Shown here piece by piece: positions 1 through 64,000 of a DNA stretch of 64,000 nt. Every line of letters starts with the position of its first letter. Position 1 is the first letter of the stretch. Origin of the DNA: a virus; IMG/VR virus record IMGVR_UViG_3300035181_002344. The stretch is one strand, 5' to 3'. The translations under genes were made by a program, and so were the position numbers. The notes beneath the pieces are model-generated. The model worked only from the letters and a program-made list of their open reading frames with translations, was not told where the DNA came from and searched no databases.

Positions 1-1
1 T

Positions 2-1210
2 ACATCTGTTGCATCTATAGATTTGGGTGCTAATTTTGATGAATCATTAAGAAATTCTCAGCAGAATATTTCTGCATGGCCTAATTCTGGCGTATACACT
101 TTTACTGAAGGTTCTTTGCAAATAGTTTCTGTCAGCAAATATAATAATTTTAAAAAATGGCAACAATGCATTACAAAAACAACGATTACTAGCCTTCTGG
201 ATGGCTATAATGCTATCAAACTTAATCATAACGGCCAAGACTCTAATGTTTTTTCTATTTGGCAAGAAAATGCTAGCAATAGCCTTTCTATTAGCCAGTT
301 GACCATTAAAGAAGTAACTGTTGGCACGCATAAATATACATCCGGTATACCACATTATACATCTAATGATATTTTTTCTATTGGCACTAGCATCTCTGGT
401 TTGTATACTAATGTATTTGCCAAGGATAATATCGCTTCTTTATCATTAAGTGGATGCTCTCCCGTTAATATTCCTGCTACTGTACAAAATAAAGATACTG
501 TTGTGAATATATTGCAAAATATGACCATTAATCAATCTAATGCTTTTTATTCTCAATTATCTGCAACCGTAACTGCTAAACATCCATTAAGAGCCACTTC
601 AAATTCTGCTAATTTTAATAGTGCAGGAGCCTTCGTTTCAACATATGGCAATATGTCAACTGATAAAGCAGAGTATTTTTACGATGAAAATAGAAGACTT
701 CCGATCGGAAATTATTTATCTGCACCTGCTAACATTATTGGTCAATGGAATTCTACCAATTTATTAACAAGCGGTAATGCTTTGGTTTTGGGTGGAAGCT
801 TAAAATTTGCAAAAGATAATTATTCGTCATATAAGCCAGATGGATGTCCAAATTATACTTCTCTTGCCACAGATGCTCAACAACTATATTTGCGCGCCTT
901 TAAAGATACAGTTCCGCATTCTAATGTTTCTTTAACCGTTGGTAATTTGGCATTTTCTAGCATGCCATCAAAAATTAAAATAGAAGTTAAACTTCCTGGG
1001 GTTACTGGATGGTTGGATGCATCTAAGCCATTTTCTGCATATTCATTTTCTGGCATTGATGGTGATGGCTGTTTGGTTACCAACTCTGGAAATATATTAA
1101 ATTTAACATTTGGAACGTTTTCTACATATTCTTCTGGTAGTATGATTATTGTGCGGGTAACGTTGATTGATAAAAATATTTCTATTAATTCTCTATTAGT
1201 TAATTGGTGA
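2..1210 (+). CDS. Virion structural/tail-associated protein, 5'-truncated by window edge
   Basis: Frame is open to the window edge; S/T/N-rich beta-type sequence; first of a closely packed run of fibre genes. Confidence 0.6.
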   Translation, partial: TSVASIDLGANFDESLRNSQQNISAWPNSGVYTFTEGSLQIVSVSKYNNFKKWQQCITKTTITSLLDGYNAIKLNHNGQDSNVFSIWQENASNSLSISQLTIKEVTVGTHKYTSGIPHYTSNDIFSIGTSISGLYTNVFAKDNIASLSLSGCSPVNIPATVQNKDTVVNILQNMTINQSNAFYSQLSATVTAKHPLRATSNSANFNSAGAFVSTYGNMSTDKAEYFYDENRRLPIGNYLSAPANIIGQWNSTNLLTSGNALVLGGSLKFAKDNYSSYKPDGCPNYTSLATDAQQLYLRAFKDTVPHSNVSLTVGNLAFSSMPSKIKIEVKLPGVTGWLDASKPFSAYSFSGIDGDGCLVTNSGNILNLTFGTFSTYSSGSMIIVRVTLIDKNISINSLLVNW

Positions 1211-1214
1211 TTAA

Positions 1215-2666
1215 ATGGCAGATAAATTAGATTTTGTCTTTAAAAAAACGCTCAATCGTACATATTCTTCTAATGCTAAGAACTGGTTTGAAGAATTACC
1301 TGCCGGTACATTACGTTTACGTGCAGATGCTATTTATACAGAAGAAATACCATCAACTCCTCCTGCAGATACAACTGCGATTATACAAAAGTTTAGCAAA
1401 CAAGCTTTAATTAAAGATAATACAGTTGCATATAACCGAGGGTGGTATTTTGATTATCCTGCTGGATATAGAATCACAGATCTTATAACACCAAATTATG
1501 GAACTGGATACACTGTTCGTGTTTATGATGGAGATTATAAGGAAATACCCACGACAGATCCATCTGGTTGGATTTTTGATTATGAAAATGCATATTTAGC
1601 CTTTGATAACAACCCTGCTTCTTATGGTTGGAATGCCAATGCCTTCTATGTTGATGTTTATAGATATATTGGTAAGACGCTTTATGATTTCTTGCTTTCA
1701 TATACTTCTGATTTAGCTACTAAAATCGATAATAGCAAAGTAGGAATTGCTGGTGGTGTGGCACCTTTGAATGCTGATGGAATCATTCCTCCACAATATA
1801 TGCCACCATTAGCTATTACAGATGTTTTTGTTGTTAATAATTTAGCTGAGATGTTAGATATTCCTGCGCAAAAAGGTGATATAGCGATTCGAACAGATAT
1901 ACGTACAAATTTTATTCTTAAACAAGAACCAGCTTCTGTAGAAGCTAACTGGCAACAGTTATTGATTCCCGATTTCTCCGATTCCAATAATATTCATTAT
2001 ACCACTCCAGAAAATACCGCTCTACACACTGTTCGCGATGCTCTTGATTCTTTAGTTTATAAATCTCCAGTCGTTACATCATTTACAGCTAATCCATCTG
2101 TTATACAAACGGGTTTTGCTGCGACAAATGTTCAATTTTCGTGGACATTAAACAAAACAAATATTACAAATCAAATATTAACATATACAAATCCATCTTC
2201 TGGCAGTGCAATCTCTGTATCGTTAACATCAAATGCAAGATCATACAATTGGACGGAAAAAGCCGTAGATAATGATGCTATATTTTCATTAACAATACAA
2301 GATGGATCGAATTCTGTCGTTAAAACATTAACCATCCCTAAATTATCAAAAATATATGCTGGAACAAGCTCTTCTCTTGTCATAGATGGATCAGTTGTAC
2401 CAAATTTTGCAAATAAATCATATTTATCAACCTTGGTTGATTATGAGGCAATTTTTGATTGTTCTGGCGGCCAATATATTTATATATGTTTTCCTATAAC
2501 AGCCGGACAGCCAGCAAAAGTCTTTGTTAATGGTCATTTAAATTCTGCGTGGAATTATTTGCAATTAAATGTTACTAACGAAGTTGGTTATTCTGAAGAT
2601 TATTATGTAATGCGTTCGCAATATAAACAATATGGAAATAATATTAAAGTAAGGTTTGAAGCATGA
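1215..2666 (+). CDS. Tail fibre/adaptor protein
   Basis: GVAPLNADG and AQKGDIAIRTD fibre-type motifs; C-terminal ~200 aa paralogous to the C-terminus of 2663..7732. Confidence 0.65.
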   Translation: MADKLDFVFKKTLNRTYSSNAKNWFEELPAGTLRLRADAIYTEEIPSTPPADTTAIIQKFSKQALIKDNTVAYNRGWYFDYPAGYRITDLITPNYGTGYTVRVYDGDYKEIPTTDPSGWIFDYENAYLAFDNNPASYGWNANAFYVDVYRYIGKTLYDFLLSYTSDLATKIDNSKVGIAGGVAPLNADGIIPPQYMPPLAITDVFVVNNLAEMLDIPAQKGDIAIRTDIRTNFILKQEPASVEANWQQLLIPDFSDSNNIHYTTPENTALHTVRDALDSLVYKSPVVTSFTANPSVIQTGFAATNVQFSWTLNKTNITNQILTYTNPSSGSAISVSLTSNARSYNWTEKAVDNDAIFSLTIQDGSNSVVKTLTIPKLSKIYAGTSSSLVIDGSVVPNFANKSYLSTLVDYEAIFDCSGGQYIYICFPITAGQPAKVFVNGHLNSAWNYLQLNVTNEVGYSEDYYVMRSQYKQYGNNIKVRFEA

Positions 2667-5600
2667 AAAACTACGGAACATTAATCAACGCCCCTATTCG
2701 CCCTAATGATAATGCAGATTCTTATCCTGTTGCATTGTCTAATGAAATCCAAGGCGGAGTTCATCTTGTAAATACCGTTACTGATCGAGATAATATTCCG
2801 TCGGAACGTCGTCAAGAAGGAATGCTTGTTTTTGTTTCCACTGATCAAAAAACATTTCAGCTATTTGGCGGGGTTACGAACGATCATTGGATTGAAGTTG
2901 ATTTTGGAAATAGTGCAAAATTAGCGTTTCAATTAAATTCTGTTCCATATCCAGAAACAACAACATTAAATATACAAGGAGCTGGTGCTAGTGCCTTATA
3001 TGATGTTGGTACTAAAAAATTTACATTACTTATTCCTGGGATGAATACTTGGAGAGGCGCCTGGGCTGAAAATACACCTTATGCGCTAAATGATTTAGTT
3101 CATTATAATGGTAATGTTTATATTGCAACACAAGCACATACATCAACTTCAACAACTCCAGATCAAGATATAAACAAATGGGATACATTTGCTTCTCGTG
3201 GAAGCGTTGGCATAACATGGAAAGGAACTTGGGACGGCGGCACTTATAAATTATATGATGCAGTAACTTATAATGGCAGCACATATATTTGTATATTAGA
3301 GCACACAAATATTGTTCCTACAAACGAAGCATATTGGAATTTATTAGTAAGCAAAGGAGACACCGGACCACAAGGACCAGTTGGGCCACAAGGACCTCCA
3401 GGAATTTATACACTTACATATGCAGGTCATTGGAGCGCGGCAGTAACTTATAGTGTAAATAACTTTGTTTCTTATGATGGCGCTCTATGGTTTTGTAATA
3501 CTAACAATCAGGGTAATAATGTCCCTGGTGTTTCCCCATTTTGGGATTTGATGGTCGGTAAAGGTGATCCGCCTGCACACGAATGGAATCCGCCTAGTAT
3601 TCGTTTTCAAAATCCAGATGGCACTTGGGGTCCATATGTGAACATTCAGGGTACAAAAGGGATGGTATGGAGAGGCGACTGGAGTGATAGTACGGATTAT
3701 CCAGTTGATAGCGTTGTTTATTATAATGGGTCATCTTATATTTTAACAGATACAATTATAGCTGGCGAGTATCCTAAAGAGCCAAGTAAAAATAGTAAAT
3801 GGCAACAAGTTGTCGAAAAAGGTGATGTAGGAATCACTTATCGCGGAGTTTGGAATTCGCAAACTACTTATTATCGTGGAGATATGGTTTTTTATGAAGG
3901 CAGTGTATATATGTATATATATGCAACGCCTGGCATAACTTCAGAGCCTACAGATATTAGTCAAACACCTCAATGGCAATTGGTTATTAATGGAATACAA
4001 TATAGAGGTACTTTTGATTCAAATAATACTTATTATCCGTATCAAATGGTATCTTATGATGGACGTACATATATACTAAATCAAACAACTCCTTTTTATC
4101 CAACTTCAAACCAGTATGCTTATCCAGGATATTATGCAAACTGGGTTAGAGTCACTCCAGATTCATTTGTATATAGAGGAAATTGGGTCAGTGGTCAAAA
4201 ATATTATTACTTTGATATTGTTAAATTTAAAAATTGTTATTATTTATATCAAAATTTAAATCCTAAATATTCTTCGATTGATCCTCCAAAAGATTCTGAT
4301 TGGGCTCTTTGGCAAATAACATTATCTTTTAAGGGAGATTGGTCGGCAGTTACTACGTATTATTTAGGTGATGTTGTAAAATATGAAGGCGCTGCTTATA
4401 TATGTAATGTCGGCCAAGGAATAGTTCCTCCAACAGATCCTGCAAAAAATCCTGTAATACCTGGTACAGATGATTCTTATACTAAAATTGTCGACAAAGG
4501 TGATACTGGTCCTCAAGGACCTCCAGGAGTGGGTTTAACCGCTTCTTATGATTCTTACGATCCACGGATAACCTATCCGCCTCTTACATTAGTACGCCAC
4601 AATGGTAAGCAATGGTATACTAAAATAGAAACCACAGGTATTGAACCTGCCGAAGGTCCTAATTGGGGATTATTTACAGATAGCGGTCCTCAGGGTATTC
4701 AGGGACCTCCTGGACCAAAAGGTATGACATGGAAGGGCGCTTGGAATGCAGCGATACAATATAGCATTGCTGATGCTGTTGGTTATGAAGGTAATATATA
4801 TTATGCGTTAACAACAAATACTAATAAAATTCCGACCACATCACCTAATGATTGGGATTTATTTGTTCAGCGTGGAGAAAAAGGTCTTCCACTTGTTTAC
4901 CGTGGTCAATGGTCTAAGACTACTTTATATTTAAAAGATGATACTGTTCATTATAATGGCAATATTTATATTGCTTTAAGAGATAATACAAATGTAACTC
5001 CTGGTAGTTCTGCTGCCGATTGGGAAGTATTTGTTTCAAAAGGCGATCAAGGTCCGATAGGACCTCCAGGACCTCAAGGTTCTCAGGGTGAACAGGGACC
5101 TCCAGGAATTAATCTATTTCCATTTGGCCAATGGGACATAAATACAACGTATGAACCTGGGGCGCTTGTTTCTTGGGATGGTTCTACTTGGGAATGTATA
5201 GCAACAAATATGGGTATCACTCCTGGATTACAACCGCAATATTGGAGATTATTTGTATCAAAAGGCGACCCTGGCTTACAATGGAAAGGAACTTATTCAG
5301 GAAGTACCCAATATTATAAAAGAGATGTTGTCTATAGAAGTGGGGCCTCATATATATGCTTAATGGATGGTGTTATTAGCAAAGATCCATCGTATCCTCC
5401 TTATCAGGGTCTCTATTGGGATATTTTTACAGTGGCTGTTAAGGGTGACAAAGGAGATCAAGGAGAGCGGGGACCTGCAGGGGTTGGTTTGACATATTTG
5501 GGCGACTATGATCCAACAGAATCTTATCCAACAAATGTATTAGTATCTTATCAGGGAAATACATATTATTCTATATTGGCAAGTTATGGCAAAACACCAT

Positions 5601-7732
5601 CCACCAATCCGACATATTGGAAGTTATTTGTTATTAAAGGTGAAGTTGGTCCAGCTGGACCTCCAGGACCCGCTGGTCCACAAGGCCCTCAAGGCTTGCC
5701 TGGAAGCGGCTTAATATATGCTGGTCAATATAGTAGTTCGGAACTTTATGCATTAAATACCTTGGTTGGTTATAATAATAAAGTTTGGCGATCAAAAACT
5801 TCGACTCAAGGTAATGCGCCAACAGAAGGTTCTCCTTTTTGGGAATTATTCTTAACCGGAGAACCGGGTCCGCAAGGAAATCCAGGACCACAAGGTGCAC
5901 CTGGAACTGGTGTAACGTTTTTTGGCAATTGGGCAGATTCAACAAATTATCCGCAATATGCTATTGTTGTTAAAAATGATATAGTTTATATTGCCACCCA
6001 ATCGCATACATCTTCTAGCACAAATGCACCTGATGTAAATGTTGATTATTGGGCTATTATATCTAAACCAGGCCCGCAAGGGCTTAAAGGCGATACTGGA
6101 GAAGCTGGTCCTATGGGACCACAAGGACCAAGAGGTTTTTCTGGTGCTTCACTAAATTTTGCTGGGACATGGTCTGCCGAAGAAGCTTATTCAGTGAATG
6201 ACTTAGTTGCCTATGAAGGTTCAACATGGGTTTGTTTACAACCTAATTCTAATATTATACCAAGAGAAGGCACATATTGGACTGTATTTGTTAAACGTGG
6301 TCCAATGGGACCGCAAGGATATACTGGACCTCAAGGGCCAAAAGGCGATCCTGGTGGCTCATTTTTGTTTGCGGGTACATGGGACGGCACTATAAGTTAT
6401 CCTAAAGATACACTTGTTACTTATAATGGAAGTGCTTATGTGTCTTTGCAGGCTTCTGCAAATAAAAGCCCAGAATCTAATCCAACATATTGGATAAAAA
6501 TAGTTGCCAAAGGTGATAAAGGCGACAAAGGAGATCGAGGTGAAACTGGTCCGCAAGGTCCCCAAGGATTCACTGGTCCGCAAGGACCTAAGGGAGATAG
6601 GGGTCTTCCGGGTGCAGGATTAATTCCACTTGGAACGTGGGATTCTTTAACAACTTATGGCAAATGGTCTTTAGTCACTTATAATGGCAGTTCTTATTAT
6701 GCTAATGTAGATAATCAAAATGTTATCCCTTCATCTAATTCTTTTGTATGGACCTTATTTGCTTCAAAAGGTGATCAAGGAGTACAAGGCATTCAAGGTC
6801 CACAAGGGCCTGTCGGGCCTGAAGGGCCTGTTGGTCCACAAGGACTTCAGGGTGTACCTGGTATGGTATATAAAGGCACTTGGTCTAGTACGACCCCATA
6901 TGCAAATGGTGATGTTGTTTTTTATAATGGCAATTCTTTTATATGCGTGCAAGCTAATAATAATCAAATTCCTCAAGAAGGATCAACTTATTGGTCGTTT
7001 TTATCAAAACGCAGTGTATATAATTTCCATGCTGGTGCTGGAATTACTATTCAGCAGAACGATCCCGATGTAACAATAACCAATACTATTGATTCGGCAC
7101 AAGAAATAGTTTATCAAAATACAGATTATCCCACGTTTGGTAGTGTAAAAGATGCATTGGATAAATTATTATATGCACCCGTTAAAATCACATCTTTTAC
7201 TGGCGGAGCTACCTATGAAAAAGGCATAACTGTCGTATCAATCGTGCTCGATTGGACAATAAATAGACCAATAACAAGTCAAAACATCAATGGTACATCT
7301 TATGCTGTTGATGTTAGACATGCTCCTATAAGTGGATTATCTTTAACAACAGATACAACATTTACATTGACCGCAACAGATAATGTAAGTACAGACACCG
7401 CTCAGATACAAATACTCCTTAGAAATAAAAGATATTGGGGCGTTTCTTCTTCAGCCTCATTAACCGATGCTCAGATTATAGCTTTAAATTCAGAATTTGC
7501 AACAGATAGAATACAGACAAGAGTTTTTGATTGTACGGGCGGGCAATATTTTTATATTATTTATCCTTCTGCATGGGGTGCGGCAACTTTTAAGGTCGGC
7601 GGAATGATTCAAACTGATTTCTTACTTACTACCCGCTCTTTTACCAATGCTAGTGGCTGGACAGAAAGTTATAATATATACCGTATTTATAATTTGCAAC
7701 ACGGTAGTAAAATTCAAGTGGAGGTTTCATAA
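2663..7732 (+). CDS. Long tail fibre with 20 CBM5/12-like modules and collagen (Gly-X-Y) linkers
   Basis: 20 copies of [WYF]xGx[WY]...Y...VxYxG..[YW]....P.....W interleaved with GPQGPxG/KGDKGD runs. Confidence 0.85.
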   Translation: MKNYGTLINAPIRPNDNADSYPVALSNEIQGGVHLVNTVTDRDNIPSERRQEGMLVFVSTDQKTFQLFGGVTNDHWIEVDFGNSAKLAFQLNSVPYPETTTLNIQGAGASALYDVGTKKFTLLIPGMNTWRGAWAENTPYALNDLVHYNGNVYIATQAHTSTSTTPDQDINKWDTFASRGSVGITWKGTWDGGTYKLYDAVTYNGSTYICILEHTNIVPTNEAYWNLLVSKGDTGPQGPVGPQGPPGIYTLTYAGHWSAAVTYSVNNFVSYDGALWFCNTNNQGNNVPGVSPFWDLMVGKGDPPAHEWNPPSIRFQNPDGTWGPYVNIQGTKGMVWRGDWSDSTDYPVDSVVYYNGSSYILTDTIIAGEYPKEPSKNSKWQQVVEKGDVGITYRGVWNSQTTYYRGDMVFYEGSVYMYIYATPGITSEPTDISQTPQWQLVINGIQYRGTFDSNNTYYPYQMVSYDGRTYILNQTTPFYPTSNQYAYPGYYANWVRVTPDSFVYRGNWVSGQKYYYFDIVKFKNCYYLYQNLNPKYSSIDPPKDSDWALWQITLSFKGDWSAVTTYYLGDVVKYEGAAYICNVGQGIVPPTDPAKNPVIPGTDDSYTKIVDKGDTGPQGPPGVGLTASYDSYDPRITYPPLTLVRHNGKQWYTKIETTGIEPAEGPNWGLFTDSGPQGIQGPPGPKGMTWKGAWNAAIQYSIADAVGYEGNIYYALTTNTNKIPTTSPNDWDLFVQRGEKGLPLVYRGQWSKTTLYLKDDTVHYNGNIYIALRDNTNVTPGSSAADWEVFVSKGDQGPIGPPGPQGSQGEQGPPGINLFPFGQWDINTTYEPGALVSWDGSTWECIATNMGITPGLQPQYWRLFVSKGDPGLQWKGTYSGSTQYYKRDVVYRSGASYICLMDGVISKDPSYPPYQGLYWDIFTVAVKGDKGDQGERGPAGVGLTYLGDYDPTESYPTNVLVSYQGNTYYSILASYGKTPSTNPTYWKLFVIKGEVGPAGPPGPAGPQGPQGLPGSGLIYAGQYSSSELYALNTLVGYNNKVWRSKTSTQGNAPTEGSPFWELFLTGEPGPQGNPGPQGAPGTGVTFFGNWADSTNYPQYAIVVKNDIVYIATQSHTSSSTNAPDVNVDYWAIISKPGPQGLKGDTGEAGPMGPQGPRGFSGASLNFAGTWSAEEAYSVNDLVAYEGSTWVCLQPNSNIIPREGTYWTVFVKRGPMGPQGYTGPQGPKGDPGGSFLFAGTWDGTISYPKDTLVTYNGSAYVSLQASANKSPESNPTYWIKIVAKGDKGDKGDRGETGPQGPQGFTGPQGPKGDRGLPGAGLIPLGTWDSLTTYGKWSLVTYNGSSYYANVDNQNVIPSSNSFVWTLFASKGDQGVQGIQGPQGPVGPEGPVGPQGLQGVPGMVYKGTWSSTTPYANGDVVFYNGNSFICVQANNNQIPQEGSTYWSFLSKRSVYNFHAGAGITIQQNDPDVTITNTIDSAQEIVYQNTDYPTFGSVKDALDKLLYAPVKITSFTGGATYEKGITVVSIVLDWTINRPITSQNINGTSYAVDVRHAPISGLSLTTDTTFTLTATDNVSTDTAQIQILLRNKRYWGVSSSASLTDAQIIALNSEFATDRIQTRVFDCTGGQYFYIIYPSAWGAATFKVGGMIQTDFLLTTRSFTNASGWTESYNIYRIYNLQHGSKIQVEVS

Positions 7733-9576
7733 TGGATTATGCAGGTACAAATATACCATCTTCTATTCTTCCCTATTCATCAGATGATACTTATCCAACA
7801 CATATAGATACATTTGGCAAAGGTGGATATCGCACTGTTGCTACTTCTACAGATAGAGATGCTATACCCGCTGATCGTAGATCAGAGGGTATGTTAGTTT
7901 ATGTAATTGGTGACGGTTTAGTTTATCAACTTAAAGGCGGTACCACAAATGACAAATGGCAAATATTAACTCTTAACAGCGGCAACAATAATATTAAATT
8001 TATTAATTTAACTGATGTACCAGCCGCTTATACTAATGCAGCTAGTAATTTTGTAAAAGTAAAAGCCGATGCTACGGGATTAGAATTTGTTGATGGATTA
8101 AAAACTGCTGAAATGATTGCTAATGCGAATCATCCAGATTATAAGAGTGATCGTGGTATATTATATTATAAAGCTCAATTATCACCAACAAATACTTATA
8201 CAGAGGGAATTGATAATCAAGTATTGTTATGGATGAATGCCGAAGAATTAGGAAGTTCAGGCCCTATAGATAGGACATCTGTTATTTATGGGACGGCCAG
8301 ACATACCATAACTCCAGGTTCGTCACTTCAATCTGCTACGGATAACTTTGGTGGAAAGGCTTATAATACTACTACTGGGGCTTATCAATTAGTTGTAAAT
8401 GGAAATATTGATGATTGGAATTACGCAAATAAAGCAGAATGGACTATAGATTTTTGGGGTAATAGTGGTTCTGATGGTGTGACTTTTTTAAATGTCGATA
8501 GTTTGTTTTATATAGGTACAGGTTACCAAAATAATAAATTATCCTTTTACGAAACGGTTTCTTCTAATTTGACTCTTCGTGATTCTTGTTCTTTTTCATC
8601 TAGTACATGGATTCATGTTGCTATTGAAAAATATAATGGTTCAATTAGGCTTTATATTAATGGTGTTGCAAGAAATTCAGTTACTTCTTTGTTGCCAGCC
8701 AATGCTACAAGCGGTCCATTATCAATGCTTGCTGGTCATGGATCTATAGATGATCTTCGTATATCAAATGTTGCACGTTACAAAGGTTCAAATTTTACTC
8801 CTAGAACTGCTCCTTATGCTTATAGAGCGGTTTCTTCTGATATTGATACTAGTTTGTATTTCAAAACCAAAGATAATGTAAGATATAATTTACTTGATAA
8901 ATTATATGCCAATAAAACTATAAATTTTTTACCAACTGATGGAATTAATACTATCAATACATTATTAGGTAGTGTCCCCAGAGATCTTAATGCCTATACA
9001 TTAACCTTACAATTTGGAGATGGTAATTATAATTTTTATGCAGGTTCATTACAGATAGGCGGGTTTAAAAATGGTACAATTTTAATACTGGGCGATACTT
9101 CGGAAACTACCGACCTACATACAAACCAAGGAGTAGTCTTTAACTGGAGTAATCTTGTAGCTAATCAAGGTGGATTATATATTTGTCAAAATTTTGGATG
9201 TATAATATCGGTTAATAGAATCAAATTTCAATCAACCACACCAGCGAGTGAGGCTAGGGTGTTATTTCTAGATAGAAATCCTGGATCTCAATTTGATATA
9301 TATGCAAATTATTTTGTCGACAGTACTGCAAATAGTAGACTCCTTGCTTGTTCGCATGTTGACCATGTAAACGCATTTAATAATTATTTTACCGCTGGGG
9401 TTGCTGCTATCACATCTTATAATATGTCGACGGTTTTTTCAACTTCAAATTATACGACTGGAACTAGTCCATCTATTGGGCTGAATGCTTTATCTGGTGG
9501 GACGATTATTAAAAATGGAGCCCAGCCAAGTGGTTCTACAGCAGAGTCAACGGTTTCTGGTGGAGTAATTAGATAA
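7732..9576 (+). CDS. Tail fibre tip/receptor-binding protein with LamG (concanavalin-like) domain
   Basis: WTIDFW...WIHVA...LYING...IDDLRIS..ARY LamG pattern; N-terminus paralogous to that of 2663..7732. Confidence 0.75.
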   Translation: MDYAGTNIPSSILPYSSDDTYPTHIDTFGKGGYRTVATSTDRDAIPADRRSEGMLVYVIGDGLVYQLKGGTTNDKWQILTLNSGNNNIKFINLTDVPAAYTNAASNFVKVKADATGLEFVDGLKTAEMIANANHPDYKSDRGILYYKAQLSPTNTYTEGIDNQVLLWMNAEELGSSGPIDRTSVIYGTARHTITPGSSLQSATDNFGGKAYNTTTGAYQLVVNGNIDDWNYANKAEWTIDFWGNSGSDGVTFLNVDSLFYIGTGYQNNKLSFYETVSSNLTLRDSCSFSSSTWIHVAIEKYNGSIRLYINGVARNSVTSLLPANATSGPLSMLAGHGSIDDLRISNVARYKGSNFTPRTAPYAYRAVSSDIDTSLYFKTKDNVRYNLLDKLYANKTINFLPTDGINTINTLLGSVPRDLNAYTLTLQFGDGNYNFYAGSLQIGGFKNGTILILGDTSETTDLHTNQGVVFNWSNLVANQGGLYICQNFGCIISVNRIKFQSTTPASEARVLFLDRNPGSQFDIYANYFVDSTANSRLLACSHVDHVNAFNNYFTAGVAAITSYNMSTVFSTSNYTTGTSPSIGLNALSGGTIIKNGAQPSGSTAESTVSGGVIR

Positions 9577-9592
9577 AATTAGGAGTGGATTT

Positions 9593-10030
9593 ATGTTAGT
9601 GTATTTTTATTTAAATAATGATGGCCAAATTCAAAAAATATCAGATACAAAAGATACTTTTATTGATGCATTTGAAATAGCGATGGATTTATCTGGCAAA
9701 CTAGATATTTTTAGCGAGCCAATTGACCCTGATGCTGGTATCGCTAAAGAACCAGATGCACAAAATAATCTAATTAATGTTCAAACTGTTATTGCTTCGC
9801 AAGAATTTCTTTTGAAGTTTTTACGTGCTAAACGTGATAAACTATTGAAAGATACCATTTGGATTGCTGAGCGTCATAATTCTCAACCAGATTCTGCAAA
9901 AACATTAACTGCAGAACAATATGCTACTTGGCAAATATATTGGCAGGCATTAAGAGATCTTCCTAATACAGCCAATTTAGAAGGCGTCGATAGAACAACT
10001 ATCGATAATTTATTTCCAAAACAACCATAA
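9593..10030 (+). CDS. Tail fibre assembly chaperone
   Basis: LRAKRDKLLKDT.W...W..YWQALRDLP motif; follows the fibre gene; AGGAG RBS. Confidence 0.8.
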   Translation: MLVYFYLNNDGQIQKISDTKDTFIDAFEIAMDLSGKLDIFSEPIDPDAGIAKEPDAQNNLINVQTVIASQEFLLKFLRAKRDKLLKDTIWIAERHNSQPDSAKTLTAEQYATWQIYWQALRDLPNTANLEGVDRTTIDNLFPKQP

Positions 10031-10046
10031 AATAAAGAGGTATATC

Positions 10047-10088
10047 ATGGCAAAGAAAAGCACGAAAAGTGGCGGAAAAAAATGCTAA
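10047..10088 (+). CDS. Putative 13-aa basic micropeptide MAKKSTKSGGKKC
   Basis: AAGAGG RBS 6 nt before ATG; followed by a hairpin. Confidence 0.4.
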   Translation: MAKKSTKSGGKKC

Positions 10089-10104
10089 TCCGCAGTTAGT
10101 ATGT

Positions 10105-10137
10105 GCCCGATATTAAAAAATCGGGCCTTCTATTCTC
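10105..10137 (+). terminator. Hairpin, probable terminator
   Basis: GCCCGAT/ATCGGGC stem followed by a pyrimidine tract. Confidence 0.45.
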
Positions 10138-10231
10138 TAAAAATCGATCTTAACATAATTACCCTTGATTAGCCAAAATCATACTAATATGTTTCAATCA
10201 TAAAATAACAAATTAAATAAAAGGAGTTACT

Positions 10232-10435
10232 ATGAAAACTTTCTTAGAATGGGTCATCGCAAAAAAGAATTCTATTACTAATGCATTAGGTTTTATTTTT
10301 GCTTTGGTTACTGTATTACAACCATTATTCGCTAATGGTTCTGCACCAGATTTTAAAACAATCGCCACAGCAGTTTTTGGATTTTTGATTGCTTGGTTTA
10401 CTGGTAAATATCCACAAAATACTATAACAAAATAA
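10232..10435 (+). CDS. Small two-TM membrane protein, holin-like
   Basis: 67 aa, two hydrophobic helices, AAGGAG RBS. Confidence 0.55.
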   Translation: MKTFLEWVIAKKNSITNALGFIFALVTVLQPLFANGSAPDFKTIATAVFGFLIAWFTGKYPQNTITK

Positions 10436-10451
10436 ATTAATGGAGTAACTT

Positions 10452-10880
10452 ATGGTTTTTACAAACGAAGGCCTCAAGATGATGATTTTTTATTCACTTG
10501 TCTCTACTAATGCGCCGACGAGTGTTTCCTTGCATTTGTTTCAGAACGATGTAATGCCTGCTATTACGAATTCTTCTAGCAATAGTCCATTTACTGAATT
10601 TATGGGAAACAACTACTCTCCAATTACGATTCCTTCATCTGCATGGTCTTTTGCTATTGATGCCAATAATGTTTTATCTGCGACTATGGCAGATCAAACA
10701 TTTAATTTTACTGCCGATGGTACCGGCCCTGTAACAGCATATGGATATTATATTACGATTAATTATGGTTCTTATCAGTATATTTTTTGCGCAGATAGAT
10801 TTTCTCAACCAATTACTATCTCACATACTGGCGATAAAATTACTGTTGGAGTTGTTTTATATCCTGCTAATGGAGCTTAA
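10452..10880 (+). CDS. Virion structural protein (tail/baseplate-associated)
   Basis: LHLFQND...F.FTA....YGYY pattern seen in phage structural proteins; context. Confidence 0.5.
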   Translation: MVFTNEGLKMMIFYSLVSTNAPTSVSLHLFQNDVMPAITNSSSNSPFTEFMGNNYSPITIPSSAWSFAIDANNVLSATMADQTFNFTADGTGPVTAYGYYITINYGSYQYIFCADRFSQPITISHTGDKITVGVVLYPANGA

Positions 10881-10890
10881 CATGTTTTTG

Positions 10891-10924
10891 AGGGAGAGCC
10901 ATATCTCTCCCTATTTTATTTATT
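10891..10924 (+). terminator. Intrinsic terminator
   Basis: AGGGAGAG/CTCTCCCT 8-bp stem plus T-rich tail. Confidence 0.6.
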
Positions 10925-10940
10925 AAAATATCGAGAGACA

Positions 10941-12767
10941 ATGGGTGCTTTATCTACAAATAAATATGGCTTTGATTATAATAGACTTCCTAAAAAAGAG
11001 ATACTCGAAGAAAATATTCGATTTCTAATTTATGATATCAATAATCTTTTTAGGTCTGCTAAGCAAAATGAATTATTATTTGATAACTATGTCAATATTT
11101 TAGATGTAGATAAAGTTGATAAGTTGTTCAAAAAGATTCTTAGGCTTAGAAAAAAGTATGCAGCTTTTTTAGCTTTATATTCCAGAGATGCCAATGATGT
11201 CAAGTATTTAAATCTTGATGACCAAACGGATTGGCTTAATCCTAATCATCCATTATTTTCAAAGTTATTAGCTGATCCAAAAAATTTATCTGCTGATTAT
11301 ACAGATAAAAAAATGGTTATTTCTAAGGGTAAGCTGTCTTTAAATTATAAAGATGCTGCTATTGGTGATATACAAAATTTTGAAATAAGCTCTCCTGATA
11401 TTGAAGCTGGAATTGCAGGTACATATAAGAATAGCTATATTATCAAAACATCCCCAGAAGATATTTTTATTGATGTTCGCATTTCGCTAACAAAACGATA
11501 TTTGCTAAATTATATATCTTTTACCCCAGCATCGTTTAATACATTCTATTTATATTCTGGTTTTTATAAAAAGGTCGACGGCACTAAAGAATCCATTCCT
11601 GATATTTATAATAATAAAGCCACTAATAAATCATTGTTTTATTTTTCTCCTGTCTATACAAATGAAATAACTATTAGATTTAAGCTTATTAATTATAAAA
11701 GAACAAACAGGATGAAAAATTATACAAATAAAGATCTTGCCGAATATTTTTTACAACACCCCTATGATTATCAAACGACAGCCGATACTGAAGGCTATTA
11801 TTATATATATAATTTTGGTATTTTGGATGCCGCTGTCGGTTACAAGGCAGCAGATACGCATGGTATTTTTGTATCTAAATTTATTGATGTTGGAAATATT
11901 TCCAGAATATCGTTAGAAAGCGACGTTGTAAAAGATAAAGTGGATGTTGAATATTATTTATATTTAATTGATAAAGGCGATTCTATTAGAGAGACTCTTA
12001 TTCCGATACTTCCGTATGGCACAACAACTATAGAACATGAGGTTGTTTTTCCTAGAAAAGTGGCAAATAGTTATTTTGCTTATTTATCATTTGTGCCAGA
12101 TCCAGATTCTCTTACCGTTTATGCAAATGGCATCTCAATGTCTAAAGGCAGATATATAGTTAATGATAAAGAAATTAAGTTTTTGAACCCGCCACATTCA
12201 TCTGCAGTTATAACGGCTACCTATAATCCGTTACATGCTACTAAATCATATCTGGTAGATATTAATGGGGAAACGCAAAAATATACAAAAACCCAGTCAT
12301 TTAAATTCTACGAGTGTAAAATCTCTGATGTTGACAAAACTTTATTTTATGAATTAGATTACTTATTTGATCCGCATGATGTTTCTCTTAAAACATATAT
12401 TAATGGCGAAGAAATAAACAAAGGACGTATATTGTCACTGAATGGACGAATAATTAATATTGATTTGCCATATATAGAAAATGGATATTTGACTGGATGT
12501 GATTTTGTGGTTAGTGGAAATTTATATTCGGACGTTCCACCAGAAGATTCTTCATTTTACTATTCGCAAAATGGAGAAGTTTTTTACAATACAGAGAAAC
12601 TTCCTTCAAATTATAGTGGTACTCAGGTATCTGTTATTGTTGTTGCTCATAAATATTCTGGAAATAATTATGATGGCGATTTAGCAATTGATCAATTAAA
12701 ATTATTCACTGGTAATGCAGACGTTCTAAATGGCACACTGATCAATTTTACTGGAATACATAAATAA
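10941..12767 (+). CDS. Putative baseplate/virion structural protein
   Basis: 608-aa ORF in structural block; architecture resembles the next two ORFs. Confidence 0.45.
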   Translation: MGALSTNKYGFDYNRLPKKEILEENIRFLIYDINNLFRSAKQNELLFDNYVNILDVDKVDKLFKKILRLRKKYAAFLALYSRDANDVKYLNLDDQTDWLNPNHPLFSKLLADPKNLSADYTDKKMVISKGKLSLNYKDAAIGDIQNFEISSPDIEAGIAGTYKNSYIIKTSPEDIFIDVRISLTKRYLLNYISFTPASFNTFYLYSGFYKKVDGTKESIPDIYNNKATNKSLFYFSPVYTNEITIRFKLINYKRTNRMKNYTNKDLAEYFLQHPYDYQTTADTEGYYYIYNFGILDAAVGYKAADTHGIFVSKFIDVGNISRISLESDVVKDKVDVEYYLYLIDKGDSIRETLIPILPYGTTTIEHEVVFPRKVANSYFAYLSFVPDPDSLTVYANGISMSKGRYIVNDKEIKFLNPPHSSAVITATYNPLHATKSYLVDINGETQKYTKTQSFKFYECKISDVDKTLFYELDYLFDPHDVSLKTYINGEEINKGRILSLNGRIINIDLPYIENGYLTGCDFVVSGNLYSDVPPEDSSFYYSQNGEVFYNTEKLPSNYSGTQVSVIVVAHKYSGNNYDGDLAIDQLKLFTGNADVLNGTLINFTGIHK

Positions 12768-12796
12768 TATGTTCAATAATTAAAGAATGATATTAA

Positions 12797-15700
12797 ATGG
12801 CTTATATTGGTCATATTAAACTCACAAGTAAATCGACTGTTAGGTCTTATGATAATGCTCCGCATAAGAGCTATGGGCATATTAAACTCACAAGTAAATC
12901 GACTGTTAGGTCTTATGATAATGCTCCGCATAAGAGCTATGGGCATATTAAGCTCACAAGTAAGTCGACTGTTAAGTTTTTAGATAATTCTCCGCGTAGG
13001 GGCTATGGGCATATTAAGCTTACAGGTGCGTCGAAAGTTGAGGTTTATGATACTTCCCCACGTAGAAGTTATGGGCATATTAAACTCATAAGCATATCGA
13101 CAGTTGAGTCTTATGATAATTCTCCGCATAAAGGATATATCAAGTTTACAGGTGCATCGAAATATAGTGGCCTTGATAATAATACCACTCCCGATACATT
13201 TCATGATATTGGTCTTATTAGTCTTACTGGTACATCGACAACTAAGTTTTATGATAATTCTCCACATATTGGTCGTATTAAATTTAAGGGCATTTCTACT
13301 GTCAAAACTTCCAATAGCCCTCGATATACTGGTAATATTATACTCAGAGGTATTTCTACTGTCAAAACTTCTGGCAATCCTATATATGCTGGCAATATTA
13401 TACTAAGAGGTGCTTCTGTTGTCAAAACCTTTGGTAATCCTATACATGCCGGTCACATTATACTTAGAGGTATTTCTACTGTTAATACCCATGATAATCC
13501 TAAGCATATTGGTCATTTCATAGTCAAGGGTGTTTCTACATATATAATTCCTGCTAGTGCATTTAAAATTTCTGATACATCCGATATTCTTTTAAGTGGT
13601 ATTTCACAAGTCAAAGAATCTATCTTAGATGATTCTGTTCGATATTTTACTTTTGATACTAATGATCCTCCAGTTGCTTCTCAAGTTGAATTGGCAAATG
13701 AATATGTTCCTTTAGCGCAATTATTTCCAAAAATGATAAATACTGATACCTTTGTGCATAAAGAGCACATTTACGTTGGGGATATTATTGAGCCATTACA
13801 TTTTAATAGATTTTTTGACAATATAGCTGTTGATTTGGATTTTATAGAAACATCTTTGAATAAAATATCGGCCGATATAGAACAATCGCGTTTAGATTTT
13901 GAGAACAAAATCAATGATGTTGATTATGGTATTCGCAAAGCCGATGCAATTCTTAATGAATTTGCTTTATATGCATATGCGGTTAGCGAAGAAATATCTG
14001 GTGTAACAGAAACATTTAATAAACTTACAGATATTGCCGATTCGCAAAATATATTTATTAATACCGAAGAAGGTATTGCCACACTTCCAATTGAATCTAA
14101 GGAATTGATTGAAATAGGTAACGATTTTTATGTTCTTACGGGAAATGGTGCTTTTACAGATAATCATGATTTAATTAATGCATTTGACGATGATAAAATG
14201 TCCTATGCAGAATATGTAGCCTCTGATGTTGATGATATAACATTAGAAATAGAAATAAAACTTAAACGCGAAGAAATAATTAACAATATTGTATGTGAAT
14301 TTCTCGATGAGAATGATGCGGAAACTACATTTATTGAGAGCTTTTCTATTAGTCGAGATAATATTTCTTATACAAATGTTCCTATCAATGATAATAACTC
14401 TATTACCTTTATACCGCATATTGTAAATTATATGCGTTTACGTTTTAAGAAACATACTAGTAGCTCTGAAATAATATCCATAAGAATAGCAAATATCGCT
14501 GTATATAGAATATCGTATAAAGACACTGGCAGTGCAATTATCAATAAAACGATACCACCTACAAAAATTGATGAAGTAGCTCTTCATACTAAAAATGCGA
14601 TTGTAACAGATTCAGCCATATCGGCAAATTTTTCTGTGTCTTTTGATAATAATCAGTTCGTTGATATTCAACCGGTTCAGGCGAATACCACGGATGAAAT
14701 TTTATATATTAATTTCCCAGAGAAGAAAAACAATTTATCTGTTGTAGATAATGAATTTACGAAAATTGCAATTAAAATGGTACTTTCTCGCAATGATGAT
14801 ATTAATGATTTAGCTAAACTTTATACTGATGAGTTATTTGTACAAACGGAAATTGTTACGTTTCCATCAAAACCGCCATATGCATTTACATTAAAAAATC
14901 GCCCGAAACAAAATACACTTTCTATCCGCGGTATTTCTAATATGATCCTTGGAACAAAACAAAATAGCATACCGCTAGGTAATGTCGAAGCCTCTAAATA
15001 TACTTATGTTTTTGCCCTCCCATTCGACACCAAAGATATGGAAGAGATTTATATTAAAGATTATAAGCTTACAAAGTTTAGTAATTTTAGCGATTTAATG
15101 GACTATGATTTAACTGGTTACTATATTAATCCATCTGCTAATGTTTTAACGATTAATATCCAAAAGCACGTTATTCGAACTGGAGATGTAGGCTATGGAG
15201 ACCCATGGATCCAGAATTATTCAGAAAAAACTGCTTATGCCGACTATAAATACGAAGATAATGCATTAGCTGGATCACCGATTAGTCTTTATCTTAAAAG
15301 CGATATAATTCATGCGCCCCAAAAGAATATATTGCCACTTACATTTTATACGGATTTAATAAAAGATGATATTACCATCCAAAGACTTCAACTTGATTCG
15401 GATAATAATATACTTACAGAAATTGTTAGTGATATTGTTCCGGCTGGTCAGAAAAATATCAAACTATCTGCTATTCCCGTTAATCTCGAAGAAATAACGC
15501 TTCTAAATAGTGATCGTGTTGAATATGTTGATGGCGTTACAGAATTTCAATATGCTACTGAGTTTTCTTATTCTGTTGATATTTCTAATGGTATGTTGTA
15601 TTTGCGTGATCCATTCCCTGAAGATGTTTCCATATCATATCGCAAAGAACTTCGTTCTATTATTTCACCAAATCTCTATCATATTGGTCCTGATGGCAAA

Positions 15701-15997
15701 AGCATTATTCTTGATCCAAGTATTTTTTCAAGTTCATTTGCTTATATGGTTAATTATCGGATGGCTTTTGATATTTCCGCAGATAAATATAATCTTGATA
15801 TAGACGGCAGAACTGTAACACTTAAAGATAAGGTTATTATCGCTGATTATATTGGTTTAGAAGATATTACAGATAAAATGTTAATTGTTTCTTATGAAAG
15901 CGAATACGATATGCAAAATTATATTCGCTCAATAATGCCCTATATTTCTCCTATTATTCCTGAGGTTTCATTACTTTATTCTAAGGAGATTTCATGA
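12797..15997 (+). CDS. Putative baseplate/virion protein with N-terminal tandem repeats
   Basis: 1066 aa; about a dozen G[HN]I.L.G.S.V repeats, then a coiled coil and beta domains. Confidence 0.55.
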   Translation: MAYIGHIKLTSKSTVRSYDNAPHKSYGHIKLTSKSTVRSYDNAPHKSYGHIKLTSKSTVKFLDNSPRRGYGHIKLTGASKVEVYDTSPRRSYGHIKLISISTVESYDNSPHKGYIKFTGASKYSGLDNNTTPDTFHDIGLISLTGTSTTKFYDNSPHIGRIKFKGISTVKTSNSPRYTGNIILRGISTVKTSGNPIYAGNIILRGASVVKTFGNPIHAGHIILRGISTVNTHDNPKHIGHFIVKGVSTYIIPASAFKISDTSDILLSGISQVKESILDDSVRYFTFDTNDPPVASQVELANEYVPLAQLFPKMINTDTFVHKEHIYVGDIIEPLHFNRFFDNIAVDLDFIETSLNKISADIEQSRLDFENKINDVDYGIRKADAILNEFALYAYAVSEEISGVTETFNKLTDIADSQNIFINTEEGIATLPIESKELIEIGNDFYVLTGNGAFTDNHDLINAFDDDKMSYAEYVASDVDDITLEIEIKLKREEIINNIVCEFLDENDAETTFIESFSISRDNISYTNVPINDNNSITFIPHIVNYMRLRFKKHTSSSEIISIRIANIAVYRISYKDTGSAIINKTIPPTKIDEVALHTKNAIVTDSAISANFSVSFDNNQFVDIQPVQANTTDEILYINFPEKKNNLSVVDNEFTKIAIKMVLSRNDDINDLAKLYTDELFVQTEIVTFPSKPPYAFTLKNRPKQNTLSIRGISNMILGTKQNSIPLGNVEASKYTYVFALPFDTKDMEEIYIKDYKLTKFSNFSDLMDYDLTGYYINPSANVLTINIQKHVIRTGDVGYGDPWIQNYSEKTAYADYKYEDNALAGSPISLYLKSDIIHAPQKNILPLTFYTDLIKDDITIQRLQLDSDNNILTEIVSDIVPAGQKNIKLSAIPVNLEEITLLNSDRVEYVDGVTEFQYATEFSYSVDISNGMLYLRDPFPEDVSISYRKELRSIISPNLYHIGPDGKSIILDPSIFSSSFAYMVNYRMAFDISADKYNLDIDGRTVTLKDKVIIADYIGLEDITDKMLIVSYESEYDMQNYIRSIMPYISPIIPEVSLLYSKEIS
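12809..13620 (+). repeat. Coding tandem repeat (66-bp/22-aa units decaying to 60-bp/20-aa units)
   Basis: First two 66-bp units essentially identical (GHIKLTSKSTVRSYDNAPHKSY); later units progressively diverged. Confidence 0.9.
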
Positions 15998-17703
15998 TTC
16001 CAGTTCTTAAACAAGAGGCTATAAAGGAAGTTTTGGCCGCCGACCAATTATATAAAGGTGAATTGCCTGATATTGTTGATATTTGCGATGTAGCTATTAG
16101 CATCTATGGAGCCAAGGATGCATATACATCCTTATTATCTATGAATGATGTGTCTCCAGATAAGAAGATTTCTTTGAAAGAATTTGATAATATCCGTTCA
16201 TTATCTCTTATGGATATTAAAACGTTAACTAAATTTGTTACGAAGCTAAATAATGATTTTGAAAGTTTAAAAACAAATTTGCGCCAGAAATTAAATATCT
16301 TATCTGAAACTGTTGATGAAATAAAAGGGTTAGCTTCTGCTATGCTTGTGCAGCCAGAAACAGGGGGATTAAATAAATATATCAATTTTACCAATCTTGA
16401 CGATATAGATATGAGTCTTACAAGTGCTTATATTGATACTGTGGCTAAAAATGCCACATTATCAAAAAGCGCACATACACCAGTGTCAGATGCTGTATTT
16501 AAAATATTGCCGCGATGTACAACATCTGGTTTTATTTCAATTGTAAATAATGACATTGCTAATTTATATGATACAAATCCCCTGAGTTTATGGAATTACA
16601 CTGTTAAAATGAACAGTGGATATATTGGATATGTAGAAATAGTCTTAGATATTACGTTGACTAATAATTTTGATATTAATCATCTCTCGCTTAATTTATC
16701 TGACGGGAACCTACAGCATTCATATAACTACAGCTTATATACCCTTGTTGATGGACAGATGGTGCCTTTAATAGAAGATCAAACGGCAACGGATACACTT
16801 GAAGTTTCTTTTAATCCTATTCGCACAGATCGCTTCTTTTTATATCTTAGAAATTCTACGCCGATAATTAATAAAGATTCTTTGGATTATCTGTTTTTTG
16901 GCAATAATCTTAGTTTTGGTTTGGTTTCATATCATGATATATCATGGATAACATTAAAATCTGTTGAAAAAATGGGGATTAATGGTATAGCTATTGATGT
17001 TCAAGGAGTTATTCCAGCAGATACATCTTTTATGATTGATATCGAAACCGATCAAGGCATCCTACCTGCTAAAAATAATGAACCGGTTATATTAAATGAA
17101 ATGGTTAAAAACGATATTGATGAGATGGGAGTTGATTTAACAGTCGTTCATCCATATAATAACGGTATAAATGTTTTCTTTACTTGGAAAAGTGAAACGT
17201 ATCCAGAAATGATACTTGACAAAACAAAAATATTAAGGAATCTTAATAATTTTGATGGTTTATCCTGTTGGATTTATATTCCATCGGATACAACGATTGA
17301 TTTTTCATCGTTTCCTGGTACTTTTGATAAATCTGAAGCTTCTTTTCCAATGAATATATCTGAGGGTATTTATAAATATACAGCGAAAACCGAAGAATTG
17401 TCTATGATTGCCAAACAATATTTCCTTAGTAATAGTATAAAATTTGGATCTTCGATATCAAGAATTATTTCTGGTGAACGACAATTTATTGAAGCTGATG
17501 CTCATTCTGATTTTGCTGCTATTGTATCAACAGACGATGGCTATCGTTTGGTTGCTAAAAAAATATCACTTGATGAAAAAGCGTTATTTATTAAGCGTCG
17601 TCTTGAAAGCTCTGAATATAGATATATTAAACCGCGAATTAAATTAATAGGCACAGCCTATTCTACTCCAATAATTAAAACAATTAGAATTAAGGTGTCT
17701 TAA
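15994..17703 (+). CDS. Putative baseplate/virion structural protein
   Basis: 569 aa, overlaps upstream stop; coiled coil plus beta domains like 12797..15997. Confidence 0.45.
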   Translation: MIPVLKQEAIKEVLAADQLYKGELPDIVDICDVAISIYGAKDAYTSLLSMNDVSPDKKISLKEFDNIRSLSLMDIKTLTKFVTKLNNDFESLKTNLRQKLNILSETVDEIKGLASAMLVQPETGGLNKYINFTNLDDIDMSLTSAYIDTVAKNATLSKSAHTPVSDAVFKILPRCTTSGFISIVNNDIANLYDTNPLSLWNYTVKMNSGYIGYVEIVLDITLTNNFDINHLSLNLSDGNLQHSYNYSLYTLVDGQMVPLIEDQTATDTLEVSFNPIRTDRFFLYLRNSTPIINKDSLDYLFFGNNLSFGLVSYHDISWITLKSVEKMGINGIAIDVQGVIPADTSFMIDIETDQGILPAKNNEPVILNEMVKNDIDEMGVDLTVVHPYNNGINVFFTWKSETYPEMILDKTKILRNLNNFDGLSCWIYIPSDTTIDFSSFPGTFDKSEASFPMNISEGIYKYTAKTEELSMIAKQYFLSNSIKFGSSISRIISGERQFIEADAHSDFAAIVSTDDGYRLVAKKISLDEKALFIKRRLESSEYRYIKPRIKLIGTAYSTPIIKTIRIKVS

Positions 17704-18308
17704 TGATTATCACAGAATTTAATCAATCGACTTTTCCATTAGAACAGATGAATTCTGGTCGTATTAATGCCGAAGAATTAAAGGCATTTACCACAGCTGT
17801 AGTCAATGATTTAGAAGCTTTGGCTGCTATATTAAATAATGATATTTCTCCTATTTTACGAACCTTACCAGAGGCAACTGATGTAAATCCTCGCGTTGGT
17901 AATTTTGATGGAACCAATATTTATCTTGATAGCAACGCTTCTAAAGATAAGGATAAAGGTGTTTTTTTTGACACTATTAGTCAACGGCCAATGACGATAT
18001 ATGAAGTGTTGATATTTTTCTTGAGAATTATAGCTGATTTAAATAATGGACTCAAAGAAGGTGTTACTATTGGAAATATCGCTTCGCCAATTGTTATTAA
18101 CGCTGGAAGCACTTATTCTGTTTCATGGCCTTATCTTGATGGCTTATTTGATTATCAATTGCAAGTATTGAATAATAATATGATATATAAAGCCGCTAAT
18201 ATTACAGTTGGTATTGACACTGTAACTAAAGAGATCAAAATTACAAATAATAACAATACAAATATATCTATATTTGGTGTTATTTGGCATCCGGTTTATA
18301 CTTTTTAA
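17703..18308 (+). CDS. Hypothetical virion protein
   Basis: TAATG coupling; structural block. Confidence 0.45.
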   Translation: MIITEFNQSTFPLEQMNSGRINAEELKAFTTAVVNDLEALAAILNNDISPILRTLPEATDVNPRVGNFDGTNIYLDSNASKDKDKGVFFDTISQRPMTIYEVLIFFLRIIADLNNGLKEGVTIGNIASPIVINAGSTYSVSWPYLDGLFDYQLQVLNNNMIYKAANITVGIDTVTKEIKITNNNNTNISIFGVIWHPVYTF

Positions 18309-18320
18309 TGGAGTTTAAAA

Positions 18321-21317
18321 ATGGGTCTTAAATTCAAAAATACAGCGGATATCAAAGCCGCACAATATGAAGGCATTAAGGTTTTACCACGCACACCTAA
18401 AAATCCAGAAGATTATCATGCCTTGCAGGATATTTTACGTCATAGACAGGTATATTTAGCAAAAGAATTGTATGGCAATGCAAGATTAACTTCAAATCCA
18501 TATTCTGTTCTTGCCGACGGAACTGTTCGCGTCAATGGTGTTTGGTATCTCGATGGATATCGTATGGAACTTAATTTACAGGCAGATGGGTATTTACCGC
18601 AGCCTCCATTTAATGAAACATATTATCTTGCTCTTTTAATAAAGTTTGTTACCATAGATTTCACTGAAGATCAAACTATTGCTTTAAAAGATCCATTAAC
18701 AAAAAAGATTGTTCCTACATCGGAACGTTATAAATTTGTATATAGCGCAACTATAATAAACGACCCAAATGTGTTAAGTGGTCTATCTGAATATGATGCC
18801 ACATATGTGCTTGCCAACATTCAATTTCAAAATGGTCAAATAACTTTTTCTGATCCAGACGATATATTCTATATATCTCTCAAATATGCAGAGGCCGCTG
18901 AATTAGCAGCATCAGCCATTCATAAGGATAGAGAAGGTTGGGCAAATATAGATAAATTACGTTCAAGCGATAAGTTACCTGCATATAAAATTTATGAGGA
19001 CGATCATGAAATTTCCTTTGTTCTTGAAGGTAAAAATGGACGTCGTTTTGTTTTAAAAGGAACAAAATCTGGGGATGATCTTTTTACTTCACTCAGTTTA
19101 TATGGTTTTGATCCTAATGAAAATATTACGATTGATTCTAAATCGTTATCTCTTAAAAGTGGTCTATATTCTTTTGATGCTAATGATCAAAAATTCCAGC
19201 ATATTATCGAAGGTGGACATTCATTTGAAACTTCAGCATCTAAAATGGAATATAAGTCCATACCCTCGAATACATCTGTTAAAGCTGAATTGGTCTATAA
19301 AAATTTAGAAAACTGGAGTTCTTCAGTAAATTTAGCGAGTGGTTCTTCTACCGTTGGAAGCAGCGGATATGGAAAAGCGAGTGCTATATCTTCAAGTAAT
19401 TTTTCTACATATACTTTTTCTGTCCTTAAAGAAAATCTTCCCCAGGATTATCTTTTTAAGGTTAATTCGCGTCTATCAAGTGAAGATTTATCAAGTGGTG
19501 GCATTTTAGTAACGTTTACATATATAGCTACCAGTGGAGAAGTACCTATCCAGAAGAAATTTTATTCATTTGATACTCTTGATAAAGCCGAAGGAGACTA
19601 TTTTTCCATATATGGAGTAAGTCTCGATAGTCAAGCTACAGAACATTCATTTCAATTAAAATATGAGCTTCAATCCACTTCGGGCACTGCTCGTGTTGAA
19701 TTTAGTAATATGGGCAATGTCGTTTGGAAAAAATATGACAATCCATTATTATTGTTTAATATACCGAATATGGTTATTGGTGATTTTTTCTTTTTTACCG
19801 ACAGCAATGGGGCTTTGCGTGTTAAAAGAGTTACCACTGATGTAGATGCTTTATCTGATGCTCATAACCAACCAGCTGGAAGTAGCGTTGATGATCCTGG
19901 TGGTAAATTAGTTGGTTCTGGATCTAGTGCTCCTAGTGGTTCTGGCGGATTTACAGATTTTGTATATACGACTGACAATGATAAACAATATGGCGTAAGT
20001 GTTGATGGTTCTGTTGTTAAATTAAATTTATATGATATTAGCAAAGCTGGTATTGATGCTAATCTACCTGCTCTTATTAAAAAATCTTATTTTGATGGTG
20101 TAGCTGATCAAGTTACTCAATATGGCGTTACTATCCAAAATCATACTGACGAATTAGGCGATATAGAAATTAAGCTTAATCAATTAATTAATACTGATCG
20201 TAAAGATAATATTCCTGCAAAAGTTGCATATGTTTCACCTTCGTGGACTGGACAAACGACCCCAGCTTTTCCTTATTTTACAACGATTACTGGTGCTGTT
20301 GAGGCATTAAAAAATACTAAAGGTACTGTATTTGTTATGCCGGGCGAATATACTGAAGATATCGTATTAAGAGATGGTGTTGATATTATAGCATTGGATC
20401 CTAATAATACTATTTTACATGGTACAATATCCGATGCAACTATTAAAAGTGCTACAATTAGAAGTTCTTTCCCTTATATTTTTGATTCCGATAATGGTTC
20501 TGGTGTCAAATGTTATGTAAAATTAAATGTTGATAATGCTAATGTTCAAAATTTACCATGTTATTATATAATTCGTCCTGGAAGCGAGATTAAATCTGAA
20601 GGATTATTATTAACTAATACGATGTCAACCAGTGGAACCTCATATGGTATTGGCATTGGTATGGGCACTGTTATTGTTACTTCTGGAACTTTTATGCATA
20701 AAGGAGATATGGGTAATAAAACAAATTTATGCGGAGGCATTCATATCGAAGCTGAAGGTGCTGTTAAGGTTTTTGTCGATGGTAATATTTGGACTAATAC
20801 GCGTGGAATTTATATTAATAGAGGCAATGGATATGTTCCTGGTGCATCTTTTGTTCAAGTAAATGGCAATATCTTCCATAATTCTTCTGTAAGGGGATTT
20901 AGTAATTTTAATAATGCAATTAATGCTGGGTTAAATTCAACTATTGTGGTAAATGGAGATGTTGTAGTAAACGGCACGGGACATGCATGTATAACTGATA
21001 GTTCTGGTCAAATGTTTAGTAATGTTTATTTAAATAGTAATATAGTATTTTGTAGAAACGATCGAGCTTTTACATCATTCTTAAATAATAGTGGTTCCGA
21101 TCCTAGTGAATCCAGTCGTAGTGGAAATATTACTGTAAACAATGGCAAAGTCATTCAAGCTACTAGCAGCGATGATTATTTTGCTAGTTGTCTTAATTCT
21201 CTAACTGGTCCATTAGTATCAAATAAATCAGAACAACATAATGGTATACTTTGGTCGGTTACGACAGTAAATACTTATCCTTATTTCTATAATCCATACG
21301 ATACAATTTTCCAATAG
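18321..21317 (+). CDS. Virion protein with C-terminal pectin-lyase-like beta-helix (tailspike-like)
   Basis: FTTITGAV...TVFVMPGEYTED.. beta-helix cap motif followed by G/N/I-rich repeats. Confidence 0.6.
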   Translation: MGLKFKNTADIKAAQYEGIKVLPRTPKNPEDYHALQDILRHRQVYLAKELYGNARLTSNPYSVLADGTVRVNGVWYLDGYRMELNLQADGYLPQPPFNETYYLALLIKFVTIDFTEDQTIALKDPLTKKIVPTSERYKFVYSATIINDPNVLSGLSEYDATYVLANIQFQNGQITFSDPDDIFYISLKYAEAAELAASAIHKDREGWANIDKLRSSDKLPAYKIYEDDHEISFVLEGKNGRRFVLKGTKSGDDLFTSLSLYGFDPNENITIDSKSLSLKSGLYSFDANDQKFQHIIEGGHSFETSASKMEYKSIPSNTSVKAELVYKNLENWSSSVNLASGSSTVGSSGYGKASAISSSNFSTYTFSVLKENLPQDYLFKVNSRLSSEDLSSGGILVTFTYIATSGEVPIQKKFYSFDTLDKAEGDYFSIYGVSLDSQATEHSFQLKYELQSTSGTARVEFSNMGNVVWKKYDNPLLLFNIPNMVIGDFFFFTDSNGALRVKRVTTDVDALSDAHNQPAGSSVDDPGGKLVGSGSSAPSGSGGFTDFVYTTDNDKQYGVSVDGSVVKLNLYDISKAGIDANLPALIKKSYFDGVADQVTQYGVTIQNHTDELGDIEIKLNQLINTDRKDNIPAKVAYVSPSWTGQTTPAFPYFTTITGAVEALKNTKGTVFVMPGEYTEDIVLRDGVDIIALDPNNTILHGTISDATIKSATIRSSFPYIFDSDNGSGVKCYVKLNVDNANVQNLPCYYIIRPGSEIKSEGLLLTNTMSTSGTSYGIGIGMGTVIVTSGTFMHKGDMGNKTNLCGGIHIEAEGAVKVFVDGNIWTNTRGIYINRGNGYVPGASFVQVNGNIFHNSSVRGFSNFNNAINAGLNSTIVVNGDVVVNGTGHACITDSSGQMFSNVYLNSNIVFCRNDRAFTSFLNNSGSDPSESSRSGNITVNNGKVIQATSSDDYFASCLNSLTGPLVSNKSEQHNGILWSVTTVNTYPYFYNPYDTIFQ

Positions 21318-21325
21318 GGTAATTT

Positions 21326-21856
21326 ATGGGCGAAGATATAATATCTTTACTGAAAGAAAAAATAGACAAACTTGAAACGCAGTTACGTAGTGTTGAAGAA
21401 AAACTTCAAACGCATAATCTTGTGCATATTGAAATAGCAAAGGAACAAGCTGAAATTATGGAATGGAGACGCAGAATAGAGATTACACTTCAAGAGCTTG
21501 ATGCAAATGATAAGCATATACGTGCCTCTTTGCATAAATTGTTAGGTCGCACGCCAGATTTTGCTGTGCAGGTCTCTAAAGATAACGCTGGTCCTAAAAG
21601 AATGATGAGCGATGTGGTTTCTGAAATGTATGATTTTTTATCTATATTTAAAAAATATCCTAAAGAACAAATTTCCGACTATCTTGACACGGCTACATCA
21701 ATGATGAATCAATGGAATGTATTAAAAAAATGGAAAGTATTACATATACTTATTGTTTTATTAATTCTAAATTTATTATCAAATTTGAGAATAAATACAG
21801 ATATGTTCAAAATAATATTTGACCATGTATTGAATATTTTTGGTGCAAAATTATGA
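21326..21856 (+). CDS. Coiled-coil protein with C-terminal TM segment (lysis-associated?)
   Basis: Heptad-rich N-terminus; VLHILIVLLILNLL helix. Confidence 0.45.
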   Translation: MGEDIISLLKEKIDKLETQLRSVEEKLQTHNLVHIEIAKEQAEIMEWRRRIEITLQELDANDKHIRASLHKLLGRTPDFAVQVSKDNAGPKRMMSDVVSEMYDFLSIFKKYPKEQISDYLDTATSMMNQWNVLKKWKVLHILIVLLILNLLSNLRINTDMFKIIFDHVLNIFGAKL

Positions 21857-22242
21857 TAACTGGTGATATTGTTTTTCTTAAAAGCAATGATGAGATTCTT
21901 AAATCTTACATTGCATATGATAAAAATCTTGTTGTTGGTACTAATTTATTTGGTATCACGCTCGAGACTATTGATTATTTAAGAAAAAAAGGGGATGTAT
22001 CAATTATGCGTCCTAAAAAAGATCCAAAATATTTTAGACGCAATGAATTAGCAAGCTATTTAAGGGAGCTCATCATGAAAACTAAACGGCTTTCTTATAA
22101 AGAGCGGATAAACTTTATTAGGTATATTGTTATGCTTTACAATCAGATATTTAAGATAGATTTAATAGAGCACCCCGCTATTGAGATTAATAATAAAAAT
22201 GTTTATAATTCTCCAGAATTAGTTGAGGAATTTTATATATGA
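21853..22242 (+). CDS. Hypothetical protein
   Basis: Overlap-coupled 129-aa ORF. Confidence 0.5.
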   Translation: MITGDIVFLKSNDEILKSYIAYDKNLVVGTNLFGITLETIDYLRKKGDVSIMRPKKDPKYFRRNELASYLRELIMKTKRLSYKERINFIRYIVMLYNQIFKIDLIEHPAIEINNKNVYNSPELVEEFYI

Positions 22243-22982
22243 ATAATACAAATAAAATATTGTTGTGGGTATCTGCTGGTATTCTTGTAATACTATTATG
22301 TGTCGGAGGCTATTTTTTTATCAAATACCGAGATTATGTCTCTGAGAATCAATCTCTCAGTTGTCAATTTGCTGAACAACAAAAGATAGTTAAACGCGAT
22401 TCTACAACTTGGGAGCTATTAGCTTTAGAAGTTAAGTCGCTTAAATATGAAAATGAAACATTAAAGAAGACAATTAGTAAAGCTGAGCGTTCAGCTTATT
22501 TGCTTGCAAATATGAAATTTGATTTTAACGGTAAGAAAGACACTATCATTACTGTTGTTAAAGATACTGTTTCAAAGGTAAGGATGTTTGCAGGTACATA
22601 TTTGGATGGTATATATTTGGCGGGAAGCTTTGAACCGTATAATCCGTATAGATTATTTATTGATTCATTAAAAGCCTCGTTTGGAATTGATGTTGCTTTA
22701 TCTGAAGACAATGATAATAAATGGTTTTATGATATAGTTACTTCTTCAAAATATCTTGTGCCTAAGTATGTCAATGTGCAGGTTAGACCTAAAGAAAAGG
22801 TTAAGCGAATAGGATATTATTATGGAGCTGGATTGCATGGTAATTTTTCTGGTTCGTTATTTAAGGGTATTACTGTTGATGGCGGTTTTACATATGATAC
22901 CTATGGTGGTGGAATATATGTTGGTAATTTCGAAAAAAGTGGTTATTTCGGCATTAAAATATACAAATTTGGAGTGTTCTAA
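22239..22982 (+). CDS. Membrane-anchored protein, possible spanin-like
   Basis: N-terminal TM, coiled coil, Gly/aromatic beta-rich C-terminus ending in F. Confidence 0.4.
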   Translation: MNNTNKILLWVSAGILVILLCVGGYFFIKYRDYVSENQSLSCQFAEQQKIVKRDSTTWELLALEVKSLKYENETLKKTISKAERSAYLLANMKFDFNGKKDTIITVVKDTVSKVRMFAGTYLDGIYLAGSFEPYNPYRLFIDSLKASFGIDVALSEDNDNKWFYDIVTSSKYLVPKYVNVQVRPKEKVKRIGYYYGAGLHGNFSGSLFKGITVDGGFTYDTYGGGIYVGNFEKSGYFGIKIYKFGVF

Positions 22983-23248
22983 TGGATTTAACTCAACTAA
23001 CAGCTGCTGTTACTCAGCTGCAGAAAGATGTGGTTACTATTAATAAAATGATTAGTACCATTTTAGAAACCATCACCTCTCTTCCAAACACATATGCTAG
23101 CAAGCTGGAATTTAAACAATTGGATATGTTTAGAGGCGAACAGATACAAAGTATCTTAGATGAATTAAATGGTACCCCGGATATTACCGGACTATCTGAA
23201 AGAGTTGCAAATCTTGAACGGATTCTCTCTCAGCCTCCCAAATCCTAA
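22982..23248 (+). CDS. Hypothetical coiled-coil protein
   Basis: TAATG coupling; last + strand gene of the block. Confidence 0.55.
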   Translation: MDLTQLTAAVTQLQKDVVTINKMISTILETITSLPNTYASKLEFKQLDMFRGEQIQSILDELNGTPDITGLSERVANLERILSQPPKS

Positions 23249-23291
23249 CATCACCTCTTAGCAATAACCATTATCTCTCTCGATAAATATA

Positions 23292-23332
23292 GCCACCCAA
23301 AGATTAAGACACAAGTTTAATCTTCAGGTGGC
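23292..23332. terminator. Hairpin at convergent strand switch
   Basis: GCCACC..AAGATTAA / TTAATCTT..GGTGGC stem between convergent gene blocks. Confidence 0.55.
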
Positions 23333-23346
23333 AAATAAACGTCGCA

Positions 23347-23781
23347 CTATATGACGATTACGCGATTTATATCTTTCTCAATTACAAAATTGGCAGCTGT
23401 TTGTATGTATTCTGGCGAATACTCTATTTTATCTTGAACTAATATCACAATATCATATAAACGGCCTCTGAATACCTCTCCAAGAGTCGCATTTTTAATA
23501 TCTACAGGAACAAACGTCCACTGCCCTGCTCGATTGTAGATTCCATTCTCAGCGAATGAATTTGACATCGGATATCCATTATCTGCGAATACTTTCTTTA
23601 ATTTGAAATGCATATATTCTAGCATAACATCATTTCCAATAACCATTCCATGAAATTTTGGCGTTGTCTTGCGTAATTCTGCATCGTCCATCGTTAGCCA
23701 ATTATCTGGGAGACGGTTTACCTCCCAGTATGGCTGAAAATATTCGAGTATTCGCTCTTCAAATGTTTGAATTTTGTCCAT
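23347..23781 (-). CDS. Hypothetical protein
   Basis: 144-aa ORF coupled to the kinase gene. Confidence 0.55.
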   Translation of the reverse strand: MDKIQTFEERILEYFQPYWEVNRLPDNWLTMDDAELRKTTPKFHGMVIGNDVMLEYMHFKLKKVFADNGYPMSNSFAENGIYNRAGQWTFVPVDIKNATLGEVFRGRLYDIVILVQDKIEYSPEYIQTAANFVIEKDINRVIVI

Positions 23782-24527
23782 TAGACCGCCTTTTTATTGT
23801 CGGACCAAATATTAATAATATTATCAAAAGTTTCAAGCGATGATGCACGAAGTTTATCTATATCCTTGTCCATGCAATCAATTGTAAAATCAGCTTTTAT
23901 TTTATCCAGCTCAATTTCTGATGGATGCTTGGGGTCTCTGTCTGTAGCTAAATATTGAGTTCCATCCTGCTTCCATCTATTAACTCTGACGAAAAAGCCA
24001 TTTATTGATTTTATGAATTTGTATTCATTTAGGAATCGCGTATCTGGAATTAAAATAATAGCATTTGGATCCATATCTTCTATTTGCTTTTTAATAATAT
24101 TGACCCAATAATTGCCGCCAAAGTATGTTCTGCGATAATCAGTTCCCCAAAACTGTAAAATCTCAGCGTCTTTCTCTTCCATCCGATGATATACGTCTAT
24201 GTTTCTATCTTCGAATATTTTATGAAGTCGGGGAACTTCTTCAATAGAATAATGTCCATAAATAGCTGTTGATTTATCTGCTTTAAAATATTTCTCAAAG
24301 ATCATGTATTCGTTTACTTGTTTGCGCGTGTTAAATATGCGTATAGCAAGAGGATTATTTTCATCTTCTCTTGACACCTCTGCATATAAAGCATCTGCCC
24401 AATGCATAATAATAACATCGCCGTAAACATCTTTTATGTATCTAGCCGCATAATCTTTACCCTGTCTAGCTTTGTTTCCAAAGCCTATTACTAGTGGATA
24501 TTGTTTATTTTTCATCTGCGTCCTCAA
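23781..24527 (-). CDS. Deoxynucleoside monophosphate kinase
   Basis: GFGNKARQGKD P-loop, LQFWGTD.RR, IPDTRF.NE, HPSE motifs. Confidence 0.9.
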   Translation of the reverse strand: MRTQMKNKQYPLVIGFGNKARQGKDYAARYIKDVYGDVIIMHWADALYAEVSREDENNPLAIRIFNTRKQVNEYMIFEKYFKADKSTAIYGHYSIEEVPRLHKIFEDRNIDVYHRMEEKDAEILQFWGTDYRRTYFGGNYWVNIIKKQIEDMDPNAIILIPDTRFLNEYKFIKSINGFFVRVNRWKQDGTQYLATDRDPKHPSEIELDKIKADFTIDCMDKDIDKLRASSLETFDNIINIWSDNKKAV

Positions 24528-24855
24528 ATAATTCTAATTGCTGGGGATCTTTAAAATTAATATCTTGTATTCCCCCGAGTTTCATACGTAGTTTAATTAA
24601 ATAACTGATTGCTAGTTCTATTTTGTCAAAAGCCCCTGCCTCATCTCCCTTCTCTGCTAATTCTTCTGCCTCAAGTAATTGCGTATTAACATAAAATCTC
24701 CGTATATGCCTAATCTCTTGATGCAATAAATGTTTTGAGCTAGGAAGTTCTTCATCTGCGGTATTTAGCAAGCTTTCATATTTGAATATATGTTTAAGCT
24801 TCGGCAAAATGATTTCTTTGATATAGTCTAATTTCATTGCGTGATAATCTATCAT
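24505..24855 (-). CDS. Hypothetical protein
   Basis: ORF in operon. Confidence 0.5.
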   Translation of the reverse strand: MIDYHAMKLDYIKEIILPKLKHIFKYESLLNTADEELPSSKHLLHQEIRHIRRFYVNTQLLEAEELAEKGDEAGAFDKIELAISYLIKLRMKLGGIQDINFKDPQQLELFEDADEK

Positions 24856-24885
24856 AGTTACTCCTTATGCGACGAAGACAACCAT

Positions 24886-25917
24886 TTAGGTTGTCTTCTC
24901 TACTCGCTTATGTTTCTTTTGTGGTTTTTGTCCTTTGACGCCAAGATGGTCTGCAATAGCTTCTTGTGTCCAGCATATATCTTTGAATCCGCAATAGCTA
25001 CAATTCCAATCGCCAGGACGTTCATTAGGCTTTTTCTTAAAATCATCGTATTTTGATTTTGATAGGCGACCAGCAGCATATTCTGCTTCTATTTTGTCAT
25101 CTGTATAGACTAATTCGTAATCTCTTGGTGGCAATTCTAATTCTTCTTTTGCCTTGCCAGAGCTTAATTCTTTAACAGCGTTTTTTACATAGTTTCCTAA
25201 TAGCTCGAAACGTTCTATAACATTTTCATAATAGAAGCGCATATCAGGAACTCCATCTACAACTACACGATGTCTTCCTGTTGCATCTGGTTCTAATGTT
25301 ATATCAAATTCAATGCGACTCATATTATCCCTTAAAAGATATACAAGTTTGCCGCCGACCAAATCTTCATCATCTTTGAAATTCCATAGGTAAGTGCTCA
25401 ATTGAAGCACATGTTCAATCATTGGTCTACCTTTGGTTTCATTTCGTCCTCCGAATAGCTCCCTTTCTTTTATGTATCCATATGTAGATTTACATTCTAT
25501 GAATATTTTTCCTCCTCCATCAGGATGCCGTGCTATAATATCTATTTCGCCAGACACCATTGTTTTGGGGTCCCAAAATTTGACAGAGCGGTTATCATAT
25601 ATGCCGGCTATTTTAACTAATTCTGCAATAAAATCTTCTATTTGCCGTCCAAATTCAAAAATAAACTCTGCTTTTATTCCATTTGGGGCCTCTGGGAAGC
25701 CAAATATTCTGTAGAACGATTTTCTATGGCATCCACCAGCTATTGAGGCTGTATTCGTTTCTGGATCTATTAAAACAACGCTTGCTTCAGATGGATAGAG
25801 AGAAATACGTCTATTGCCTTCGAATCGATCTCTTACTAAAGCGTTATCTAGCGTTTCCCAAAACTTGAAACTATTCAATAGTTTCTGATTCATAATTGTC
25901 TCCGTGTTGAAATCCAA
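24886..25917 (-). CDS. Cas4-like PD-(D/E)XK exonuclease
   Basis: C(GGCHRK)...GEID...IECKS...Q..Y...CSYCGFKDIC four-Cys Fe-S pattern. Confidence 0.85.
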   Translation of the reverse strand: MDFNTETIMNQKLLNSFKFWETLDNALVRDRFEGNRRISLYPSEASVVLIDPETNTASIAGGCHRKSFYRIFGFPEAPNGIKAEFIFEFGRQIEDFIAELVKIAGIYDNRSVKFWDPKTMVSGEIDIIARHPDGGGKIFIECKSTYGYIKERELFGGRNETKGRPMIEHVLQLSTYLWNFKDDEDLVGGKLVYLLRDNMSRIEFDITLEPDATGRHRVVVDGVPDMRFYYENVIERFELLGNYVKNAVKELSSGKAKEELELPPRDYELVYTDDKIEAEYAAGRLSKSKYDDFKKKPNERPGDWNCSYCGFKDICWTQEAIADHLGVKGQKPQKKHKRVEKTT

Positions 25918-26068
25918 TTGGATATTTATTGTTAATAATAACTTCTGTTAATTTAGATTGGGCTTCAGCCATATTGAATAATCCGCGCAATTGTTCAATA
26001 GGCTGATTTGCCCGATTATTTCCAACGCCAGATCGATCAGCCATCTGCAGATAAGAGATAATCCTCAA
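25871..26068 (-). CDS. Hypothetical protein
   Basis: Fills the operon gap; GAGG RBS. Confidence 0.45.
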   Translation of the reverse strand: MRIISYLQMADRSGVGNNRANQPIEQLRGLFNMAEAQSKLTEVIINNKYPIGFQHGDNYESETIE

Positions 26069-26070
26069 GT

Positions 26071-26763
26071 TTATTCGGAACGTTGGTTTTTAATTTTACT
26101 TAGCTTTCCGATTAGTTGTTTTTTAATACGTGTAATATTATGCGGCAATCTTAATTGTTCATGTGTAAACTCAAATGTTGTCAATAACGTTTCCCATATG
26201 CTATCTCCGTTACACAATGCATTATAGCAGATGCGTCTTTCAACGGGATTGAGTTGCATTGGCGCAATTAAGAAAAGCCAGCCGTCATCTAAAAGCCATC
26301 TTTCATCAATAACAAATGTTTCTTCAAAAGACACTTGTGGTTCTTCTTCAATGGCTTCGTATTTGAATTCGTTAATACTAAGCTTCTTGATTTCGTTGGC
26401 CACTGCAAAGATCGTTTGTCTTTGTAATATTTCTCTAAGAGGATTCTTCGGATGTCTTAATTTTATATACCATTCGGCATATTCTTTATATGCAATAAAC
26501 AGTATTGACTCAAAATGGTCAATCGAGTAGATATTAATTATGCTTTGACATAGATCGATGGTTTTTGTTACATCTAATTTATAATCAAATCTGCCTCGCA
26601 TTACATTAATGAAGAATTTTGCCGTTTGTACTGATGTATCCATTGATAGAAAGGTTTCTAAATAGCTTCTAAAAATATGACGGCGTTTTATATAAAACTT
26701 GTTGATTCCCTCGTTTTCGATAACTGGCGTAAGATGGTATTCTAAACTACTAAGGCTTAGCAT
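26071..26763 (-). CDS. Hypothetical protein, possible divergent sigma-factor-like C-terminus
   Basis: LNPVERRI...RIKKQLIGKL loosely resembles sigma region 4. Confidence 0.3.
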   Translation of the reverse strand: MLSLSSLEYHLTPVIENEGINKFYIKRRHIFRSYLETFLSMDTSVQTAKFFINVMRGRFDYKLDVTKTIDLCQSIINIYSIDHFESILFIAYKEYAEWYIKLRHPKNPLREILQRQTIFAVANEIKKLSINEFKYEAIEEEPQVSFEETFVIDERWLLDDGWLFLIAPMQLNPVERRICYNALCNGDSIWETLLTTFEFTHEQLRLPHNITRIKKQLIGKLSKIKNQRSE

Positions 26764-27334
26764 TGTAAAAGAATATCTCCGTGCGCGGAAATTCTGTATC
26801 GTATCTTACTCTAGAATCTGAATGGTGCGATGCAATAATACCGCAGTGATCGTCTTTTATGATACCAGCTCTGACTAAAATATCTTGTGGTGCTTCGTAA
26901 AGGTTAGAGATATCAACTCTTCGCTTAGAATCACGATAGAAATTAAATTTCAAAGTATATGGCGGATCATTTGGTATAAATGCGGGGAAATATTTTTGGA
27001 AATATGCTAGATAGTATTCTTCAAAAGGAGCATATCTTTTATTTGGTAATCTCATTCCATGGAAGTTTGTCTGCGAATTTTTCTTTATCACAGGATTACC
27101 CATTAATATAAAGAAGCAGATAGCTCCTGTTTCTATTGAGTTTTTTAATGCGGCCGAATGTATTTCTTCGGGTACTATTGTATAAACATCATTTTTAATC
27201 ATATGCTTAACAATTGTGCTTTCAGAAACATCAGCTAATTTAGCTATTGCTCCATACCAAAGGCCTTTATCGGCATATTTTTTTAACCATTCTGCGTCTC
27301 TATAAGATCGATCTAACGTCTTGGTTTTTGCCAT
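26750..27334 (-). CDS. RusA-like Holliday junction resolvase with N-terminal HTH
   Basis: RRVDISNL....QDILV.AGII.DD motif. Confidence 0.8.
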   Translation of the reverse strand: MAKTKTLDRSYRDAEWLKKYADKGLWYGAIAKLADVSESTIVKHMIKNDVYTIVPEEIHSAALKNSIETGAICFFILMGNPVIKKNSQTNFHGMRLPNKRYAPFEEYYLAYFQKYFPAFIPNDPPYTLKFNFYRDSKRRVDISNLYEAPQDILVRAGIIKDDHCGIIASHHSDSRVRYDTEFPRTEIFFYNAKP

Positions 27335-27662
27335 ATACCTTGCGTCCTCCTATTAGATATGCTTTGATAAAACCCATGGCTACCTGATTTGAATAAGACA
27401 TAATTTCTTGGGTTTCTAGTTTAAGTTTCATTTCTGGAAAGGGAGCAACATAATTAAATGCTGATGGGTCAAAGTCTTCTGGGTTTGCTACCATATCTTC
27501 AAAAATAACTTTTGGTTCAGCATATATCTTTTTTTCTCCATCATCTGCTGCTCCCCATCCGATTTCTTTAAATAAATCTGTGGCCATTAATAGAGCGCTT
27601 ACAGTTTGGACTATTCTTTCTTCATCCGATGTTAAGGTTGGTTTTTGTGCGTTGGCTTCCAT
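27300..27662 (-). CDS. Hypothetical protein
   Basis: ORF in operon. Confidence 0.5.
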   Translation of the reverse strand: MEANAQKPTLTSDEERIVQTVSALLMATDLFKEIGWGAADDGEKKIYAEPKVIFEDMVANPEDFDPSAFNYVAPFPEMKLKLETQEIMSYSNQVAMGFIKAYLIGGRKVYGKNQDVRSIL

Positions 27663-28552
27663 AAATCATATCCTTTTTTAATTGCTTTAATGTTTTTTCT
27701 ATTATACAATTTATTAATAATTCCTGAGTTAAAATCTCTCAAAGCCTGAATTGTTCTTTCGTCGAATTTAGAATCAATATTAGCTTTGAAATCCGAATAA
27801 TATTTTAGTTTCTTTTTTACCATGATTGCCGTTTCTCTGCGGATATTATCCATAGAAATTAATGGACCAGGAGATTCCTTTGGAATATGTTTATGTCCTT
27901 TTGAGTCAAATAAACAGAATTGTCCCAATGCCTCTGCTTGGCCTAATATTGCGTTATATGGATTTAGCTTAAATTGCAAACTTAATATTGTAAGCGTTCT
28001 AATTAATGCTTGTATAAGCTTACTTTGAGGTGGCGCTGAGTTTTTAGAAACCGAATATTGTAATAATATGCCGATTGACCTTATGTTATTACATGCTGTA
28101 TTATATGTAATTTTATCAAAGTCCACTATCTTCTCAATTAGCCCATTTGAATTTATGAAAATATGATAGCTGAAACCTGGCAATGGCTTGCCTGGGGTAA
28201 CATCGTTCTTTTCTGATGTATCAAGTTTCATTAAGTCGAATGAAGACCATTGAGAATGATCGCTTGCGGCGATTATTATTGTATCGATTATCTCAGTATC
28301 TCTTGTTGGCCATTCGTTTGGATAGTCTTCTGCTATATCTTCGATTATCCATTGCTCGATTCGTGTTTTGCGCAATAAGCTTATTTCTAATTCGTCAATT
28401 TGTTGTTGTGTCGGATTGAGAAGTAGATGTCCCTTCCTTTTTATTATCGCTGGAGCTGGTGGGTTGAATAAGTTCGTAACTTTTCGTTTTGAAAAGCCCA
28501 GTTTTTGCGCGATACGTATCAAGATTTCGTATAATTTCAGACCAATGTTCAT
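27632..28552 (-). CDS. Amidase_2 (PGRP/T7 lysozyme-like) domain protein lacking Zn ligands
   Basis: SYHIFINSNG, N..SIGI and PG motifs present; His/His/Cys positions read IIIAAS, LGQAE, ESPG. Confidence 0.7.
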   Translation of the reverse strand: MNIGLKLYEILIRIAQKLGFSKRKVTNLFNPPAPAIIKRKGHLLLNPTQQQIDELEISLLRKTRIEQWIIEDIAEDYPNEWPTRDTEIIDTIIIAASDHSQWSSFDLMKLDTSEKNDVTPGKPLPGFSYHIFINSNGLIEKIVDFDKITYNTACNNIRSIGILLQYSVSKNSAPPQSKLIQALIRTLTILSLQFKLNPYNAILGQAEALGQFCLFDSKGHKHIPKESPGPLISMDNIRRETAIMVKKKLKYYSDFKANIDSKFDERTIQALRDFNSGIINKLYNRKNIKAIKKGYDLWKPTHKNQP

Positions 28553-29009
28553 TTATTATTCTCCGTATGTTTTCGGTGCTTATTTTTTCATCATAATTGA
28601 TGTGGATTAAATGAATGTTATTTTCTTTAGCAAGGCAAATTTTATTTTCATCACGCTCTATTTGTTCTGCGAAATTAACGTGCCGTGAGAAATCAGTCTT
28701 GCCATGGAAAAAGGGAGTGATCTTTGTATGTTGTATTCCTTGAACCTCTACGCCTAATCGAATATCTTTGATATAATAATCAAGTCTATAGGGGCCGATA
28801 GGATGTTGAGGGATTATTTTTAATTTCGGAAATATTTGTTTTAGGCAATCTCCTACGCTTTTCTCTAAATCTGACTTATTATGACGCTTTACTCCTTTTA
28901 ATGCAAATTCAACAGCCTCTGGAGTTAAATCTAGCTCTTTCATAATATCAGCTTCAGATTTCTTATTTACTAAGTATTCGTACTTAATTAAATTTACCAG
29001 CGTCTTCAT
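28395..29009 (-). CDS. DUF559/Vsr-like endonuclease
   Basis: YRLDYY.....VEVQG.QH...RD..K motif. Confidence 0.75.
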   Translation of the reverse strand: MKTLVNLIKYEYLVNKKSEADIMKELDLTPEAVEFALKGVKRHNKSDLEKSVGDCLKQIFPKLKIIPQHPIGPYRLDYYIKDIRLGVEVQGIQHTKITPFFHGKTDFSRHVNFAEQIERDENKICLAKENNIHLIHINYDEKISTENIRRIINEHWSEIIRNLDTYRAKTGLFKTKSYELIQPTSSSDNKKEGTSTSQSDTTTN

Positions 29010-29283
29010 CTTTGATGAGCCCTTCTTTTTTAGCGATATTCATTAATGTGATCCATAGAATATCATCGTCAACAAAACGAACGCTCGATGGATTAATGAT
29101 GTCGCTCTTTTGATCGATTAATTCTTCAATATAATTCTCTTTGGTTGCGTATACATGATAAACAATGAACTTTCTATTTTTGTATTCGATAGTTCCTAAA
29201 TGTCTATATTTAACGCCATTGCTTTCATAGTCTCTAAGTTCTGAAGTGTAATTAAACACTTTTGCACTGATAATTTTACTCAT
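28984..29283 (-). CDS. Hypothetical protein
   Basis: Overlap-coupled ORF. Confidence 0.5.
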   Translation of the reverse strand: MSKIISAKVFNYTSELRDYESNGVKYRHLGTIEYKNRKFIVYHVYATKENYIEELIDQKSDIINPSSVRFVDDDILWITLMNIAKKEGLIKDEDAGKFN

Positions 29284-29999
29284 AATTTACAGCTCCTGAT
29301 ATATTTGCAGTTCGAACAATGATATGTGTTTGATATTTTTGCGCCAGAATCCATTCTTATCATAATATTTCGTAGCTCATTAAGGGCCCGTTCCATCTCT
29401 CCTTTGGAGAATTTATAATTCAAAAGAGATAGTACGCCATTAGAAGTCTCCGAAAAATAGAGTATCATATATTGCTTGATTTCAATATTTAATTTGTGCT
29501 GCAATACCGCAGAGGTGAATCTTATTTGATTTTCTCTTGCGATGTCATCAACTTCCCATGAAAAAAACATAGGCATTATTGTTTTCTGTGGTGTTGTAAA
29601 AACAATAGGAATTGTATCATTATAATAAAGTCCGCCAACTTGATATGTCACGGGAAAATTGAAGCCGATAGGTCTATATCCTTTTTCTGCATATTCGCCT
29701 ACATATTGGTCTAAATAATATTTCTTGATTAGCATAAAGAAATTATTTAGCCTTATGCGATTCCAATTAAGCTCCTTTACTAACTCTTTTCTCGCTTTAC
29801 CAATAATGACGCTTAACGATCCAAATGCTGGCGGATAACCTAATTCCATTTCTCTAAAGAACATATACATGATTATCCGCCTTATTATTTTTGTCCTTAG
29901 TCTTATTGGTTGGCTTTCTGAAACATCGGAGTTGAAATTATAATAAAGCAGCGGACAAATTAAATATGCTTTGATATTTTCATATTTAATCTGTGTCAT
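29280..29999 (-). CDS. Degenerate AddB/Cas4-like Fe-S protein
   Basis: YLICP...HCSNCKYIRSC Cys pattern; no recognisable D-(D/E)xK catalytic motif. Confidence 0.5.
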   Translation of the reverse strand: MTQIKYENIKAYLICPLLYYNFNSDVSESQPIRLRTKIIRRIIMYMFFREMELGYPPAFGSLSVIIGKARKELVKELNWNRIRLNNFFMLIKKYYLDQYVGEYAEKGYRPIGFNFPVTYQVGGLYYNDTIPIVFTTPQKTIMPMFFSWEVDDIARENQIRFTSAVLQHKLNIEIKQYMILYFSETSNGVLSLLNYKFSKGEMERALNELRNIMIRMDSGAKISNTYHCSNCKYIRSCKL

Positions 30000-30000
30000 A

Positions 30001-32517
30001 TTATCCTATCTTTTTATTTAGATACGCTATATTTGTTGGTTTTGAATTATAAATATTTGCCATCATATCTCTTATGCCTTCGTGACACATATTTACATTA
30101 GCCGCATTTACCTCTGAATACATAGCTCTTGATGGATGAAAGAAATAATGGTTTTTACCTTTAAGATCGGTAAGCTTGTTTTTCCCTGTGACTAAAGAAA
30201 TGATTGGCATTTTTTTATTACTGCCTTCTTCTACGAAATACATATCGGTATCTTCATTGGTGTGCATTGGATTAAGCAAGTGACCTATCCAATCTGCATC
30301 ATATTCTACACCTTTGCTTTCTCTCATCATTTCATTGAGATTTTGATATCCGCCTTCCATCTTTCCCTTTCTATATTCAACGGTATAGAAAGAGGTTATT
30401 CCGTGTCGTTTTGATAAATCTTTAGCGGCATTTGACAATTCAGCTATTCTTTTATTATCATCGGCGGCATTTGCAAAATCTTTTAGCTTATACATATTGT
30501 CACAGAAATACCATATTTTTCTATCTGGAAAGTTTTGACGAGCAATATCAATCATCATATCGGCAGATGATAGATTTTTACCTTGCTCGCTGCCTTTTAA
30601 TATTAGGCGACCTTCTTTTGTCCACATCATTAATTTATTATAAGCTTCTTCTCTTGCTATGAGGAAGTCTTCTCTATCTGGCGCATCATATTTCCATGGG
30701 AATGCAACATGATTGATTGTCGCTTTTTTGAAAGATTCATATGCTAATGATGCAACAAAACGTGGGATAATTTTATTGCGCGGATCATCTAGTGTATGAA
30801 AAATGATAGTTATATCATTAAAGCGTTCGTCGTCATATGGAGTGCCTAGCGTAACATCTCCTTCATGAGCATCGAGTATATTTCTTATGAGATTAATGAT
30901 GAAGCTTGTTTTTCCAGAATTTGGCTGTCCACCTAACAATAGTACAGCTTCTGATATCATACCATCTATCATTCGTTCAAAATATGGCCAGCTCTTTAGA
31001 TATACAGATCTAAATGCATCTGGTTGCTCTGATAGCATTTTGAACTTTCTGATATAATCATATGATTCGCTGTGGTCAAATGAAAAGCGTTCATATTGTT
31101 GAGTGATATTGCGAATATTTGATAGGCCTTCGTGCAAAATAACTGAGGCATCGTTGGGATTTTTCTTTAGCTTAACAATGATATTGTCAACCAATGCATC
31201 GGTTTCCATTTTGAGCTTAATTTGTCTTTCATTGCTAAGCATTGCAATATCTTTGCGAATAGATTCTAATGGAATATCTGTGATTTCAGAAAGGATTTTG
31301 GCCATTCGATCACGTTCGATATTCGATTTCTCATTGATTATGAGAGGAATGGTTTGCTCTGCAATTTCATAACCAGTGAGATCTGTCTGTTCTTTTAATT
31401 GCTTGATTCTCCATTCAAAAGTTGTAAAATGCGGCAAATTCATAATTCCCTTTTTGCCCTCTTTACGAACTAATTCATCTGGATCCATTCCTTCTGGCAT
31501 CAAGGCAATACGCACTCTAAAATTACGAATACCTTCCATTAGCTTTGTTACCATATCGCCGGCTTTCTTTTTACCAACTTCGTCGCCATCAAGCAGAATT
31601 ACTATATCATTTATTCCAACTGATTGCAATTTTGCAATATGTCCATTGGTTAATTCTGTGCCATTTAATGCGACGGCCTTGATTCCTGCTAAATCTAAAG
31701 CTATGGCATCTGTTTGACCTTCAACAATATAAACCGATCCGAAATGACTTTTTGTTTTAATAACTCTATGTAGGTTATAGAGTAATTCGCTTTTAATGAA
31801 AAAGTCTGTGGTTTTTGTATTGTAGTATTTTGAGCTGCCATCTTCTTTGTTATAAACGCAGTTTCTCGCAGAAAATCCTCTGGGCACTCCATATTCATCT
31901 GCTATCGTAAATATTAAGTTATCTTTAGCAAATAGTTTGGGTACAATGCCAGCTTTTTCTATGAGTTTTTCGCTATAACCTGCTTTTATAAGTTTGCGAA
32001 TTAATGTTTCATAGCTTCCAGATACTCCGATTCCATATGTTATTAAATATTCTGCTTTTGTTAGCATTTTGCTACGCATATATTTTTCAACACTTTCGGA
32101 AATATTCTCTGGATTATATGCATTAGAAACGATAAGATTCTTGGTGAAGGTAAGTAATTCGCGAAGATTCATTCTTTCGACTTCTTCTGGAGTCATTGGC
32201 CGTAGTTCTAGATCTATTCCGAAATGCTCGGCTAATTTAGCAATATTATCGGTAATGAATTCATAACCAACGATTGGCGCACCATTAATATGGTGGTTAA
32301 CGTGAAATATATCATAGCTAGCACCGCATCCAAAACAATGAGCTATTTTTGTTCCATCTTGCAAGCTATATATACTCATTGATGGAGAAGAATCTTCGTG
32401 ATCTGGATTAATGCATTTGAACTTACCGCTATGCTTTTTTATTAATCCTAAATCTTTAAGATAATCTGGTAGCTTGCTTTTTAACTCTCGTTTAACAGAT
32501 TCTAGATCTTTAGCCAT
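30001..32517 (-). CDS. DnaG primase - DnaB-like helicase fusion
   Basis: CHC2 Zn finger (CINPDHED...HCFGC), KYYN, TOPRIM VEG..D and DGD, Walker A GGQPNSGKTS. Confidence 0.92.
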   Translation of the reverse strand: MAKDLESVKRELKSKLPDYLKDLGLIKKHSGKFKCINPDHEDSSPSMSIYSLQDGTKIAHCFGCGASYDIFHVNHHINGAPIVGYEFITDNIAKLAEHFGIDLELRPMTPEEVERMNLRELLTFTKNLIVSNAYNPENISESVEKYMRSKMLTKAEYLITYGIGVSGSYETLIRKLIKAGYSEKLIEKAGIVPKLFAKDNLIFTIADEYGVPRGFSARNCVYNKEDGSSKYYNTKTTDFFIKSELLYNLHRVIKTKSHFGSVYIVEGQTDAIALDLAGIKAVALNGTELTNGHIAKLQSVGINDIVILLDGDEVGKKKAGDMVTKLMEGIRNFRVRIALMPEGMDPDELVRKEGKKGIMNLPHFTTFEWRIKQLKEQTDLTGYEIAEQTIPLIINEKSNIERDRMAKILSEITDIPLESIRKDIAMLSNERQIKLKMETDALVDNIIVKLKKNPNDASVILHEGLSNIRNITQQYERFSFDHSESYDYIRKFKMLSEQPDAFRSVYLKSWPYFERMIDGMISEAVLLLGGQPNSGKTSFIINLIRNILDAHEGDVTLGTPYDDERFNDITIIFHTLDDPRNKIIPRFVASLAYESFKKATINHVAFPWKYDAPDREDFLIAREEAYNKLMMWTKEGRLILKGSEQGKNLSSADMMIDIARQNFPDRKIWYFCDNMYKLKDFANAADDNKRIAELSNAAKDLSKRHGITSFYTVEYRKGKMEGGYQNLNEMMRESKGVEYDADWIGHLLNPMHTNEDTDMYFVEEGSNKKMPIISLVTGKNKLTDLKGKNHYFFHPSRAMYSEVNAANVNMCHEGIRDMMANIYNSKPTNIAYLNKKIG

Positions 32518-32534
32518 TATAATTCTCCGTTGCT

Positions 32535-33581
32535 CTAATCTTTAAAATAAACAGTGATAATTTTCTTAAGTTTTCGCTCTTTAGAAACAGACAAGATCAT
32601 TTGAGATGCTTGGCTGTATGGAGCTGCAATCGTATCGGCAAAATCATCATATCCGCACATAGAAGAGGAACGAACAACTGTAGTTTTTCCAACTTCTACT
32701 ATTAACTGATAATGGTAATGGCCCGTTAGTACAACGTCTGCATTATGTATTCCATGCAATACAAAAGCTTCTCTATCACTGGATGGTGTTCCCGCAGATT
32801 TTTTCATAATATGTCTGAGATGAAAATTCCATCCTTTGATATTTATATTTATTGACTGTGAATCGCCAAGATTTGTTTTGTATTCATTGGTAACATTTTT
32901 CATTATATTCGGGTCATGCAATTGCAAACTTCTGATTGTCGTTTCCCACGCTTTGGCTACGCCTTTGTCCCAATTGTCATCGGGATGACGTGAGAGTTTT
33001 GATTTTGGCGTTCCGTGGTTACCTGGAACCCAATGAAAATCAACGGGCAATAATTTATCGTATTTTTCTATGAAAAAGTCATTAAGCTTCTTCATATTTT
33101 TATTCAACGATGTAATAAATGCCGCAGTTTGCGCATGTACAATATCATCGGTTAAAAATCCTTGCGTCGGATATGTTGAACCATCGCCTTCTATATGGTC
33201 TCCAAGCATGCATATTTTAACCTGATCGTATGTATCTGGATTGTTATTAATTTCTTCGATTGCTTCATCAAAGAGCTGTGACATTCTTTTATCCGCAATC
33301 TTGAGATTAAATACCTCTTTGTATGGCGGTTTTAGAGAATGCCTTATTTTACCGAAATGGTTATCTGAAATTACTATTACTAAAGCTTCTTTATCGTCGG
33401 ATATTGGTATTTTAGGATGATATATTTTTTTATGATCTCTTAAAAGTGTCTCTAATACATCGAGCCAATTACGACGGATTCTTGTTTTTGAAGCATTATT
33501 TTGTATTTCTAAATTAGAAAGAGTGGAGACAAAGTCGCACTCTTCCTCATTAAGTGGCTCTAATAATTCATTTTCATTCAT
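32535..33581 (-). CDS. Calcineurin-like metallophosphoesterase
   Basis: SDNHFG, GDHIEG, GNHG, GHYH motifs. Confidence 0.85.
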   Translation of the reverse strand: MNENELLEPLNEEECDFVSTLSNLEIQNNASKTRIRRNWLDVLETLLRDHKKIYHPKIPISDDKEALVIVISDNHFGKIRHSLKPPYKEVFNLKIADKRMSQLFDEAIEEINNNPDTYDQVKICMLGDHIEGDGSTYPTQGFLTDDIVHAQTAAFITSLNKNMKKLNDFFIEKYDKLLPVDFHWVPGNHGTPKSKLSRHPDDNWDKGVAKAWETTIRSLQLHDPNIMKNVTNEYKTNLGDSQSININIKGWNFHLRHIMKKSAGTPSSDREAFVLHGIHNADVVLTGHYHYQLIVEVGKTTVVRSSSMCGYDDFADTIAAPYSQASQMILSVSKERKLKKIITVYFKD

Positions 33582-36007
33582 ATTGCTTCCATGTTATAAA
33601 GTGGATCTTTGATTTTTGCCAGTCCTAACAAGTATTCAGCTGTATAACTTTGTCCGATGAATTTACCATATATTTGGTATTTGCCATTTGTTTTAGACAA
33701 TTTATTATATAGCTGGTCTAATAACGGAATTGACCGTATCTCTAAAGGAATATCGTATTTTGTTTGCTCATTCCTTTCTGGCAACTTGATGACTGACATA
33801 CTATTTAACCAATATGATTCTTCAGGGTCGTCCGTTCTTATACCGCTAACTCCAACTGCAGATCCTTCTAGAGTTTTAATCATATTTTTATAACTGGACA
33901 TTTTTCGGCTTGTTATTATATATTTTGATTCTTTGTTATTTAAGGTGCGTACAATAACTAAAGCACCTTTTCCAGATTTGAAAGCAATCACCTTTTTTAC
34001 AATGCCATAGGTCATATTCTCGTTCTTTTTCTTGGCTTCTGCAATTGCTAAGCGATAACGTTCAAATGGATCATATTTAATATTCAAACCGAGAGTTTCT
34101 AATTCGAATGCTGCAAGCTTTTCATCATCATACTCCAGCATTTCAGGAAATGAAATCCATTCCTTTTTGAATGGTAGTAATGACCATTCTTTTGTTTTGT
34201 AATGTTTAATGAATTTAAGCAAATAATCGATATAACGAGTTTCTCCTTCTTTGATTGCAAATACTTGTGATATTTTAATCATTGAAGAAAATGCGCCCGA
34301 TTTTATCATTTGCTCAAGTACATTAGATTTAACATCTGTTCTATATATAAAATCTGACAATGATTTAAATAGCCCGTGTTTTTGTCTTTCTGCCATGAAG
34401 GCTTCTGCTGATTGCACGCCTACATTTTTAATACCGCCTAATCCAAATAATATTGTTTTGTCATCAATAACTCTGAAATTAGCATAACTTCTATTGATAT
34501 CTGGGGGATATAGTTTAATTCCGTAATATTCGGCTTCTTTTAAGAATGCTGTAACGCTTTCTTGATCGCCTATGTCAGTAATAATATTTGCGGTATAAAA
34601 TTCTGCTCTATAATGTGTTTTCAAATATGCTGTTTTAACAGCTAACACTGAGTAAGCAAGAGCATGGGACTTATTAAACGCGTAATTTGAAAAGGATTCC
34701 ATTTCACTCCAAAGAGCATTGATATCATCAAGGGACATCCCTTTTTGCATTGCTTTTTCTGTGAAACGAACCTTTTCTTTGGCCATTTTCTCTGTAATCT
34801 TTTTAGCAACGATCTTTCTAAATTCGTCTCCTTCATGGTCAGAATAACCTGCTAAATCTTGCACTAGCCTTTGAATTTGTTCTTGATATATGAAATATCC
34901 ATAGGTATCTTTGAAGATATCTTTTACCAAAGGAAATCTTTCGCCATGCGGCAGAATATGTGTTGGTTGGCCGCCATTGCGGATAATGATTATTTCCTTT
35001 AAGAATTCCATCGGGCCTGGTCGAAAAGCCGCATTGATAAGTGTGATGTCATTTAAATTTGTTGGCTGAAAATCTCTTACAACTCTTGAAATGCCATCTC
35101 CTTCAAATTGGAAAATACCAAGCAATCTACCTTCGGCCATAAATTTATATGTCGCCGGATCATCTAATGGAATATCGTCCAATGTTAACTTTATTCCTCT
35201 GTTCTCTTCTATCAGCTCAAGACATGTTTTTATCACGTTTAATGTAGATAATCCGAGAAAATCCATTTTTATTAAACCAAGCTCTTCAGCTTCTTGCATC
35301 GTGAATTCGACTATAGGTATGTCGATGCCATCAACAGTTTTATCTTGTTGCCTCCAAACTGGTGCAACTTCGTTGATTGGCACCGATGATATTACATACC
35401 CTGCCGCATGCTGCGAAGGAGATTTTATGAGACCTTCTAGTTTAATAGCGTGGTCAACAATTCTTTTGAGATCTTCATCTTTCTCATATGCTTTTTGGAA
35501 TTCCTTGAGCCCTCCTTTAGGGTCCATTATTTTCTTGAACGTCCAAGCTCGACCTAAAATGGCTGCGGGTATTAGTTTAGCATATTGATCTGCTTTAGCA
35601 AAATCATAGCCTAAAACTCTTGCTGCTGTACGAAGGGCATTTTTAGCCCATATGTAATTTCTTGCGGATAAACCAGCTACTTTGTCACTGCCATACTTAT
35701 CAATAACATATTGAAGCACATGCAGTCTATCGGCATCTGGAAAATCAATATCTATATCAGGTATTGTTCCGCCTTTGTATTTTACTGAACCTAATGGTTT
35801 TTCTTCAGCTATGCCAATTAGATAGGCTACCATTGAATTAACCTGCCGATTATCAACAGTAATTCTTTTTTCTAATATTTCAAGGAAATAGTCTTCCATC
35901 TCGGCTATTTCAATAGCACCTATTTCTTTTTTGTAAGCTTGATATTCAATGTCATTGAGTTGTTTGAGTCTGGGGCTCTGTTGACATATCTGTCTTAGCT
36001 TCTGCAT
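33578..36007 (-). CDS. dnaE: DNA polymerase III alpha, C-terminal part (palm/fingers/HhH)
   Basis: PDIDIDF, HAAG, KMDFLGL, GIFQFE, YQEQ, FNKSHA, PPDIN.S, GLGGIKNVG. Confidence 0.95.
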   Translation of the reverse strand: MQKLRQICQQSPRLKQLNDIEYQAYKKEIGAIEIAEMEDYFLEILEKRITVDNRQVNSMVAYLIGIAEEKPLGSVKYKGGTIPDIDIDFPDADRLHVLQYVIDKYGSDKVAGLSARNYIWAKNALRTAARVLGYDFAKADQYAKLIPAAILGRAWTFKKIMDPKGGLKEFQKAYEKDEDLKRIVDHAIKLEGLIKSPSQHAAGYVISSVPINEVAPVWRQQDKTVDGIDIPIVEFTMQEAEELGLIKMDFLGLSTLNVIKTCLELIEENRGIKLTLDDIPLDDPATYKFMAEGRLLGIFQFEGDGISRVVRDFQPTNLNDITLINAAFRPGPMEFLKEIIIIRNGGQPTHILPHGERFPLVKDIFKDTYGYFIYQEQIQRLVQDLAGYSDHEGDEFRKIVAKKITEKMAKEKVRFTEKAMQKGMSLDDINALWSEMESFSNYAFNKSHALAYSVLAVKTAYLKTHYRAEFYTANIITDIGDQESVTAFLKEAEYYGIKLYPPDINRSYANFRVIDDKTILFGLGGIKNVGVQSAEAFMAERQKHGLFKSLSDFIYRTDVKSNVLEQMIKSGAFSSMIKISQVFAIKEGETRYIDYLLKFIKHYKTKEWSLLPFKKEWISFPEMLEYDDEKLAAFELETLGLNIKYDPFERYRLAIAEAKKKNENMTYGIVKKVIAFKSGKGALVIVRTLNNKESKYIITSRKMSSYKNMIKTLEGSAVGVSGIRTDDPEESYWLNSMSVIKLPERNEQTKYDIPLEIRSIPLLDQLYNKLSKTNGKYQIYGKFIGQSYTAEYLLGLAKIKDPLYNMEAI

Positions 36008-36368
36008 TGTTTTCCTCGCTCAATTCTCTAATAACCGACATAATTTCTGTTTCTTTTTCTGGTGGATAGTTTCCGCGAGAACGCTTTGTAGAAAATAATG
36101 TTTTGTTATTTTTCTCTTTAGCGCTGTATTGAAATGAGCACCCTGTGGTTTTGTGAAACTTTTCAAATAGTTTACGATATTCCTTGTCATTAAATGACCA
36201 TTGACCACCGCATTGTTTACAATAGTATGTATAGGGGCCTTTTTCAAAGCCTTCAGTTGTGGCCGCTTTTAGAAAGTCCAAAAGTGTTTTTTCGCCAAAC
36301 TCTTTTGATAGGTCATTTAATTTGCCGGTAAATATTAGTTCACCAATGTGTGCGTTGTTATTATCCAT
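35952..36368 (-). CDS. Hypothetical Zn-binding protein between the dnaE halves
   Basis: CKQC...H...C; overlaps both neighbours. Confidence 0.55.
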   Translation of the reverse strand: MDNNNAHIGELIFTGKLNDLSKEFGEKTLLDFLKAATTEGFEKGPYTYYCKQCGGQWSFNDKEYRKLFEKFHKTTGCSFQYSAKEKNNKTLFSTKRSRGNYPPEKETEIMSVIRELSEENNAEAKTDMSTEPQTQTTQ

Positions 36369-37698
36369 GTGTTCCTCGGTGTTTCATCCATTGCTCAAAT
36401 GGATATTCTGGAAAAGATATTAGTGGTATTGCGCTTCTGCCTTTATTTAGAAATCGGCCAAAGCTTAAATCGTATTTTATTGGGTCTATATCTGTTATTC
36501 TAAGCGCATAAGATACAAGGCTTCCAGCTGCAGAGCCTCTGCCTGGTCCTACTAGAATTCCATGAGTCTTAGCCCATACAACATAATCAGAAACTATTAA
36601 GAAATAGCTAGCAAAGTTCATCTGAGTGATTATTTGAATCTCATATAGCAATCGATTTTTATATTCCGCGGGAACTTTATTTGTCCCCATTCGTTTAATA
36701 AGACCTTCTATTGCTCGTTTGCGAAATAGTTCGTCTTCATGACGAATATTTCCAAACGTCGGAATTTTATAATTACCGAACTCGAATTCAAAGCTTACTC
36801 TATCTGCTATCTCTAATGTATTATTTATAGCTTCTGGATATTGTGAAAATCTCTGTTTTAAATATTCCTCGTCGGGCAGATAGTAACCATCTCCCGGATA
36901 TTTTCCAAAATCTGGATCATCTAAGGTTGTTTTCTTTCTATCGGCTAACATCATATCGTGTATAGTCACATCTTGGTCAAGCACCATATGTGTGTCGCCG
37001 GTTGCAACTGTTTTAATTTTATATTTGTCGGCGAATTCTAATATTGCTTCTCTAATAATAGCTTCCTGTCTTAACCCATGGTTCATAATCTCTAAATAAA
37101 ATCTGTCGCCGAAAATTTCCTTATGCCATTTAATTACATCTTCTGGACTTTCTTTACGATGTTTATCGCAAATATGTCCATCGCTACAATCAGCGCATTC
37201 TATAGCCGTTAGTGTTTCATAGCCATCTTCGTCTTTGAATGAGATATTTCTTTGGTCCATAATAGTTTTTGATAAATTAGAGGCAAGGCATCCAGATAAT
37301 ACTATTAAGCCTTCATTGTATCTGCGTAATAATTCTCTATCTATGCGAGGCTTACGATAAAACGATTCAGCTTTAAATGATTCGTTTACTAAAGTGCATA
37401 AATTCTGCCAGCCCTTTTTATTCATAGCTATCAATGTTAAATGATAGTAATGGTCTATCTTATTCTCTTTATCAAATCGCGAACGATTAGCAACATAAGC
37501 TTCCATTCCTAAAATAGGCTTAATATCAACGGCTTTCATTGTTTTGTAAAATTCAACTGCTCCAGATAATGTTCCATGATCAGTTAAAGCAATTGCCGGG
37601 TATTTTAGTTCTTTTGCTCGTTTTGCTAAATCTGGAATCTTGGCAACACTATCCATCGTAGAGAATGTCGTGTGCTGATGTAGATTTACGAAGTTCAT
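36361..37698 (-). CDS. dnaE: DNA polymerase III alpha, N-terminal part (PHP domain)
   Basis: LHQHT.FS..D, TDHG, G.EAY, HLTL, GPGRGSAAGSLV.Y.L.IT.IDP...RFLN. Confidence 0.95.
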   Translation of the reverse strand: MNFVNLHQHTTFSTMDSVAKIPDLAKRAKELKYPAIALTDHGTLSGAVEFYKTMKAVDIKPILGMEAYVANRSRFDKENKIDHYYHLTLIAMNKKGWQNLCTLVNESFKAESFYRKPRIDRELLRRYNEGLIVLSGCLASNLSKTIMDQRNISFKDEDGYETLTAIECADCSDGHICDKHRKESPEDVIKWHKEIFGDRFYLEIMNHGLRQEAIIREAILEFADKYKIKTVATGDTHMVLDQDVTIHDMMLADRKKTTLDDPDFGKYPGDGYYLPDEEYLKQRFSQYPEAINNTLEIADRVSFEFEFGNYKIPTFGNIRHEDELFRKRAIEGLIKRMGTNKVPAEYKNRLLYEIQIITQMNFASYFLIVSDYVVWAKTHGILVGPGRGSAAGSLVSYALRITDIDPIKYDLSFGRFLNKGRSAIPLISFPEYPFEQWMKHRGTHG

Positions 37699-37712
37699 TG
37701 TTATTTCCTAGT

Positions 37713-38162
37713 TTATGCTTCTATATCTGACTGATTGTCATAAATGATATGATGTCTAAATACACTTTTGCATTCGTTTAATGTTGGAAAGCAATTATGT
37801 GTGCGGATAATATTGAATTTTTCTATCCAATATGGTTGTATGTATTCAACTCTTGTTGATAAGGTATAGAATACCTCTTTTTTACCATTGTGCTTGATGA
37901 ATTTGTCTTTAGTAGTTTCTATTATCTTTTCTTTAGACAGAAATGACTTTTTGTTAATCAAATATCTCTTGTACACCGGTGTAACAGCAAGTAGCTTTCT
38001 GTCAAGAATCATCTCTGAATTTAATAATTCATTTAATTCTTGCTCCGATGATAAAAGAAAATATCTGATCTCGCCTTTTATTGTTACTTTGAGTATAGTG
38101 TAATCATTACTAAAGACCATTTCTTCTGACGGCGATAATTCTTTAGTTTCTGCTTGGTTCAT
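37713..38162 (-). CDS. Hypothetical protein
   Basis: ORF in operon. Confidence 0.5.
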   Translation of the reverse strand: MNQAETKELSPSEEMVFSNDYTILKVTIKGEIRYFLLSSEQELNELLNSEMILDRKLLAVTPVYKRYLINKKSFLSKEKIIETTKDKFIKHNGKKEVFYTLSTRVEYIQPYWIEKFNIIRTHNCFPTLNECKSVFRHHIIYDNQSDIEA

Positions 38163-38784
38163 GTAGTTGTTCTCTTATAGTGTATGTGCGTGAATAGATA
38201 TAGCGTAAGCTACTTTGATAATCTCTTTGTTTAATGTCAGAAAATAAGCCGACTATATCAGGATCTTCGATTGGATAAATTTCAAATAGCCCGTTATGAA
38301 AAATTGTTGGGGATTCCAACATCATATTATAATTCCACCGGTCCATTTTTTCTCCTAACGATAGTACAAATGATTCATATCCTAAAGGAATAATTAGCGA
38401 TGGGTGAAGACTTTCTATGATTTCTTCATAGATCCATAGTAACTTATTTATCTCGTCTAATTCGAATTTACTATTGCCTAAGCGGGTAAATGGGACGATA
38501 TTGATAAAAAGGAAGTCATCTTCTTTGAATCCGTTCCGCAAAGCCATAGCTTTAAAAGTTGCTCCTGTAGGGCATTGAAAAGCACAGTTATGCACGTTAT
38601 TATATTTCGCCCAAAATAATTCTGTAAAATCAGCGTTTATTTTACAAACTATGATGGGACTATCTGCATTGCCTCCCCATATAATATGGTGGTCGTCATA
38701 TAGCCTCTGTGGTTGATTAGATTTTTTAGATATAAATTTGCCTATTTCATCAGATAGGCCGTTTAGAATCGCTTCTTTGTCCAT
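38143..38784 (-). CDS. Degenerate family-4 uracil-DNA-glycosylase-like protein
   Basis: G.GN.D..I, F..P.G, N.V, EI....P..I..LG skeleton; GEAPG and HP motifs absent. Confidence 0.5.
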   Translation of the reverse strand: MDKEAILNGLSDEIGKFISKKSNQPQRLYDDHHIIWGGNADSPIIVCKINADFTELFWAKYNNVHNCAFQCPTGATFKAMALRNGFKEDDFLFINIVPFTRLGNSKFELDEINKLLWIYEEIIESLHPSLIIPLGYESFVLSLGEKMDRWNYNMMLESPTIFHNGLFEIYPIEDPDIVGLFSDIKQRDYQSSLRYIYSRTYTIREQLHEPSRN

Positions 38785-38811
38785 CTGGACCTCTAAATAA
38801 TATGTAAATAT

Positions 38812-39381
38812 TTAGCGATTCAGCTTTATTTGCATTATAAATTCATCGCTGAATTCACCATTATTGTATTTGGTACAACATTTAGCGCATGCAGCGTTTA
38901 CAATTCGAGAGGTTTTATTTTGAAACTGGTAGGTGTATCCGCATTTTGGACATGTGGCAACATATCGTTTTTGTGGCTGCTTGATATGTGGCAATGCTAA
39001 TTTTGACGGCGTTACATCAAGCCACTCGCACATTTTAAAAAATATCTCATTATGAGCTGATTGCTCTGACAAGATATGTGCGAATTCATGTTTAATAATA
39101 TCAGCTACGGCTTTCTCGTTGTTTATTTTAATAACCGGCTCTGATATTTCAAATCTTTTCTCTCTAAAAAATGTAATTCCCGCTGAGTTAATGCGTTTGT
39201 TAAGGCTGAACGTCCAGCCCATTTCGGAGATCCCGAATTCATCCATGAGTTCTTGGATTAATTTCTTAGCTTTATCAATATTCATTGTTATCTCTGGAAA
39301 TATATCCTGCAAATATAAATTTGCAGGATACTTGGGTTTAGTATCCATGTCAATATATGACATAGTAGCATTATGATTCAA
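38812..39381 (-). CDS. SprT-like metalloprotease
   Basis: HEFAH..H..F motif plus CxxC/CxxC Zn ribbon. Confidence 0.85.
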   Translation of the reverse strand: MNHNATMSYIDMDTKPKYPANLYLQDIFPEITMNIDKAKKLIQELMDEFGISEMGWTFSLNKRINSAGITFFREKRFEISEPVIKINNEKAVADIIKHEFAHILSEQSAHNEIFFKMCEWLDVTPSKLALPHIKQPQKRYVATCPKCGYTYQFQNKTSRIVNAACAKCCTKYNNGEFSDEFIMQIKLNR

Positions 39382-40468
39382 CGTCTAGAAGTTCGCCGGT
39401 TTGCAAATCGACTTTTTCTAGCAGATAAGGGCGAGTTTTTTGCCAAATCTCTTCTAAAAGCTCAGGCTTCGCTTTTAATTTAAGCCGCGCCATATTCAAT
39501 CCATTACCTAACGATTGCTCTCCATAATAGTAGTAGTTACCTTTCATTATAACAACGCCTGTTTTAACAGCGAGATTTAGTTTATCAGCTTCAATAGAAA
39601 ATCCTTCGCCGGGTATAAATAAAAACGACTCTTTGAGAAACGGAACACCAAGTTTATTCTTGTCGCCGAAAATTGTTACTATCAAACCAATAAATTGATC
39701 CTTGCTATCATATAATTCTTTGTCGATGGAGAATTTCAATGCAGTGTGCGGATAGAATTTCATTGCGTTACCACCGGTATATTTTCTGCCGATGGATTTC
39801 ATCATTCCACCCATGCTGACGATATTTTCGCGCATTTGATTAATATAAATAATAGAGCATTTATTATCATTAGCCGGGCCAACAATTCCTTCTAAATGTC
39901 TAGATAGCCTACGTGCTAATTCTCCCACTGAATCCTTACCATTCTCAGCTTCATATGTGCGCTGAGTCCCTAAAGCAGATACAGAGTCACAGACTACTAT
40001 GTTAACTGCTCCGCTTTTAACATAGATATTGATAGCATCGAAAGCTTGTTCTCCGTAGTCTGGAATGATCAGATGAAATAGATCTTCGCGTGTATAGTCA
40101 ATGCCAAACGCTTTTTTAGCGTATTTTGCATCGAAGGATCGTTCAGCATCGCACCACATGCCTGGCATGTTATCGGCGTTTAGCCAGCCTACTATTTGCT
40201 CAGCTAATGATGATTTGCCGCATGATTCCATGCCGAAGAAGTTATATAGTTTTCCGAGAGCAAAGCCACTATCTGGCCCCGTGTATCTACCGGATAAGAT
40301 ATAGTTAAGACTCGGTAACGGTAACTCTTTTCTTGAGACCACCATATCTTCTACGCGATCATAGTATAGAGTAGCCTCTGTGTGTAAGTTTAGCAATTCT
40401 GCTTTGGCGAGGGCCAAAGCAGAATTATTCGCGGTTGCTGTAGTTTCTTTGTTTGTTCTCTTAGCCAT
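39371..40468 (-). CDS. recA: RecA/UvsX recombinase (likely start ATG 40468)
   Basis: GMESCGKSS Walker A, DAE, VVCDSVSAL, INQMRE, GGNAMKFY, KNK. Confidence 0.92.
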   Translation of the reverse strand: MAKRTNKETTATANNSALALAKAELLNLHTEATLYYDRVEDMVVSRKELPLPSLNYILSGRYTGPDSGFALGKLYNFFGMESCGKSSLAEQIVGWLNADNMPGMWCDAERSFDAKYAKKAFGIDYTREDLFHLIIPDYGEQAFDAINIYVKSGAVNIVVCDSVSALGTQRTYEAENGKDSVGELARRLSRHLEGIVGPANDNKCSIIYINQMRENIVSMGGMMKSIGRKYTGGNAMKFYPHTALKFSIDKELYDSKDQFIGLIVTIFGDKNKLGVPFLKESFLFIPGEGFSIEADKLNLAVKTGVVIMKGNYYYYGEQSLGNGLNMARLKLKAKPELLEEIWQKTRPYLLEKVDLQTGELLDVES

Positions 40469-40527
40469 TGTGATTCCGTTGGAGTGAATATCGTATATAA
40501 TTTGTTTGCTGAGGTTAGTGACTAGTC

Positions 40528-40634
40528 TTTTCAATCACTTTAATCTCCTATCTCTAGGGGAGTCGGCGTTGTCTAGTCGTCGGTTGTTATAACGCGAGGG
40601 CTTTAGACGAAAACTAGCGAACGCGTCGACTTTC
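40528..40634 (+). repeat. Structured motif copy 1 (AATCACTTTAAT + small hairpin + long hairpin)
   Basis: Shares TTTTC(T)AATCACTTTAAT(C)TCCTA-N4-TAGGGG-W-GTCGGC...GAC-W-TTC with 41106..41190. Confidence 0.8.
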
Positions 40635-40651
40635 GTAAACCTTATTACTTA

Positions 40652-40681
40652 AATATAATGAAAACCCGTAATACGTGTCAA
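40652..40681 (-). promoter_or_regulatory. Sigma70-type promoter firing toward recA
   Basis: TTGACA-N18-TATATT on the minus strand with AT-rich upstream sequence. Confidence 0.65.
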
Positions 40682-40878
40682 GTAAAAAATTATAAGTTAT
40701 TACAAGACAATAAGTTACAGAGGTGAATCGGACACGATGTCTTTGAGTTTTCCGAGGACTTGTGTGTCCGATTAAGCCTTGTGTGTCGCAGTAAAAAAGG
40801 GGGCGCTCTTAAAAATACTCCCACCATTTCATAATGATCCCACCACCTAAAAAGGCTGCCGGGACCTAATAAAAATTC

Positions 40879-41085
40879 TTAGTCTTTACTTTTTTCTTCG
40901 ACTTTTATAAGTTCATTTACATAATTGATAATCTCTTCATCAGTATCAAAGGAATCAATTACCGTTGGTTCTGTATCTGCGTCTGTTGGTAATTCAGTTA
41001 GTGTATATTTGCGATTTTCGTATACACTTATATTAAACTTTTCCTTTAATACATTGATTGCTTCTTCGAATGTTGTAATTTCCAT
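40879..41085 (-). CDS. Hypothetical acidic protein
   Basis: GGAG RBS; 68 aa. Confidence 0.6.
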   Translation of the reverse strand: MEITTFEEAINVLKEKFNISVYENRKYTLTELPTDADTEPTVIDSFDTDEEIINYVNELIKVEEKSKD

Positions 41086-41105
41086 AATATGTCTCCATTT
41101 ATTTA

Positions 41106-41190
41106 TTTTCTAATCACTTTAATTCCTATAACTAGGGGTGTCGGCTTAGCAACTGAATTTAAAATCATTAGTCAGCGTTAGCTGACATTC
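41106..41190 (+). repeat. Structured motif copy 2
   Basis: See 40528..40634; closing pair covaries (A-T vs T-A). Confidence 0.8.
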
Positions 41191-41280
41191 AACTTGACTA
41201 AAAAACAGCCCTCTTGTCAGAGCTGTAATTAGCATTGGTAAAAATGCCATTTTGTGGGACAGAAATGCTGTTTTTTACGA

Positions 41281-41297
41281 TTGGCATGGATTTTGGT
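41281..41297 (+). promoter_or_regulatory. Sigma54-like (-24/-12) promoter of hsp20
   Basis: TTGGCATGGATTTTGGT matches TGGCA-N6-TTG, with G instead of C at -12. Confidence 0.5.
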
Positions 41298-41354
41298 AAT
41301 TGCGAGATACAAAACAACTAATTAAATAACAAACTAATCAAAAGGAGGTTACTT

Positions 41355-41696
41355 ATGATACACAAATATTTCTACGCATTTTCTTCTTCTAATTTTAATT
41401 ATCCAGCAACCTTTTCTCCAAAAATAGATGTTTCTGAGGAAGAAGACAAAATCAACATTATTGCCGAAATTCCTGGCGTAAAGAAACAAGATGTTAAAAT
41501 TACATTAGAGGATGATATTTTAACTATCGAGGGAGAAAAGAAACAAGGATCTGAAAAGTCTCTTAGCTTCAAACGTAGCTTTACTCTGCCTGCAGAAGTT
41601 GACGGGGAAAAAGTAGAAGCTAAGATTGAAGATGGAATATTGAATATCTCGTTTAAAAAATTAGAACCGCGTAGAAAAATAATAGAGCTGGTTTAA
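41355..41696 (+). CDS. Hsp20/alpha-crystallin small heat-shock protein
   Basis: P.IDVSE...AEIPGVKK.DV.I.L....LTIEGEKK...F.RSF.LP......A..EDGIL.I; AAGGAGG RBS. Confidence 0.93.
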   Translation: MIHKYFYAFSSSNFNYPATFSPKIDVSEEEDKINIIAEIPGVKKQDVKITLEDDILTIEGEKKQGSEKSLSFKRSFTLPAEVDGEKVEAKIEDGILNISFKKLEPRRKIIELV

Positions 41697-41710
41697 TTCC
41701 AGCTCTTATT
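41681..41710. terminator. Hairpin between convergent hsp20 and receiver genes
   Basis: AGAGCTGG/CCAGCTCT stem. Confidence 0.55.
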
Positions 41711-41712
41711 TG

Positions 41713-42084
41713 TTATTCATTTTTATGTTTGTATTTATATAATTCAATTATAATTTTTGGCAATTCGTGTCCATACACATCAGATTTGCAATATATTTTA
41801 TCAAAACAATTACAATCTTCTGGTAATTGCTCCATTAAATATGCCGTATATCCTACTATTAAGCTTTTAACATCTCTGCTCTTTAATTCATTTGCAATAG
41901 TACAACCATCGTTTTTTGGCATATTAATATCACTAATTATCACATCGTAGTCATTAGTTAGCGATAGTTCAATTCCTTCTTCAACATCTTTAGCAAAATC
42001 TGGTTTGATATCATATTTTCTAAATGCTAATCGAAGCATCATTAACATTGATTCATCGTCGTCAATTATTAGCACTTTTATCAT
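41713..42084 (-). CDS. Stand-alone response regulator receiver (CheY-like; likely start 42084)
   Basis: VLIIDDD, SDINMP..DG, YTA and K motifs intact. Confidence 0.88.
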   Translation of the reverse strand: MIKVLIIDDDESMLMMLRLAFRKYDIKPDFAKDVEEGIELSLTNDYDVIISDINMPKNDGCTIANELKSRDVKSLIVGYTAYLMEQLPEDCNCFDKIYCKSDVYGHELPKIIIELYKYKHKNE

Positions 42085-42262
42085 GTTTATTAGACCTGCA
42101 TTGTTTATGATATGATTGATATTCAGTATCTTGATCATCACCTATTATTTCGCGTATATGTTCTTCATTGCTTCTAATCCACGTGTGGCATATAGAACAT
42201 TTACGAGCTAATGGGCTTTTTACCAAAAGTAAGTTTTTATTTATCTTTTTTATTATTTGCAT
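42062..42262 (-). CDS. Small Zn-finger protein
   Basis: CSIC...YHKQC. Confidence 0.45.
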   Translation of the reverse strand: MQIIKKINKNLLLVKSPLARKCSICHTWIRSNEEHIREIIGDDQDTEYQSYHKQCRSNKHDKSANN

Positions 42263-42285
42263 TATACAATAGCCATTGATTTGAG

Positions 42286-42316
42286 AAAAAAAACTAAGTG
42301 GCATATAGCCACTTAG
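42286..42316 (-). terminator. Intrinsic terminator
   Basis: CTAAGTGGC/GCCACTTAG 9-bp stem followed by T8 on the minus strand. Confidence 0.8.
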
Positions 42317-42381
42317 CAGGAGATGTCAGTTAAGGTTGGGGAGAACCATATGAAAGCACTGACAAAATGATGAACATGTGT

Positions 42382-42603
42382 TCAATAAATATTTAATTCT
42401 TTAATGTAAGCTAAATCTTCATCGCTAATATTAATATTGATTTCGTCAATATTAATATCGATGCCGATTGTACCTCTATCGGCTTTATTGTCTATTACCG
42501 CTATTTCGTTAATTGCTTTATGTACGGCCTCTCTTAGTGAATTCGCTTCAACAGCTAATACAACTGACCGCTCATATTTAATTGGAATATTGTAAAATCT
42601 CAT
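42382..42603 (-). CDS. Hypothetical protein
   Basis: 73-aa ORF with V.VEA.SL.EA motif common in small phage proteins. Confidence 0.6.
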   Translation of the reverse strand: MRFYNIPIKYERSVVLAVEANSLREAVHKAINEIAVIDNKADRGTIGIDINIDEININISDEDLAYIKELNIY

Positions 42604-42691
42604 AGTATTTCTATATTAGTTAAAATGTAATTTATTTTTTTTTGGTGTATTTTCAATGTAAACGCCAAAGGTTTAAACTTATTTTCGTCTT

Positions 42692-43040
42692 AAAAAGTTC
42701 CTTTATACCCCGATTTCTCGGGGTTTAAAAGGAAGACCGTGATACGGCTATTCGCCCTTATGGGCTCTAACAAGCCAGTTATACCACACAGCAGCAGCCG
42801 TTGCTGGCATTTATGACAGCAACAGCCGCTGCTGTTAATTGCTAAGCCATTATTGTTTAATGGTTTCCTCTTAGGCTCCTTTGCAGGAGCCCATCAAAGG
42901 AATCGTGCGACGCACTGTTACTACCAGGACTCTTCGAATCCATCGTGCGGTGTCCATGGTAGAGATCTAGATCCAATGCATCCTATACAGCTACAACTAC
43001 GGTTGTAGCTGTTGCTGATTATGTCTCAGATGTTCTGAGT
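42692..43040 (-). ncRNA. Candidate ~350-nt structured ncRNA, family unknown
   Basis: ORF-free, GC-enriched gap with at least 7 stems; GCAA and GAAA tetraloops and most G-U pairs favour the minus strand; ends in a hairpin plus U-tract. Confidence 0.65.
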
Positions 43041-43066
43041 TTTTCATTTTCTTTAATAATTCATTT

Positions 43067-45850
43067 TCAACCACAGCCTGTTGTTTCACCACAGCTTAAA
43101 CATGTATTGCATTTACCGGTCTTTACCATCAAGCCGCCACAGATATGGCAAACTTCACCAGTGTGGATGCTTTTTTGTTCTTCGTGTTTTTCTTGTATTT
43201 CAGGCTGAATTGATATTTGTTCTTCGCTTACTTTATCCTGGCTATCTGGGTTTTCTTGTTTATCGAGATAATTGAACATTAAGAATTTGCTTATGTAATC
43301 AATAACACTCGTAGCAAAGCGGATATCGGCGTTTGTTGTAATTCCTGATGGTTCAAATTTAGTGTTTAAGAATTTCTGGGTCATAAATTCTAATGGTACA
43401 CCATATTGTAGTGCAATACTAAACATCGTTGCCCAGCTATCCATGAGTCCAGAAATTGTTGAGCCTTCTTTAGACATATTAACAAATATTTCGCCAGGTT
43501 TATTATCGTCATAGAATCCAACTGTTAAGAATCCTTTGAATCCGCCGATACTAAATTTATGCGTAATTGACTTTCTAGTATTTGGCAGCTTCTTTCTTAT
43601 TGGTTTTGGTCTTCCATTTGATAATCCGTCTTGGACTATTTCCACGGTTTGTTTTTCGCTTTTTGTATTTAATGGTTGACTGGATTTACAGCCGTCTCTA
43701 TAAATTGCTAAAGCTTTTAGATCTTTGTGATATGCCATTTTATAGGCTTCCATGACATCTTCTATGGTTGCCGAATTTGGCATATTAACAGTTTTGCTAA
43801 TAGCACCAGACAAGAATGGTTGAATGGCTGCCATCATATTAATATGGCCTTGCCATGGTATATTTTCACCAGTTCCAAATGATGTGGCAAATATACTTCT
43901 ATGTTCTGGTGCTATTGCTGTATCGCTAACTAATTTATTTTTCTCAATATCTGTAAGTATCGATTGTATAGTTTTTTCTTCATATCCTAATGTTTCTAAG
44001 GCGTATCTTATTGATGGGATTGTTAAGATTAATTCTCCGCCGCCGACTAATTTTTTATAGCTTACTAAACCTAATACTGGTTCAACTCCTGTTGTTTCAC
44101 AATCCATCATAAAACTAATTGTTCCCGTCGGTGCTAACACTGTTACTTGAGCATTTCGCATTGGTATAAAATTGCCCGAAGCATCACGCTCTGTAACTGT
44201 TTTAATTTGTTCTATTGCTTTATCTGTAATATCAGATAAATATTTGTCATCGGGGTGCAAAATTGATATTCTATTTTGTAAAACTAGTGTAGCATCATAA
44301 TGTTTACGTAAAACATTAGCCATTGCTTCTGCATTTTTCTCCCATTCTTCAAATGCACCTAATTCTTTGCCTAACTCACCAGATGTTGCATATGAAGTAT
44401 TATGTATAAGTGCAGAAATTGCTGCTGCTAAATTTCTTGCTTTATGCGAATCATATGGTAATCCATAACTTAATAATAGAGCACCTAAATTTGTAAAACC
44501 TAAGCCGATAGTACGATATTTCTTAGTTTCGGTGGCTATTTTCTCTGTAGGATATGCTGCTTCGCTGATCCATATATCTTTGGCCACAGTTGCTATACGA
44601 GATGCATGTATTAGGCCATCAATATCGAAACTATTAATCCAAGCGTTATCTACTTTTTTATGTGAGAAAAACTTCATTAAATTTAATGAGCCTAAATTAC
44701 ATGATGTATCGTCTAAAAACATGTATTCGCTACATGGATTTGAAGCAGTGATTGTTCCGCTATTTGGGCATGTATGCCATTCGTTAATCGTATCGTGAAA
44801 TTGAATGCCTGGATCTCCTGTTAGCCATGCGCATTCTGCTGCTTCTTTAAATAGATTTTTGGCCTTTAGCCATTCAATAACTTTATATCCGCCTTCTTTT
44901 TTCAGGAGCCAAGAATCATCTTTGCTTCTATAAAATTGTCCTTGTGCATTTGCATAATTTGGATCAAATTCCACTGCCGTTGGATATCTTTCTAATAAAG
45001 CCCAATCTTGATCTTTTTCTACAGCTTCCATAAAAGCATTTGTAGCTCTTATTGATTGATTGCTGTTCTGAAAATATACGCTGCCATAAGCACCTTTTGG
45101 ATCGTCAAATCTATTATTCCAACCAGCTGCAATTAGTGCTTGAACTTTCTTCTCTTCTTCTGCTTTTTGCCAAATGAATTCTCTAATATCTCCATGATCC
45201 ACATTAAGAATTTCCATTTTGGCTGCTCGTCTATTTTTGCCTCCAGACTTAGTTACATTAGCTACGGCATCATAAATTTTCATAAAACTATTAGGTCCAG
45301 AAGCTTTTCCGCCGCCAGATACACCTTCTCTTGAGCTTCTAAGTTTGCTTCTGTTGCTGCCAGCGCCTGAGCCGCCACGGAATACCTGCATTTCAACAGC
45401 TGCATTTGCACCTATTGATTCAATTGTATCTTCTGCTGATATAATAAAGCAAGCGGATACTTGTTGTCTAGACCATGGGTTTCCTATGTTAAACCATACA
45501 GGAGAATTAAATGAATACATTTGATATAAAAGCATATACGTTAATTCTTCTGCATAGATTGTCTTATCTTCATCGCTTGTAAAATAACCTTGCTTTTGTC
45601 CCCATTGGACATTTGTATTTACTACGCGATTTATTAATTGTTTAAGAGAATATTCTCTTTCTTCTGTGTTTAATTTCCCGCAAAAATATTTACTTGCTAT
45701 AATATTTATTGCGTTTTGCGAATAGAAATCTGGGAATTCTACCTTTTCTTGTTTGAATTGAGATCCAGGAATTTCTGCATCTACTGTTATCCAATTCACT
45801 GTGTCAAATGGATGAACTCCTTCTTTAGTAAATCGACGATTAAACTGCAT
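43067..45850 (-). CDS. nrdJ: Class II (B12-dependent) ribonucleotide reductase with C-terminal TSCPD and Zn ribbon
   Basis: FNSP, SACF, GG..RRAA.M, NPCSEY, CNLGSLN, APTGTIS, ISKTVNMP, YRDG. Confidence 0.95.
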   Translation of the reverse strand: MQFNRRFTKEGVHPFDTVNWITVDAEIPGSQFKQEKVEFPDFYSQNAINIIASKYFCGKLNTEEREYSLKQLINRVVNTNVQWGQKQGYFTSDEDKTIYAEELTYMLLYQMYSFNSPVWFNIGNPWSRQQVSACFIISAEDTIESIGANAAVEMQVFRGGSGAGSNRSKLRSSREGVSGGGKASGPNSFMKIYDAVANVTKSGGKNRRAAKMEILNVDHGDIREFIWQKAEEEKKVQALIAAGWNNRFDDPKGAYGSVYFQNSNQSIRATNAFMEAVEKDQDWALLERYPTAVEFDPNYANAQGQFYRSKDDSWLLKKEGGYKVIEWLKAKNLFKEAAECAWLTGDPGIQFHDTINEWHTCPNSGTITASNPCSEYMFLDDTSCNLGSLNLMKFFSHKKVDNAWINSFDIDGLIHASRIATVAKDIWISEAAYPTEKIATETKKYRTIGLGFTNLGALLLSYGLPYDSHKARNLAAAISALIHNTSYATSGELGKELGAFEEWEKNAEAMANVLRKHYDATLVLQNRISILHPDDKYLSDITDKAIEQIKTVTERDASGNFIPMRNAQVTVLAPTGTISFMMDCETTGVEPVLGLVSYKKLVGGGELILTIPSIRYALETLGYEEKTIQSILTDIEKNKLVSDTAIAPEHRSIFATSFGTGENIPWQGHINMMAAIQPFLSGAISKTVNMPNSATIEDVMEAYKMAYHKDLKALAIYRDGCKSSQPLNTKSEKQTVEIVQDGLSNGRPKPIRKKLPNTRKSITHKFSIGGFKGFLTVGFYDDNKPGEIFVNMSKEGSTISGLMDSWATMFSIALQYGVPLEFMTQKFLNTKFEPSGITTNADIRFATSVIDYISKFLMFNYLDKQENPDSQDKVSEEQISIQPEIQEKHEEQKSIHTGEVCHICGGLMVKTGKCNTCLSCGETTGCG

Positions 45851-45861
45851 TATTTCTCCTT

Positions 45862-46395
45862 TTAATCTTGAGTTGGTAATATCCGAGTGATATTTTTCAT
45901 TTCACTCATAGTTGCGTTCGCTAACACTTCAAGATTTGAAGCAATAGAGCGAAGTTTTTTTAGCTGTAACTCAAAGAATTCAACTGTTATTTTGCCAAGT
46001 TCAACCTCTACATAGTCATTTACGTATTCACCTCTGGCTAGAGATTCTGCCTTGGTTCTGGTTTTTATCGTTCTATCACTACTTAATAACCTCGCAGATT
46101 TATCTTCGATTTGTTTAGTAACAAAAGCAGATAGAGTTTCTGAACTGAATTTTAATTCAGAATGTATATCAGCACACATTTCTATTTTTCTAGATATATC
46201 GCTGATAAGATATTTAAGTGTGGCAAAATCTGGTTTTTCTGGAATTGGCACAGAAAAATATAGTGTCCACTCTCTAATGCTTTTGCCTTTGAATTTAATT
46301 TGCGTTGTAAAAAACTGCGAGTTTCTACCAAAATTCTCGAAATGAGCTATGTTGGTTTCGCTTATGGCTGTATTTAAATTTTTATTTTCTTCCAT
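45862..46395 (-). CDS. Helical hypothetical protein (likely start 46395)
   Basis: GAGG RBS before ATG 46395; coiled-coil character. Confidence 0.55.
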   Translation of the reverse strand: MEENKNLNTAISETNIAHFENFGRNSQFFTTQIKFKGKSIREWTLYFSVPIPEKPDFATLKYLISDISRKIEMCADIHSELKFSSETLSAFVTKQIEDKSARLLSSDRTIKTRTKAESLARGEYVNDYVEVELGKITVEFFELQLKKLRSIASNLEVLANATMSEMKNITRILPTQD

Positions 46396-46417
46396 TGTAA
46401 AATCCTCTGTTTTCCAA

Positions 46418-46630
46418 CATGCCTCCACTTTGCGATGGAGGCTTATGGACTACCTCATCTCTGTTGTCTTTTAAACGAGAAGTCCTTTCTCGTTTTAGTC
46501 GCTTGAATGAATTTGCATTCAAGTGAGCATCAGCGTTAGTTCCCTATGCTCGTTCTTCCCTAGCGTCGTGAACTAATTATATAGCCAGCACGAGCAATTT
46601 CGTGAACAGACCATATAATTAGCACGCGCT
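46418..46630 (-). ncRNA. Structured RNA with group I intron-like catalytic core
   Basis: P7 G-C(bulge)-GACUA/UAGUCC, AAAUUGC J3/4-P4, P9 hairpin and terminal G; P1 and P6 not convincingly found. Confidence 0.45.
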
Positions 46631-47213
46631 ATTTAATTTCATAGAAATGAGCTTTGTCGAATTCAAATAATTGTCTTGCATATATCAAGACTATGAATTC
46701 CTCGTATGTTAAAGAGAAATCTTCGGTTGGATTTAATTCTTCTGGGCGAATTTCAAGTACTATATTTGCTGGTTTTAACCGAAGTTTAATAACTTGACGT
46801 TTTGTTTTCTTCTTAAATAAATTACCTAAAGCTTTTTCTAATGTCGGCGGAAAAAATTTCATGTCTATTTCTGAAGATATAAAATGCTTAGCTTTATATT
46901 CTTGCAATTTCTCAATTAATTCATTCTTCAGATTTGTTGACGACATATATACTTTAGGCGTTGGAATAACAAACTCTGGCTTATATTTATCTTGTATAAA
47001 CTCTTTACCATAGATTTTTTCTACTTTGCTAACAATCGCTGCCTTGCTTTTAACTTGATCATGTACCCAAAAAATATCATGCTGACTAGCACTATCTTTA
47101 TCTGGTAAATTACTAACATCATATAATCCAAATGGAATTCCGATATTTTCAAATGTTTGTCTTACGGTATCCATGTCAATATCGGATAAATTACTTGTAA
47201 ATACTAGTATCAT
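46629..47213 (-). CDS. Hypothetical protein
   Basis: TAATG-coupled ORF. Confidence 0.55.
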   Translation of the reverse strand: MILVFTSNLSDIDMDTVRQTFENIGIPFGLYDVSNLPDKDSASQHDIFWVHDQVKSKAAIVSKVEKIYGKEFIQDKYKPEFVIPTPKVYMSSTNLKNELIEKLQEYKAKHFISSEIDMKFFPPTLEKALGNLFKKKTKRQVIKLRLKPANIVLEIRPEELNPTEDFSLTYEEFIVLIYARQLFEFDKAHFYEIK

Positions 47214-48058
47214 TATTCCACCGTATTAAATATTTCGACCATAGTAACGCTTAACATCTTACCTAAAATAGCTCTATAAACAGCCTCTGGATTATTGTAT
47301 TTGTCCACAGTTGGTATTCTAAAATCATATACAGGCCTGTTTACAATAACCGGAGCTGGAGTTTTTCTTGTTCTTTTACTTGTTTTCTTTTGAATAGTTT
47401 GTATTTCGACGGATTCTGCTGTTTCTTTCTCTAAAGTTGTTTCTTCGCTTAAATTCTCAATTTCGGTTTTCAATGATACTCCAAATAATGTCGTTAATCC
47501 ATCCCAAGTTCTAAATTTTAGATTTTCTAGTTTTAGCACCTCTGCACTAATTGATTTTGGCAGGTTTGAATAATACTCCCATATCCCATTTGCAAACATT
47601 TCTTCTGTGCCATTTGGATCCTTAAAGGTTGGAATAAGGCCTAAGTCGATATCAAGGCCAAGAGTACCGCCGATTACATTAATATGATTTGTTAAGAATT
47701 GGTCGGTATTTTCAAATGTAATAGCTTGTATATATTCAGGATCGATTTTTCCTATTACACGGTAATACTCAATATCGCCTATTTCAGTTGGTTCGATTGA
47801 TAACTTTAGCTGCGGGAAATTAATATTATTCCATACATTTTGATTAGCATTATCATTGTAGTTTACAAGGTTTAATTTCTTTCCTTCAATCATAATGCGA
47901 ACAATAGATTCATAAATCTTTTGTCGGTTATTTTTTGTTGCACCTGAAAGATAGAAGCCAAAACGCTTTGTATCATCATGGTATTTTATGCTATATCTTC
48001 CTGGAGTAATTTCTCCTGCTCTATCTGCGACTCTGCATTTATACATTGTTGGCTCCAA
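47213..48058 (-). CDS. Hypothetical protein
   Basis: 281-aa ORF. Confidence 0.55.
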   Translation of the reverse strand: MEPTMYKCRVADRAGEITPGRYSIKYHDDTKRFGFYLSGATKNNRQKIYESIVRIMIEGKKLNLVNYNDNANQNVWNNINFPQLKLSIEPTEIGDIEYYRVIGKIDPEYIQAITFENTDQFLTNHINVIGGTLGLDIDLGLIPTFKDPNGTEEMFANGIWEYYSNLPKSISAEVLKLENLKFRTWDGLTTLFGVSLKTEIENLSEETTLEKETAESVEIQTIQKKTSKRTRKTPAPVIVNRPVYDFRIPTVDKYNNPEAVYRAILGKMLSVTMVEIFNTVE

Positions 48059-48417
48059 AAATTAATTAATATTTGTGCTTGTATTTGCGCAACTCTTATT
48101 ATACTTGCATCTATATCTAAAACAAAGTTTGTGGCAATGACAATTATATCGTCTTCTTTTGCTCTAGCAATATCATTTTTAACGATATTAAGCAAAGACT
48201 CTTTGTCTGAAGATATTTTTAATTCTTCGCCTACACGATATAGATAATACTTGTTTCCGTCTTCTGTTTCTTCTTCGAAGAATATATAATAAGTTGCTTT
48301 TCGATCGCCTATTAGCGTATTTACTATAGAATTAAAAAGCCGAGGATTTTCTCGGCCTTTGAATTCCATTAATTGCTCAAAATACGCCCACATAGGCATA
48401 TTAATAAGAGCATTCAT
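47986..48417 (-). CDS. Hypothetical protein
   Basis: AAGGAG RBS; operon-packed. Confidence 0.55.
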   Translation of the reverse strand: MNALINMPMWAYFEQLMEFKGRENPRLFNSIVNTLIGDRKATYYIFFEEETEDGNKYYLYRVGEELKISSDKESLLNIVKNDIARAKEDDIIVIATNFVLDIDASIIRVAQIQAQILINFWSQQCINAESQIEQEKLLQEDIA

Positions 48418-48418
48418 T

Positions 48419-48892
48419 TTAATCTCCTTCTACAATAGCATTTTCTACGCCAAGGATAATATTTTGGTTATCTTCAATAAAACGCTTTAACATCAAAAAT
48501 TCTCCCATTGTTAATGGCACTGATACTTTAAGATCACCAGAGAAGAATGTTATAAAAAATGTTCCCGGATTTTGTCCTGATGCTATCATTAATTTTTTGT
48601 AAATAGCTTGTTCGTCTGCTTTGCCTGCATTTGGATTATGCACTAAGTCTAATTTCATTTCTTGTCCGCGTTGATAATTATATATAGCATTATAGAATAG
48701 CGGATAGTCATTTGAACTAAAAGCAAATGTTATTTTTTTGCTCCAATCATAGACTTTGTCTTTTCCTGGTATTGCGTTTGCGACATTAAATAATAAAGCA
48801 CCTTGTTTTTGTAGAAAGCCATTATTTGCTTTGGCTCTTATAATATCGCATTGTAAGGCTGCACTTTTTTTGTAGATTTGAAAATGATTCAT
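48419..48892 (-). CDS. Whirly-family ssDNA-binding protein
   Basis: YKKSAAL, YDWSKKITFAFS, HNP..GKADE...KKL, VPLT.GEF match the plant Whirly motifs YKGKAAL, YDWSRKQVFSLS, HDP..GKSDE...KVL, IPVT.AEF as recalled. Confidence 0.8.
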   Translation of the reverse strand: MNHFQIYKKSAALQCDIIRAKANNGFLQKQGALLFNVANAIPGKDKVYDWSKKITFAFSSNDYPLFYNAIYNYQRGQEMKLDLVHNPNAGKADEQAIYKKLMIASGQNPGTFFITFFSGDLKVSVPLTMGEFLMLKRFIEDNQNIILGVENAIVEGD

Positions 48893-48893
48893 C

Positions 48894-49154
48894 TTATTCT
48901 TCCTTATTTGTATTATCTTGTTTATAGCTATCGGGTCCCATTAATTTATATAAGTTTTCATGTGGGACTGGTTCTCTTTTGCCTGTGAATTTTCCTCGTT
49001 TTTCTGGATCTAAATGATCACGAGAATAGAAGATAGCGCCACAATTTAGACAAGCTTCATCTGCGTCAAAAGCTTTCCATATTTTGTTAACTTTGTCGCT
49101 ACCACAAAACGGGCATTTGTTATCGAGAATATTTGGTGTTGTGTCAGTTGTCAT
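48894..49154 (-). CDS. Zn-ribbon protein
   Basis: CPFCGS...CLNCG; start overlaps RT stop. Confidence 0.65.
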   Translation of the reverse strand: MTTDTTPNILDNKCPFCGSDKVNKIWKAFDADEACLNCGAIFYSRDHLDPEKRGKFTGKREPVPHENLYKLMGPDSYKQDNTNKEE

Positions 49155-49992
49155 TTAAGATTCTCCGTGCAAGTTTTTGTAAATAAAAATAGTTTTTCTT
49201 GTTATCTGCTAGATTAAGTTGTTCGATTTTTCCACGTATATGCGGATTGATCTGACGAATATTAATTAGCTCTTTGATAATGTTCTGAATATATTGACGC
49301 TCAATATTTCGTTTAACATTAACCACGATGCCTAAAACTAATTGTCTTTGATAATAAGGCATCACTTTACTTTTTCGTAAGTTTAGTTCGAAACCATATC
49401 GCTTACAAATATCGTTAATAATCGATATAGTTTCTTTTGGAACAGAGTTACCAGAGATATATAGATTATCTCCATAATTTGAATAACTCCATTGGTTTCG
49501 ATCGCATATTTCCTGTATACTAACATCAATCGGTTGTCGTATAGCATTAGCGATATGTGGAGATGTTATGAAACCTTGTGGAAGTTTTCCATTGTACGTT
49601 AATAATTCAATAAAATCTTGTAAATCAATGTTAAGCAAATTAAGTAACTCGGGGATTTTCTGATTATAAACAAATAGCCCGATTAGATGATCTTTCGTAA
49701 TGTTATCATAGAAATTCTTAATATCGGCTTCTAAAACGTATCGTTTGCCAACATGAATATTAGCACAGTCTCCCCTTGATCTTCCTTTTATCCAAGCATA
49801 GCTTGCATGATGAATATTAAAAACATTGTTATCAATGAAATAGTCAAGAATATATTTCTGTGCCTTTTTATATTCTGAATTTGGAGCAATAATATGACGA
49901 CGTTTTATTTTGCCTTTCTTTTTTCTATGCTGCACATACGTTGATACATAATTTGCTTTATTGGCAAGTATATTCTTTATAAGCTGACGCAT
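49144..49992 (-). CDS. Minimal retron-type reverse transcriptase with YGDN motif
   Basis: R.I.AP...K..Q, CANIH (NAxxH region X), ADIKNFYDNI, LPQG..TSP.IAN, YGDN, N..K, VLGIVVN (VTG region Y). Confidence 0.9.
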   Translation of the reverse strand: MRQLIKNILANKANYVSTYVQHRKKKGKIKRRHIIAPNSEYKKAQKYILDYFIDNNVFNIHHASYAWIKGRSRGDCANIHVGKRYVLEADIKNFYDNITKDHLIGLFVYNQKIPELLNLLNIDLQDFIELLTYNGKLPQGFITSPHIANAIRQPIDVSIQEICDRNQWSYSNYGDNLYISGNSVPKETISIINDICKRYGFELNLRKSKVMPYYQRQLVLGIVVNVKRNIERQYIQNIIKELINIRQINPHIRGKIEQLNLADNKKNYFYLQKLARRILNDN

Positions 49993-49997
49993 GTTAT

Positions 49998-50804
49998 TTA
50001 CGATGCTTTTTGTAATAAAGTTGCTAAATCAAACTCTTTTTCCACGAATGGGTTAGTATTCCATTCAATAAATCTCACTTTGCCGGTTCTATTAAATAAT
50101 ACCATGTCATATTTAAGGTCGTTGTCAACATACATAGAATAGACCATATTAGTTATCAGTGTTCCGGCGAGTAAATTTACAGCAAGAGATTGTGGATTGA
50201 GTAATGCATTGACGGCACAATTTTGTCTTTGTTCTCTTTCGACTGCTTCTTCTTTCTCTGCTTCTTCATTATTAAATTCATGCGGATAAACATCAACAAC
50301 TGTTCTTGACTTAGTAATTAACGAGTCATAATAAACTATTTGTCCAAATGTATCGGTATTTCCGCAGCTTAACCATGCTATTGATTGAGAATTAGTAAAC
50401 CGATTTCTTGATCTAACAAATTCATTAATTATTAAGCGTGTACGGATATTATCTACAGTATCTATAATCAAATATGTGTCTGGATTGCTATAATATCCTG
50501 ATCTATATGGATCGCAGATAGAATAGATATTATCTTTATCTAAAAAGCTATTTATATATGATACCTTTACTCCAAAAGCAAAGCCATAGCGTTTAGCTAA
50601 TACTTCTGCTTTATATTCTCCAATATCATCGACAACAAAATTTTGCCGATTACAATTTTTCTCTTCTACTTTATCTGCGTCCATAATTATAATATCCGGA
50701 GCATTAGGAAGATGACTAGCCATTCTAATGATATTTGGTATAGCATATCCTCCTGTTCCGCCAGCACCAACAAATAATATTGTGCTTCTTTTTGAGACGA
50801 CCAT
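49998..50804 (-). CDS. E1/ThiF ubiquitin-activating-like enzyme
   Basis: VGAGGTGG, D.D.VEEKN.NRQ, KAEVLA.RY, VDN...R, CA......Q...N catalytic Cys region. Confidence 0.92.
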   Translation of the reverse strand: MVVSKRSTILFVGAGGTGGYAIPNIIRMASHLPNAPDIIIMDADKVEEKNCNRQNFVVDDIGEYKAEVLAKRYGFAFGVKVSYINSFLDKDNIYSICDPYRSGYYSNPDTYLIIDTVDNIRTRLIINEFVRSRNRFTNSQSIAWLSCGNTDTFGQIVYYDSLITKSRTVVDVYPHEFNNEEAEKEEAVEREQRQNCAVNALLNPQSLAVNLLAGTLITNMVYSMYVDNDLKYDMVLFNRTGKVRFIEWNTNPFVEKEFDLATLLQKAS

Positions 50805-50806
50805 AT

Positions 50807-51751
50807 TTATCTTCTCCTGTTTTTGTAATAATCCTCGTATCCGAAGCCATATTGCATTGGATCTAAATAAGTGTGTATGCTTTCACTTGCAGGTGGATCT
50901 CCATAGATTGGTCTTGTGGATATTATTTCGTCGTCAAATAAATCGCCTTGAATAACTCTATCTTTAGTTTTGTAATCATTATTATTTGCTAGCCATTCGT
51001 TTACTCTATTTTCATAGAGACGATTAGACAACTTGTTTTCATAATCACCAAACATAGTAATATCAAATTCGTGTTTCCACAAAGGCTCAAAAACATCTTC
51101 TAAATTAAGATCAACTTTTTTATTTCCGAGTGCAAATCTTATTTGATATGTCGGATATATTTTAAATATATCGCCAATTACTAAGTGAATACTTTCTAAA
51201 TTTCGATGATCGGCATCATCAACTGCTGAAAATCTACCAGTCATTGTATGATGAGAATGTGCTTGTACTACTAAAATATTATCTTTATCCGACGGAAAAT
51301 TATCATGTTCTATATCCCATTCTACAAGAGCGCCTGAGATAATTTGTTTTGGAATCCAGAAAAAGAATTCTTGTCTTATTTTATTCCAATAAATTCGCAC
51401 ATAAACTTCTGTCTTATATTTTTGATATACCACACGGAACCATTCCAATATATCTAAAAACATTTTAGCTGGAACTTTTGGCACCTTTAATTGTATGCCT
51501 TCTTTTTGGTATTCGCCATTTACTATTCCCTTAAAATCATAACTAACTTCTTTAATAACAAAACGAGCTAAATCAGTTTCTTTAACAGTATATATACCGT
51601 CGTTTTGAATAAGCGTAGTTGAATTTACTCCCGGTTGAAAAGTATATGTTCCAATTTGTAGTACATGGCTATTATTTATTTGATTCCGTAGTTCATTTAT
51701 TGCTTGAAGTTCACTATCTGTGAAACCATTGTTTTGATTTTTCTTAGCCAT
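50807..51751 (-). CDS. JAB/MPN metallopeptidase (deubiquitinase-like; likely start 51751)
   Basis: TE...HSHH.M...FS..DD.D JAMM motif; AAGGAG RBS. Confidence 0.9.
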   Translation of the reverse strand: MAKKNQNNGFTDSELQAINELRNQINNSHVLQIGTYTFQPGVNSTTLIQNDGIYTVKETDLARFVIKEVSYDFKGIVNGEYQKEGIQLKVPKVPAKMFLDILEWFRVVYQKYKTEVYVRIYWNKIRQEFFFWIPKQIISGALVEWDIEHDNFPSDKDNILVVQAHSHHTMTGRFSAVDDADHRNLESIHLVIGDIFKIYPTYQIRFALGNKKVDLNLEDVFEPLWKHEFDITMFGDYENKLSNRLYENRVNEWLANNNDYKTKDRVIQGDLFDDEIISTRPIYGDPPASESIHTYLDPMQYGFGYEDYYKNRRR

Positions 51752-51765
51752 ATTTTGTTCTCCTT

Positions 51766-52425
51766 TTACCATAATTTTATTGCTTCTTTAATTGTTTTTC
51801 CTGACATTTGTCCACTTCTTAATATGTGAGAGGCCTCAACCCATTCTTGCTCTGATTGAAATGTAATGTTATTGACACGGCGGATATCATCCATATTAAC
51901 CAAATCCGTATTTCTTTCGGCATTAAACCACATATTAATAATTGTATTTAGTTCATGTAAACCATGAATACTTCTTAATTCTCTAGTTAAAACATCTCCC
52001 CAGCACAAACGTGCATCACCATAAACATTATTTAAGCGAACTTGGTATATTCTGGTATTTTCTCGTGGCGGATTAAAACTACTAAATATCGACGTATTAA
52101 TAACTTTATACATATTATTCTCTACCCGCAAATCAAATAAGAAATACAGATACGGATAGTGTAAATGATATTGTATATTAGAATATGTAAAATCAAGATA
52201 TTGCGTATTTCTACACACTAATACCTTCATGTTTACATCTTTAACTTCATACCATACTATCCATAGAGGCATAATCATACTTGATTCTTCTTTAATACTA
52301 AATAATTGCCTAAGCTCATCTATGGAAACTATTTTAGGTTCGTAAATATTGGCGCTTCCTTGTTTATTGATATTGTCTATAATCGCTATACGATCATATA
52401 CTGTTATATTAGCTATTTTGTTCAT
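51766..52425 (-). CDS. Prokaryotic E2 (family D/PRTRC-B-like) conjugating enzyme
   Basis: P.L.F...Y...L.NVY.D.RLCWG...F....N.DL motif with catalytic Cys. Confidence 0.8.
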   Translation of the reverse strand: MNKIANITVYDRIAIIDNINKQGSANIYEPKIVSIDELRQLFSIKEESSMIMPLWIVWYEVKDVNMKVLVCRNTQYLDFTYSNIQYHLHYPYLYFLFDLRVENNMYKVINTSIFSSFNPPRENTRIYQVRLNNVYGDARLCWGDVLTRELRSIHGLHELNTIINMWFNAERNTDLVNMDDIRRVNNITFQSEQEWVEASHILRSGQMSGKTIKEAIKLW

Positions 52426-53044
52426 CTGATAACTCCCTGATTAAAATCTTATGTATAAAATCCAGCGCTATGAAATATGATAATAAAGAAAAAGCAACCC
52501 TATGATTCCATATTGGAGATGAAGTAATAATAAGCGGATATCGAGTCTGCTCTTCTAATCCTGCATTTACAATTTGTATTAAGTAATTTGGTGCAGTATT
52601 ATCATCGCCGATATATTTCATAAAATCATTACGCAGAACATTCCATGCTTCTGCATATTTTGCTTTACCTTCACTTGTATCAACGATATTGTAAAATGTT
52701 GATGCTATAAAATTAGTAATAAAACGTGATAGCACTAATTGTAGCTCATAGCCCCTAGCTCGTGTTGTTGTTGCAGATGTTGAAAATGAACATCCGCCAA
52801 TATTTAAGACTGTTTGATGATGAGCTGCTGAATATTGTTCAATAAGAGGATTCATATTTTCTCTATAATATTTTTCAACAGCTTTAATAATTGTAAACAT
52901 TATTCTTCTGTTGTAACTTGCGGTTAATTGCCATTGGTTGCGTGTAGTAATAAATCTTTTATCTAATGCGTATTTAACCAGCAGCAATAGCCGTAAGTTT
53001 GTTGATACGTTTTGCATGTTAGCAATTACTTTGTCGTCATACAT
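52409..53044 (-). CDS. Hypothetical protein in Ubl operon
   Basis: Overlaps both neighbours. Confidence 0.55.
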   Translation of the reverse strand: MYDDKVIANMQNVSTNLRLLLLVKYALDKRFITTRNQWQLTASYNRRIMFTIIKAVEKYYRENMNPLIEQYSAAHHQTVLNIGGCSFSTSATTTRARGYELQLVLSRFITNFIASTFYNIVDTSEGKAKYAEAWNVLRNDFMKYIGDDNTAPNYLIQIVNAGLEEQTRYPLIITSSPIWNHRVAFSLLSYFIALDFIHKILIRELSDEQNS

Positions 53045-53294
53045 AGTTTTTACTCATTTTAAATGTTGATTGAACATAACGTAATCTATCAGTAATAATA
53101 TAATTGTAGTTTATTTCAAAATTAGTTAGACTTTTTGCTTCTTCCGCTGTCATTTCTGCGATTCTCCGTAATGATGGATCAGCACATAACTCATATAAGA
53201 GTTTAAGTTGAGGATTATCTTGTAATCCTGCGAATTTGGTTAAAATATCTTGTCCGGTTAACATAAGATCTCCGTAATAAAAAAGCCCCTCCAC
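53037..53294 (-). CDS. Hypothetical protein in Ubl operon
   Basis: 85 aa, overlaps downstream ORF. Confidence 0.5.
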   Translation of the reverse strand: MEGLFYYGDLMLTGQDILTKFAGLQDNPQLKLLYELCADPSLRRIAEMTAEEAKSLTNFEINYNYIITDRLRYVQSTFKMSKNYV

Positions 53295-53321
53295 ATAACG
53301 TAGAGGGACTTTGGTTGTGGA

Positions 53322-53510
53322 TTATTTACCAAGTTTGCCAGCTTTCATTTTGAAATTGATAACTTTGTTTCCAGAATCATCTGTATAAACTTCTGCTACT
53401 GTGTCATCAATTTCTGGTGCATGACCACGCAATGCAGCTTTAGCAGCATCTACACTAATGTCACCTGGAACTGTTGCTGTCATATCAGCATATTTTACGA
53501 TTGTTGCCAT
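53322..53510 (-). CDS. Ubiquitin-like small protein (PRTRC-C-like)
   Basis: 62 aa; PEI..A...V.F..KAG.LG-K tail; AAGGAG RBS; upstream of E2-JAB-E1. Confidence 0.75.
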   Translation of the reverse strand: MATIVKYADMTATVPGDISVDAAKAALRGHAPEIDDTVAEVYTDDSGNKVINFKMKAGKLGK

Positions 53511-53524
53511 GGATACGTTACTCC

Positions 53525-53821
53525 TTAATTTTGTGCGTTATTAATTAATGATTGAAATACGCTTGCTGTTAACGGTTCTCTTCTTGGTTGTTGAGATTCC
53601 GTTTGCTCACGTTGTACGTAATTATTTAAGATATCTTGGAATGTTTCCTGAGTTAAGACAAGGGTGTCATTAAGCTGATCGTTGACATTATTCAAATTGT
53701 CTTCCGACATTTGATCATTGTCGTCAAGACGATATTCTACTGTTTCAACGCCGCTGAATTCGAGTACGCCACCTGGAACGTATAACTCAAGAACGCTTCC
53801 TTCTAATCTGAAGCTAATCAT
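53525..53821 (-). CDS. Hypothetical acidic protein
   Basis: GGAGG RBS; probable first gene of the Ubl operon. Confidence 0.6.
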   Translation of the reverse strand: MISFRLEGSVLELYVPGGVLEFSGVETVEYRLDDNDQMSEDNLNNVNDQLNDTLVLTQETFQDILNNYVQREQTESQQPRREPLTASVFQSLINNAQN

Positions 53822-53873
53822 TTGTTACCTCCGATAATATTGGATTTGTTAATTAGATTTTTTTTACTGTATT

Positions 53874-56800
53874 TTAATAATCCACATCTTCTTCGGCGAA
53901 TTCTGCCTCTTCTTCATCTATTTCTTCAATAACTGAAGATGATTCAAGAATATCGTTGATATACGGGCGAATTATTTTACAGTATCCTATTTTAGATAGA
54001 TGATTATCATCTATGTTGTTTAGATTATCAACAAGGCCTGCTATATATTCTGAATCTCCGCCTGAATGAATTCTAGAAATTGTAATTATGGTTTTATCCT
54101 CTTTCGCTAATTTCATGGCTTGTAAATATAAATCAGCATCTTCAGGAGTCATATCTAGCATATTTGTTAATATAGGCTTGATTAACTCTACTTGCTCTTC
54201 TCCAAAATTAGATAAAGCAAATACATCATAACCAGAAGCCCCACCTTCTATATGTTTAACTCCTTCAATAACCGTATCTTGCAGAATGCGCGAAGTGATA
54301 TGCTGTAGGTACATCATCTTATGTTTATTGATATTACCATTAGCATACATCCATTCAATTGCAGTATGGATTCTCCATAAGTCTACAGTCCCCATTCCTA
54401 TTCTTGTTTTGGCTATTGCTGCGTCAGCTAATATATCAGCAAATTTATCGCGTGAAATTTCATAATATTTGAATGGTTTCTCTTCAACATCTAGAAATTT
54501 CTCGTTTTTGCTAATTTCGCTTTTGATATATTGTGTTATCCAACGTTTTTCATAACCTAACAAATAGTCAGGATTAGCAGAATATTTAGCTAATTCTTGT
54601 TGAATAGATTGATGCAGAGGCACAGCAATAGGATATAAGTCGCCATCTGTATCTGATTTGTCAAGCAGGATATCTATCGTATTACGCAGAACAGCGCCGG
54701 CAGTATATTCTGGCAACACAATCTGATTGATATCCATTTTGTATTCTTTCTTAAGATATTTAGCAAACTGATTAAGCGTAAGAACTTCTCTTGTATGGAA
54801 TTGAAATCGCCAAATAACTGGGTTTCTCACTCCAATTTCATAGATACGTTTAAGACCCGTTTGCTTTTTGAATGCTTGGATTTGTTTAATGAGTCTTTGG
54901 TCAAGAACAACTGTCGTTCTTCTTGGCACATAGACACTTGCTAGTTGTTTGAGATTTCCTCCAGGTAATTCTGGGGAAGTAACTTGAGATAATGCGGCTC
55001 TTTTAGAAAATATCTCATGATTGATATAAAAGATATACTTCTTGAGATTTTCTAAAAGCTGTTCTTTTGTCGCTTCTCGTTTGTAAAGTTTTCGAAGGGT
55101 CATTAATATAAATTGAGAAAATGTAACAAATTGCGGATAAGTAACTGTACCCGCCCCAACATATGTCATTTGCTCAATAATATTAAAGCTTGGAAATCTT
55201 ATATATCTATTCTCATATTTTACATAGAATCCTTGGTTAAATGGATTAAGTAGGATATTATTAGTATTATATGAGACACTCCATGACGATGGATTAAAAT
55301 AACTCCTCGATATTTTATCTTGAAAAACTGGGTCGTCCCATTGATATACTGGAGTTCCATCATTATATCGGTTGAAAGATCTCAATTTGAGGAGTTGCTT
55401 TAAAATTCCTTTGTTTGATCCGTTTATGTAATTGTCATAGATTAGATTTGCGGCTTTTTCAAGATGATGATTATTTGCATTATACATATATTTCATCGTT
55501 TCTTGCATTACACGTACACCATTACTTTTACAATCATTACTAAGATCGGTAACGCCAAAACTCATAAGACCAAAGTAAACCTTATAAGTTTTGCCCATAT
55601 AGACCCAGTCAACTTGTTGTAATTCTTGGCACATAATGTTGACTTCATCTTCGGGATAATCATTAGCATTTAATGTGATAGAATCGTCTGGGCCATTTTC
55701 TGATAAAACAAAGTTTAACCAGCTCATTTTAATGCCATTGTGTCCGCTTTTAAGGGAAGTTGGACCAATGACCATCTGGACTGGTATTTTATCTTTGCCG
55801 AATTGTTTTGGTGGTATAATATATCCTAGATCCTCTCTTGGATGCGTAACACCTTTAAGTCCATAATCTGATATTAATCTAGCAACTCCCATTTTGGCTA
55901 CAATCTTCACGATAATTTTATAAGAGTTGTACATGGGGATTATATCTTCGATCACTCCACCTTTGTAATTAATATCATATATAACTGCAGGGAATCCTTC
56001 GAGATCATAAGCTATTATATCACCAGGATTTAATACATCGCCTTTTTGAGCTAAAATGACATCTTTGTTGGGAGTCATAAAAGTGCGGCGAACAAAGAAT
56101 TCTTTTTCGGCTAATTGCTTATTAATGAGTATCTCGCCAACGGATAATGTAAATTTACCTAGCGGCGATTGATCTTCAGTTTTGTCTGTTGTTATTGGTA
56201 TAAAAACAGTATAAGCATTAATCTTTTCTTTATTATTACTTTCAAATAAATGATCCTGTTCTGGCTCTAATGGCTGTAATAATTCACTGGTATAGTGCAA
56301 TCTTAGTCTTTCTGGCAAAGATGACTTAGGCTCATATATTGAAGTAATTGCGTTATCTGTAGAAGAATATCCTGCGGCTTGTATTTGCTTACCAAACAAG
56401 TTACAGTAAATTCCTTCGGATAATTCATCTACGCGAATTGGATCATTAAATAGCTTAGAATATTTCCTAATATCTTCTTCGGATTTTGGAATAGCGGATT
56501 CCCATAATGCTCTACCAATACAATCGTAATATTCCTTTTTATTATTCTTTTGTCTGAATGTTTTTACTATGCGAATACGATGCTCAATTTTTAGACGATT
56601 ATTATAACTGACAGGCTCTATTTTCATTAAGCCATCCAAAACTTTAGAAACATCTTTTCTAAGGAATTTATGATGTATATATTTATAGTCAGATCGCCTG
56701 AAATATTCTAGTCTATCCATTACAACAAGGATTAGCATTTTATCTACATCAAGAATGCATTCATCGTCGTCTAAATAGAAATATGGAGATAAACGAATAT

Positions 56801-56966
56801 CGTCTGCTGTCAATTTTGGAATGATAACTGGAGAATTAAACTGATTATTAAAAATTAACTCATAATGATCTCCGTTACGCATACGGAATAAAGATCCCGC
56901 ATAAAAATTTAATACATTATCCAAGCTATTAATTTTATCTAAACGTTCGAGTATTTTTTTATACAT
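53874..56966 (-). CDS. Single-chain two-barrel RNA polymerase (beta-like plus beta'-like segments)
   Basis: Beta-like RLISDYGLKGV and IPVQMVIGPTSL; beta'-like RNPVIW and catalytic KSDTDGD. Confidence 0.8.
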   Translation of the reverse strand: MYKKILERLDKINSLDNVLNFYAGSLFRMRNGDHYELIFNNQFNSPVIIPKLTADDIRLSPYFYLDDDECILDVDKMLILVVMDRLEYFRRSDYKYIHHKFLRKDVSKVLDGLMKIEPVSYNNRLKIEHRIRIVKTFRQKNNKKEYYDCIGRALWESAIPKSEEDIRKYSKLFNDPIRVDELSEGIYCNLFGKQIQAAGYSSTDNAITSIYEPKSSLPERLRLHYTSELLQPLEPEQDHLFESNNKEKINAYTVFIPITTDKTEDQSPLGKFTLSVGEILINKQLAEKEFFVRRTFMTPNKDVILAQKGDVLNPGDIIAYDLEGFPAVIYDINYKGGVIEDIIPMYNSYKIIVKIVAKMGVARLISDYGLKGVTHPREDLGYIIPPKQFGKDKIPVQMVIGPTSLKSGHNGIKMSWLNFVLSENGPDDSITLNANDYPEDEVNIMCQELQQVDWVYMGKTYKVYFGLMSFGVTDLSNDCKSNGVRVMQETMKYMYNANNHHLEKAANLIYDNYINGSNKGILKQLLKLRSFNRYNDGTPVYQWDDPVFQDKISRSYFNPSSWSVSYNTNNILLNPFNQGFYVKYENRYIRFPSFNIIEQMTYVGAGTVTYPQFVTFSQFILMTLRKLYKREATKEQLLENLKKYIFYINHEIFSKRAALSQVTSPELPGGNLKQLASVYVPRRTTVVLDQRLIKQIQAFKKQTGLKRIYEIGVRNPVIWRFQFHTREVLTLNQFAKYLKKEYKMDINQIVLPEYTAGAVLRNTIDILLDKSDTDGDLYPIAVPLHQSIQQELAKYSANPDYLLGYEKRWITQYIKSEISKNEKFLDVEEKPFKYYEISRDKFADILADAAIAKTRIGMGTVDLWRIHTAIEWMYANGNINKHKMMYLQHITSRILQDTVIEGVKHIEGGASGYDVFALSNFGEEQVELIKPILTNMLDMTPEDADLYLQAMKLAKEDKTIITISRIHSGGDSEYIAGLVDNLNNIDDNHLSKIGYCKIIRPYINDILESSSVIEEIDEEEAEFAEEDVDY

Positions 56967-57342
56967 TTAGACTCCTCAAAGCATTTTGAATTATTTTTAT
57001 AAATTCATAGGATACTAGTCCAGAATATTCACGATCAATAATTACATCCTTATGCGTGTATTTGCCAGAGAATTTGTTGTTGAATAGATTAGAAAAATAG
57101 TCGGCATTTGTTCCGAGAAATATAAACGAACCAACAAATCCGGCTTGTATTTGAGCATTACTGAAAGCTTTCGTAACAACATTATTGTTGCGGTATTCGA
57201 AAGTTAAGCCTTTGAATACGATCAAATGTCCTATAGTTTCTCCATTGCCATATTCGTTTAGAATAGGAGTGATAATTTTAACGGCCTTGCTATCCTTAAT
57301 AAATGGAGCTATAAGTTTTACTTTGTCTCCCTCGACGATCAT
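56959..57342 (-). CDS. Hypothetical protein
   Basis: AAGGAG RBS; overlaps RNAP start. Confidence 0.55.
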   Translation of the reverse strand: MIVEGDKVKLIAPFIKDSKAVKIITPILNEYGNGETIGHLIVFKGLTFEYRNNNVVTKAFSNAQIQAGFVGSFIFLGTNADYFSNLFNNKFSGKYTHKDVIIDREYSGLVSYEFIKIIQNALRSLNV

Positions 57343-57361
57343 AATGACTCCTTTAGATTAA

Positions 57362-57562
57362 TTAAATATCTTCTTCCATTGAAGGTATTTGCCCGTCAAT
57401 TTCATAATCTTCTGGTTCTGGTACAGTAGAAAAGAATAAAACCATATCCGTTTTGGTATTTTTATCTTTGAACCAAACTGCTCCTGTAGATGTAGATATA
57501 TCTATTGGTTCGATATTATGGTTTTGCATAATTTTTTTAACGGCGTCTAAAAATTCTTGCAT
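57362..57562 (-). CDS. Hypothetical protein (likely start 57562)
   Basis: AAGGAG RBS before MQEFL. Confidence 0.55.
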   Translation of the reverse strand: MQEFLDAVKKIMQNHNIEPIDISTSTGAVWFKDKNTKTDMVLFFSTVPEPEDYEIDGQIPSMEEDI

Positions 57563-57586
57563 GATAATCTCCTTTGCTTTAATTAG

Positions 57587-57616
57587 TAAAACAAAGCCCC
57601 TCGCAATAAGGGGCTT
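57587..57616 (-). terminator. Intrinsic terminator
   Basis: AAGCCCCT/AGGGGCTT stem followed by TGTTTT on the minus strand. Confidence 0.7.
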
Positions 57617-57638
57617 CTCCTTCGCGCAAACCAAGTTG

Positions 57639-57839
57639 TTAAACAAGTACGGCAGATACACTGGCAATAGCCTGAACGACTCTTGCAGCGATAACAAATC
57701 CGGATGCAAAGGCTGGTGATACAAGTCCGATTAAGAGAAGAGCTGCTATTAAAAGCGCCCATTTCTTCATATTTGATGGTAATGGCCCATGAACTTGATT
57801 TACTAAGCCTTTCATTCCGAGTGTTTGTTGATTGTGCAT
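57639..57839 (-). CDS. Small membrane/secreted peptide precursor
   Basis: GGAGG RBS; KK-hydrophobic-PAFA signal-like segment then a 21-aa hydrophobic tail; own terminator. Confidence 0.6.
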   Translation of the reverse strand: MHNQQTLGMKGLVNQVHGPLPSNMKKWALLIAALLLIGLVSPAFASGFVIAARVVQAIASVSAVLV

Positions 57840-57862
57840 CTAACCTCCATATAGTTTGCGGG

Positions 57863-58339
57863 TTAAATGCTTATTTCTTTTATCTTTTCTATATCATCGA
57901 GATTTATTCGCTTTTGAGTCTCTACGTTTTTGATCTGTCTAATTTTTTCATCCTTGCCAAGTGATTTTATTTCATAGCCATTTTTCTCAATATTATGAAA
58001 GACCACCACTTCAAAACGTTGAGGCATAGTAAATTTATCTTCTTCGGTTTTGATAAGCACATTTATATAGAATTCGGCGTATGTAAATGGCATAAAGCCC
58101 TTATACATATCTAAGCATGGAACTAATTCTTTGATGTATTCTTTAAATTCAGGAACTGTCAAAATTGTAGATCTTTTCTTGAATACTCCTTTAATAAATG
58201 GACCGCTATCATAATTTCCAAACGAATATATTCCCATGCTAATATTGTATTTATTCGCCAAATCCAATATCTTTGTTTCGTAACCCGGTGCAACAAGCAT
58301 TCTATTAGCTAATAAGAGTGTGGTTATTTGCTGTTCCAT
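57863..58339 (-). CDS. Hypothetical protein
   Basis: GAGG RBS. Confidence 0.55.
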   Translation of the reverse strand: MEQQITTLLLANRMLVAPGYETKILDLANKYNISMGIYSFGNYDSGPFIKGVFKKRSTILTVPEFKEYIKELVPCLDMYKGFMPFTYAEFYINVLIKTEEDKFTMPQRFEVVVFHNIEKNGYEIKSLGKDEKIRQIKNVETQKRINLDDIEKIKEISI

Positions 58340-58371
58340 AGAGCCTCACAAGTTTGAAATTCATTAATAAT

Positions 58372-58590
58372 TCATTTATCAAGCTCGGCTCCGCAGACTT
58401 CACATTCAAGAAAAGAAAGCGGATCATTCGGGTCCTTTTCTGTAACTATTGGATGCGGACAAGCTTGACGTAAATCTGATAGTCTTTGATATAATGACTG
58501 CTTAGCTTTACGAGCGTTTTCATCGATTTCTCTGATTTCTGATTCGATTTTATATCGCTCGACAAATATTTCATATGCTTTTCGTGTCAT
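58372..58590 (-). CDS. Small coiled-coil/Zn-finger protein
   Basis: CPH...CEVCG. Confidence 0.6.
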   Translation of the reverse strand: MTRKAYEIFVERYKIESEIREIDENARKAKQSLYQRLSDLRQACPHPIVTEKDPNDPLSFLECEVCGAELDK

Positions 58591-58602
58591 GGATTATCTC
58601 CT

Positions 58603-59076
58603 TTAATGTTGCGGTTCTATAAAACTTGCGTCTTTTATAATCTTCCCATCTGCATCTTTTTTACTACCCTTAGCATCATTATGATCGCAAATTCTTTTTA
58701 ATACAATTGCCGGATCCATTTCTAATTTATAGTTTGTACCAACTGATATGAATTGTATATCTCCAATTGCATCAACTAATGCGGATCTTGTAATTTTGCG
58801 TATTTTTGGCTCTCCTGTTGCTGGATCAATAGATGTTATTGTTAATATATCATTCTTCATTTCTGTTTGTTTACTAGAGTGTTTATTTGCAAATTCAACA
58901 GCCATAGCTTTTGCTTCTTTATTACTATATCCGCAGAATTCAAATAATTCTTCGGCTAGCATTCTGGTTTCTAAATAATGATCAAAATTGTCATTGTTAC
59001 GGATATGATTCCATCTCATTATTCTGATAAATAAATCTTGTGATGTTTCGTTTGTATTTGTAATCTCTTGTTTCAT
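58603..59076 (-). CDS. MazG-like NTP pyrophosphohydrolase
   Basis: EEL.E...VDAIGD..F..G...N..K...D..GKI.K. Confidence 0.8.
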   Translation of the reverse strand: MKQEITNTNETSQDLFIRIMRWNHIRNNDNFDHYLETRMLAEELFEFCGYSNKEAKAMAVEFANKHSSKQTEMKNDILTITSIDPATGEPKIRKITRSALVDAIGDIQFISVGTNYKLEMDPAIVLKRICDHNDAKGSKKDADGKIIKDASFIEPQH

Positions 59077-59104
59077 GAATGCTCCATTTTATTATATTAT
59101 TTAA

Positions 59105-59488
59105 TTAGCTCGTAAATAATTTTTTGGCTCTTTCTGCTCTTTCTTCAAATAAAGATTTTTGCGGCTTTTGTATTTGATCAAGAACCTCGTCTTCATTTAA
59201 TTCAGGATTATCTGCAATCGCCATTACTAATGTAGCAATTAAAGAAATCTCCTGAATTTGCATATTATCAATAACCTTTGATTTTTCATTCATATAACCG
59301 TCAACAATAACAAATTGATTTTCTAAGCCTTCAAATTTAGATGCATTTTCACGAAAGGCAATAACGTTTAAATATTTGTTATTTTTATATTTAATTCTCG
59401 CACGACACATTAATCCTTTGCTATCATTGTTTATGATATCAACGGATTCAACTTTACCAACTATTGAGAATGACGCTTTTCCTTCCAT
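59105..59488 (-). CDS. OB-fold single-stranded DNA-binding protein
   Basis: IVGKV...LNVIAF...A...V.VDG.M SSB pattern. Confidence 0.65.
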   Translation of the reverse strand: MEGKASFSIVGKVESVDIINNDSKGLMCRARIKYKNNKYLNVIAFRENASKFEGLENQFVIVDGYMNEKSKVIDNMQIQEISLIATLVMAIADNPELNEDEVLDQIQKPQKSLFEERAERAKKLFTS

Positions 59489-59489
59489 A

Positions 59490-60182
59490 TTAAGCTCCTA
59501 TTTCTGCATTTTCTTCATCTTCTAAGACCTCGAAATCTAATTCTGGATCGTTATCATTTGCATCATTTATAATTTCTTCTTTTATTTCTGGTTGTTTTTC
59601 TGCAAAAATGTCGCCAGCAAATTCTTTCTCCATTTCTTCATTGCGTTCAACTTTAACGATTGGTTCGTTTTCGATCGCAACTGTGTCAGCTTTCTTGCTT
59701 GTAATAACTTTGATTGTTTTGCCATTGACATCAAGATTATTTGTTATTGTTTTATTTTTCGCAGAATGATGTATTTGCATTGTTTGAACTAATAGTTTGA
59801 AAGAGGTGAGATTGCGACATTCTGTAACATTGAAAATATTATCATAGATCACCTGTGCGGTAACATCGCCGCCTATATTGTAAATAATAATTCCGCCCAA
59901 ATAGCTTACAGCGATTGTTTTTGATATAGCATCAAAAGAAATAATCATATTATCGTCATTGATATGGATTGGATCAATTTCTGTAACCATACCAATATAT
60001 TTAGTTTGCGATGTACTGACTACGAGTTTTATGAATTCTTGGTATTTCTGTTCATCTGTATATTCCTTTTGCTTTTTGATGAACGTTCTGATGGTTTTGA
60101 GCAGATAATCCATGTAATGCATGGGCTCAAATTCTATGAAAGCCACCATGCCATTACTGATTAGATAAATATTGCGTTTCAT
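59490..60182 (-). CDS. Hypothetical protein with acidic tail
   Basis: 230-aa ORF. Confidence 0.55.
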   Translation of the reverse strand: MKRNIYLISNGMVAFIEFEPMHYMDYLLKTIRTFIKKQKEYTDEQKYQEFIKLVVSTSQTKYIGMVTEIDPIHINDDNMIISFDAISKTIAVSYLGGIIIYNIGGDVTAQVIYDNIFNVTECRNLTSFKLLVQTMQIHHSAKNKTITNNLDVNGKTIKVITSKKADTVAIENEPIVKVERNEEMEKEFAGDIFAEKQPEIKEEIINDANDNDPELDFEVLEDEENAEIGA

Positions 60183-60238
60183 TTTATTACCTTAGCTTTG
60201 TTGTTAATTTGTTTATTTTCGCCGAAAACAATTCATGG

Positions 60239-60844
60239 TTATAATTCTTTGAGTAATAAGCTTTGGAATTTCTTTTTCTTAAAGAATAACTCAAGTAGCT
60301 GAATGACATCCCAGGCATCAGCTAATGCTTCATGCTTAACTGTATTGCCAAGATTTGCCCTTTGCTTGCAAATTTCGGTTCCTGGAAGGCTGTCATCTTT
60401 TTCAGGATCAAAGTATAATATTGCCGGGTCTAATGCCCGATGGCGTACATTGATCTTCTTTTCAAAGTTTGGCAGCCTTTTAAGGAACTGTAAATCGAAG
60501 GAGAGGACGTTTTTACCAGCTAATGTTATCCATAATTGATCATCATCTTTGACGTCTTGATATTTGCGAAGAAATGTTTCTAATCTATCAACAGCTTCTT
60601 CTGGGGAGCAAAATAAATCGGACTTATTCTTATCTGCCATCATACTAATAATTCTGTTGTTTAAATTCAATGCATATGGTTCGCCGACAATAGGAAAATG
60701 GCGAATATATGTATGGAACTTCGGAGATTCTTCATAACTCTTAGGATTAGTCGTATCATAAATGATAGCACCAATTTCTAAGACTTGACAATATTCAGGG
60801 TTTAATCCTGTTGTTTCTATATCTAAGCTTACTATGATAGCCAT
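60239..60844 (-). CDS. DEDDh 3'-5' exonuclease
   Basis: LDIETTGL, N..FD..FL, H.AL.D. Confidence 0.9.
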   Translation of the reverse strand: MAIIVSLDIETTGLNPEYCQVLEIGAIIYDTTNPKSYEESPKFHTYIRHFPIVGEPYALNLNNRIISMMADKNKSDLFCSPEEAVDRLETFLRKYQDVKDDDQLWITLAGKNVLSFDLQFLKRLPNFEKKINVRHRALDPAILYFDPEKDDSLPGTEICKQRANLGNTVKHEALADAWDVIQLLELFFKKKKFQSLLLKEL

Positions 60845-60853
60845 ATTTTATTC

Positions 60854-61330
60854 CTAAAAAGGGGCAATATCGCAAATGATAAATCGCCCATCGTTTAAAA
60901 TTTCATTGATTACGGGATAAACTTCTCCCCAAAACAATCCTCCATTTCCGCATCCAACATGAGGAAGATAAACTCTCTCTAAGCCTATTTTATCAGCCAA
61001 TATTCTTAGGTTATAAGCGCTTTGCTTTATTAAATGTATATCTGATTTCTGTTGTGGATTGTGTTTTGTTGGAAAGGATACTAAATTAAATTCTTTGACA
61101 TAAAATGGAAAGTTTCCATGTTCTCTAACCATGCTCCCAAGTCTTAATGGAAGAGATGGATATCTCTCCTTAGCTTCAAGAGCTAATCCGCGTCCCATAA
61201 TTAACTCACCATTAACAGTTACACCATTTGTTGGAATTGCTATTGTTTGATCTCTTGAATGCAGTATCCATATATCGCCGATTAAATGTTTCATTTTAAC
61301 TCCAATAGATAACCATAGCTTAAAATACAT
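60854..61330 (-). CDS. Macro domain (ADP-ribose binding/hydrolase) protein
   Basis: GDI...PTN...MGRGLA...FPTK...LP.VGCGNGGL.W. Confidence 0.85.
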   Translation of the reverse strand: MYFKLWLSIGVKMKHLIGDIWILHSRDQTIAIPTNGVTVNGELIMGRGLALEAKERYPSLPLRLGSMVREHGNFPFYVKEFNLVSFPTKHNPQQKSDIHLIKQSAYNLRILADKIGLERVYLPHVGCGNGGLFWGEVYPVINEILNDGRFIICDIAPF

Positions 61331-61731
61331 TAATAATTCATTGGTTCCGGAGGTATGATTTTGACTTCATTGTTGACTATATTACGGTTGTAGCGTATTG
61401 GTATTGGTTTATCCAATAATTTATCCCCGATTTTTATTATTGAGGCACATTCTCTAGAATATGCGAATGGTTCTTTTTCATCTAATTCAAGAATATCATT
61501 GGTAAAATTTATTTCCTGCTCTAAAAATATCGATGTATTGCGTTTATTTAAGCCATATTCTTGACCGCGCATTAATTGTCTGCGTAAATGTATTTGTGCA
61601 CGTAGAACGTCCAGTGTTACAGAAATAGCCTTTTTTAGTGTATTAAATGCTGTCTTTCTTTTGCATTTGTCACTAACTGATAAAAGCATCATTCTTTTAG
61701 CTAAAGACCAATGAGATGATATAACTGACAT
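61330..61731 (-). CDS. Hypothetical protein
   Basis: GGAG RBS. Confidence 0.5.
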   Translation of the reverse strand: MSVISSHWSLAKRMMLLSVSDKCKRKTAFNTLKKAISVTLDVLRAQIHLRRQLMRGQEYGLNKRNTSIFLEQEINFTNDILELDEKEPFAYSRECASIIKIGDKLLDKPIPIRYNRNIVNNEVKIIPPEPMNY

Positions 61732-61744
61732 GTTTTCTCCAATT

Positions 61745-62284
61745 TTATAAACTTCTGCGTATTAAATCGCGGATAGCAAATCTTCCTTTTGGGGTGAGTT
61801 CTCTACTTCCTATACCTGCAAAATTATCTTCTGTAATAAATAAATTGTTAAGCGGATTCCAAATATTTTCATCGTATAAATATTTATACCATATATCATC
61901 GTTCTGATCATAAACGTAAACTGGGCATTTTTTTAATAATATCGCCATACTAACTGCCCATCCAGTTCCGCCTTTAACAAGTCCTTCTTCATCAATTGTA
62001 GATACTGCATATATAGCATCAGAATTTGTTACTTGAAACCAATTACGAGATATTAGTTGTCTAACATACAATGATGATGGTGTATTCCGCTTTAGATACT
62101 TTCTTACTTTCTCTAAAGCATTGTATCCCTCTTGCAACTGTTCTTGGCTGATAATAACACGATTAGTGCTTGCTGTATTGTGACCAACGAAAGAATATGC
62201 TTTAACTTTCCAGCCCATTCTAATCGATTCTTTTTCAAAGACTGTATCAGCACCAGTTGCACCACCAGAATGACATATTTTCAT
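61745..62284 (-). CDS. SLOG/DprA-like nucleotide-binding protein
   Basis: HSGGATGAD, RN..QV..SD, GGTGWAV..A, AGIGSR. Confidence 0.75.
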   Translation of the reverse strand: MKICHSGGATGADTVFEKESIRMGWKVKAYSFVGHNTASTNRVIISQEQLQEGYNALEKVRKYLKRNTPSSLYVRQLISRNWFQVTNSDAIYAVSTIDEEGLVKGGTGWAVSMAILLKKCPVYVYDQNDDIWYKYLYDENIWNPLNNLFITEDNFAGIGSRELTPKGRFAIRDLIRRSL

Positions 62285-62296
62285 AGTTATCTCCAT

Positions 62297-62323
62297 AAAA
62301 AAAAGAGAGACCGAAGTCTCTCT
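62297..62323 (-). terminator. Intrinsic terminator with C(UUCG)G loop
   Basis: AGAGAGAC-TTCG-GTCTCTCT-T7 on the minus strand. Confidence 0.88.
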
Positions 62324-63044
62324 AGTTATTTACATTTAATATTTGACCGAGCCTAATGTTGTCATTCGCATTATACTCGGTTGGTATTTGCTTTGTTCGT
62401 TTCGTTCGTATTATTTCTTTGGCTATTCTTTTCATCCATAAATCCGAGGTAACCAGTTCCATTTTGTTTAGATATGTATTAGAATATGCTCCATAATATC
62501 TTCGTATAACGTTATCTAAAATGGTGTACTCTGATTGAGTATATTTGCTCATTTCGTCATTAATTAAATAACGCAGAATATATCCAGAAGCTTTAATTGA
62601 CACATCGGGCAAATACAGATCCATTTCAGTTTCGGCTATTTTATGAGCTTTTAGACTATCGCCCCAAAAAACCCACATAACGCCGCCTAAACCAACTGCA
62701 TTAGTGGTTATAGATTTTCCTTTAGCAACAACGTTTACTGTAGGATGCGTAATCATAAATCTATAATCTGATTCTACGCGGAAGATTGCATGCATTAGAC
62801 CAACAGGCAATTTATATTCTTTTGAAGTTTGCTCTATTGCTTCTAATATAATTTTTCTAACATGCGCAGAATAACCATATGTTAGTAAATCGTCATTAAC
62901 TAATCTTAGCTCATAGGAAGTATCATCTGTATTTGTATTTGCTAATGTATTAGTTGATGGTCGTGTTTTTAAAAATACCACAAGTGATATTAAAATCACA
63001 GCTATTACAAAACCAAAAATATATATTTTGTTGATTTTGTTCAT
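62322..63044 (-). CDS. Membrane-anchored lytic transglycosylase-like (SLT) protein (likely start 63044)
   Basis: N-terminal TM; AI..VES.Y, AVGLG.V, YY motifs; AGGAGG RBS. Confidence 0.7.
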   Translation of the reverse strand: MNKINKIYIFGFVIAVILISLVVFLKTRPSTNTLANTNTDDTSYELRLVNDDLLTYGYSAHVRKIILEAIEQTSKEYKLPVGLMHAIFRVESDYRFMITHPTVNVVAKGKSITTNAVGLGGVMWVFWGDSLKAHKIAETEMDLYLPDVSIKASGYILRYLINDEMSKYTQSEYTILDNVIRRYYGAYSNTYLNKMELVTSDLWMKRIAKEIIRTKRTKQIPTEYNANDNIRLGQILNVNN

Positions 63045-63057
63045 TAAGCCTCCTATT

Positions 63058-63270
63058 TTATTTTTTACCATAATCGGTAGCGTGAAATCCACTGCCTTTA
63101 AACTTATGTCCAACATGGCCGTTCCACACTCTTTTCATAGGTTGTGAACAAGCTGGACATTTAAACGAGTCTTTTAACTGCTCGTATTCATTACTGCCAA
63201 GTAATTCGGTGATTGTTTTGTTATAATTTAGGCAATCTGGATTCTTGCATATAAAATCATATAAGGGCAT
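63058..63270 (-). CDS. FmdB-family Zn-ribbon protein
   Basis: MPLYDF.C...C...CPAC...FKGSGFHATDY. Confidence 0.88.
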   Translation of the reverse strand: MPLYDFICKNPDCLNYNKTITELLGSNEYEQLKDSFKCPACSQPMKRVWNGHVGHKFKGSGFHATDYGKK

Positions 63271-63288
63271 AGTTCCTCCTTTTCTTGT

Positions 63289-64000
63289 TTATTTTTGGTT
63301 TAATAAGTATTGATTACTAATAACTTTGAATGAAACTCTGCCTTCATGAGGATCAATAGTTTCTTCTTTGCATTTTATTACAATGCCTTCTCTATATTGA
63401 GAGCTTTGAATAGCTGATTTACCATCTGCAAATTGCAGGATTGCTTCTAATTTATCTGCGTTTTGGGCAATGTCATTAATGGATTTGTCTTCTGAAATAA
63501 TAGGCGCTGTTGGAATTGCTAATCGTTTGGCTATATTGACAAATTCGTTCCACTCGATATATCGTTGCTTATCAATATCATAAATATCAAATAGTCTTAG
63601 CTCTGGTGATATGCGTTGATAAACATTTTTCTGAATGCCAGGGCCAATAATTTCCCCTTGTATAGCTAAGTTTCTATTGAGATCGCGTAATTTATTCTCA
63701 ATATCATATTTCTTAGCTATTTGCCAATATAAGCTATTTGATTCTTTTAATTCTAAATTACGAGAACATACACCAAATTCATTATTATTAATATAGTAAG
63801 TGCTTGATGTTCCGTCTAATTTTTCAGTAATGACAACTATATTAGATGCATATTTATCAAGAAAGTTCGGGATATTTTGAATACGCGGCTGATCTGTTTT
63901 TGGAATAAAAGAAGGGAAGCCACCTTTTGCTTCTCCGTTAATCTTTGTTTCTTCTTCATATAAAGTTATTCCAAGTATATCCGTTACATCAACTCCAGGC
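63289..64000 (-). CDS. RNA ligase (Rnl2/DRB0094-like), 5'-truncated; absent from the ORF track
   Basis: Manual translation: TEKLDGTS, VCSRN, QGEIIGPGIQ.N, EGIVIK, SFKVISNQYLL; stop at 63289-63291. Confidence 0.88.
   Translation of the reverse strand, partial: PGVDVTDILGITLYEEETKINGEAKGGFPSFIPKTDQPRIQNIPNFLDKYASNIVVITEKLDGTSSTYYINNNEFGVCSRNLELKESNSLYWQIAKKYDIENKLRDLNRNLAIQGEIIGPGIQKNVYQRISPELRLFDIYDIDKQRYIEWNEFVNIAKRLAIPTAPIISEDKSINDIAQNADKLEAILQFADGKSAIQSSQYREGIVIKCKEETIDPHEGRVSFKVISNQYLLNQK

Follow-up and report, generated by a model that had tools for sequence, protein, structure and literature searches.

What is encoded in the 463-nt gap (42604-43066), free of open reading frames (ORFs), that lies between nrdJ and a 73-aa ORF of an uncultured phage, and is it connected with the reverse transcriptase (RT) of the same genome? 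The phage is IMG/VR record IMGVR_UViG_3300035181_002344 (154,304 bp, estimated to be 75% complete, 33% G+C). The window, by which we mean the whole 64-kb stretch of DNA that was analysed, corresponds to bases 53958-117957 of this record, and positions given without further specification are those of the window. A sequence-only reading of the window had proposed that the gap holds a phage non-coding RNA, and that this RNA is a candidate template in trans for the RT. The first part of this proposal stands, in that there is a structured non-coding segment on the minus strand with a GAAA-capped terminator, but the template role is not supported. The genes and intergenic features that are relevant here are the following:

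49144-49992: RT with a YGDN motif (RVT_1, 5.5e-18), beside ThiF-like and JAB-like genes and a Whirly protein
43067-45850, minus strand: nrdJ, class II B12-dependent ribonucleotide reductase of 927 aa
42604-42691, minus strand: A/T-rich spacer outside the RNA, with promoter-like sites for the 73-aa ORF
42382-42603, minus strand: acidic 73-aa ORF, a separate unit, 75% identical in the homologous contig L016 (see below)
42293-42317, minus strand: strong terminator (10 bp + T7), a short distance 3' of the 73-aa ORF

The nrdJ gene is complete, its product aligning full-length to its homologues and carrying the Pfam domains Ribonuc_red_lgC (2.6e-123, the barrel), Ribonuc_red_2_N (class II N-terminal) and TSCPD. 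The structured RNA lies directly 3' of its TGA stop. Past the 73-aa ORF, the gene order is receiver-domain protein, Hsp20, RecA and a split DnaE, and with the exception of Hsp20 (plus strand) the genes around the gap are on the minus strand. The 73-aa ORF has no family in Pfam or PHROG; since it has terminators on both sides (hairpin H7, described below, and 42293-42317), it can be regarded as a single-gene unit. A listed 80-aa ORF (42062-42304) overlaps the terminator at 42293-42317, yet its product is 82% identical in L016. A promoter scan placed the promoter-like sites of the spacer at 42662-42634 and 42656-42629; the spacer is variable between phages, and L016 holds two extra hairpins there, after H7. 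The structured region had been described as ORF-free, which is correct except for a 51-aa TTG frame on the plus strand that overlaps the indel-rich H2 region.

On the minus strand, the gap folds with -166.8 kcal/mol (z = -12.5, 0 of 100 shuffles being as good), as compared to -150.7 (z = -8.0) on the plus strand, which confirms the strand preference that had been noticed earlier. The same asymmetry is seen when the RNA of the window and that of L016 are folded on the nrdJ-sense and the opposite strand (-156.6 vs -138.0 for the window, -140.4 vs -126.6 for L016). A scan of both strands of the 154-kb genome in 150-nt windows with a step of 50 nt (approximately 6,170 windows) ranked two windows from this place at the top, both on the minus strand (z -6.5 and -5.5). 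Furthermore, among 31 nrdJ 3' flanks from phages and bacteria, the one studied here is the extreme (z = -11.7, with a median of about -3). The G+C content of the structured region is 0.48 as compared to 0.33 for the genome, and neither iterons nor a change in GC skew were found in it. There is thus a genuine, strand-specific (minus) and highly structured non-coding segment 3' of nrdJ, and no other place in the 154-kb genome is as structured.

Positions 42692-43040 consist of eight consecutive hairpins, H0 to H7, which read as follows in the sense of the minus strand:

43040-43066, minus strand: unpaired A-rich leader straight 3' of the stop codon, with a weak -35-like ATGAAA at 43042-47
43025-43039, minus strand: H0, 6-bp hairpin CUCAGA-ACA-UCUGAG, identical in L016
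42987-43012, minus strand: H1, perfect 11-bp hairpin (dG -15.5), preceded by CAUAAU (43018-43023)
42909-42982, minus strand: H2, irregular hairpin of 74 nt, a variable module
42865-42902, minus strand: H3, two-tier hairpin (dG -22) with outer stem UUCCUUU/AGAGGAA, inner G+C stem and GCAA loop
42847-42863, minus strand: H4, 6-bp A/U hairpin CCAUUA-AACAA-UAAUGG, 6/6 pairs identical in L016
42788-42835, minus strand: H5, near-perfect 19-bp hairpin with two G-U pairs (dG -36.2)
42739-42787, minus strand: H6, irregular three-tier hairpin whose outer stem includes two G-U pairs; it contains the word CUGGCUU and is a variable module
42692-42734, minus strand: H7 with its U tract (hairpin 42698-42734), two-tier (dG -18.9), the terminator and 3' end of the RNA

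The stems that the sequence-only reading had picked out (the 11-bp, the GCAA-capped, the 19-bp and the GAAA-capped stem, with the UUUUU run) are all there, the inner GCAA-capped stem of H3 spanning 42874-42891. The pairing CUACCA-GGAC/GUCC-UGGUAG is likewise present and lies inside H2, together with the palindrome GAUCUAGAUC and the first copy of CGCACGAU, a word that does occur twice. In the minimum-energy fold, the hairpins are independent of each other, like beads on a string, and there is no multi-way junction or long-range helix apart from A/U pairs (UUAAAGA) with the U tract of the terminator. H7 has an outer stem UUCCUUU/AAAGGAA and an inner part ACCCCGA-GAAA-UCGGGGU followed by C-UUUUU, and hence is a G+C-rich stem-loop with a U tract on the transcribed strand, as expected of an intrinsic (Rho-independent) terminator. 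Because it is the sole U-tract hairpin on the minus strand, we take H7 to be the terminator. H0 is a terminator-like site on the plus strand, but has no U tract on the minus strand, such that transcription should not terminate at the nrdJ stop codon.

Does this RNA belong to a known family? Rfam 15 (4227 models, including RNase P, group I and II introns, riboswitches, 6S, GOLLD, ROOL, OLE and ribozymes) gave no match at gathering thresholds in the whole 64-kb window, and a permissive search of it (E <= 10) gave chance-level matches only (E 0.6-9.6), to unrelated families and far below their cut-offs. The statement that no family can be assigned is therefore upheld by this check. No tRNA or tmRNA was detected by a dedicated search, and blastn against 50,697 phage records gave no match, nor was there an exact occurrence in IMG/VR of a 22-mer from H6 or of the conserved 18-mer from H3-H4. 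A covariance model of H3-H4-H5a (R1), when run against five phage records, found its own source and nothing in the other four, and blastn of the RNA against the fetched loci and its own 154-kb genome returned no second copy and no other copy of any hairpin.

Specific identities were also rejected. The weak resemblance to the P4 pairing of RNase P that had been remarked upon dissolves on inspection: no RNase P model matches at E <= 10, the CR-I GAGGAAAGUCC / CR-V ACAGAANNCGGCUUA pairing that closes the P1-P4 core is not found, GAAGAGUCC being used in a local stem of H2, and CUGGCUU sits in H6 and is replaced by unrelated sequence in L016. Furthermore, more hairpins and a terminator are found where the 3' strand of P1 is expected. 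A group I intron is rejected, as nrdJ is complete, there is no downstream exon and Rfam shows no match; a template of a diversity-generating retroelement is rejected as well, as the window has no direct repeat involving 42.6-43.1 kb and the 154-kb genome no second copy. For a cis-regulatory leader or riboswitch of the 73-aa ORF, no aptamer family was found in Rfam, and H7 precedes the ORF start by about 90 nt (window) or about 125 nt (L016), with a variable spacer that has promoter-like sites in between. A receptor for a GAAA tetraloop in H3 has its CCUAAG partner strand in the wrong register and differs in L016, and a CsrA-type sponge is not indicated by seven GGA words where about six are expected. 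With respect to coding, a +1 frameshift extension of nrdJ was rejected (the frame is open in both phages, and all differences are non-synonymous), as were small ORFs within the RNA, since L016 no longer has their AUG. The word AAATGAATTATTAAAG, which recurs, is not a promoter, since it has only seven loose matches that mostly encode NELLK, and a repeat of the two-tier hairpin that seemed to occur at genome position 152,906 turned out to be part of a coding frame. Likewise, the region is not a duplicate of the nrdJ tail (a tblastn search with the last 44 residues in the 770 nt that follow, best E 2.5; the same holds for locus L004).

Relatives were sought via nrdJ in IMG/VR, JGI metagenomes and GTDB genomes. 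This yielded one true homologue of the RNA, L016 (Ga0272446_1033723), a metagenome contig of 2.6 kb. Its nrdJ tail shows 93% identity at the protein and 90.5% at the DNA level, and the contig further includes the corresponding non-coding region as well as the 73-aa ORF, the receiver protein and Hsp20. At the protein level, an identical nrdJ product (P0001) is encoded by three further contigs, and nrdJ relatives of 53-56% identity (P0002-P0005) exist in other archives (Logan, ENA, NCBI). The L016 RNA, too, is strongly folded (z -9.7). As a neutral yardstick, we used the four-fold degenerate sites of nrdJ, of which 89/122 (73%) are identical between the window and L016. Against this, the RNA is a mosaic (identity over aligned columns, window vs L016):

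5' leader, H0 and H1: 90% identity, 2 gap columns
H2: 73% identity, 36 gap columns
H3, H4 and H5a: 88% identity, 5 gap columns
H5b and H6: 68% identity, 27 gap columns
H7: 90% identity, 0 gap columns

Three modules are thus conserved above the four-fold sites (binomial p 1e-4 to 3e-3), while H2 and H5b+H6 are not and are rich in indels. In the conserved hairpins of these two sequences, 45 pairs are unchanged and two are broken, both at loop edges. Four pairs differ on one side (C-G to U-G in H1, U-A to U-G and U-G to C-G in H3, and G-U to G-C in H5a), and H7 has one compensatory change from A-U to U-A, so that the search for homologues, which the earlier reading had advised, did return changes that preserve pairing. 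In H1, this leaves 10 pairs unchanged next to a different loop, and in H3 11 pairs unchanged, 2 kept by the one-sided changes and 1 broken at the loop edge. Each of the four one-sided changes exchanges a Watson-Crick for a G-U pair or the reverse, and would allow pairing on the nrdJ-sense strand only. For a comparison of two sequences, the stem changes are suggestive of an RNA on this strand, short of statistical proof.

The variable modules behave differently. H2 is a longer hairpin in L016, where insertions on both strands pair with each other. The 5' arm of H5 alone (H5a, 42816-42835) makes an 8-bp hairpin, and L016 has nothing more of H5: the 3' arm (H5b) cannot be aligned there as a pairing partner, its segment builds a different hairpin with downstream sequence, and the H6 slot is filled by a different hairpin of similar size. 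In the window, H5 looks partly duplicated. As H2 and H5b/H6 are rebuilt and still are hairpins, structure is maintained even where architecture is not. The loops and linkers of the conserved modules are fairly well kept, including both GNRA loops and a stretch of 26 identical nucleotides that spans H3-H4, which hints at sequence-specific recognition. The conserved hairpins (H0, H1, H3, H4, H5a and H7) and base-pairing in general appear to be under selection, whereas one integrated three-dimensional fold does not. Two further proposals of the sequence-only reading are not supported by this comparison, since L016 keeps neither the GUGCG word of the proposed CGCAC/GUGCG pseudoknot nor the first of the two CGCACGAU copies that were to form a switch.

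The position after nrdJ turned out to be structured in other phages as well. In a 155-kb phage (G001, IMGVR_UViG_3300005573_000055) with a 52% identical nrdJ, the nrdJ-recA interval (L004:8830-10004) is 1175 nt long, ORF-free, on the nrdJ strand and ends in a terminator, and it is the most structured place of these 155 kb in the nrdJ sense. Its nrdJ end has A/T-rich iteron-like palindromes (TATCTATATAGATA), and three CUUAUC-GAAA-GAUAAG hairpins follow each other at distances of 121-135 nt. It shares no sequence similarity with the window RNA and is not matched by the H3-H5a covariance model. In G007, a 126-kb RT-bearing phage record with 34-44% identical nrdJ, more than 1.4 kb after nrdJ contain few ORFs and fold strongly (z -9.6 over the first 460 nt), with five copies of a AAGAGCTTCTCTT hairpin that occurs nowhere else in the record; again, neither shared sequence nor a covariance-model match with the window RNA was found. 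This array (L096:1-1500 = G007:C1:48285-49785, minus strand) is made of five or six units of 200-350 nt. Every unit opens with ATGAAYA, after which comes a palindromic hairpin, TATATAAGAGCTTCTCTTATATA, that can also be read as a mini-ORF, MNxFIYKSFSY. A complete RT-less phage of 64 kb, G004, has a structured nrdJ 3' flank, too (z about -6.4 to -7). The syntenic relative L013 (57-7360) retains Whirly, two unknown ORFs, nrdJ and RecA, but lacks both the RT and the structured RNA; a 727-aa ORF without Pfam match stands in place of the ThiF/JAB/RT genes, and the 3' side of nrdJ shows two plain terminators only. Among the syntenic relatives, the nrdJ-recA interval differs completely, and hairpin islands that are unrelated to each other occupy the position after nrdJ in several phage lineages (window/L016, G001 and G007). 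That three lineages independently have their most or nearly most folded RNA after nrdJ suggests that non-coding RNA is preferentially housed at this junction in these phages, and if this is so, the slot is a practical place to look for new phage RNAs.

Of the explanations that we considered, we tentatively favour a cis-acting structured 3' end of the nrdJ transcript, to which we would give a probability just short of even. We infer that the RNA is co-transcribed with nrdJ. The RNA polymerase coming from nrdJ would run through approximately 330 nt of stable, mostly G+C-rich hairpins (H0-H6) and would halt at H7, a GNRA-capped two-tier hairpin with UUUUU. The hairpin string could then shield the nrdJ message in cis from 3'-to-5' exonucleases, would leave no unstructured untranslated RNA for Rho or RNase E, and would insulate nrdJ from the separately promoted 73-aa gene. 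The duplex of H5 is, with its 19 bp, long enough to be a candidate RNase III site, and cleavage there could release a stable, hairpin-capped fragment. This reading is based on the minus-strand orientation of the neighbouring genes together with the stronger fold of that strand in both phages, and on H7 as its sole U-tract terminator. In addition, neither a Bacteroidota-type promoter word nor a strong sigma-70 promoter was found between the nrdJ stop codon and H1. The conservation of three modules beyond the four-fold sites, with pairs preserved in the conserved hairpins, is consistent with such a function, as is the fact that H2 and H5b/H6 remain hairpins while an ancestral segment has found different partners in the two phages. 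The beads-on-a-string layout and the unrelated islands after nrdJ in G001 and G007 also fit this reading.

Several points count against a cis-acting 3' end. One terminator hairpin normally protects a 3' end, and an extra 330 nt exceeds this need; L013 manages with two plain terminators; the conserved loops and linkers, such as the 26-nt run, hint at sequence-specific recognition; and the covariation evidence is thin, coming as it does from one homologue. If the RNA merely stabilises a 3' end, it is an unusually elaborate case of an ordinary device, whose main use would lie in annotating phage transcription units. In any case, the mosaic of conserved and freely rebuilt hairpins provides a natural map for mutation priorities.

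An independent, trans-acting non-coding RNA gene of about 320 nt, starting at approximately 43011 with H1, ending with H7 and binding a phage or host protein or RNA, is the main rival, possible but unlikely. Stable small RNAs usually have a 5'-terminal hairpin and a 3' terminator, and both are present here. A weak promoter, ATGAAA-N18-CATAAT (43047-43018, 9/12), precedes H1, and its -10 word CATAAT is identical in L016. However, the match is weak, the -35 word decays to ATAAAA in L016, and promoter-like sites are no more frequent than in shuffled sequence (22 found vs 27 expected). The conserved loops and linkers of H3-H4, the conservation of both GNRA loops and of modules beyond neutral sites, and arms of variable length (H2, H6) on a conserved scaffold, which are typical of real structured RNAs, would all suit such a gene. 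This is countered by the lack of a multi-helix junction and of any conserved long-range contact, by the failure of the covariance model to find a homologue in four other phage records, and by the absence of another copy in its own genome. A bolder version would have this RNA, with its own promoter, as a member of an undescribed class of lineage-specific hairpin-array loci after nrdJ in large uncultured phages (window/L016, G001 and G007). Such RNAs would function in trans, perhaps by serving as decoy or scaffold to a nucleic-acid-binding protein of host or phage, or as a substrate of the YGDN RT; we regard this as distinctly unlikely.

Slightly less probable still is that the feature resides in the DNA, the nrdJ-recA junction being a hyperplastic site that collects palindromes, be it as a replication or recombination site or through mobile hairpin cassettes, with the RNA fold as a by-product. 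The complete divergence of this interval among syntenic relatives would be expected from this, as would the fast gain and loss of hairpins, exemplified by the two additional ones after H7 in L016 and by the partly duplicated appearance of H5, and the iteron-like palindromes with which the G001 island begins. However, the G-U (in DNA, G-T) pairs and all four one-sided stem changes favour the transcribed strand, and conserved GNRA tetraloops and a terminator are features of RNA. The raised G+C content without iterons or skew change, the lack of a duplicated nrdJ tail and of further hairpin copies in the genome speak against a DNA element, too. We consider it a little less probable again that the segment is a non-functional, palindrome-rich remnant of decayed or shuffled sequence that persists in two close phages. 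Its only homologue is indeed a close one, L013 lacks the segment, and in two of the five modules change is as fast as at neutral sites or faster, with many indels. Yet three modules are significantly more conserved than four-fold sites, stem substitutions keep pairing, no other fold in the genome is as extreme, and both phages are highly structured even in the rebuilt sequence (z -9.7 for L016).

The weakest explanation is that the RNA is a template or scaffold, in trans, of the YGDN RT in the manner of a retron or DRT non-coding RNA, which we hold to be very improbable: while the RT has gene-dense flanks and no adjacent non-coding RNA, H5 resembles a long msd-type stem, and RT and structured nrdJ flank occur together in the window, G001 and G007 and are both missing from L013, the RT lies 6 kb upstream with seven ORFs, nrdJ included, in between, closing inverted repeats (a1/a2) are absent (the only end-to-end pairing is that of UUAAAGA with the U tract), in L016 an 8-bp hairpin is all that remains of the 19-bp H5, the window RNA is matched neither in sequence nor by the model in the G001 and G007 islands, nothing comparable was found within 10 kb of the RT in four RT-bearing phage records, RT-less G004 has a structured nrdJ flank all the same, and there is no pair of template and variable repeat. 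The link to the RT thus finds no support.

How does a structured nrdJ 3' end compare to known systems? Hairpins at the 3' ends of phage and bacterial messages are known as intrinsic terminators, as REP/BIME-type hairpins and as the RNase III sites of phage T7. The hairpins described here resemble 3'-end stem-loop stabilisers in that they come right after the stop codon on the transcribed strand, the last one being a G+C stem with a U tract, and in that they are modules evolving independently. They differ in number, with eight hairpins over approximately 350 nt as compared to one to three in the known cases. In contrast to REP, no repeated unit is shared with other sites of the genome. With T7 RNase III sites, the RNA has in common a duplex of sufficient length (about 19 bp), which is a candidate for cleavage.

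GOLLD and ROOL are large, ornate RNAs borne by phages and prophages (Rfam; cryo-EM study 10.1101/2024.12.08.627333). The RNA after nrdJ is likewise phage-borne, long, non-coding and very stably folded, with no protein partner nearby. Unlike them, it has no Rfam match at E <= 10, is much smaller, lacks multi-way junctions and long-range helices, and is restricted to a lineage rather than widespread. The closest counterpart by location is the G001 island, which occupies the same syntenic slot on the nrdJ strand, is ORF-free, ends in a terminator and is its genome's most structured place; the two have no sequence similarity, the G001 island being 1175 nt long with A/T-rich palindromes and its three GAAA-capped hairpins. 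Finally, retron msr-msd and DRT RNAs are also structured RNAs of a few hundred nucleotides with a long hairpin, in genomes with a retron-like RT. Of the hallmarks of msr-msd (adjacency to the RT, mostly directly 5' of it, a1/a2 closing repeats and a long conserved msd hairpin), none was found here: the RNA is not adjacent to the RT and has no a1/a2, its long hairpin is not conserved, and its presence does not track that of the RT. The sequence family is new, but its kind is ordinary.

Some further observations were made in the window. Downstream of the 73-aa ORF, the gene for DnaE (DNA polymerase III alpha) is split (33578-37698) into a 445-aa N-terminal and an 809-aa C-terminal ORF, and a 138-aa zinc-ribbon-like ORF (35952-36368) overlaps the junction of the two. 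A motif of approximately 40 nt, CCGAC(A/T)CCCCTAG..ATAGGA..TTAAAGTGATT, occurs twice on the minus strand (40530-40570 and 41110-41150), one copy being immediately 5' of recA and the other immediately 5' of a 68-aa ORF. Within it is a small hairpin whose 3' arm resembles a Shine-Dalgarno sequence, so that the motif may act as a common operator of translation. The top sigma-70-type promoter match of the region, TTGACA-N18-TATATT (11/12; 40652-40681, minus strand), lies about 115 nt 5' of recA, before a folded leader. Elsewhere in the window, a 1689-aa ORF (2663-7732) has many collagen-like GGxCCx repeats, and a 66-nt tandem repeat is present in 6-7 copies at the start of a 1066-aa ORF (12742-13526); both ORFs probably encode tail-fibre proteins.

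What the first reader, a model, noticed from the sequence alone, without database searches (positions are those of the whole stretch)
48419..53821. Phage operon coupling a full ubiquitin-like conjugation cascade to a retron-type RT and a Whirly ssDNA-binding protein
Seen: on the minus strand, with gaps of 0-27 nt or overlaps, the order is acidic ORF, Ubl (ends AGKLGK), two unknown ORFs, E2 (NVY..RLCWG), JAB (HSH..FS..D), E1/ThiF, RT, Zn ribbon, Whirly. The RT starts 5 nt after the E1 stop and its stop overlaps the Zn-ribbon start. Known: Ubl/E2-D/JAB/ThiF cassettes (PRTRC-like) occur on mobile elements, bacterial Bil-type systems conjugate Ubls to phage proteins, and retron RTs normally pair with an adjacent ncRNA and a toxic effector. 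Inference: this may be one functional system in which RT-made ssDNA (bound by Whirly) and Ubl conjugation are linked, for counter-defence, exclusion of competing phages or tagging of host proteins. The Lys after the last Gly implies JAB-dependent maturation. I do not recall this combination being described.
Basis: partly seen in the sequence, partly recalled or inferred. Interest (0 to 1): 0.93.

Follow-up and report, generated by a model that had tools for sequence, protein, structure and literature searches.

The report
Phage ubiquitin-like kit wired to reverse transcriptase
A large uncultured phage carries one tightly packed gene block that joins a complete ubiquitin-like protein-tagging kit to an unusual retron-type reverse transcriptase, a zinc-ribbon protein and a Whirly DNA-binding protein; I found this pairing in no paper, and it is kept intact in every related phage sampled.

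Summary
All ten minus-strand ORFs are present with the stated spacing. E1 (ThiF), RT (retron clade) and Whirly match profiles firmly. JAB has a complete JAMM motif. E2 belongs to Prok-E2_D at family level and has an invariant Asn and Cys. The 62-aa protein behaves as a Ubl: β-grasp-like model, conserved terminal Gly, and poly-Ubl or extended precursors in relatives.

The order E1→RT→Zn→Whirly is invariant in eight diverged lineages (E1 identity down to about 31%), and all genes are under purifying selection. RT–E1 linkage recurs in other arrangements. Of 57 related phage RT loci, 28 have an adjacent ThiF gene. Only 11 of 63 phage E1 loci have an RT, and none of 80 bacterial ones do.

This clade's RT is a derived subfamily: motif C is YGDN, NAxxH is CAxxH, and VTG is VLG. 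No adjacent ncRNA was found.

The Whirly link is weaker. Outside this clade Whirly sits 2–6 kb from the RT, next to ClpP, and the phage also has an ordinary SSB.

Function is untested. No paper searched describes the pairing. This scan had already noted the pairing of a Ubl kit with a retron RT on at least 16 other genomes.

The parts
53525..53821 (-). Acidic 98-aa protein, first gene of the block
   Evidence: ORF. Conserved in L002, L007, L010 and L013 by custom HMM. No family hit. dN/dS 0.31.
53322..53510 (-). Ubiquitin-like protein, 62 aa, ends ...AGKLG-K
   Evidence: AF2 ββ-α-ββ model, pLDDT 85.5. Weak β-grasp matches to protein L, GB1 and ubiquitin. Terminal Gly in 8 homologs; poly-Ubl or extended forms in 5 others.
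53282..53312 (-). Terminator-like hairpin plus U-tract directly after the Ubl stop codon
   Evidence: 14-bp stem, 6 GC pairs, then TTTTATTA. An equivalent hairpin with unrelated stem sequence occurs in 7 of 8 lineages.
53037..53294 (-). Conserved unknown protein (85 aa from GTG; more likely 75 aa from the ATG at 53264)
   Evidence: L002 has the 75-aa form. HMM hits in clades c1 and c2. The GTG start would overlap the hairpin.
52409..53044 (-). Conserved unknown 211-aa protein
   Evidence: Homologs in L002, L007, L010, L013 and L014. No family, fold or atlas lead.
51766..52425 (-). E2-like conjugating enzyme (divergent Prok-E2_D), catalytic Cys141
50807..51772 (-). JAB/JAMM metallopeptidase (PRTRC_A-like), 321 aa
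   Evidence: PRTRC_A 3.6e-11. E...HxH...S...D invariant in 29 of 29 homologs.
49998..50804 (-). E1-like ThiF adenylyltransferase (PRTRC_ThiF-like), 268 aa
   Evidence: Invariant GxGGTGG, D42, R53, D118 and C196 in 30 homologs.
49144..49992 (-). Retron-clade reverse transcriptase, 282 aa, motif C = YGDN
   Evidence: dN/dS 0.10.
48894..49154 (-). Zn-ribbon protein, 86 aa, start overlaps the RT stop
   Evidence: CxxC...CxxC plus a conserved C-terminal FTG..P.P...LYK in six lineages. Found only with the DN-type RT. dN/dS 0.05.
48419..48892 (-). Whirly-family protein, 157 aa
   Evidence: PF08536 2e-13, 50.8 bits against a cut-off of 23. Always follows the Zn ribbon in this clade. dN/dS 0.08.
47986..48417 (-). 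Conserved unknown 143-aa protein, coupled downstream of Whirly (1-nt gap)
   Evidence: Present in all c1 lineages that reach this far.
47213..48058 (-). Conserved unknown 281-aa protein that overlaps the previous gene
   Evidence: Membership of the system is uncertain.

Best explanation
This is one phage-encoded module in which a PRTRC-type ubiquitin-like conjugation kit works together with a retron-derived reverse transcriptase.

Steps read from sequence: the Ubl gene is followed by a leaky terminator, so the tag should be made in excess over the enzymes. The Ubl ends in Gly-Lys. JAB has a full JAMM site, E1 a full adenylation site and E2 an invariant Cys.

Steps inferred from the chemistry known for these families: JAB trims the last Lys, E1 adenylates the exposed Gly, the tag passes to E2 Cys141 and is then attached to target proteins.

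The RT is translated in step with E1, and the Zn-ribbon protein and Whirly are translated in step with the RT.

My proposal is an inference by analogy with retrons, where an RT-DNA complex gates an effector, and with CBASS Cap2/Cap3, where an E1-E2 and a JAB tune a nucleotide-making enzyme. The RT, Zn-ribbon and Whirly trio would make and hold a single-stranded DNA product early in infection, within the replication gene block. This nucleoprotein would either license Ubl conjugation or be its target. The outcome would protect phage replication or exclude rivals.

The clade-specific changes (YGDN, CAxxH, VLG, gain of the Zn ribbon, no cis ncRNA) suggest that the RT has left the classical msr-primed mode.
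For: - E1->RT->Zn->Whirly is invariant in eight lineages, with E1 identity down to about 31%.
- Every phage with the flanking 1030-aa gene keeps the RT.
- Gaps and overlaps are tight.
- RT-E1 linkage recurs in other orders: E1-x-RT in c2 and c3, an overlap in L071, and RT-E2-x-x-JAB-E1 in L151 and L168.
- 28 of 57 related phage RT loci have a ThiF gene adjacent on the same strand.
- The RT label is clustered on the E1 tree: 6 changes against 24.5 when shuffled.
- dN/dS is 0.05-0.19 for the enzymes.
- DN at motif C is kept across about 20 clusters at 50% identity.
- Catalytic motifs are intact.
- Relatives include Ubl precursors.
- The hairpin after the Ubl gene is conserved in structure.
Against: - The Ubl kit works without an RT elsewhere: 52 of 63 phage E1 loci and 80 of 80 bacterial loci have none.
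- In those loci the slot after E1 holds other genes.
- No RT fusion to any kit protein appears among the best 150 relatives.
- Much of the conservation sits inside one phage family in which the flanks are conserved too, so vertical inheritance could explain it.
- No template RNA was found.
- The effect of Asn in place of the second catalytic Asp on activity is unknown.
- The c4 arrangement has five opposite-strand genes between E1 and RT.
- Whirly is only loosely linked outside this clade.
- No interaction or conjugation has been measured.
Confidence: 0.55

Rival explanations
1. These are two independent modules that happen to be neighbours. One is a self-contained PRTRC-like Ubl kit. The other is a separate RT-Zn-Whirly unit (a degenerate retron or a replication accessory). 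They are kept side by side only because they sit in a conserved early or replication block inherited vertically by one phage family.
For: - Most phage and all bacterial cassettes of this type lack an RT.
- Flanking genes (the 1030-aa protein, RNR, RecA) are conserved along with the block in c1.
- There are no RT fusions to kit proteins.
- The position after E1 is variable in other phages.
Against: - Linkage survives changes of flank (c2 has GroES/GroEL and ClpP, and no 1030-aa gene) and changes of gene order (c6 has the RT first).
- A large separate RT clade is paired with minimal ThiF genes.
- Half of the related phage RTs have an adjacent ThiF gene.
- Translational coupling of E1 to RT is kept in all c1 lineages.
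Confidence: 0.3
2. The RT of this clade no longer polymerises. With YGDN, CAxxH and VLG it would be a nucleic-acid-binding scaffold that, together with the Zn ribbon and Whirly, recognises RNA or ssDNA for the Ubl kit.
For: - The second motif C Asp is Asn in nearly all of about 20 clusters.
- Retron hallmark motifs are altered in the same clade (Mestre 2020).
- No template RNA was found.
Against: - Motif A D90, the first motif C Asp D175, QG, SP, K207 and G221 are invariant, and dN/dS is 0.10.
- L010 keeps FGDD.
- From established knowledge, GDN is the native active motif of mononegavirus polymerases, so Asn at this position need not abolish catalysis.
Confidence: 0.15
3. Whirly is not part of the system. 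It would be a recombination or replication ssDNA-binding protein of the phage backbone that merely lies downstream.
For: - In c2-type phages Whirly is fixed next to ClpP and upstream of RecA, 2.2-5.8 kb from the RT, with NAD-salvage genes and homing endonucleases in between.
- L178 has Whirly-ClpP with no E1 or RT within 8 kb.
- Whirly is absent from the c4, c5, c6 and minimal ThiF-RT arrangements.
Against: - Among the E1 loci, Whirly was never seen without an RT (7 of 7).
- It is coupled to within 1-30 nt of the Zn ribbon in all c1 lineages.
- The phage has a separate OB-fold SSB.
- Whirly homologs are rare, only 21 clusters, and the INPHARED phage collection has no tblastn match to this Whirly.
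Confidence: 0.45

Closest known systems
PRTRC cassette (ParB-related, ThiF-related cassette; NCBIfam TIGR03735-03742) of plasmids and integrative elements
   Same: Best-scoring models for E1 (PRTRC_ThiF), JAB (PRTRC_A) and E2 (PRTRC_B / Prok-E2_D). A small Ubl ending in Gly. Extra small conserved proteins. Carried on mobile DNA.
   Different: All scores are far below the equivalog cut-offs. No ParB-like gene is in the 154-kb record. It is carried by a large phage. It is coupled to an RT, a Zn ribbon and Whirly, which none of 80 bacterial loci have.
Retrons (RT + msr-msd ncRNA + effector; 13 types in Mestre et al. 2020, PMC7736814)
   Same: The RT falls in the retron clade (St85, III-A, X and II-A profiles). 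It keeps the H of NAxxH and the G of VTG. It is encoded next to non-RT partner genes.
   Different: There is no non-coding space or recognisable msr-msd next to the RT. The motifs are changed to CAxxH, VLG and YGDN. The partner is a Ubl conjugation kit, which that classification does not mention. It is a conserved gene of a lytic-looking large phage rather than a bacterial defence island.
Bil (BilABCD) bacterial anti-phage ubiquitin-like systems (Hör et al. 2024; Chambers et al. 2024, as cited)
   Same: A four-part kit: Ubl, E2, JAB and E1.
   Different: Different protein families (Prok-E2_D and PRTRC-like). Encoded by the phage, not the host. It has an RT partner. No profile membership was shown.
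CBASS type II Cap2 (E1-E2 fusion) / Cap3 (JAB)
   Same: An E1/E2 plus a JAB regulate a nucleotide-polymerising enzyme encoded beside them. The E1 gives weak hits to the PADLOC Cap2-type 'E1-E2' models.
   Different: E1 and E2 are separate proteins and a free Ubl is present. The neighbouring enzyme is an RT, not a CD-NTase. The RT does not end in Gly.
Plant and organellar Whirly ssDNA-binding proteins (PF08536)
   Same: Full-length match to the Whirly domain, above the Pfam cut-off.
   Different: It is phage-encoded, has no transit peptide or plant context, and is paired with an RT and a Zn ribbon.

Membership tests
Retron | RT belongs to the retron or retron-like RT clade | tested here: met
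   The best NCBIfam and PADLOC hits are all retron RTs (St85 5e-39, RT_III-A 2e-44). The group II intron RT model scores far lower, 1.8e-12. The score is below the St85 exception-model cut-off, so no specific type is assigned.
Retron | NAxxH (region X) and VTG (region Y) motifs | tested here: inconclusive
   The window has CANIH and VLG. The most conserved residues (H, G) are kept, but N and T are replaced across the whole clade. c2 and c3 relatives keep NAxxH or NGxxH and VTG.
Retron | Cognate msr-msd ncRNA next to the RT | tested here: not met
   The gap upstream of the RT is 5 nt and there is an 11-nt overlap downstream, in all c1 lineages. Rfam finds nothing at E<=1 over 40-58 kb. The only structured gap nearby (46428-46629, z -7.4) is not conserved in L005. 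An ncRNA elsewhere in the genome is not excluded.
Retron | Production of msDNA | not testable with these tools
   Needs nucleic-acid extraction from infected cells or an expression host.
PRTRC cassette | ThiF-family E1 scoring as PRTRC_ThiF | tested here: inconclusive
   It is the best NCBIfam hit, but at 85 bits against a cut-off of 144.75.
PRTRC cassette | PRTRC_A (JAB) and PRTRC_B (E2) partners | tested here: inconclusive
   PRTRC_A scores 43 bits against 101.8, and PRTRC_B 14.6 against 131. The catalytic motifs are intact.
PRTRC cassette | ParB-related partner gene | tested here: not met
   PF02195 finds nothing in the 154-kb record, which is about 75% complete.
Prok-E2_D (PF14460) | Profile match and conserved catalytic Cys | tested here: met
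   The window protein alone is below threshold (15.2 bits against 25). However, 17 of 23 aligned homologs match, best 8e-25. N133 and C141 are invariant in 24 of 24. UBC/E2 chains dominate the fold search at Z about 5, on a low-confidence model.
JAB/JAMM metallopeptidase | E...HxH...S...D metal site | tested here: met
   E122, H172, H174, S182 and D185 are invariant in 29 of 29. Prok-JAB scores 21.6 bits, just under its cut-off of 25.
Ubiquitin-like β-grasp modifier | β-grasp fold with a flexible C-terminal tail ending in Gly | tested here: inconclusive
   The model is ββ-α-ββ at pLDDT 85.5. The best PDB matches are protein L, GB1 and ubiquitin, but at E>=0.06. The terminal Gly is conserved and poly-Ubl precursors occur in relatives. 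Conjugation itself is not shown.
Whirly (PF08536) | Full-length match above the gathering score | tested here: met
   50.8 bits against 23, covering profile positions 1-135 of 136.
Bil system | BilA-D family membership | not tested
   PADLOC returned no Bil-named hit for any of the ten proteins, and I did not check whether that library holds Bil models. The resemblance is in architecture only.

The most novel reading that the evidence does not exclude
A previously undescribed class of phage systems in which reverse-transcribed DNA and ubiquitin-like protein conjugation are mechanistically coupled. For example, an RT-Zn-Whirly-ssDNA particle could switch on, recruit or be modified by the E1/E2/JAB/Ubl kit. 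The 'DN' RT subfamily would have replaced msr-primed synthesis with a new template or priming mode. This would be the first link between retroelement chemistry and Ubl signalling, used by phages for counter-defence or to exclude rival phages.
Probability: 0.35. Interest if true: 0.9.

Novelty: new variant of a known kind. Interest (0 to 1): 0.8.

Why it matters
Ubiquitin-like conjugation in bacteria and retron reverse transcription have each recently emerged as immune mechanisms, but they have been studied separately and on the host side. Here both sit in one conserved phage operon, and about half of the related phage RTs have a ThiF partner.

If the two are functionally wired, this defines a new system type. 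It would give a natural entry point to the unknown function of PRTRC-like cassettes and add a new effector or regulator logic for retron-type RTs. It would also provide an RT subfamily with a stable Asp-to-Asn change in its catalytic loop, which is of interest for polymerase mechanism and possibly for retron-based DNA-writing tools.

The system is experimentally tractable: about 5.4 kb and ten small genes.

Tried and rejected
- Megablast of the 11-kb region against INPHARED phages found no match.
- Single-protein scans of viral contigs with the RT and with E1 found nothing. Alignment-based scans were needed.
- The Whirly alignment was too divergent for a pattern scan, and there was no tblastn hit for Whirly in cultured phages.
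- Rfam found no msr or other family in 40-58 kb of the window or in seven other RT loci.
- I considered the 200-nt structured gap at 46428-46629 as the RT's ncRNA. I rejected it because the gap at the same position in L005 shares no sequence, and L010 and L013 have no gap there.
- The gaps ahead of the RT in the minimal ThiF-RT group (270-390 nt) could not be aligned well enough to test structure.
- The 'structural protein' label on the E1 homolog of Salmonella phage Arash cannot be taken as evidence of virion packaging. That proteome lists 116 proteins, including ribonucleotide reductases.
- I downgraded the c4 arrangement (RT 3.8 kb after E1) because five opposite-strand genes intervene.
- The atlas search on the 211-aa unknown gave no usable lead.
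- The E2 AF2 model was poor (pLDDT 60.7), so I used it only as supporting evidence.
- The rest of the L178 contig could not be searched because the record is not held.
- I looked for Rosetta-stone fusions of the RT with kit proteins and found none in the best 150.

Full report
**Setting**

The window is bases 53958-117957 of a 154-kb IMG/VR virus record that CheckV rates about 75% complete. The block lies on the minus strand, inside the replication and nucleotide-metabolism region. A 1030-aa protein with no family hit lies upstream. A class II ribonucleotide reductase, RecA/UvsX and a DnaE-type polymerase lie downstream. DNA-level search finds no close relative among cultured phages.

**Observation**

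All ten ORFs exist at the stated coordinates, with the stated gaps and overlaps.

- **E1:** a ThiF-family protein (Pfam 7e-19). Its best NCBIfam model is PRTRC_ThiF, at 4e-24 and below the cut-off.
- **JAB:** scores best against PRTRC_A (3.6e-11). The full JAMM site (E122, H172, H174, S182, D185) is invariant in 29 of 29 homologs.
- **E2:** barely detectable alone (Prok-E2_D E = 0.018). However, 17 of 23 aligned family members match Prok-E2_D (best 8e-25), and N133 and C141 are invariant in 24 of 24. A Foldseek-independent fold search on a low-confidence model is topped almost entirely by UBC/E2 enzymes, including bacterial BubCD and a CdnG-E2 complex, at Z about 5.
- **Ubl:** the 62-aa protein has no profile hit. 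It folds confidently (pLDDT 85.5) as ββ-α-ββ with a floppy tail. Its nearest solved folds are protein L, GB1 and ubiquitin, all weak at E >= 0.06.
- **Ubl C-terminus:** the strongest evidence is comparative. Eight homologs from other cassettes end exactly on Gly. The window and its 96% twin add one Lys, and L015 adds one Cys. L057, L063 and L089 encode four tandem repeats, each ending KAGTKG. L054 encodes two repeats, and L038 has an 85-aa extension. Precursors that must be cut after the Gly are therefore normal in this family.
- **RT:** matches RVT_1 (5.5e-18) and, far better, retron RT models (St85 5e-39, PADLOC RT_III-A 2e-44).
- **Whirly:** matches PF08536 over its full length, above the cut-off.
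- **Zn ribbon:** keeps CxxC...CxxC and a C-terminal FTG..P.P...LYK motif in six lineages.

**Conservation**

Database searches gave relatives at graded distances. The complete order recurs in L002 (RT 96% identical), L005/L006 (49%), L007/L008, L010/L011, L013 and L015. That order is: acidic protein, Ubl, two unknown proteins, E2, JAB, E1, RT, Zn ribbon, Whirly, then two further unknown proteins.

An exhaustive HMMER search with the RT profile found only about 20 clusters (at 50% identity) scoring below E 1e-67. The most distant of these, P0135, again sits in E1-RT-Zn-Whirly-d143. That makes eight lineages with no exception.

Comparing the window with L002, every gene is under purifying selection: RT dN/dS 0.10, Zn 0.05, Whirly 0.08, E1 0.12, E2 0.11, JAB 0.19, Ubl 0.15.

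**Is the RT tied to the kit beyond one phage family?**

I scanned IMG/VR with E1 and RT alignments, taking 80 loci from each, and scored all loci with HMMs built from the syntenic genes.

- Of 63 E1 loci with at least 5 kb on both sides, 50 have JAB and 43 have E2. Only 11 have an RT, and 7 have Whirly, always with an RT.
- Of 80 bacterial loci holding the nearest E1 relatives, mostly Clostridia MAGs, 77 have JAB and none has an RT or Whirly.
- Cultured jumbo phages such as Bacillus phage KLEB27-3 also carry the kit without an RT.
- In RT-less phage cassettes, the slot after E1 holds a DUF6094 methyltransferase, an RNase H-like RVT_3 protein, a DnaA_N-domain protein or NAPRTase.

So the kit is a module that does not need an RT in general.

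The reverse view is different. Of 57 fully flanked loci centred on related phage RTs, 31 contain a ThiF-family gene, and in 28 it is adjacent on the same strand. Pfam confirms ThiF at 1e-18 to 7e-27.

The arrangements differ between groups:

- **c2 and c3:** E1, one gene, then RT.
- **L071:** E1 and RT overlap.
- **L151, L152, L159, L168:** a tight RT-E2-x-x-JAB-E1 operon.
- **Minimal ThiF group:** a 34-member RT clade (99% support) is paired mostly with a minimal ThiF gene. In these loci a 270-390-nt non-coding gap often lies ahead of the RT, where a retron ncRNA would sit.
- **c4:** five opposite-strand genes lie between E1 and RT, so I discount it.

On the E1 tree the RT label needs 6 changes, against 24.5 for shuffled labels. 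A single origin is not excluded. c2 has different flanks (GroES/GroEL and ClpP, with no 1030-aa gene) yet keeps E1, RT and Whirly.

**The RT of this clade is a derived subfamily**

- Motif A Asp (D90) and the first motif C Asp (D175) are invariant everywhere.
- The second motif C Asp is Asn (YGDN) in the window and in nearly all of the roughly 20 closest clusters. L010 has FGDD. c2 to c6 have YADD.
- In the same clade NAxxH reads CAxxH and VTG reads VLG. The H and G, which Mestre et al. 2020 call the most conserved residues, are kept.
- The Zn ribbon occurs only with this RT type.
- There is no non-coding space beside the RT in any lineage, and Rfam finds nothing.
- The one structured gap nearby (46428-46629, z = -7.4) is not conserved in L005, the one relative that keeps a gap there.

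What the RT copies is unknown.

**Whirly**

In this clade Whirly is coupled to the Zn ribbon, with gaps of 1-30 nt. In c2-type phages it lies next to ClpP, 2.2-5.8 kb from the RT, with NAD-salvage genes and homing endonucleases in between. One contig (L178) has Whirly-ClpP with no E1 or RT within 8 kb.

The phage has a separate OB-fold SSB. Whirly homologs are rare, only 21 clusters, and the cultured-phage collection has no tblastn match to this one. I rate Whirly's membership of the system at about even odds.

**Operon architecture**

A 14-bp GC-rich hairpin with a U-tract follows the Ubl stop codon. Equivalent hairpins with unrelated stem sequences occur in 7 of 8 lineages across c1 and c2. 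This points to partial termination, which would make the tag more abundant than its enzymes.

**Interpretation**

The best-supported reading (0.55) is a single module joining a PRTRC-type Ubl kit to a retron-derived RT.

- **Shown:** gene content, intact catalytic motifs, coupling, conservation and recurrence.
- **Inferred from family chemistry:** JAB trims Lys62, E1 adenylates Gly61, and the tag passes through E2 Cys141 to targets.
- **Inferred by analogy with retrons and CBASS Cap2/Cap3:** an RT-Zn-Whirly nucleoprotein gates the conjugation or is modified by it.

The main rival (0.3) is two neighbouring but independent modules inherited together. Whether the DN-type RT still polymerises is open. 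From established knowledge, GDN is the native active motif of mononegavirus polymerases.

**Literature and earlier notes**

Full-text searches that combined an RT or retron term with ThiF, some adding JAB, ubiquitin-like, phage or jumbo phage, found no paper describing the pairing. The main text of the retron classification paper contains none of these terms.

This scan has already noted a phage Ubl kit joined to a retron-type RT on at least 16 other genomes, several with ncRNAs beside the RT. Those are unchecked AI notes. My own loci independently show such arrangements. The present window is the ncRNA-less variant with YGDN, a Zn ribbon and Whirly.

Noticed in passing
window 53874-56966 (-): A 1030-aa protein directly upstream of the block has no Pfam or PHROG hit. 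It contains a DTDGD string reminiscent of the DxDGD metal site of multisubunit-type RNA polymerases. It is conserved (97% identity to L002, dN/dS 0.04) and present in all c1 lineages.
   Followed up: no
window 46428-46629 (-): This 200-nt intergenic region folds very stably (-87.7 kcal/mol, z -7.4), with a long hairpin of about 26 bp plus four short ones. It is not conserved in the gap at the same position in L005, and L010 and L013 have no gap there.
   Followed up: partly
L131:6630-10960 and about 20 other viral loci (L113, L118, L122, L137, L161, L170 ...): A separate, well-supported clade of phage retron-type RTs of about 380 aa. Each is preceded on the same strand by a minimal ThiF gene of about 225 aa, and often by a 270-390-nt non-coding gap where a retron ncRNA would lie. 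In L131 a 229-aa protein with a faint JAB hit and a 517-aa coiled-coil protein lie upstream.
   Followed up: partly
L057:4657-5361, L063:4861-5598, L089:4861-5598, L054:5798-6172: Phage cassettes without an RT encode tandem poly-Ubl proteins, with two or four repeats each ending KAGTKG. They are analogous to polyubiquitin precursors.
   Followed up: partly
L057:10767-11447; L017:10708-12069; L025:8024-8962: In RT-less phage Ubl cassettes the gene after E1 is often one that acts on nucleic acids: an RNase H-like RVT_3 protein, a DUF6094 methyltransferase or a DnaA_N-domain protein.
   Followed up: no
L014:12090-12425 (c2 phages): In c2, the place of the Zn ribbon after the RT is taken by a 111-aa protein with a weak SpoVG match (E 0.0024). 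A conserved 110-aa protein sits between E1 and RT.
   Followed up: no
L010:14746-17949: The class II ribonucleotide reductase of this relative carries an intein (Intein_splicing hit), which the window's copy lacks.
   Followed up: no
G000:C1:138185-138475 (outside the window): The phage encodes a conventional OB-fold SSB (PF00436, 9.5e-14), so Whirly is not its only ssDNA-binding protein.
   Followed up: yes
window 53525-53821 (-): The acidic 98-aa first gene is the fastest-evolving member of the block (dN/dS 0.31) and is confined to clade c1. A DNA-mimic or inhibitor role is conceivable but untested.
   Followed up: no

Follow-up and report, generated by a model that had tools for sequence, protein, structure and literature searches.

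The locus described here lies in a 64,000-nt stretch of DNA (the window) that belongs to a single IMG/VR virus record (IMGVR_UViG_3300035181_002344), which is linear, measures 154,304 bp and has a CheckV completeness of about 75%. The replication genes of this phage comprise a split DnaE-like replicative polymerase, a primase-helicase, a UvsX-like recombinase and a class II-type ribonucleotide reductase; a classical OB-fold SSB is encoded elsewhere in the same genome, and PhoH was not found in its sequenced part (the 154,304-bp record). No close cultured relative was found among 50,697 GenBank phage records, in which the polymerase had at most 36% identity to anything and the Whirly-fold protein of Table 1 had zero matches. 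The gene of interest encodes a retron-type reverse transcriptase (RT), the sole RT of the record, and it is placed between a ThiF/E1-like gene and a small Zn-ribbon gene; the features of the locus are collected in Table 1.

Table 1. Genes and RT motifs at the locus, with positions numbered on the window.
Feature	Position	Strand	Basis or remark
Retron-type RT, member of the YGDN clade, 282 aa	49144..49992	-	Open reading frame, Pfam, PADLOC, profile and fold
Motif C YGDN (Y173, G174, D175, N176; codons tat gga gat aat), with AAT (Asn) in place of the second catalytic Asp	49465..49476	-	Read from the sequence
Motif A catalytic Asp, D90	49723..49725	-	Asp in 29/29 clade members
Motif D Lys, K207	49372..49374	-	Lys in 29/29 clade members
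Zn-ribbon protein, 86 aa, CxxC...CxxCG; constant partner gene of the RT	48894..49154	-	Overlaps the RT stop by 11 nt
ThiF/E1-like gene, PRTRC_ThiF type, directly upstream of the RT; context, with no functional link implied	49998..50804	-	
Whirly-fold ssDNA-binding protein, downstream of the Zn ribbon; also in RT-less relatives, hence context	48419..48892	-	

Regarding the RT itself, direct reading of the sequence bore out the open reading frame and the motifs listed in a preliminary description of this DNA, namely motif A, LPQG (residues 137-140), region X as CANIH, region Y as VLG, and YGDN at motif C; the steric-gate aromatic, Y95, lies five residues past D90. The lack of adjacent non-coding space given in the same description is equally correct, with the RT start ATG placed 5 nt beyond the ThiF stop and the downstream end overlapping the Zn-ribbon ORF. 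Two other terms need adjustment: the gene was called an orphan, which is inexact because the Zn-ribbon gene is its constant partner, and the thumb was called very short, which holds in the sense of compact and not in the sense of missing or truncated, since the model of the protein has three C-terminal helices (residues 232-281) and Foldseek aligns 287-315 columns to retron RTs.

As for its family, the RT protein matches Pfam RVT_1 with an E-value of 5.5e-18 (65.9 bits, the cut-off being 29.6) and the PADLOC retron RT models III-A, X, Ec107-like and II-A with values from 2e-44 to 3e-41. The family profile, compared with the solved retron RTs Kva2, Ec86, Ec67, Ec78, Ec83 and Eco8, gave 7e-38 to 2e-22, with Kva2 (6.7e-38) and Ec86 (1e-34) as the best matches, as against about 1e-16 with group II intron RTs and about 1e-8 with DRT2; across the model comparisons, the values were 1e-30 to 1e-44 for retrons, 1e-12 to 1e-16 for group II and 2e-6 for Drt3a. 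The fold points the same way: with an AF2 model built on the family alignment (pLDDT 95, pTM 0.88), the top 17 PDB matches listed by Foldseek were all retron RTs, with TM scores of 0.62-0.77 over nearly the full length, and the scores with the RTs of retrons Eco2, Ec86, Eco7 and I-A were 0.72-0.77. A DGR type finds no counterpart in these data: the DGR RT structure came far below the retron RTs (Foldseek rank 26), and no long direct repeat pair occurs near the RT.

The most conserved retron-specific residues are the histidine of region X and the glycine of region Y (PMC7736814). Both are shared with the retron RTs, as CAxxH and xLG in the clade; compared with the NAXXH and VTG signatures, CANIH and VLG keep the H and the G, and the same CAH/VLG variants are present in some retron-type RTs with YxDD. 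The three-Asp set of the RT superfamily is incomplete, with D90 and D175 present and N176 as the third residue. The protein also misses the curated NCBIfam cut-offs for retron RTs (134 versus 235 bits for St85, 110 versus 450 for Ec67, 104 versus 600 for TIR-RT), and its nearest bacterial-type relatives are less than 40% identical. Judged by sequence and by predicted fold, it is a retron-type RT that falls outside every curated retron family.

The second aspartate of YxDD is, to our knowledge, treated as an invariant of RTs, and the conservation of the Asn was followed through an exhaustive HMMER search of 1.84 billion cluster representatives, which returned 22 proteins below 1e-30 and then a sharp drop to ordinary retron-like RTs; in IMG/VR, the window's own record was the only source of a close clade member. 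Motif columns were taken from the HMM alignment for the clade (n = 29, 32-96% identity) and for the nearest other hits (n = 139). In the clade, motif C reads YGDN in 25 members and FGDN, FGDD, WIDD and YGDD in one each, which gives [YF]GDN in 26/29, whereas the nearest retron-type RTs outside the clade have DD in 137 cases, DN in one and DE in one. The rest of the active site is kept: 29/29 clade members have the catalytic Asp of motif A, the first Asp of motif C, the Lys of motif D and an aromatic steric gate (F or Y), and Q139, G140 and S144 of motif B are invariant or near-invariant across the 26 aligned family sequences. In a maximum-likelihood tree (92 sequences), the family groups with the more distant P0088, P0069 and P0106 and with an IMG/VR RT (L041), and a branch with an SH-aLRT of 99 sets this group apart from 62 YxDD RTs.

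These data bear on the possibility that the Asn is a sequencing error or that the gene is a decaying pseudogene, a view that draws on nothing beyond the prior that YxDD is near-invariant. The same motif recurs in independent assemblies from many samples and at 32-96% identity, the ORF is intact and yields a model with pLDDT 95, and the dN/dS of the RT, calculated against a 96%-identical relative from another sample, is 0.10, compared with 0.04-0.12 for five neighbour genes; the clade-wide [YF]GDN and this ratio refute it, leaving a chance that is practically nil. The preliminary description had itself stated that its reading would fail if all homologues had YxDD and this copy displayed relaxed selection or an error at that codon; what is found is a motif conserved among the homologues and a gene under purifying selection. 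On the evidence of the alignments, YGDN is a real, selected feature of a phage-borne clade.

Three members of the group carry DD with synteny unchanged: P0020 branches from within the DN members, P0036 branches close to the base, and P0106 belongs to the sister group. The unchanged synteny of these members therefore suggests that Asp and Asn are interchangeable at this site, as expected of a working active-site position; by sequence comparison, an exchange of this kind with no other change would be harder to explain at a dead position than at a working one.

Asn at the second position of motif C is also found sporadically in other retron-type RTs. One case is the YADN of an RT outside the YGDN clade, on a large IMG/VR viral contig (L011:5798-6733), another is FSDN on a large IMG/VR viral contig (L041:9956-10897), which groups with the sister clade on a long, unsure branch, and a third is the YCDN of P0122, whose gene adjoins an HTH gene on a short metagenomic contig.

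Regarding the gene context, 11 distinct contexts from metagenomic contigs were compared (window/L001, L004, L007, the P0023 contig, L048, L049, L055, L058, L057, L060 and L061). As far as the contigs reach, the order is constant and consists of an E1-like ThiF gene that abuts or overlaps the RT, the RT, a protein of 68-94 aa and a Whirly-fold protein; for L057 and L061, no Pfam hit is on record for the gene at the Whirly position. The pair formed by the RT and the Zn ribbon is present in all 10 contexts that extend past the RT, sister clade included, the eleventh (L048) ending there. The Zn-ribbon protein is homologous in the 8/8 loci aligned and has an invariant CxxC...CxxCG-x2-F, L057 of the sister clade included; beyond these phages, a database search gave no further homologues, its Pfam and NCBIfam matches are weak and generic, and it has no PADLOC hit. 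On the longer contigs the block runs from a gene of about 1030 aa through a small candidate ubiquitin-like protein, E2-like, JAB-like, ThiF, RT, Zn-ribbon and Whirly genes to further genes and a ribonucleotide reductase; the RT and its partner are located in the replication and nucleotide-metabolism region of large phages. The ThiF and JAB-like proteins match models of the PRTRC cassette (PRTRC_ThiF, 4e-24; PRTRC_A, 3.6e-11).

Two more distant phages, L052 and L053, found through their Whirly protein (31-32% identity), keep the JAB-like, ThiF and Whirly genes; in both, a PhoH-like ATPase (L052:7104-7988 and L053:6867-7733) fills the slot that the RT has between ThiF and Whirly, and L053 has a small non-homologous ORF where the Zn ribbon would be. 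From the PhoH in this slot it follows, as far as gene order can tell, that the RT and the Zn ribbon are a lineage-specific two-gene cassette, one that was acquired a single time, at a variable slot of a conserved backbone, and passed on vertically from then on. We do not adopt the view that the RT is functionally part of the Ubl/E1/E2/JAB cassette, or works with the Whirly protein, given that L052 and L053 keep JAB, ThiF and Whirly with PhoH and not with the RT; it is concluded that the Ubl cassette and Whirly are neighbours of the RT rather than demonstrated partners.

The ubiquitin-like conjugation set deserves mention in its own right. At 50807-53510, on the minus strand of the window, it comprises a 62-aa candidate Ubl ending in GK, two ORFs of unknown type, an E2-like gene (weak Prok-E2_D match) and a JAB-like gene, together with ThiF, and it is kept across the whole phage lineage, RT-less relatives included.

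As for a template, the presence of a contiguous msr-msd gene is what defines a retron (PMC7736814), and there is no room for one at the window locus or in 10/11 contexts. Rfam gave no match at the gathering score in the window and nothing relevant at E<=5 between 40 and 54 kb; in four related loci, it gave nothing relevant at the gathering score or at permissive E-values, and ARAGORN found no tRNA in the window. No associated effector gene of a known retron type was found, the only constant partner being the 86-aa Zn-ribbon protein. Among the family members, only L049 has a genuine gap upstream of its RT (L049:6903-7128), where 225 nt form two long predicted hairpins with a z of -6.6 relative to shuffled controls; on sequence grounds, this gap could be a retained ncRNA.

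The L049 gap, which lies directly upstream of the RT, is one of the elements that speak for a phage-carried exclusion or defence module of retron-like type, in which the RT would act with an unlinked ncRNA, and with the Zn ribbon as effector or sensor, against competing phages or mobile elements. Retron RTs usually act in RT-ncRNA-effector systems, temperate phages carry retron cargo (P2-like hits), and the same speculation has been published for jumbo phages with solo retron-like RTs (bioRxiv 10.1101/2020.12.14.422802). However, the cassette has no recognisable toxic effector domain, the Zn ribbon having only weak and generic zinc-ribbon matches, a contiguous ncRNA would find no room in the other 10 of the 11 contexts, and accessory defence cargo is usually patchy and not fixed in a replication operon, all of which makes such a module rather improbable.

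The two most structured intergenic regions of the 154-kb record are 46429-46628 (minus strand; z -7.2) and 42604-42852 (z -8.3), which lie on either side of the ribonucleotide reductase, at 2.5 and 6.5 kb downstream of the RT; the latter has a perfect GC-rich hairpin of 19 bp and, after it, several more hairpins. The two regions could act as processing sites, terminators or a replication origin, or encode ncRNAs. A role as RT template was considered and set aside, as no link to the RT could be made for either: relatives are not uniform at the syntenic gaps, these being weakly structured in L004, missing at the first position in L058, and occupied after the reductase by tRNA genes in L049; the two regions are template candidates only. 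The L049 stretch in question (L049:15641-16126) is non-coding and contains a tRNA cluster, with two matches of 116-119 nt.

A different kind of signal occurs within the coding sequence: the 12-kb alignment with L001, the 96% relative, diverges least over 48980-49430, a segment made up of the 3' third of the RT gene and the 5' half of the Zn-ribbon gene, with 1-4 differences per 150 nt versus the usual 8-20. No unusual fold was found in this segment (z -1.8 and -0.7), and a recombination mosaic is as likely an explanation of its low divergence as an embedded RNA.

The reading preferred here, with a probability of roughly 0.45 and hence somewhat short of even odds, is that the protein would be an active DNA polymerase with altered metal chemistry that works with the Zn-ribbon protein on a non-adjacent template; it is built from the sequence comparisons and from analogy with a yeast enzyme. 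The RT would derive from a retron and, paired with its dedicated Zn-ribbon protein in a two-gene cassette, would have been inherited vertically in a lineage of uncultured phages of large size (at least 150 kb), presumably transcribed by read-through from the E1-like gene. It would still be a DNA polymerase, with the motif A Asp, the first motif C Asp, the QG..SP of motif B, the motif D Lys and the dNTP-selecting steric gate intact, and with only the second motif C Asp replaced by Asn.

The analogy is with the Ty1 RT mutant D211N, in which the second D of YXDD is changed: this enzyme is processive, with a kpol 223-fold lower, an unchanged Kd for dNTP, a preference for Mn2+ and an altered handling of pyrophosphate (PMC2148107). 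By the same token, the phage RT may have slower catalysis, a preference for Mn2+ and an altered handling of pyrophosphate, and such properties would suit limited or regulated DNA synthesis. Since template and primer do not seem to be encoded beside the gene, they would be supplied from elsewhere in the phage genome, by an mRNA or by the host, and the Zn-ribbon protein would be the likeliest nucleic-acid-binding accessory. The full conservation of the other catalytic residues and the behaviour of Ty1 D211N (PMC2148107) agree with the preliminary proposal, in which the RT would be active, with its chemistry altered and its template distant, and from both we infer activity, as we do the metal preference, the role of the partner and any product.

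In retroviral RTs, however, a mutation at any one of the three aspartates is severely damaging to the enzyme (PMC2148107), which counts against an active polymerase and lends weight to a second, clearly less probable explanation, that of a pseudo-enzyme in which the RT fold would be kept as a non-polymerising module for binding RNA or ssDNA; it could serve as an anti-retron decoy for host retron ncRNA, msDNA or effectors, or as a regulator or chaperone of phage RNA. The change from D to N removes one metal ligand, no template lies next to the gene, phages are under pressure from retron defences, and a non-catalytic binder of nucleic acids could also keep the residues of the pocket under selection. 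On the other side, the catalytic residues retained in every clade member include the general-acid Lys and the dNTP steric gate, which mere binding does not require, and DD variants occur inside the clade in an unchanged context. The low identity to the nearest bacterial-type relatives (below 40%) is a further point against it. A decoy, in particular, should be sporadic and track the retrons of the hosts, whereas the gene is inherited vertically, in one fixed slot, in phages whose RTs are down to 32% identical; the decoy put forward in the preliminary description fits this pattern poorly, and no positive evidence for it emerged.

Returning to the active polymerase, a bolder version of it would make the RT and the Zn ribbon a core replication-associated enzyme pair of the phage lineage, engaged neither in defence nor in counter-defence. 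Such a pair might make, for example, short DNA primers, end-repair or telomere-like products, perhaps with the small structured or tRNA-like RNAs of the phage as template, and the Asn would tune a slow, limited and Mn2+-dependent synthesis; this is offered as a speculation with a small chance of being right.

Among known systems, the bacterial retron RTs (Ec86/Eco1, Eco2/Ec67, Eco7/Ec78 and Kva2) are the best match by sequence and fold, and they have a similar size of about 280-330 aa. The phage RT differs from them in having YGDN and not Y[ACSV]DD, in the lack of a contiguous msr-msd and of a recognisable effector, and in the location of its gene in the replication region of a large phage. 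The natural xDN motif GDN is that of the mononegavirus L proteins; these are RNA polymerases, whereas the phage protein keeps the dNTP-selecting steric-gate aromatic of RTs. As for Ty1 D211N, the swap of Asn for the second motif C Asp is the same, but that enzyme is a laboratory mutant unable to transpose, whereas the Asn described here is natural and selected.

The solo retron-like RTs of jumbo and metagenomic phages (MarsHill gp206 and the viral 'Retrons-like' clusters RTC3 and RTC5) are likewise of retron type, occur in large virulent phages, have no DGR features and no known function; MarsHill gp206 differs in its length (501 aa), in an extra N-terminal domain and in having 1.2 kb of non-coding sequence beside its gene. 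Retron-type RTs are also present in several IMG/VR phages (96-208 kb), with at most 35% identity to that of the window and mostly with YxDD, the exceptions being the YADN and FSDN proteins mentioned above. They do not have the arrangement ThiF-RT-Zn ribbon-Whirly; L023 alone has JAB and ThiF, about 5-7 kb upstream of its RT.

Retron-like RTs in large phages and in viral metagenomes have thus already been reported, with no function assigned, and the searchable literature yielded no description of a clade-wide YGDN motif, of an obligatory Zn-ribbon partner or of a fixed position next to PRTRC-type E1 and Whirly genes. What is added here is a natural clade of at least 29 sequence clusters that has Asn at the second YxDD position, is under purifying selection and preserves the rest of the active site; it offers a natural setting in which to study the capabilities of an xDN reverse transcriptase. 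The clade is also a concrete and recurrent case in which large virulent phages have a retron-type RT at a fixed place in their replication region, and the constant Zn-ribbon partner makes it a defined two-protein unit for expression and testing.

Finally, two observations concern the neighbouring replication and nucleotide-metabolism genes. The DnaE-like Pol III alpha, at 33578-37698 on the minus strand, is split into ORFs of 445 and 809 aa, each matching phrog_405 end to end and the two separated by an ORF of 138 aa (35952-36368). The ribonucleotide reductase of the window has 927 aa and no insert; that of L058 has 1067 aa and an intein-splicing domain, and that of L049 has 1238 aa, with a match to the window's enzyme that is interrupted by about 1 kb.
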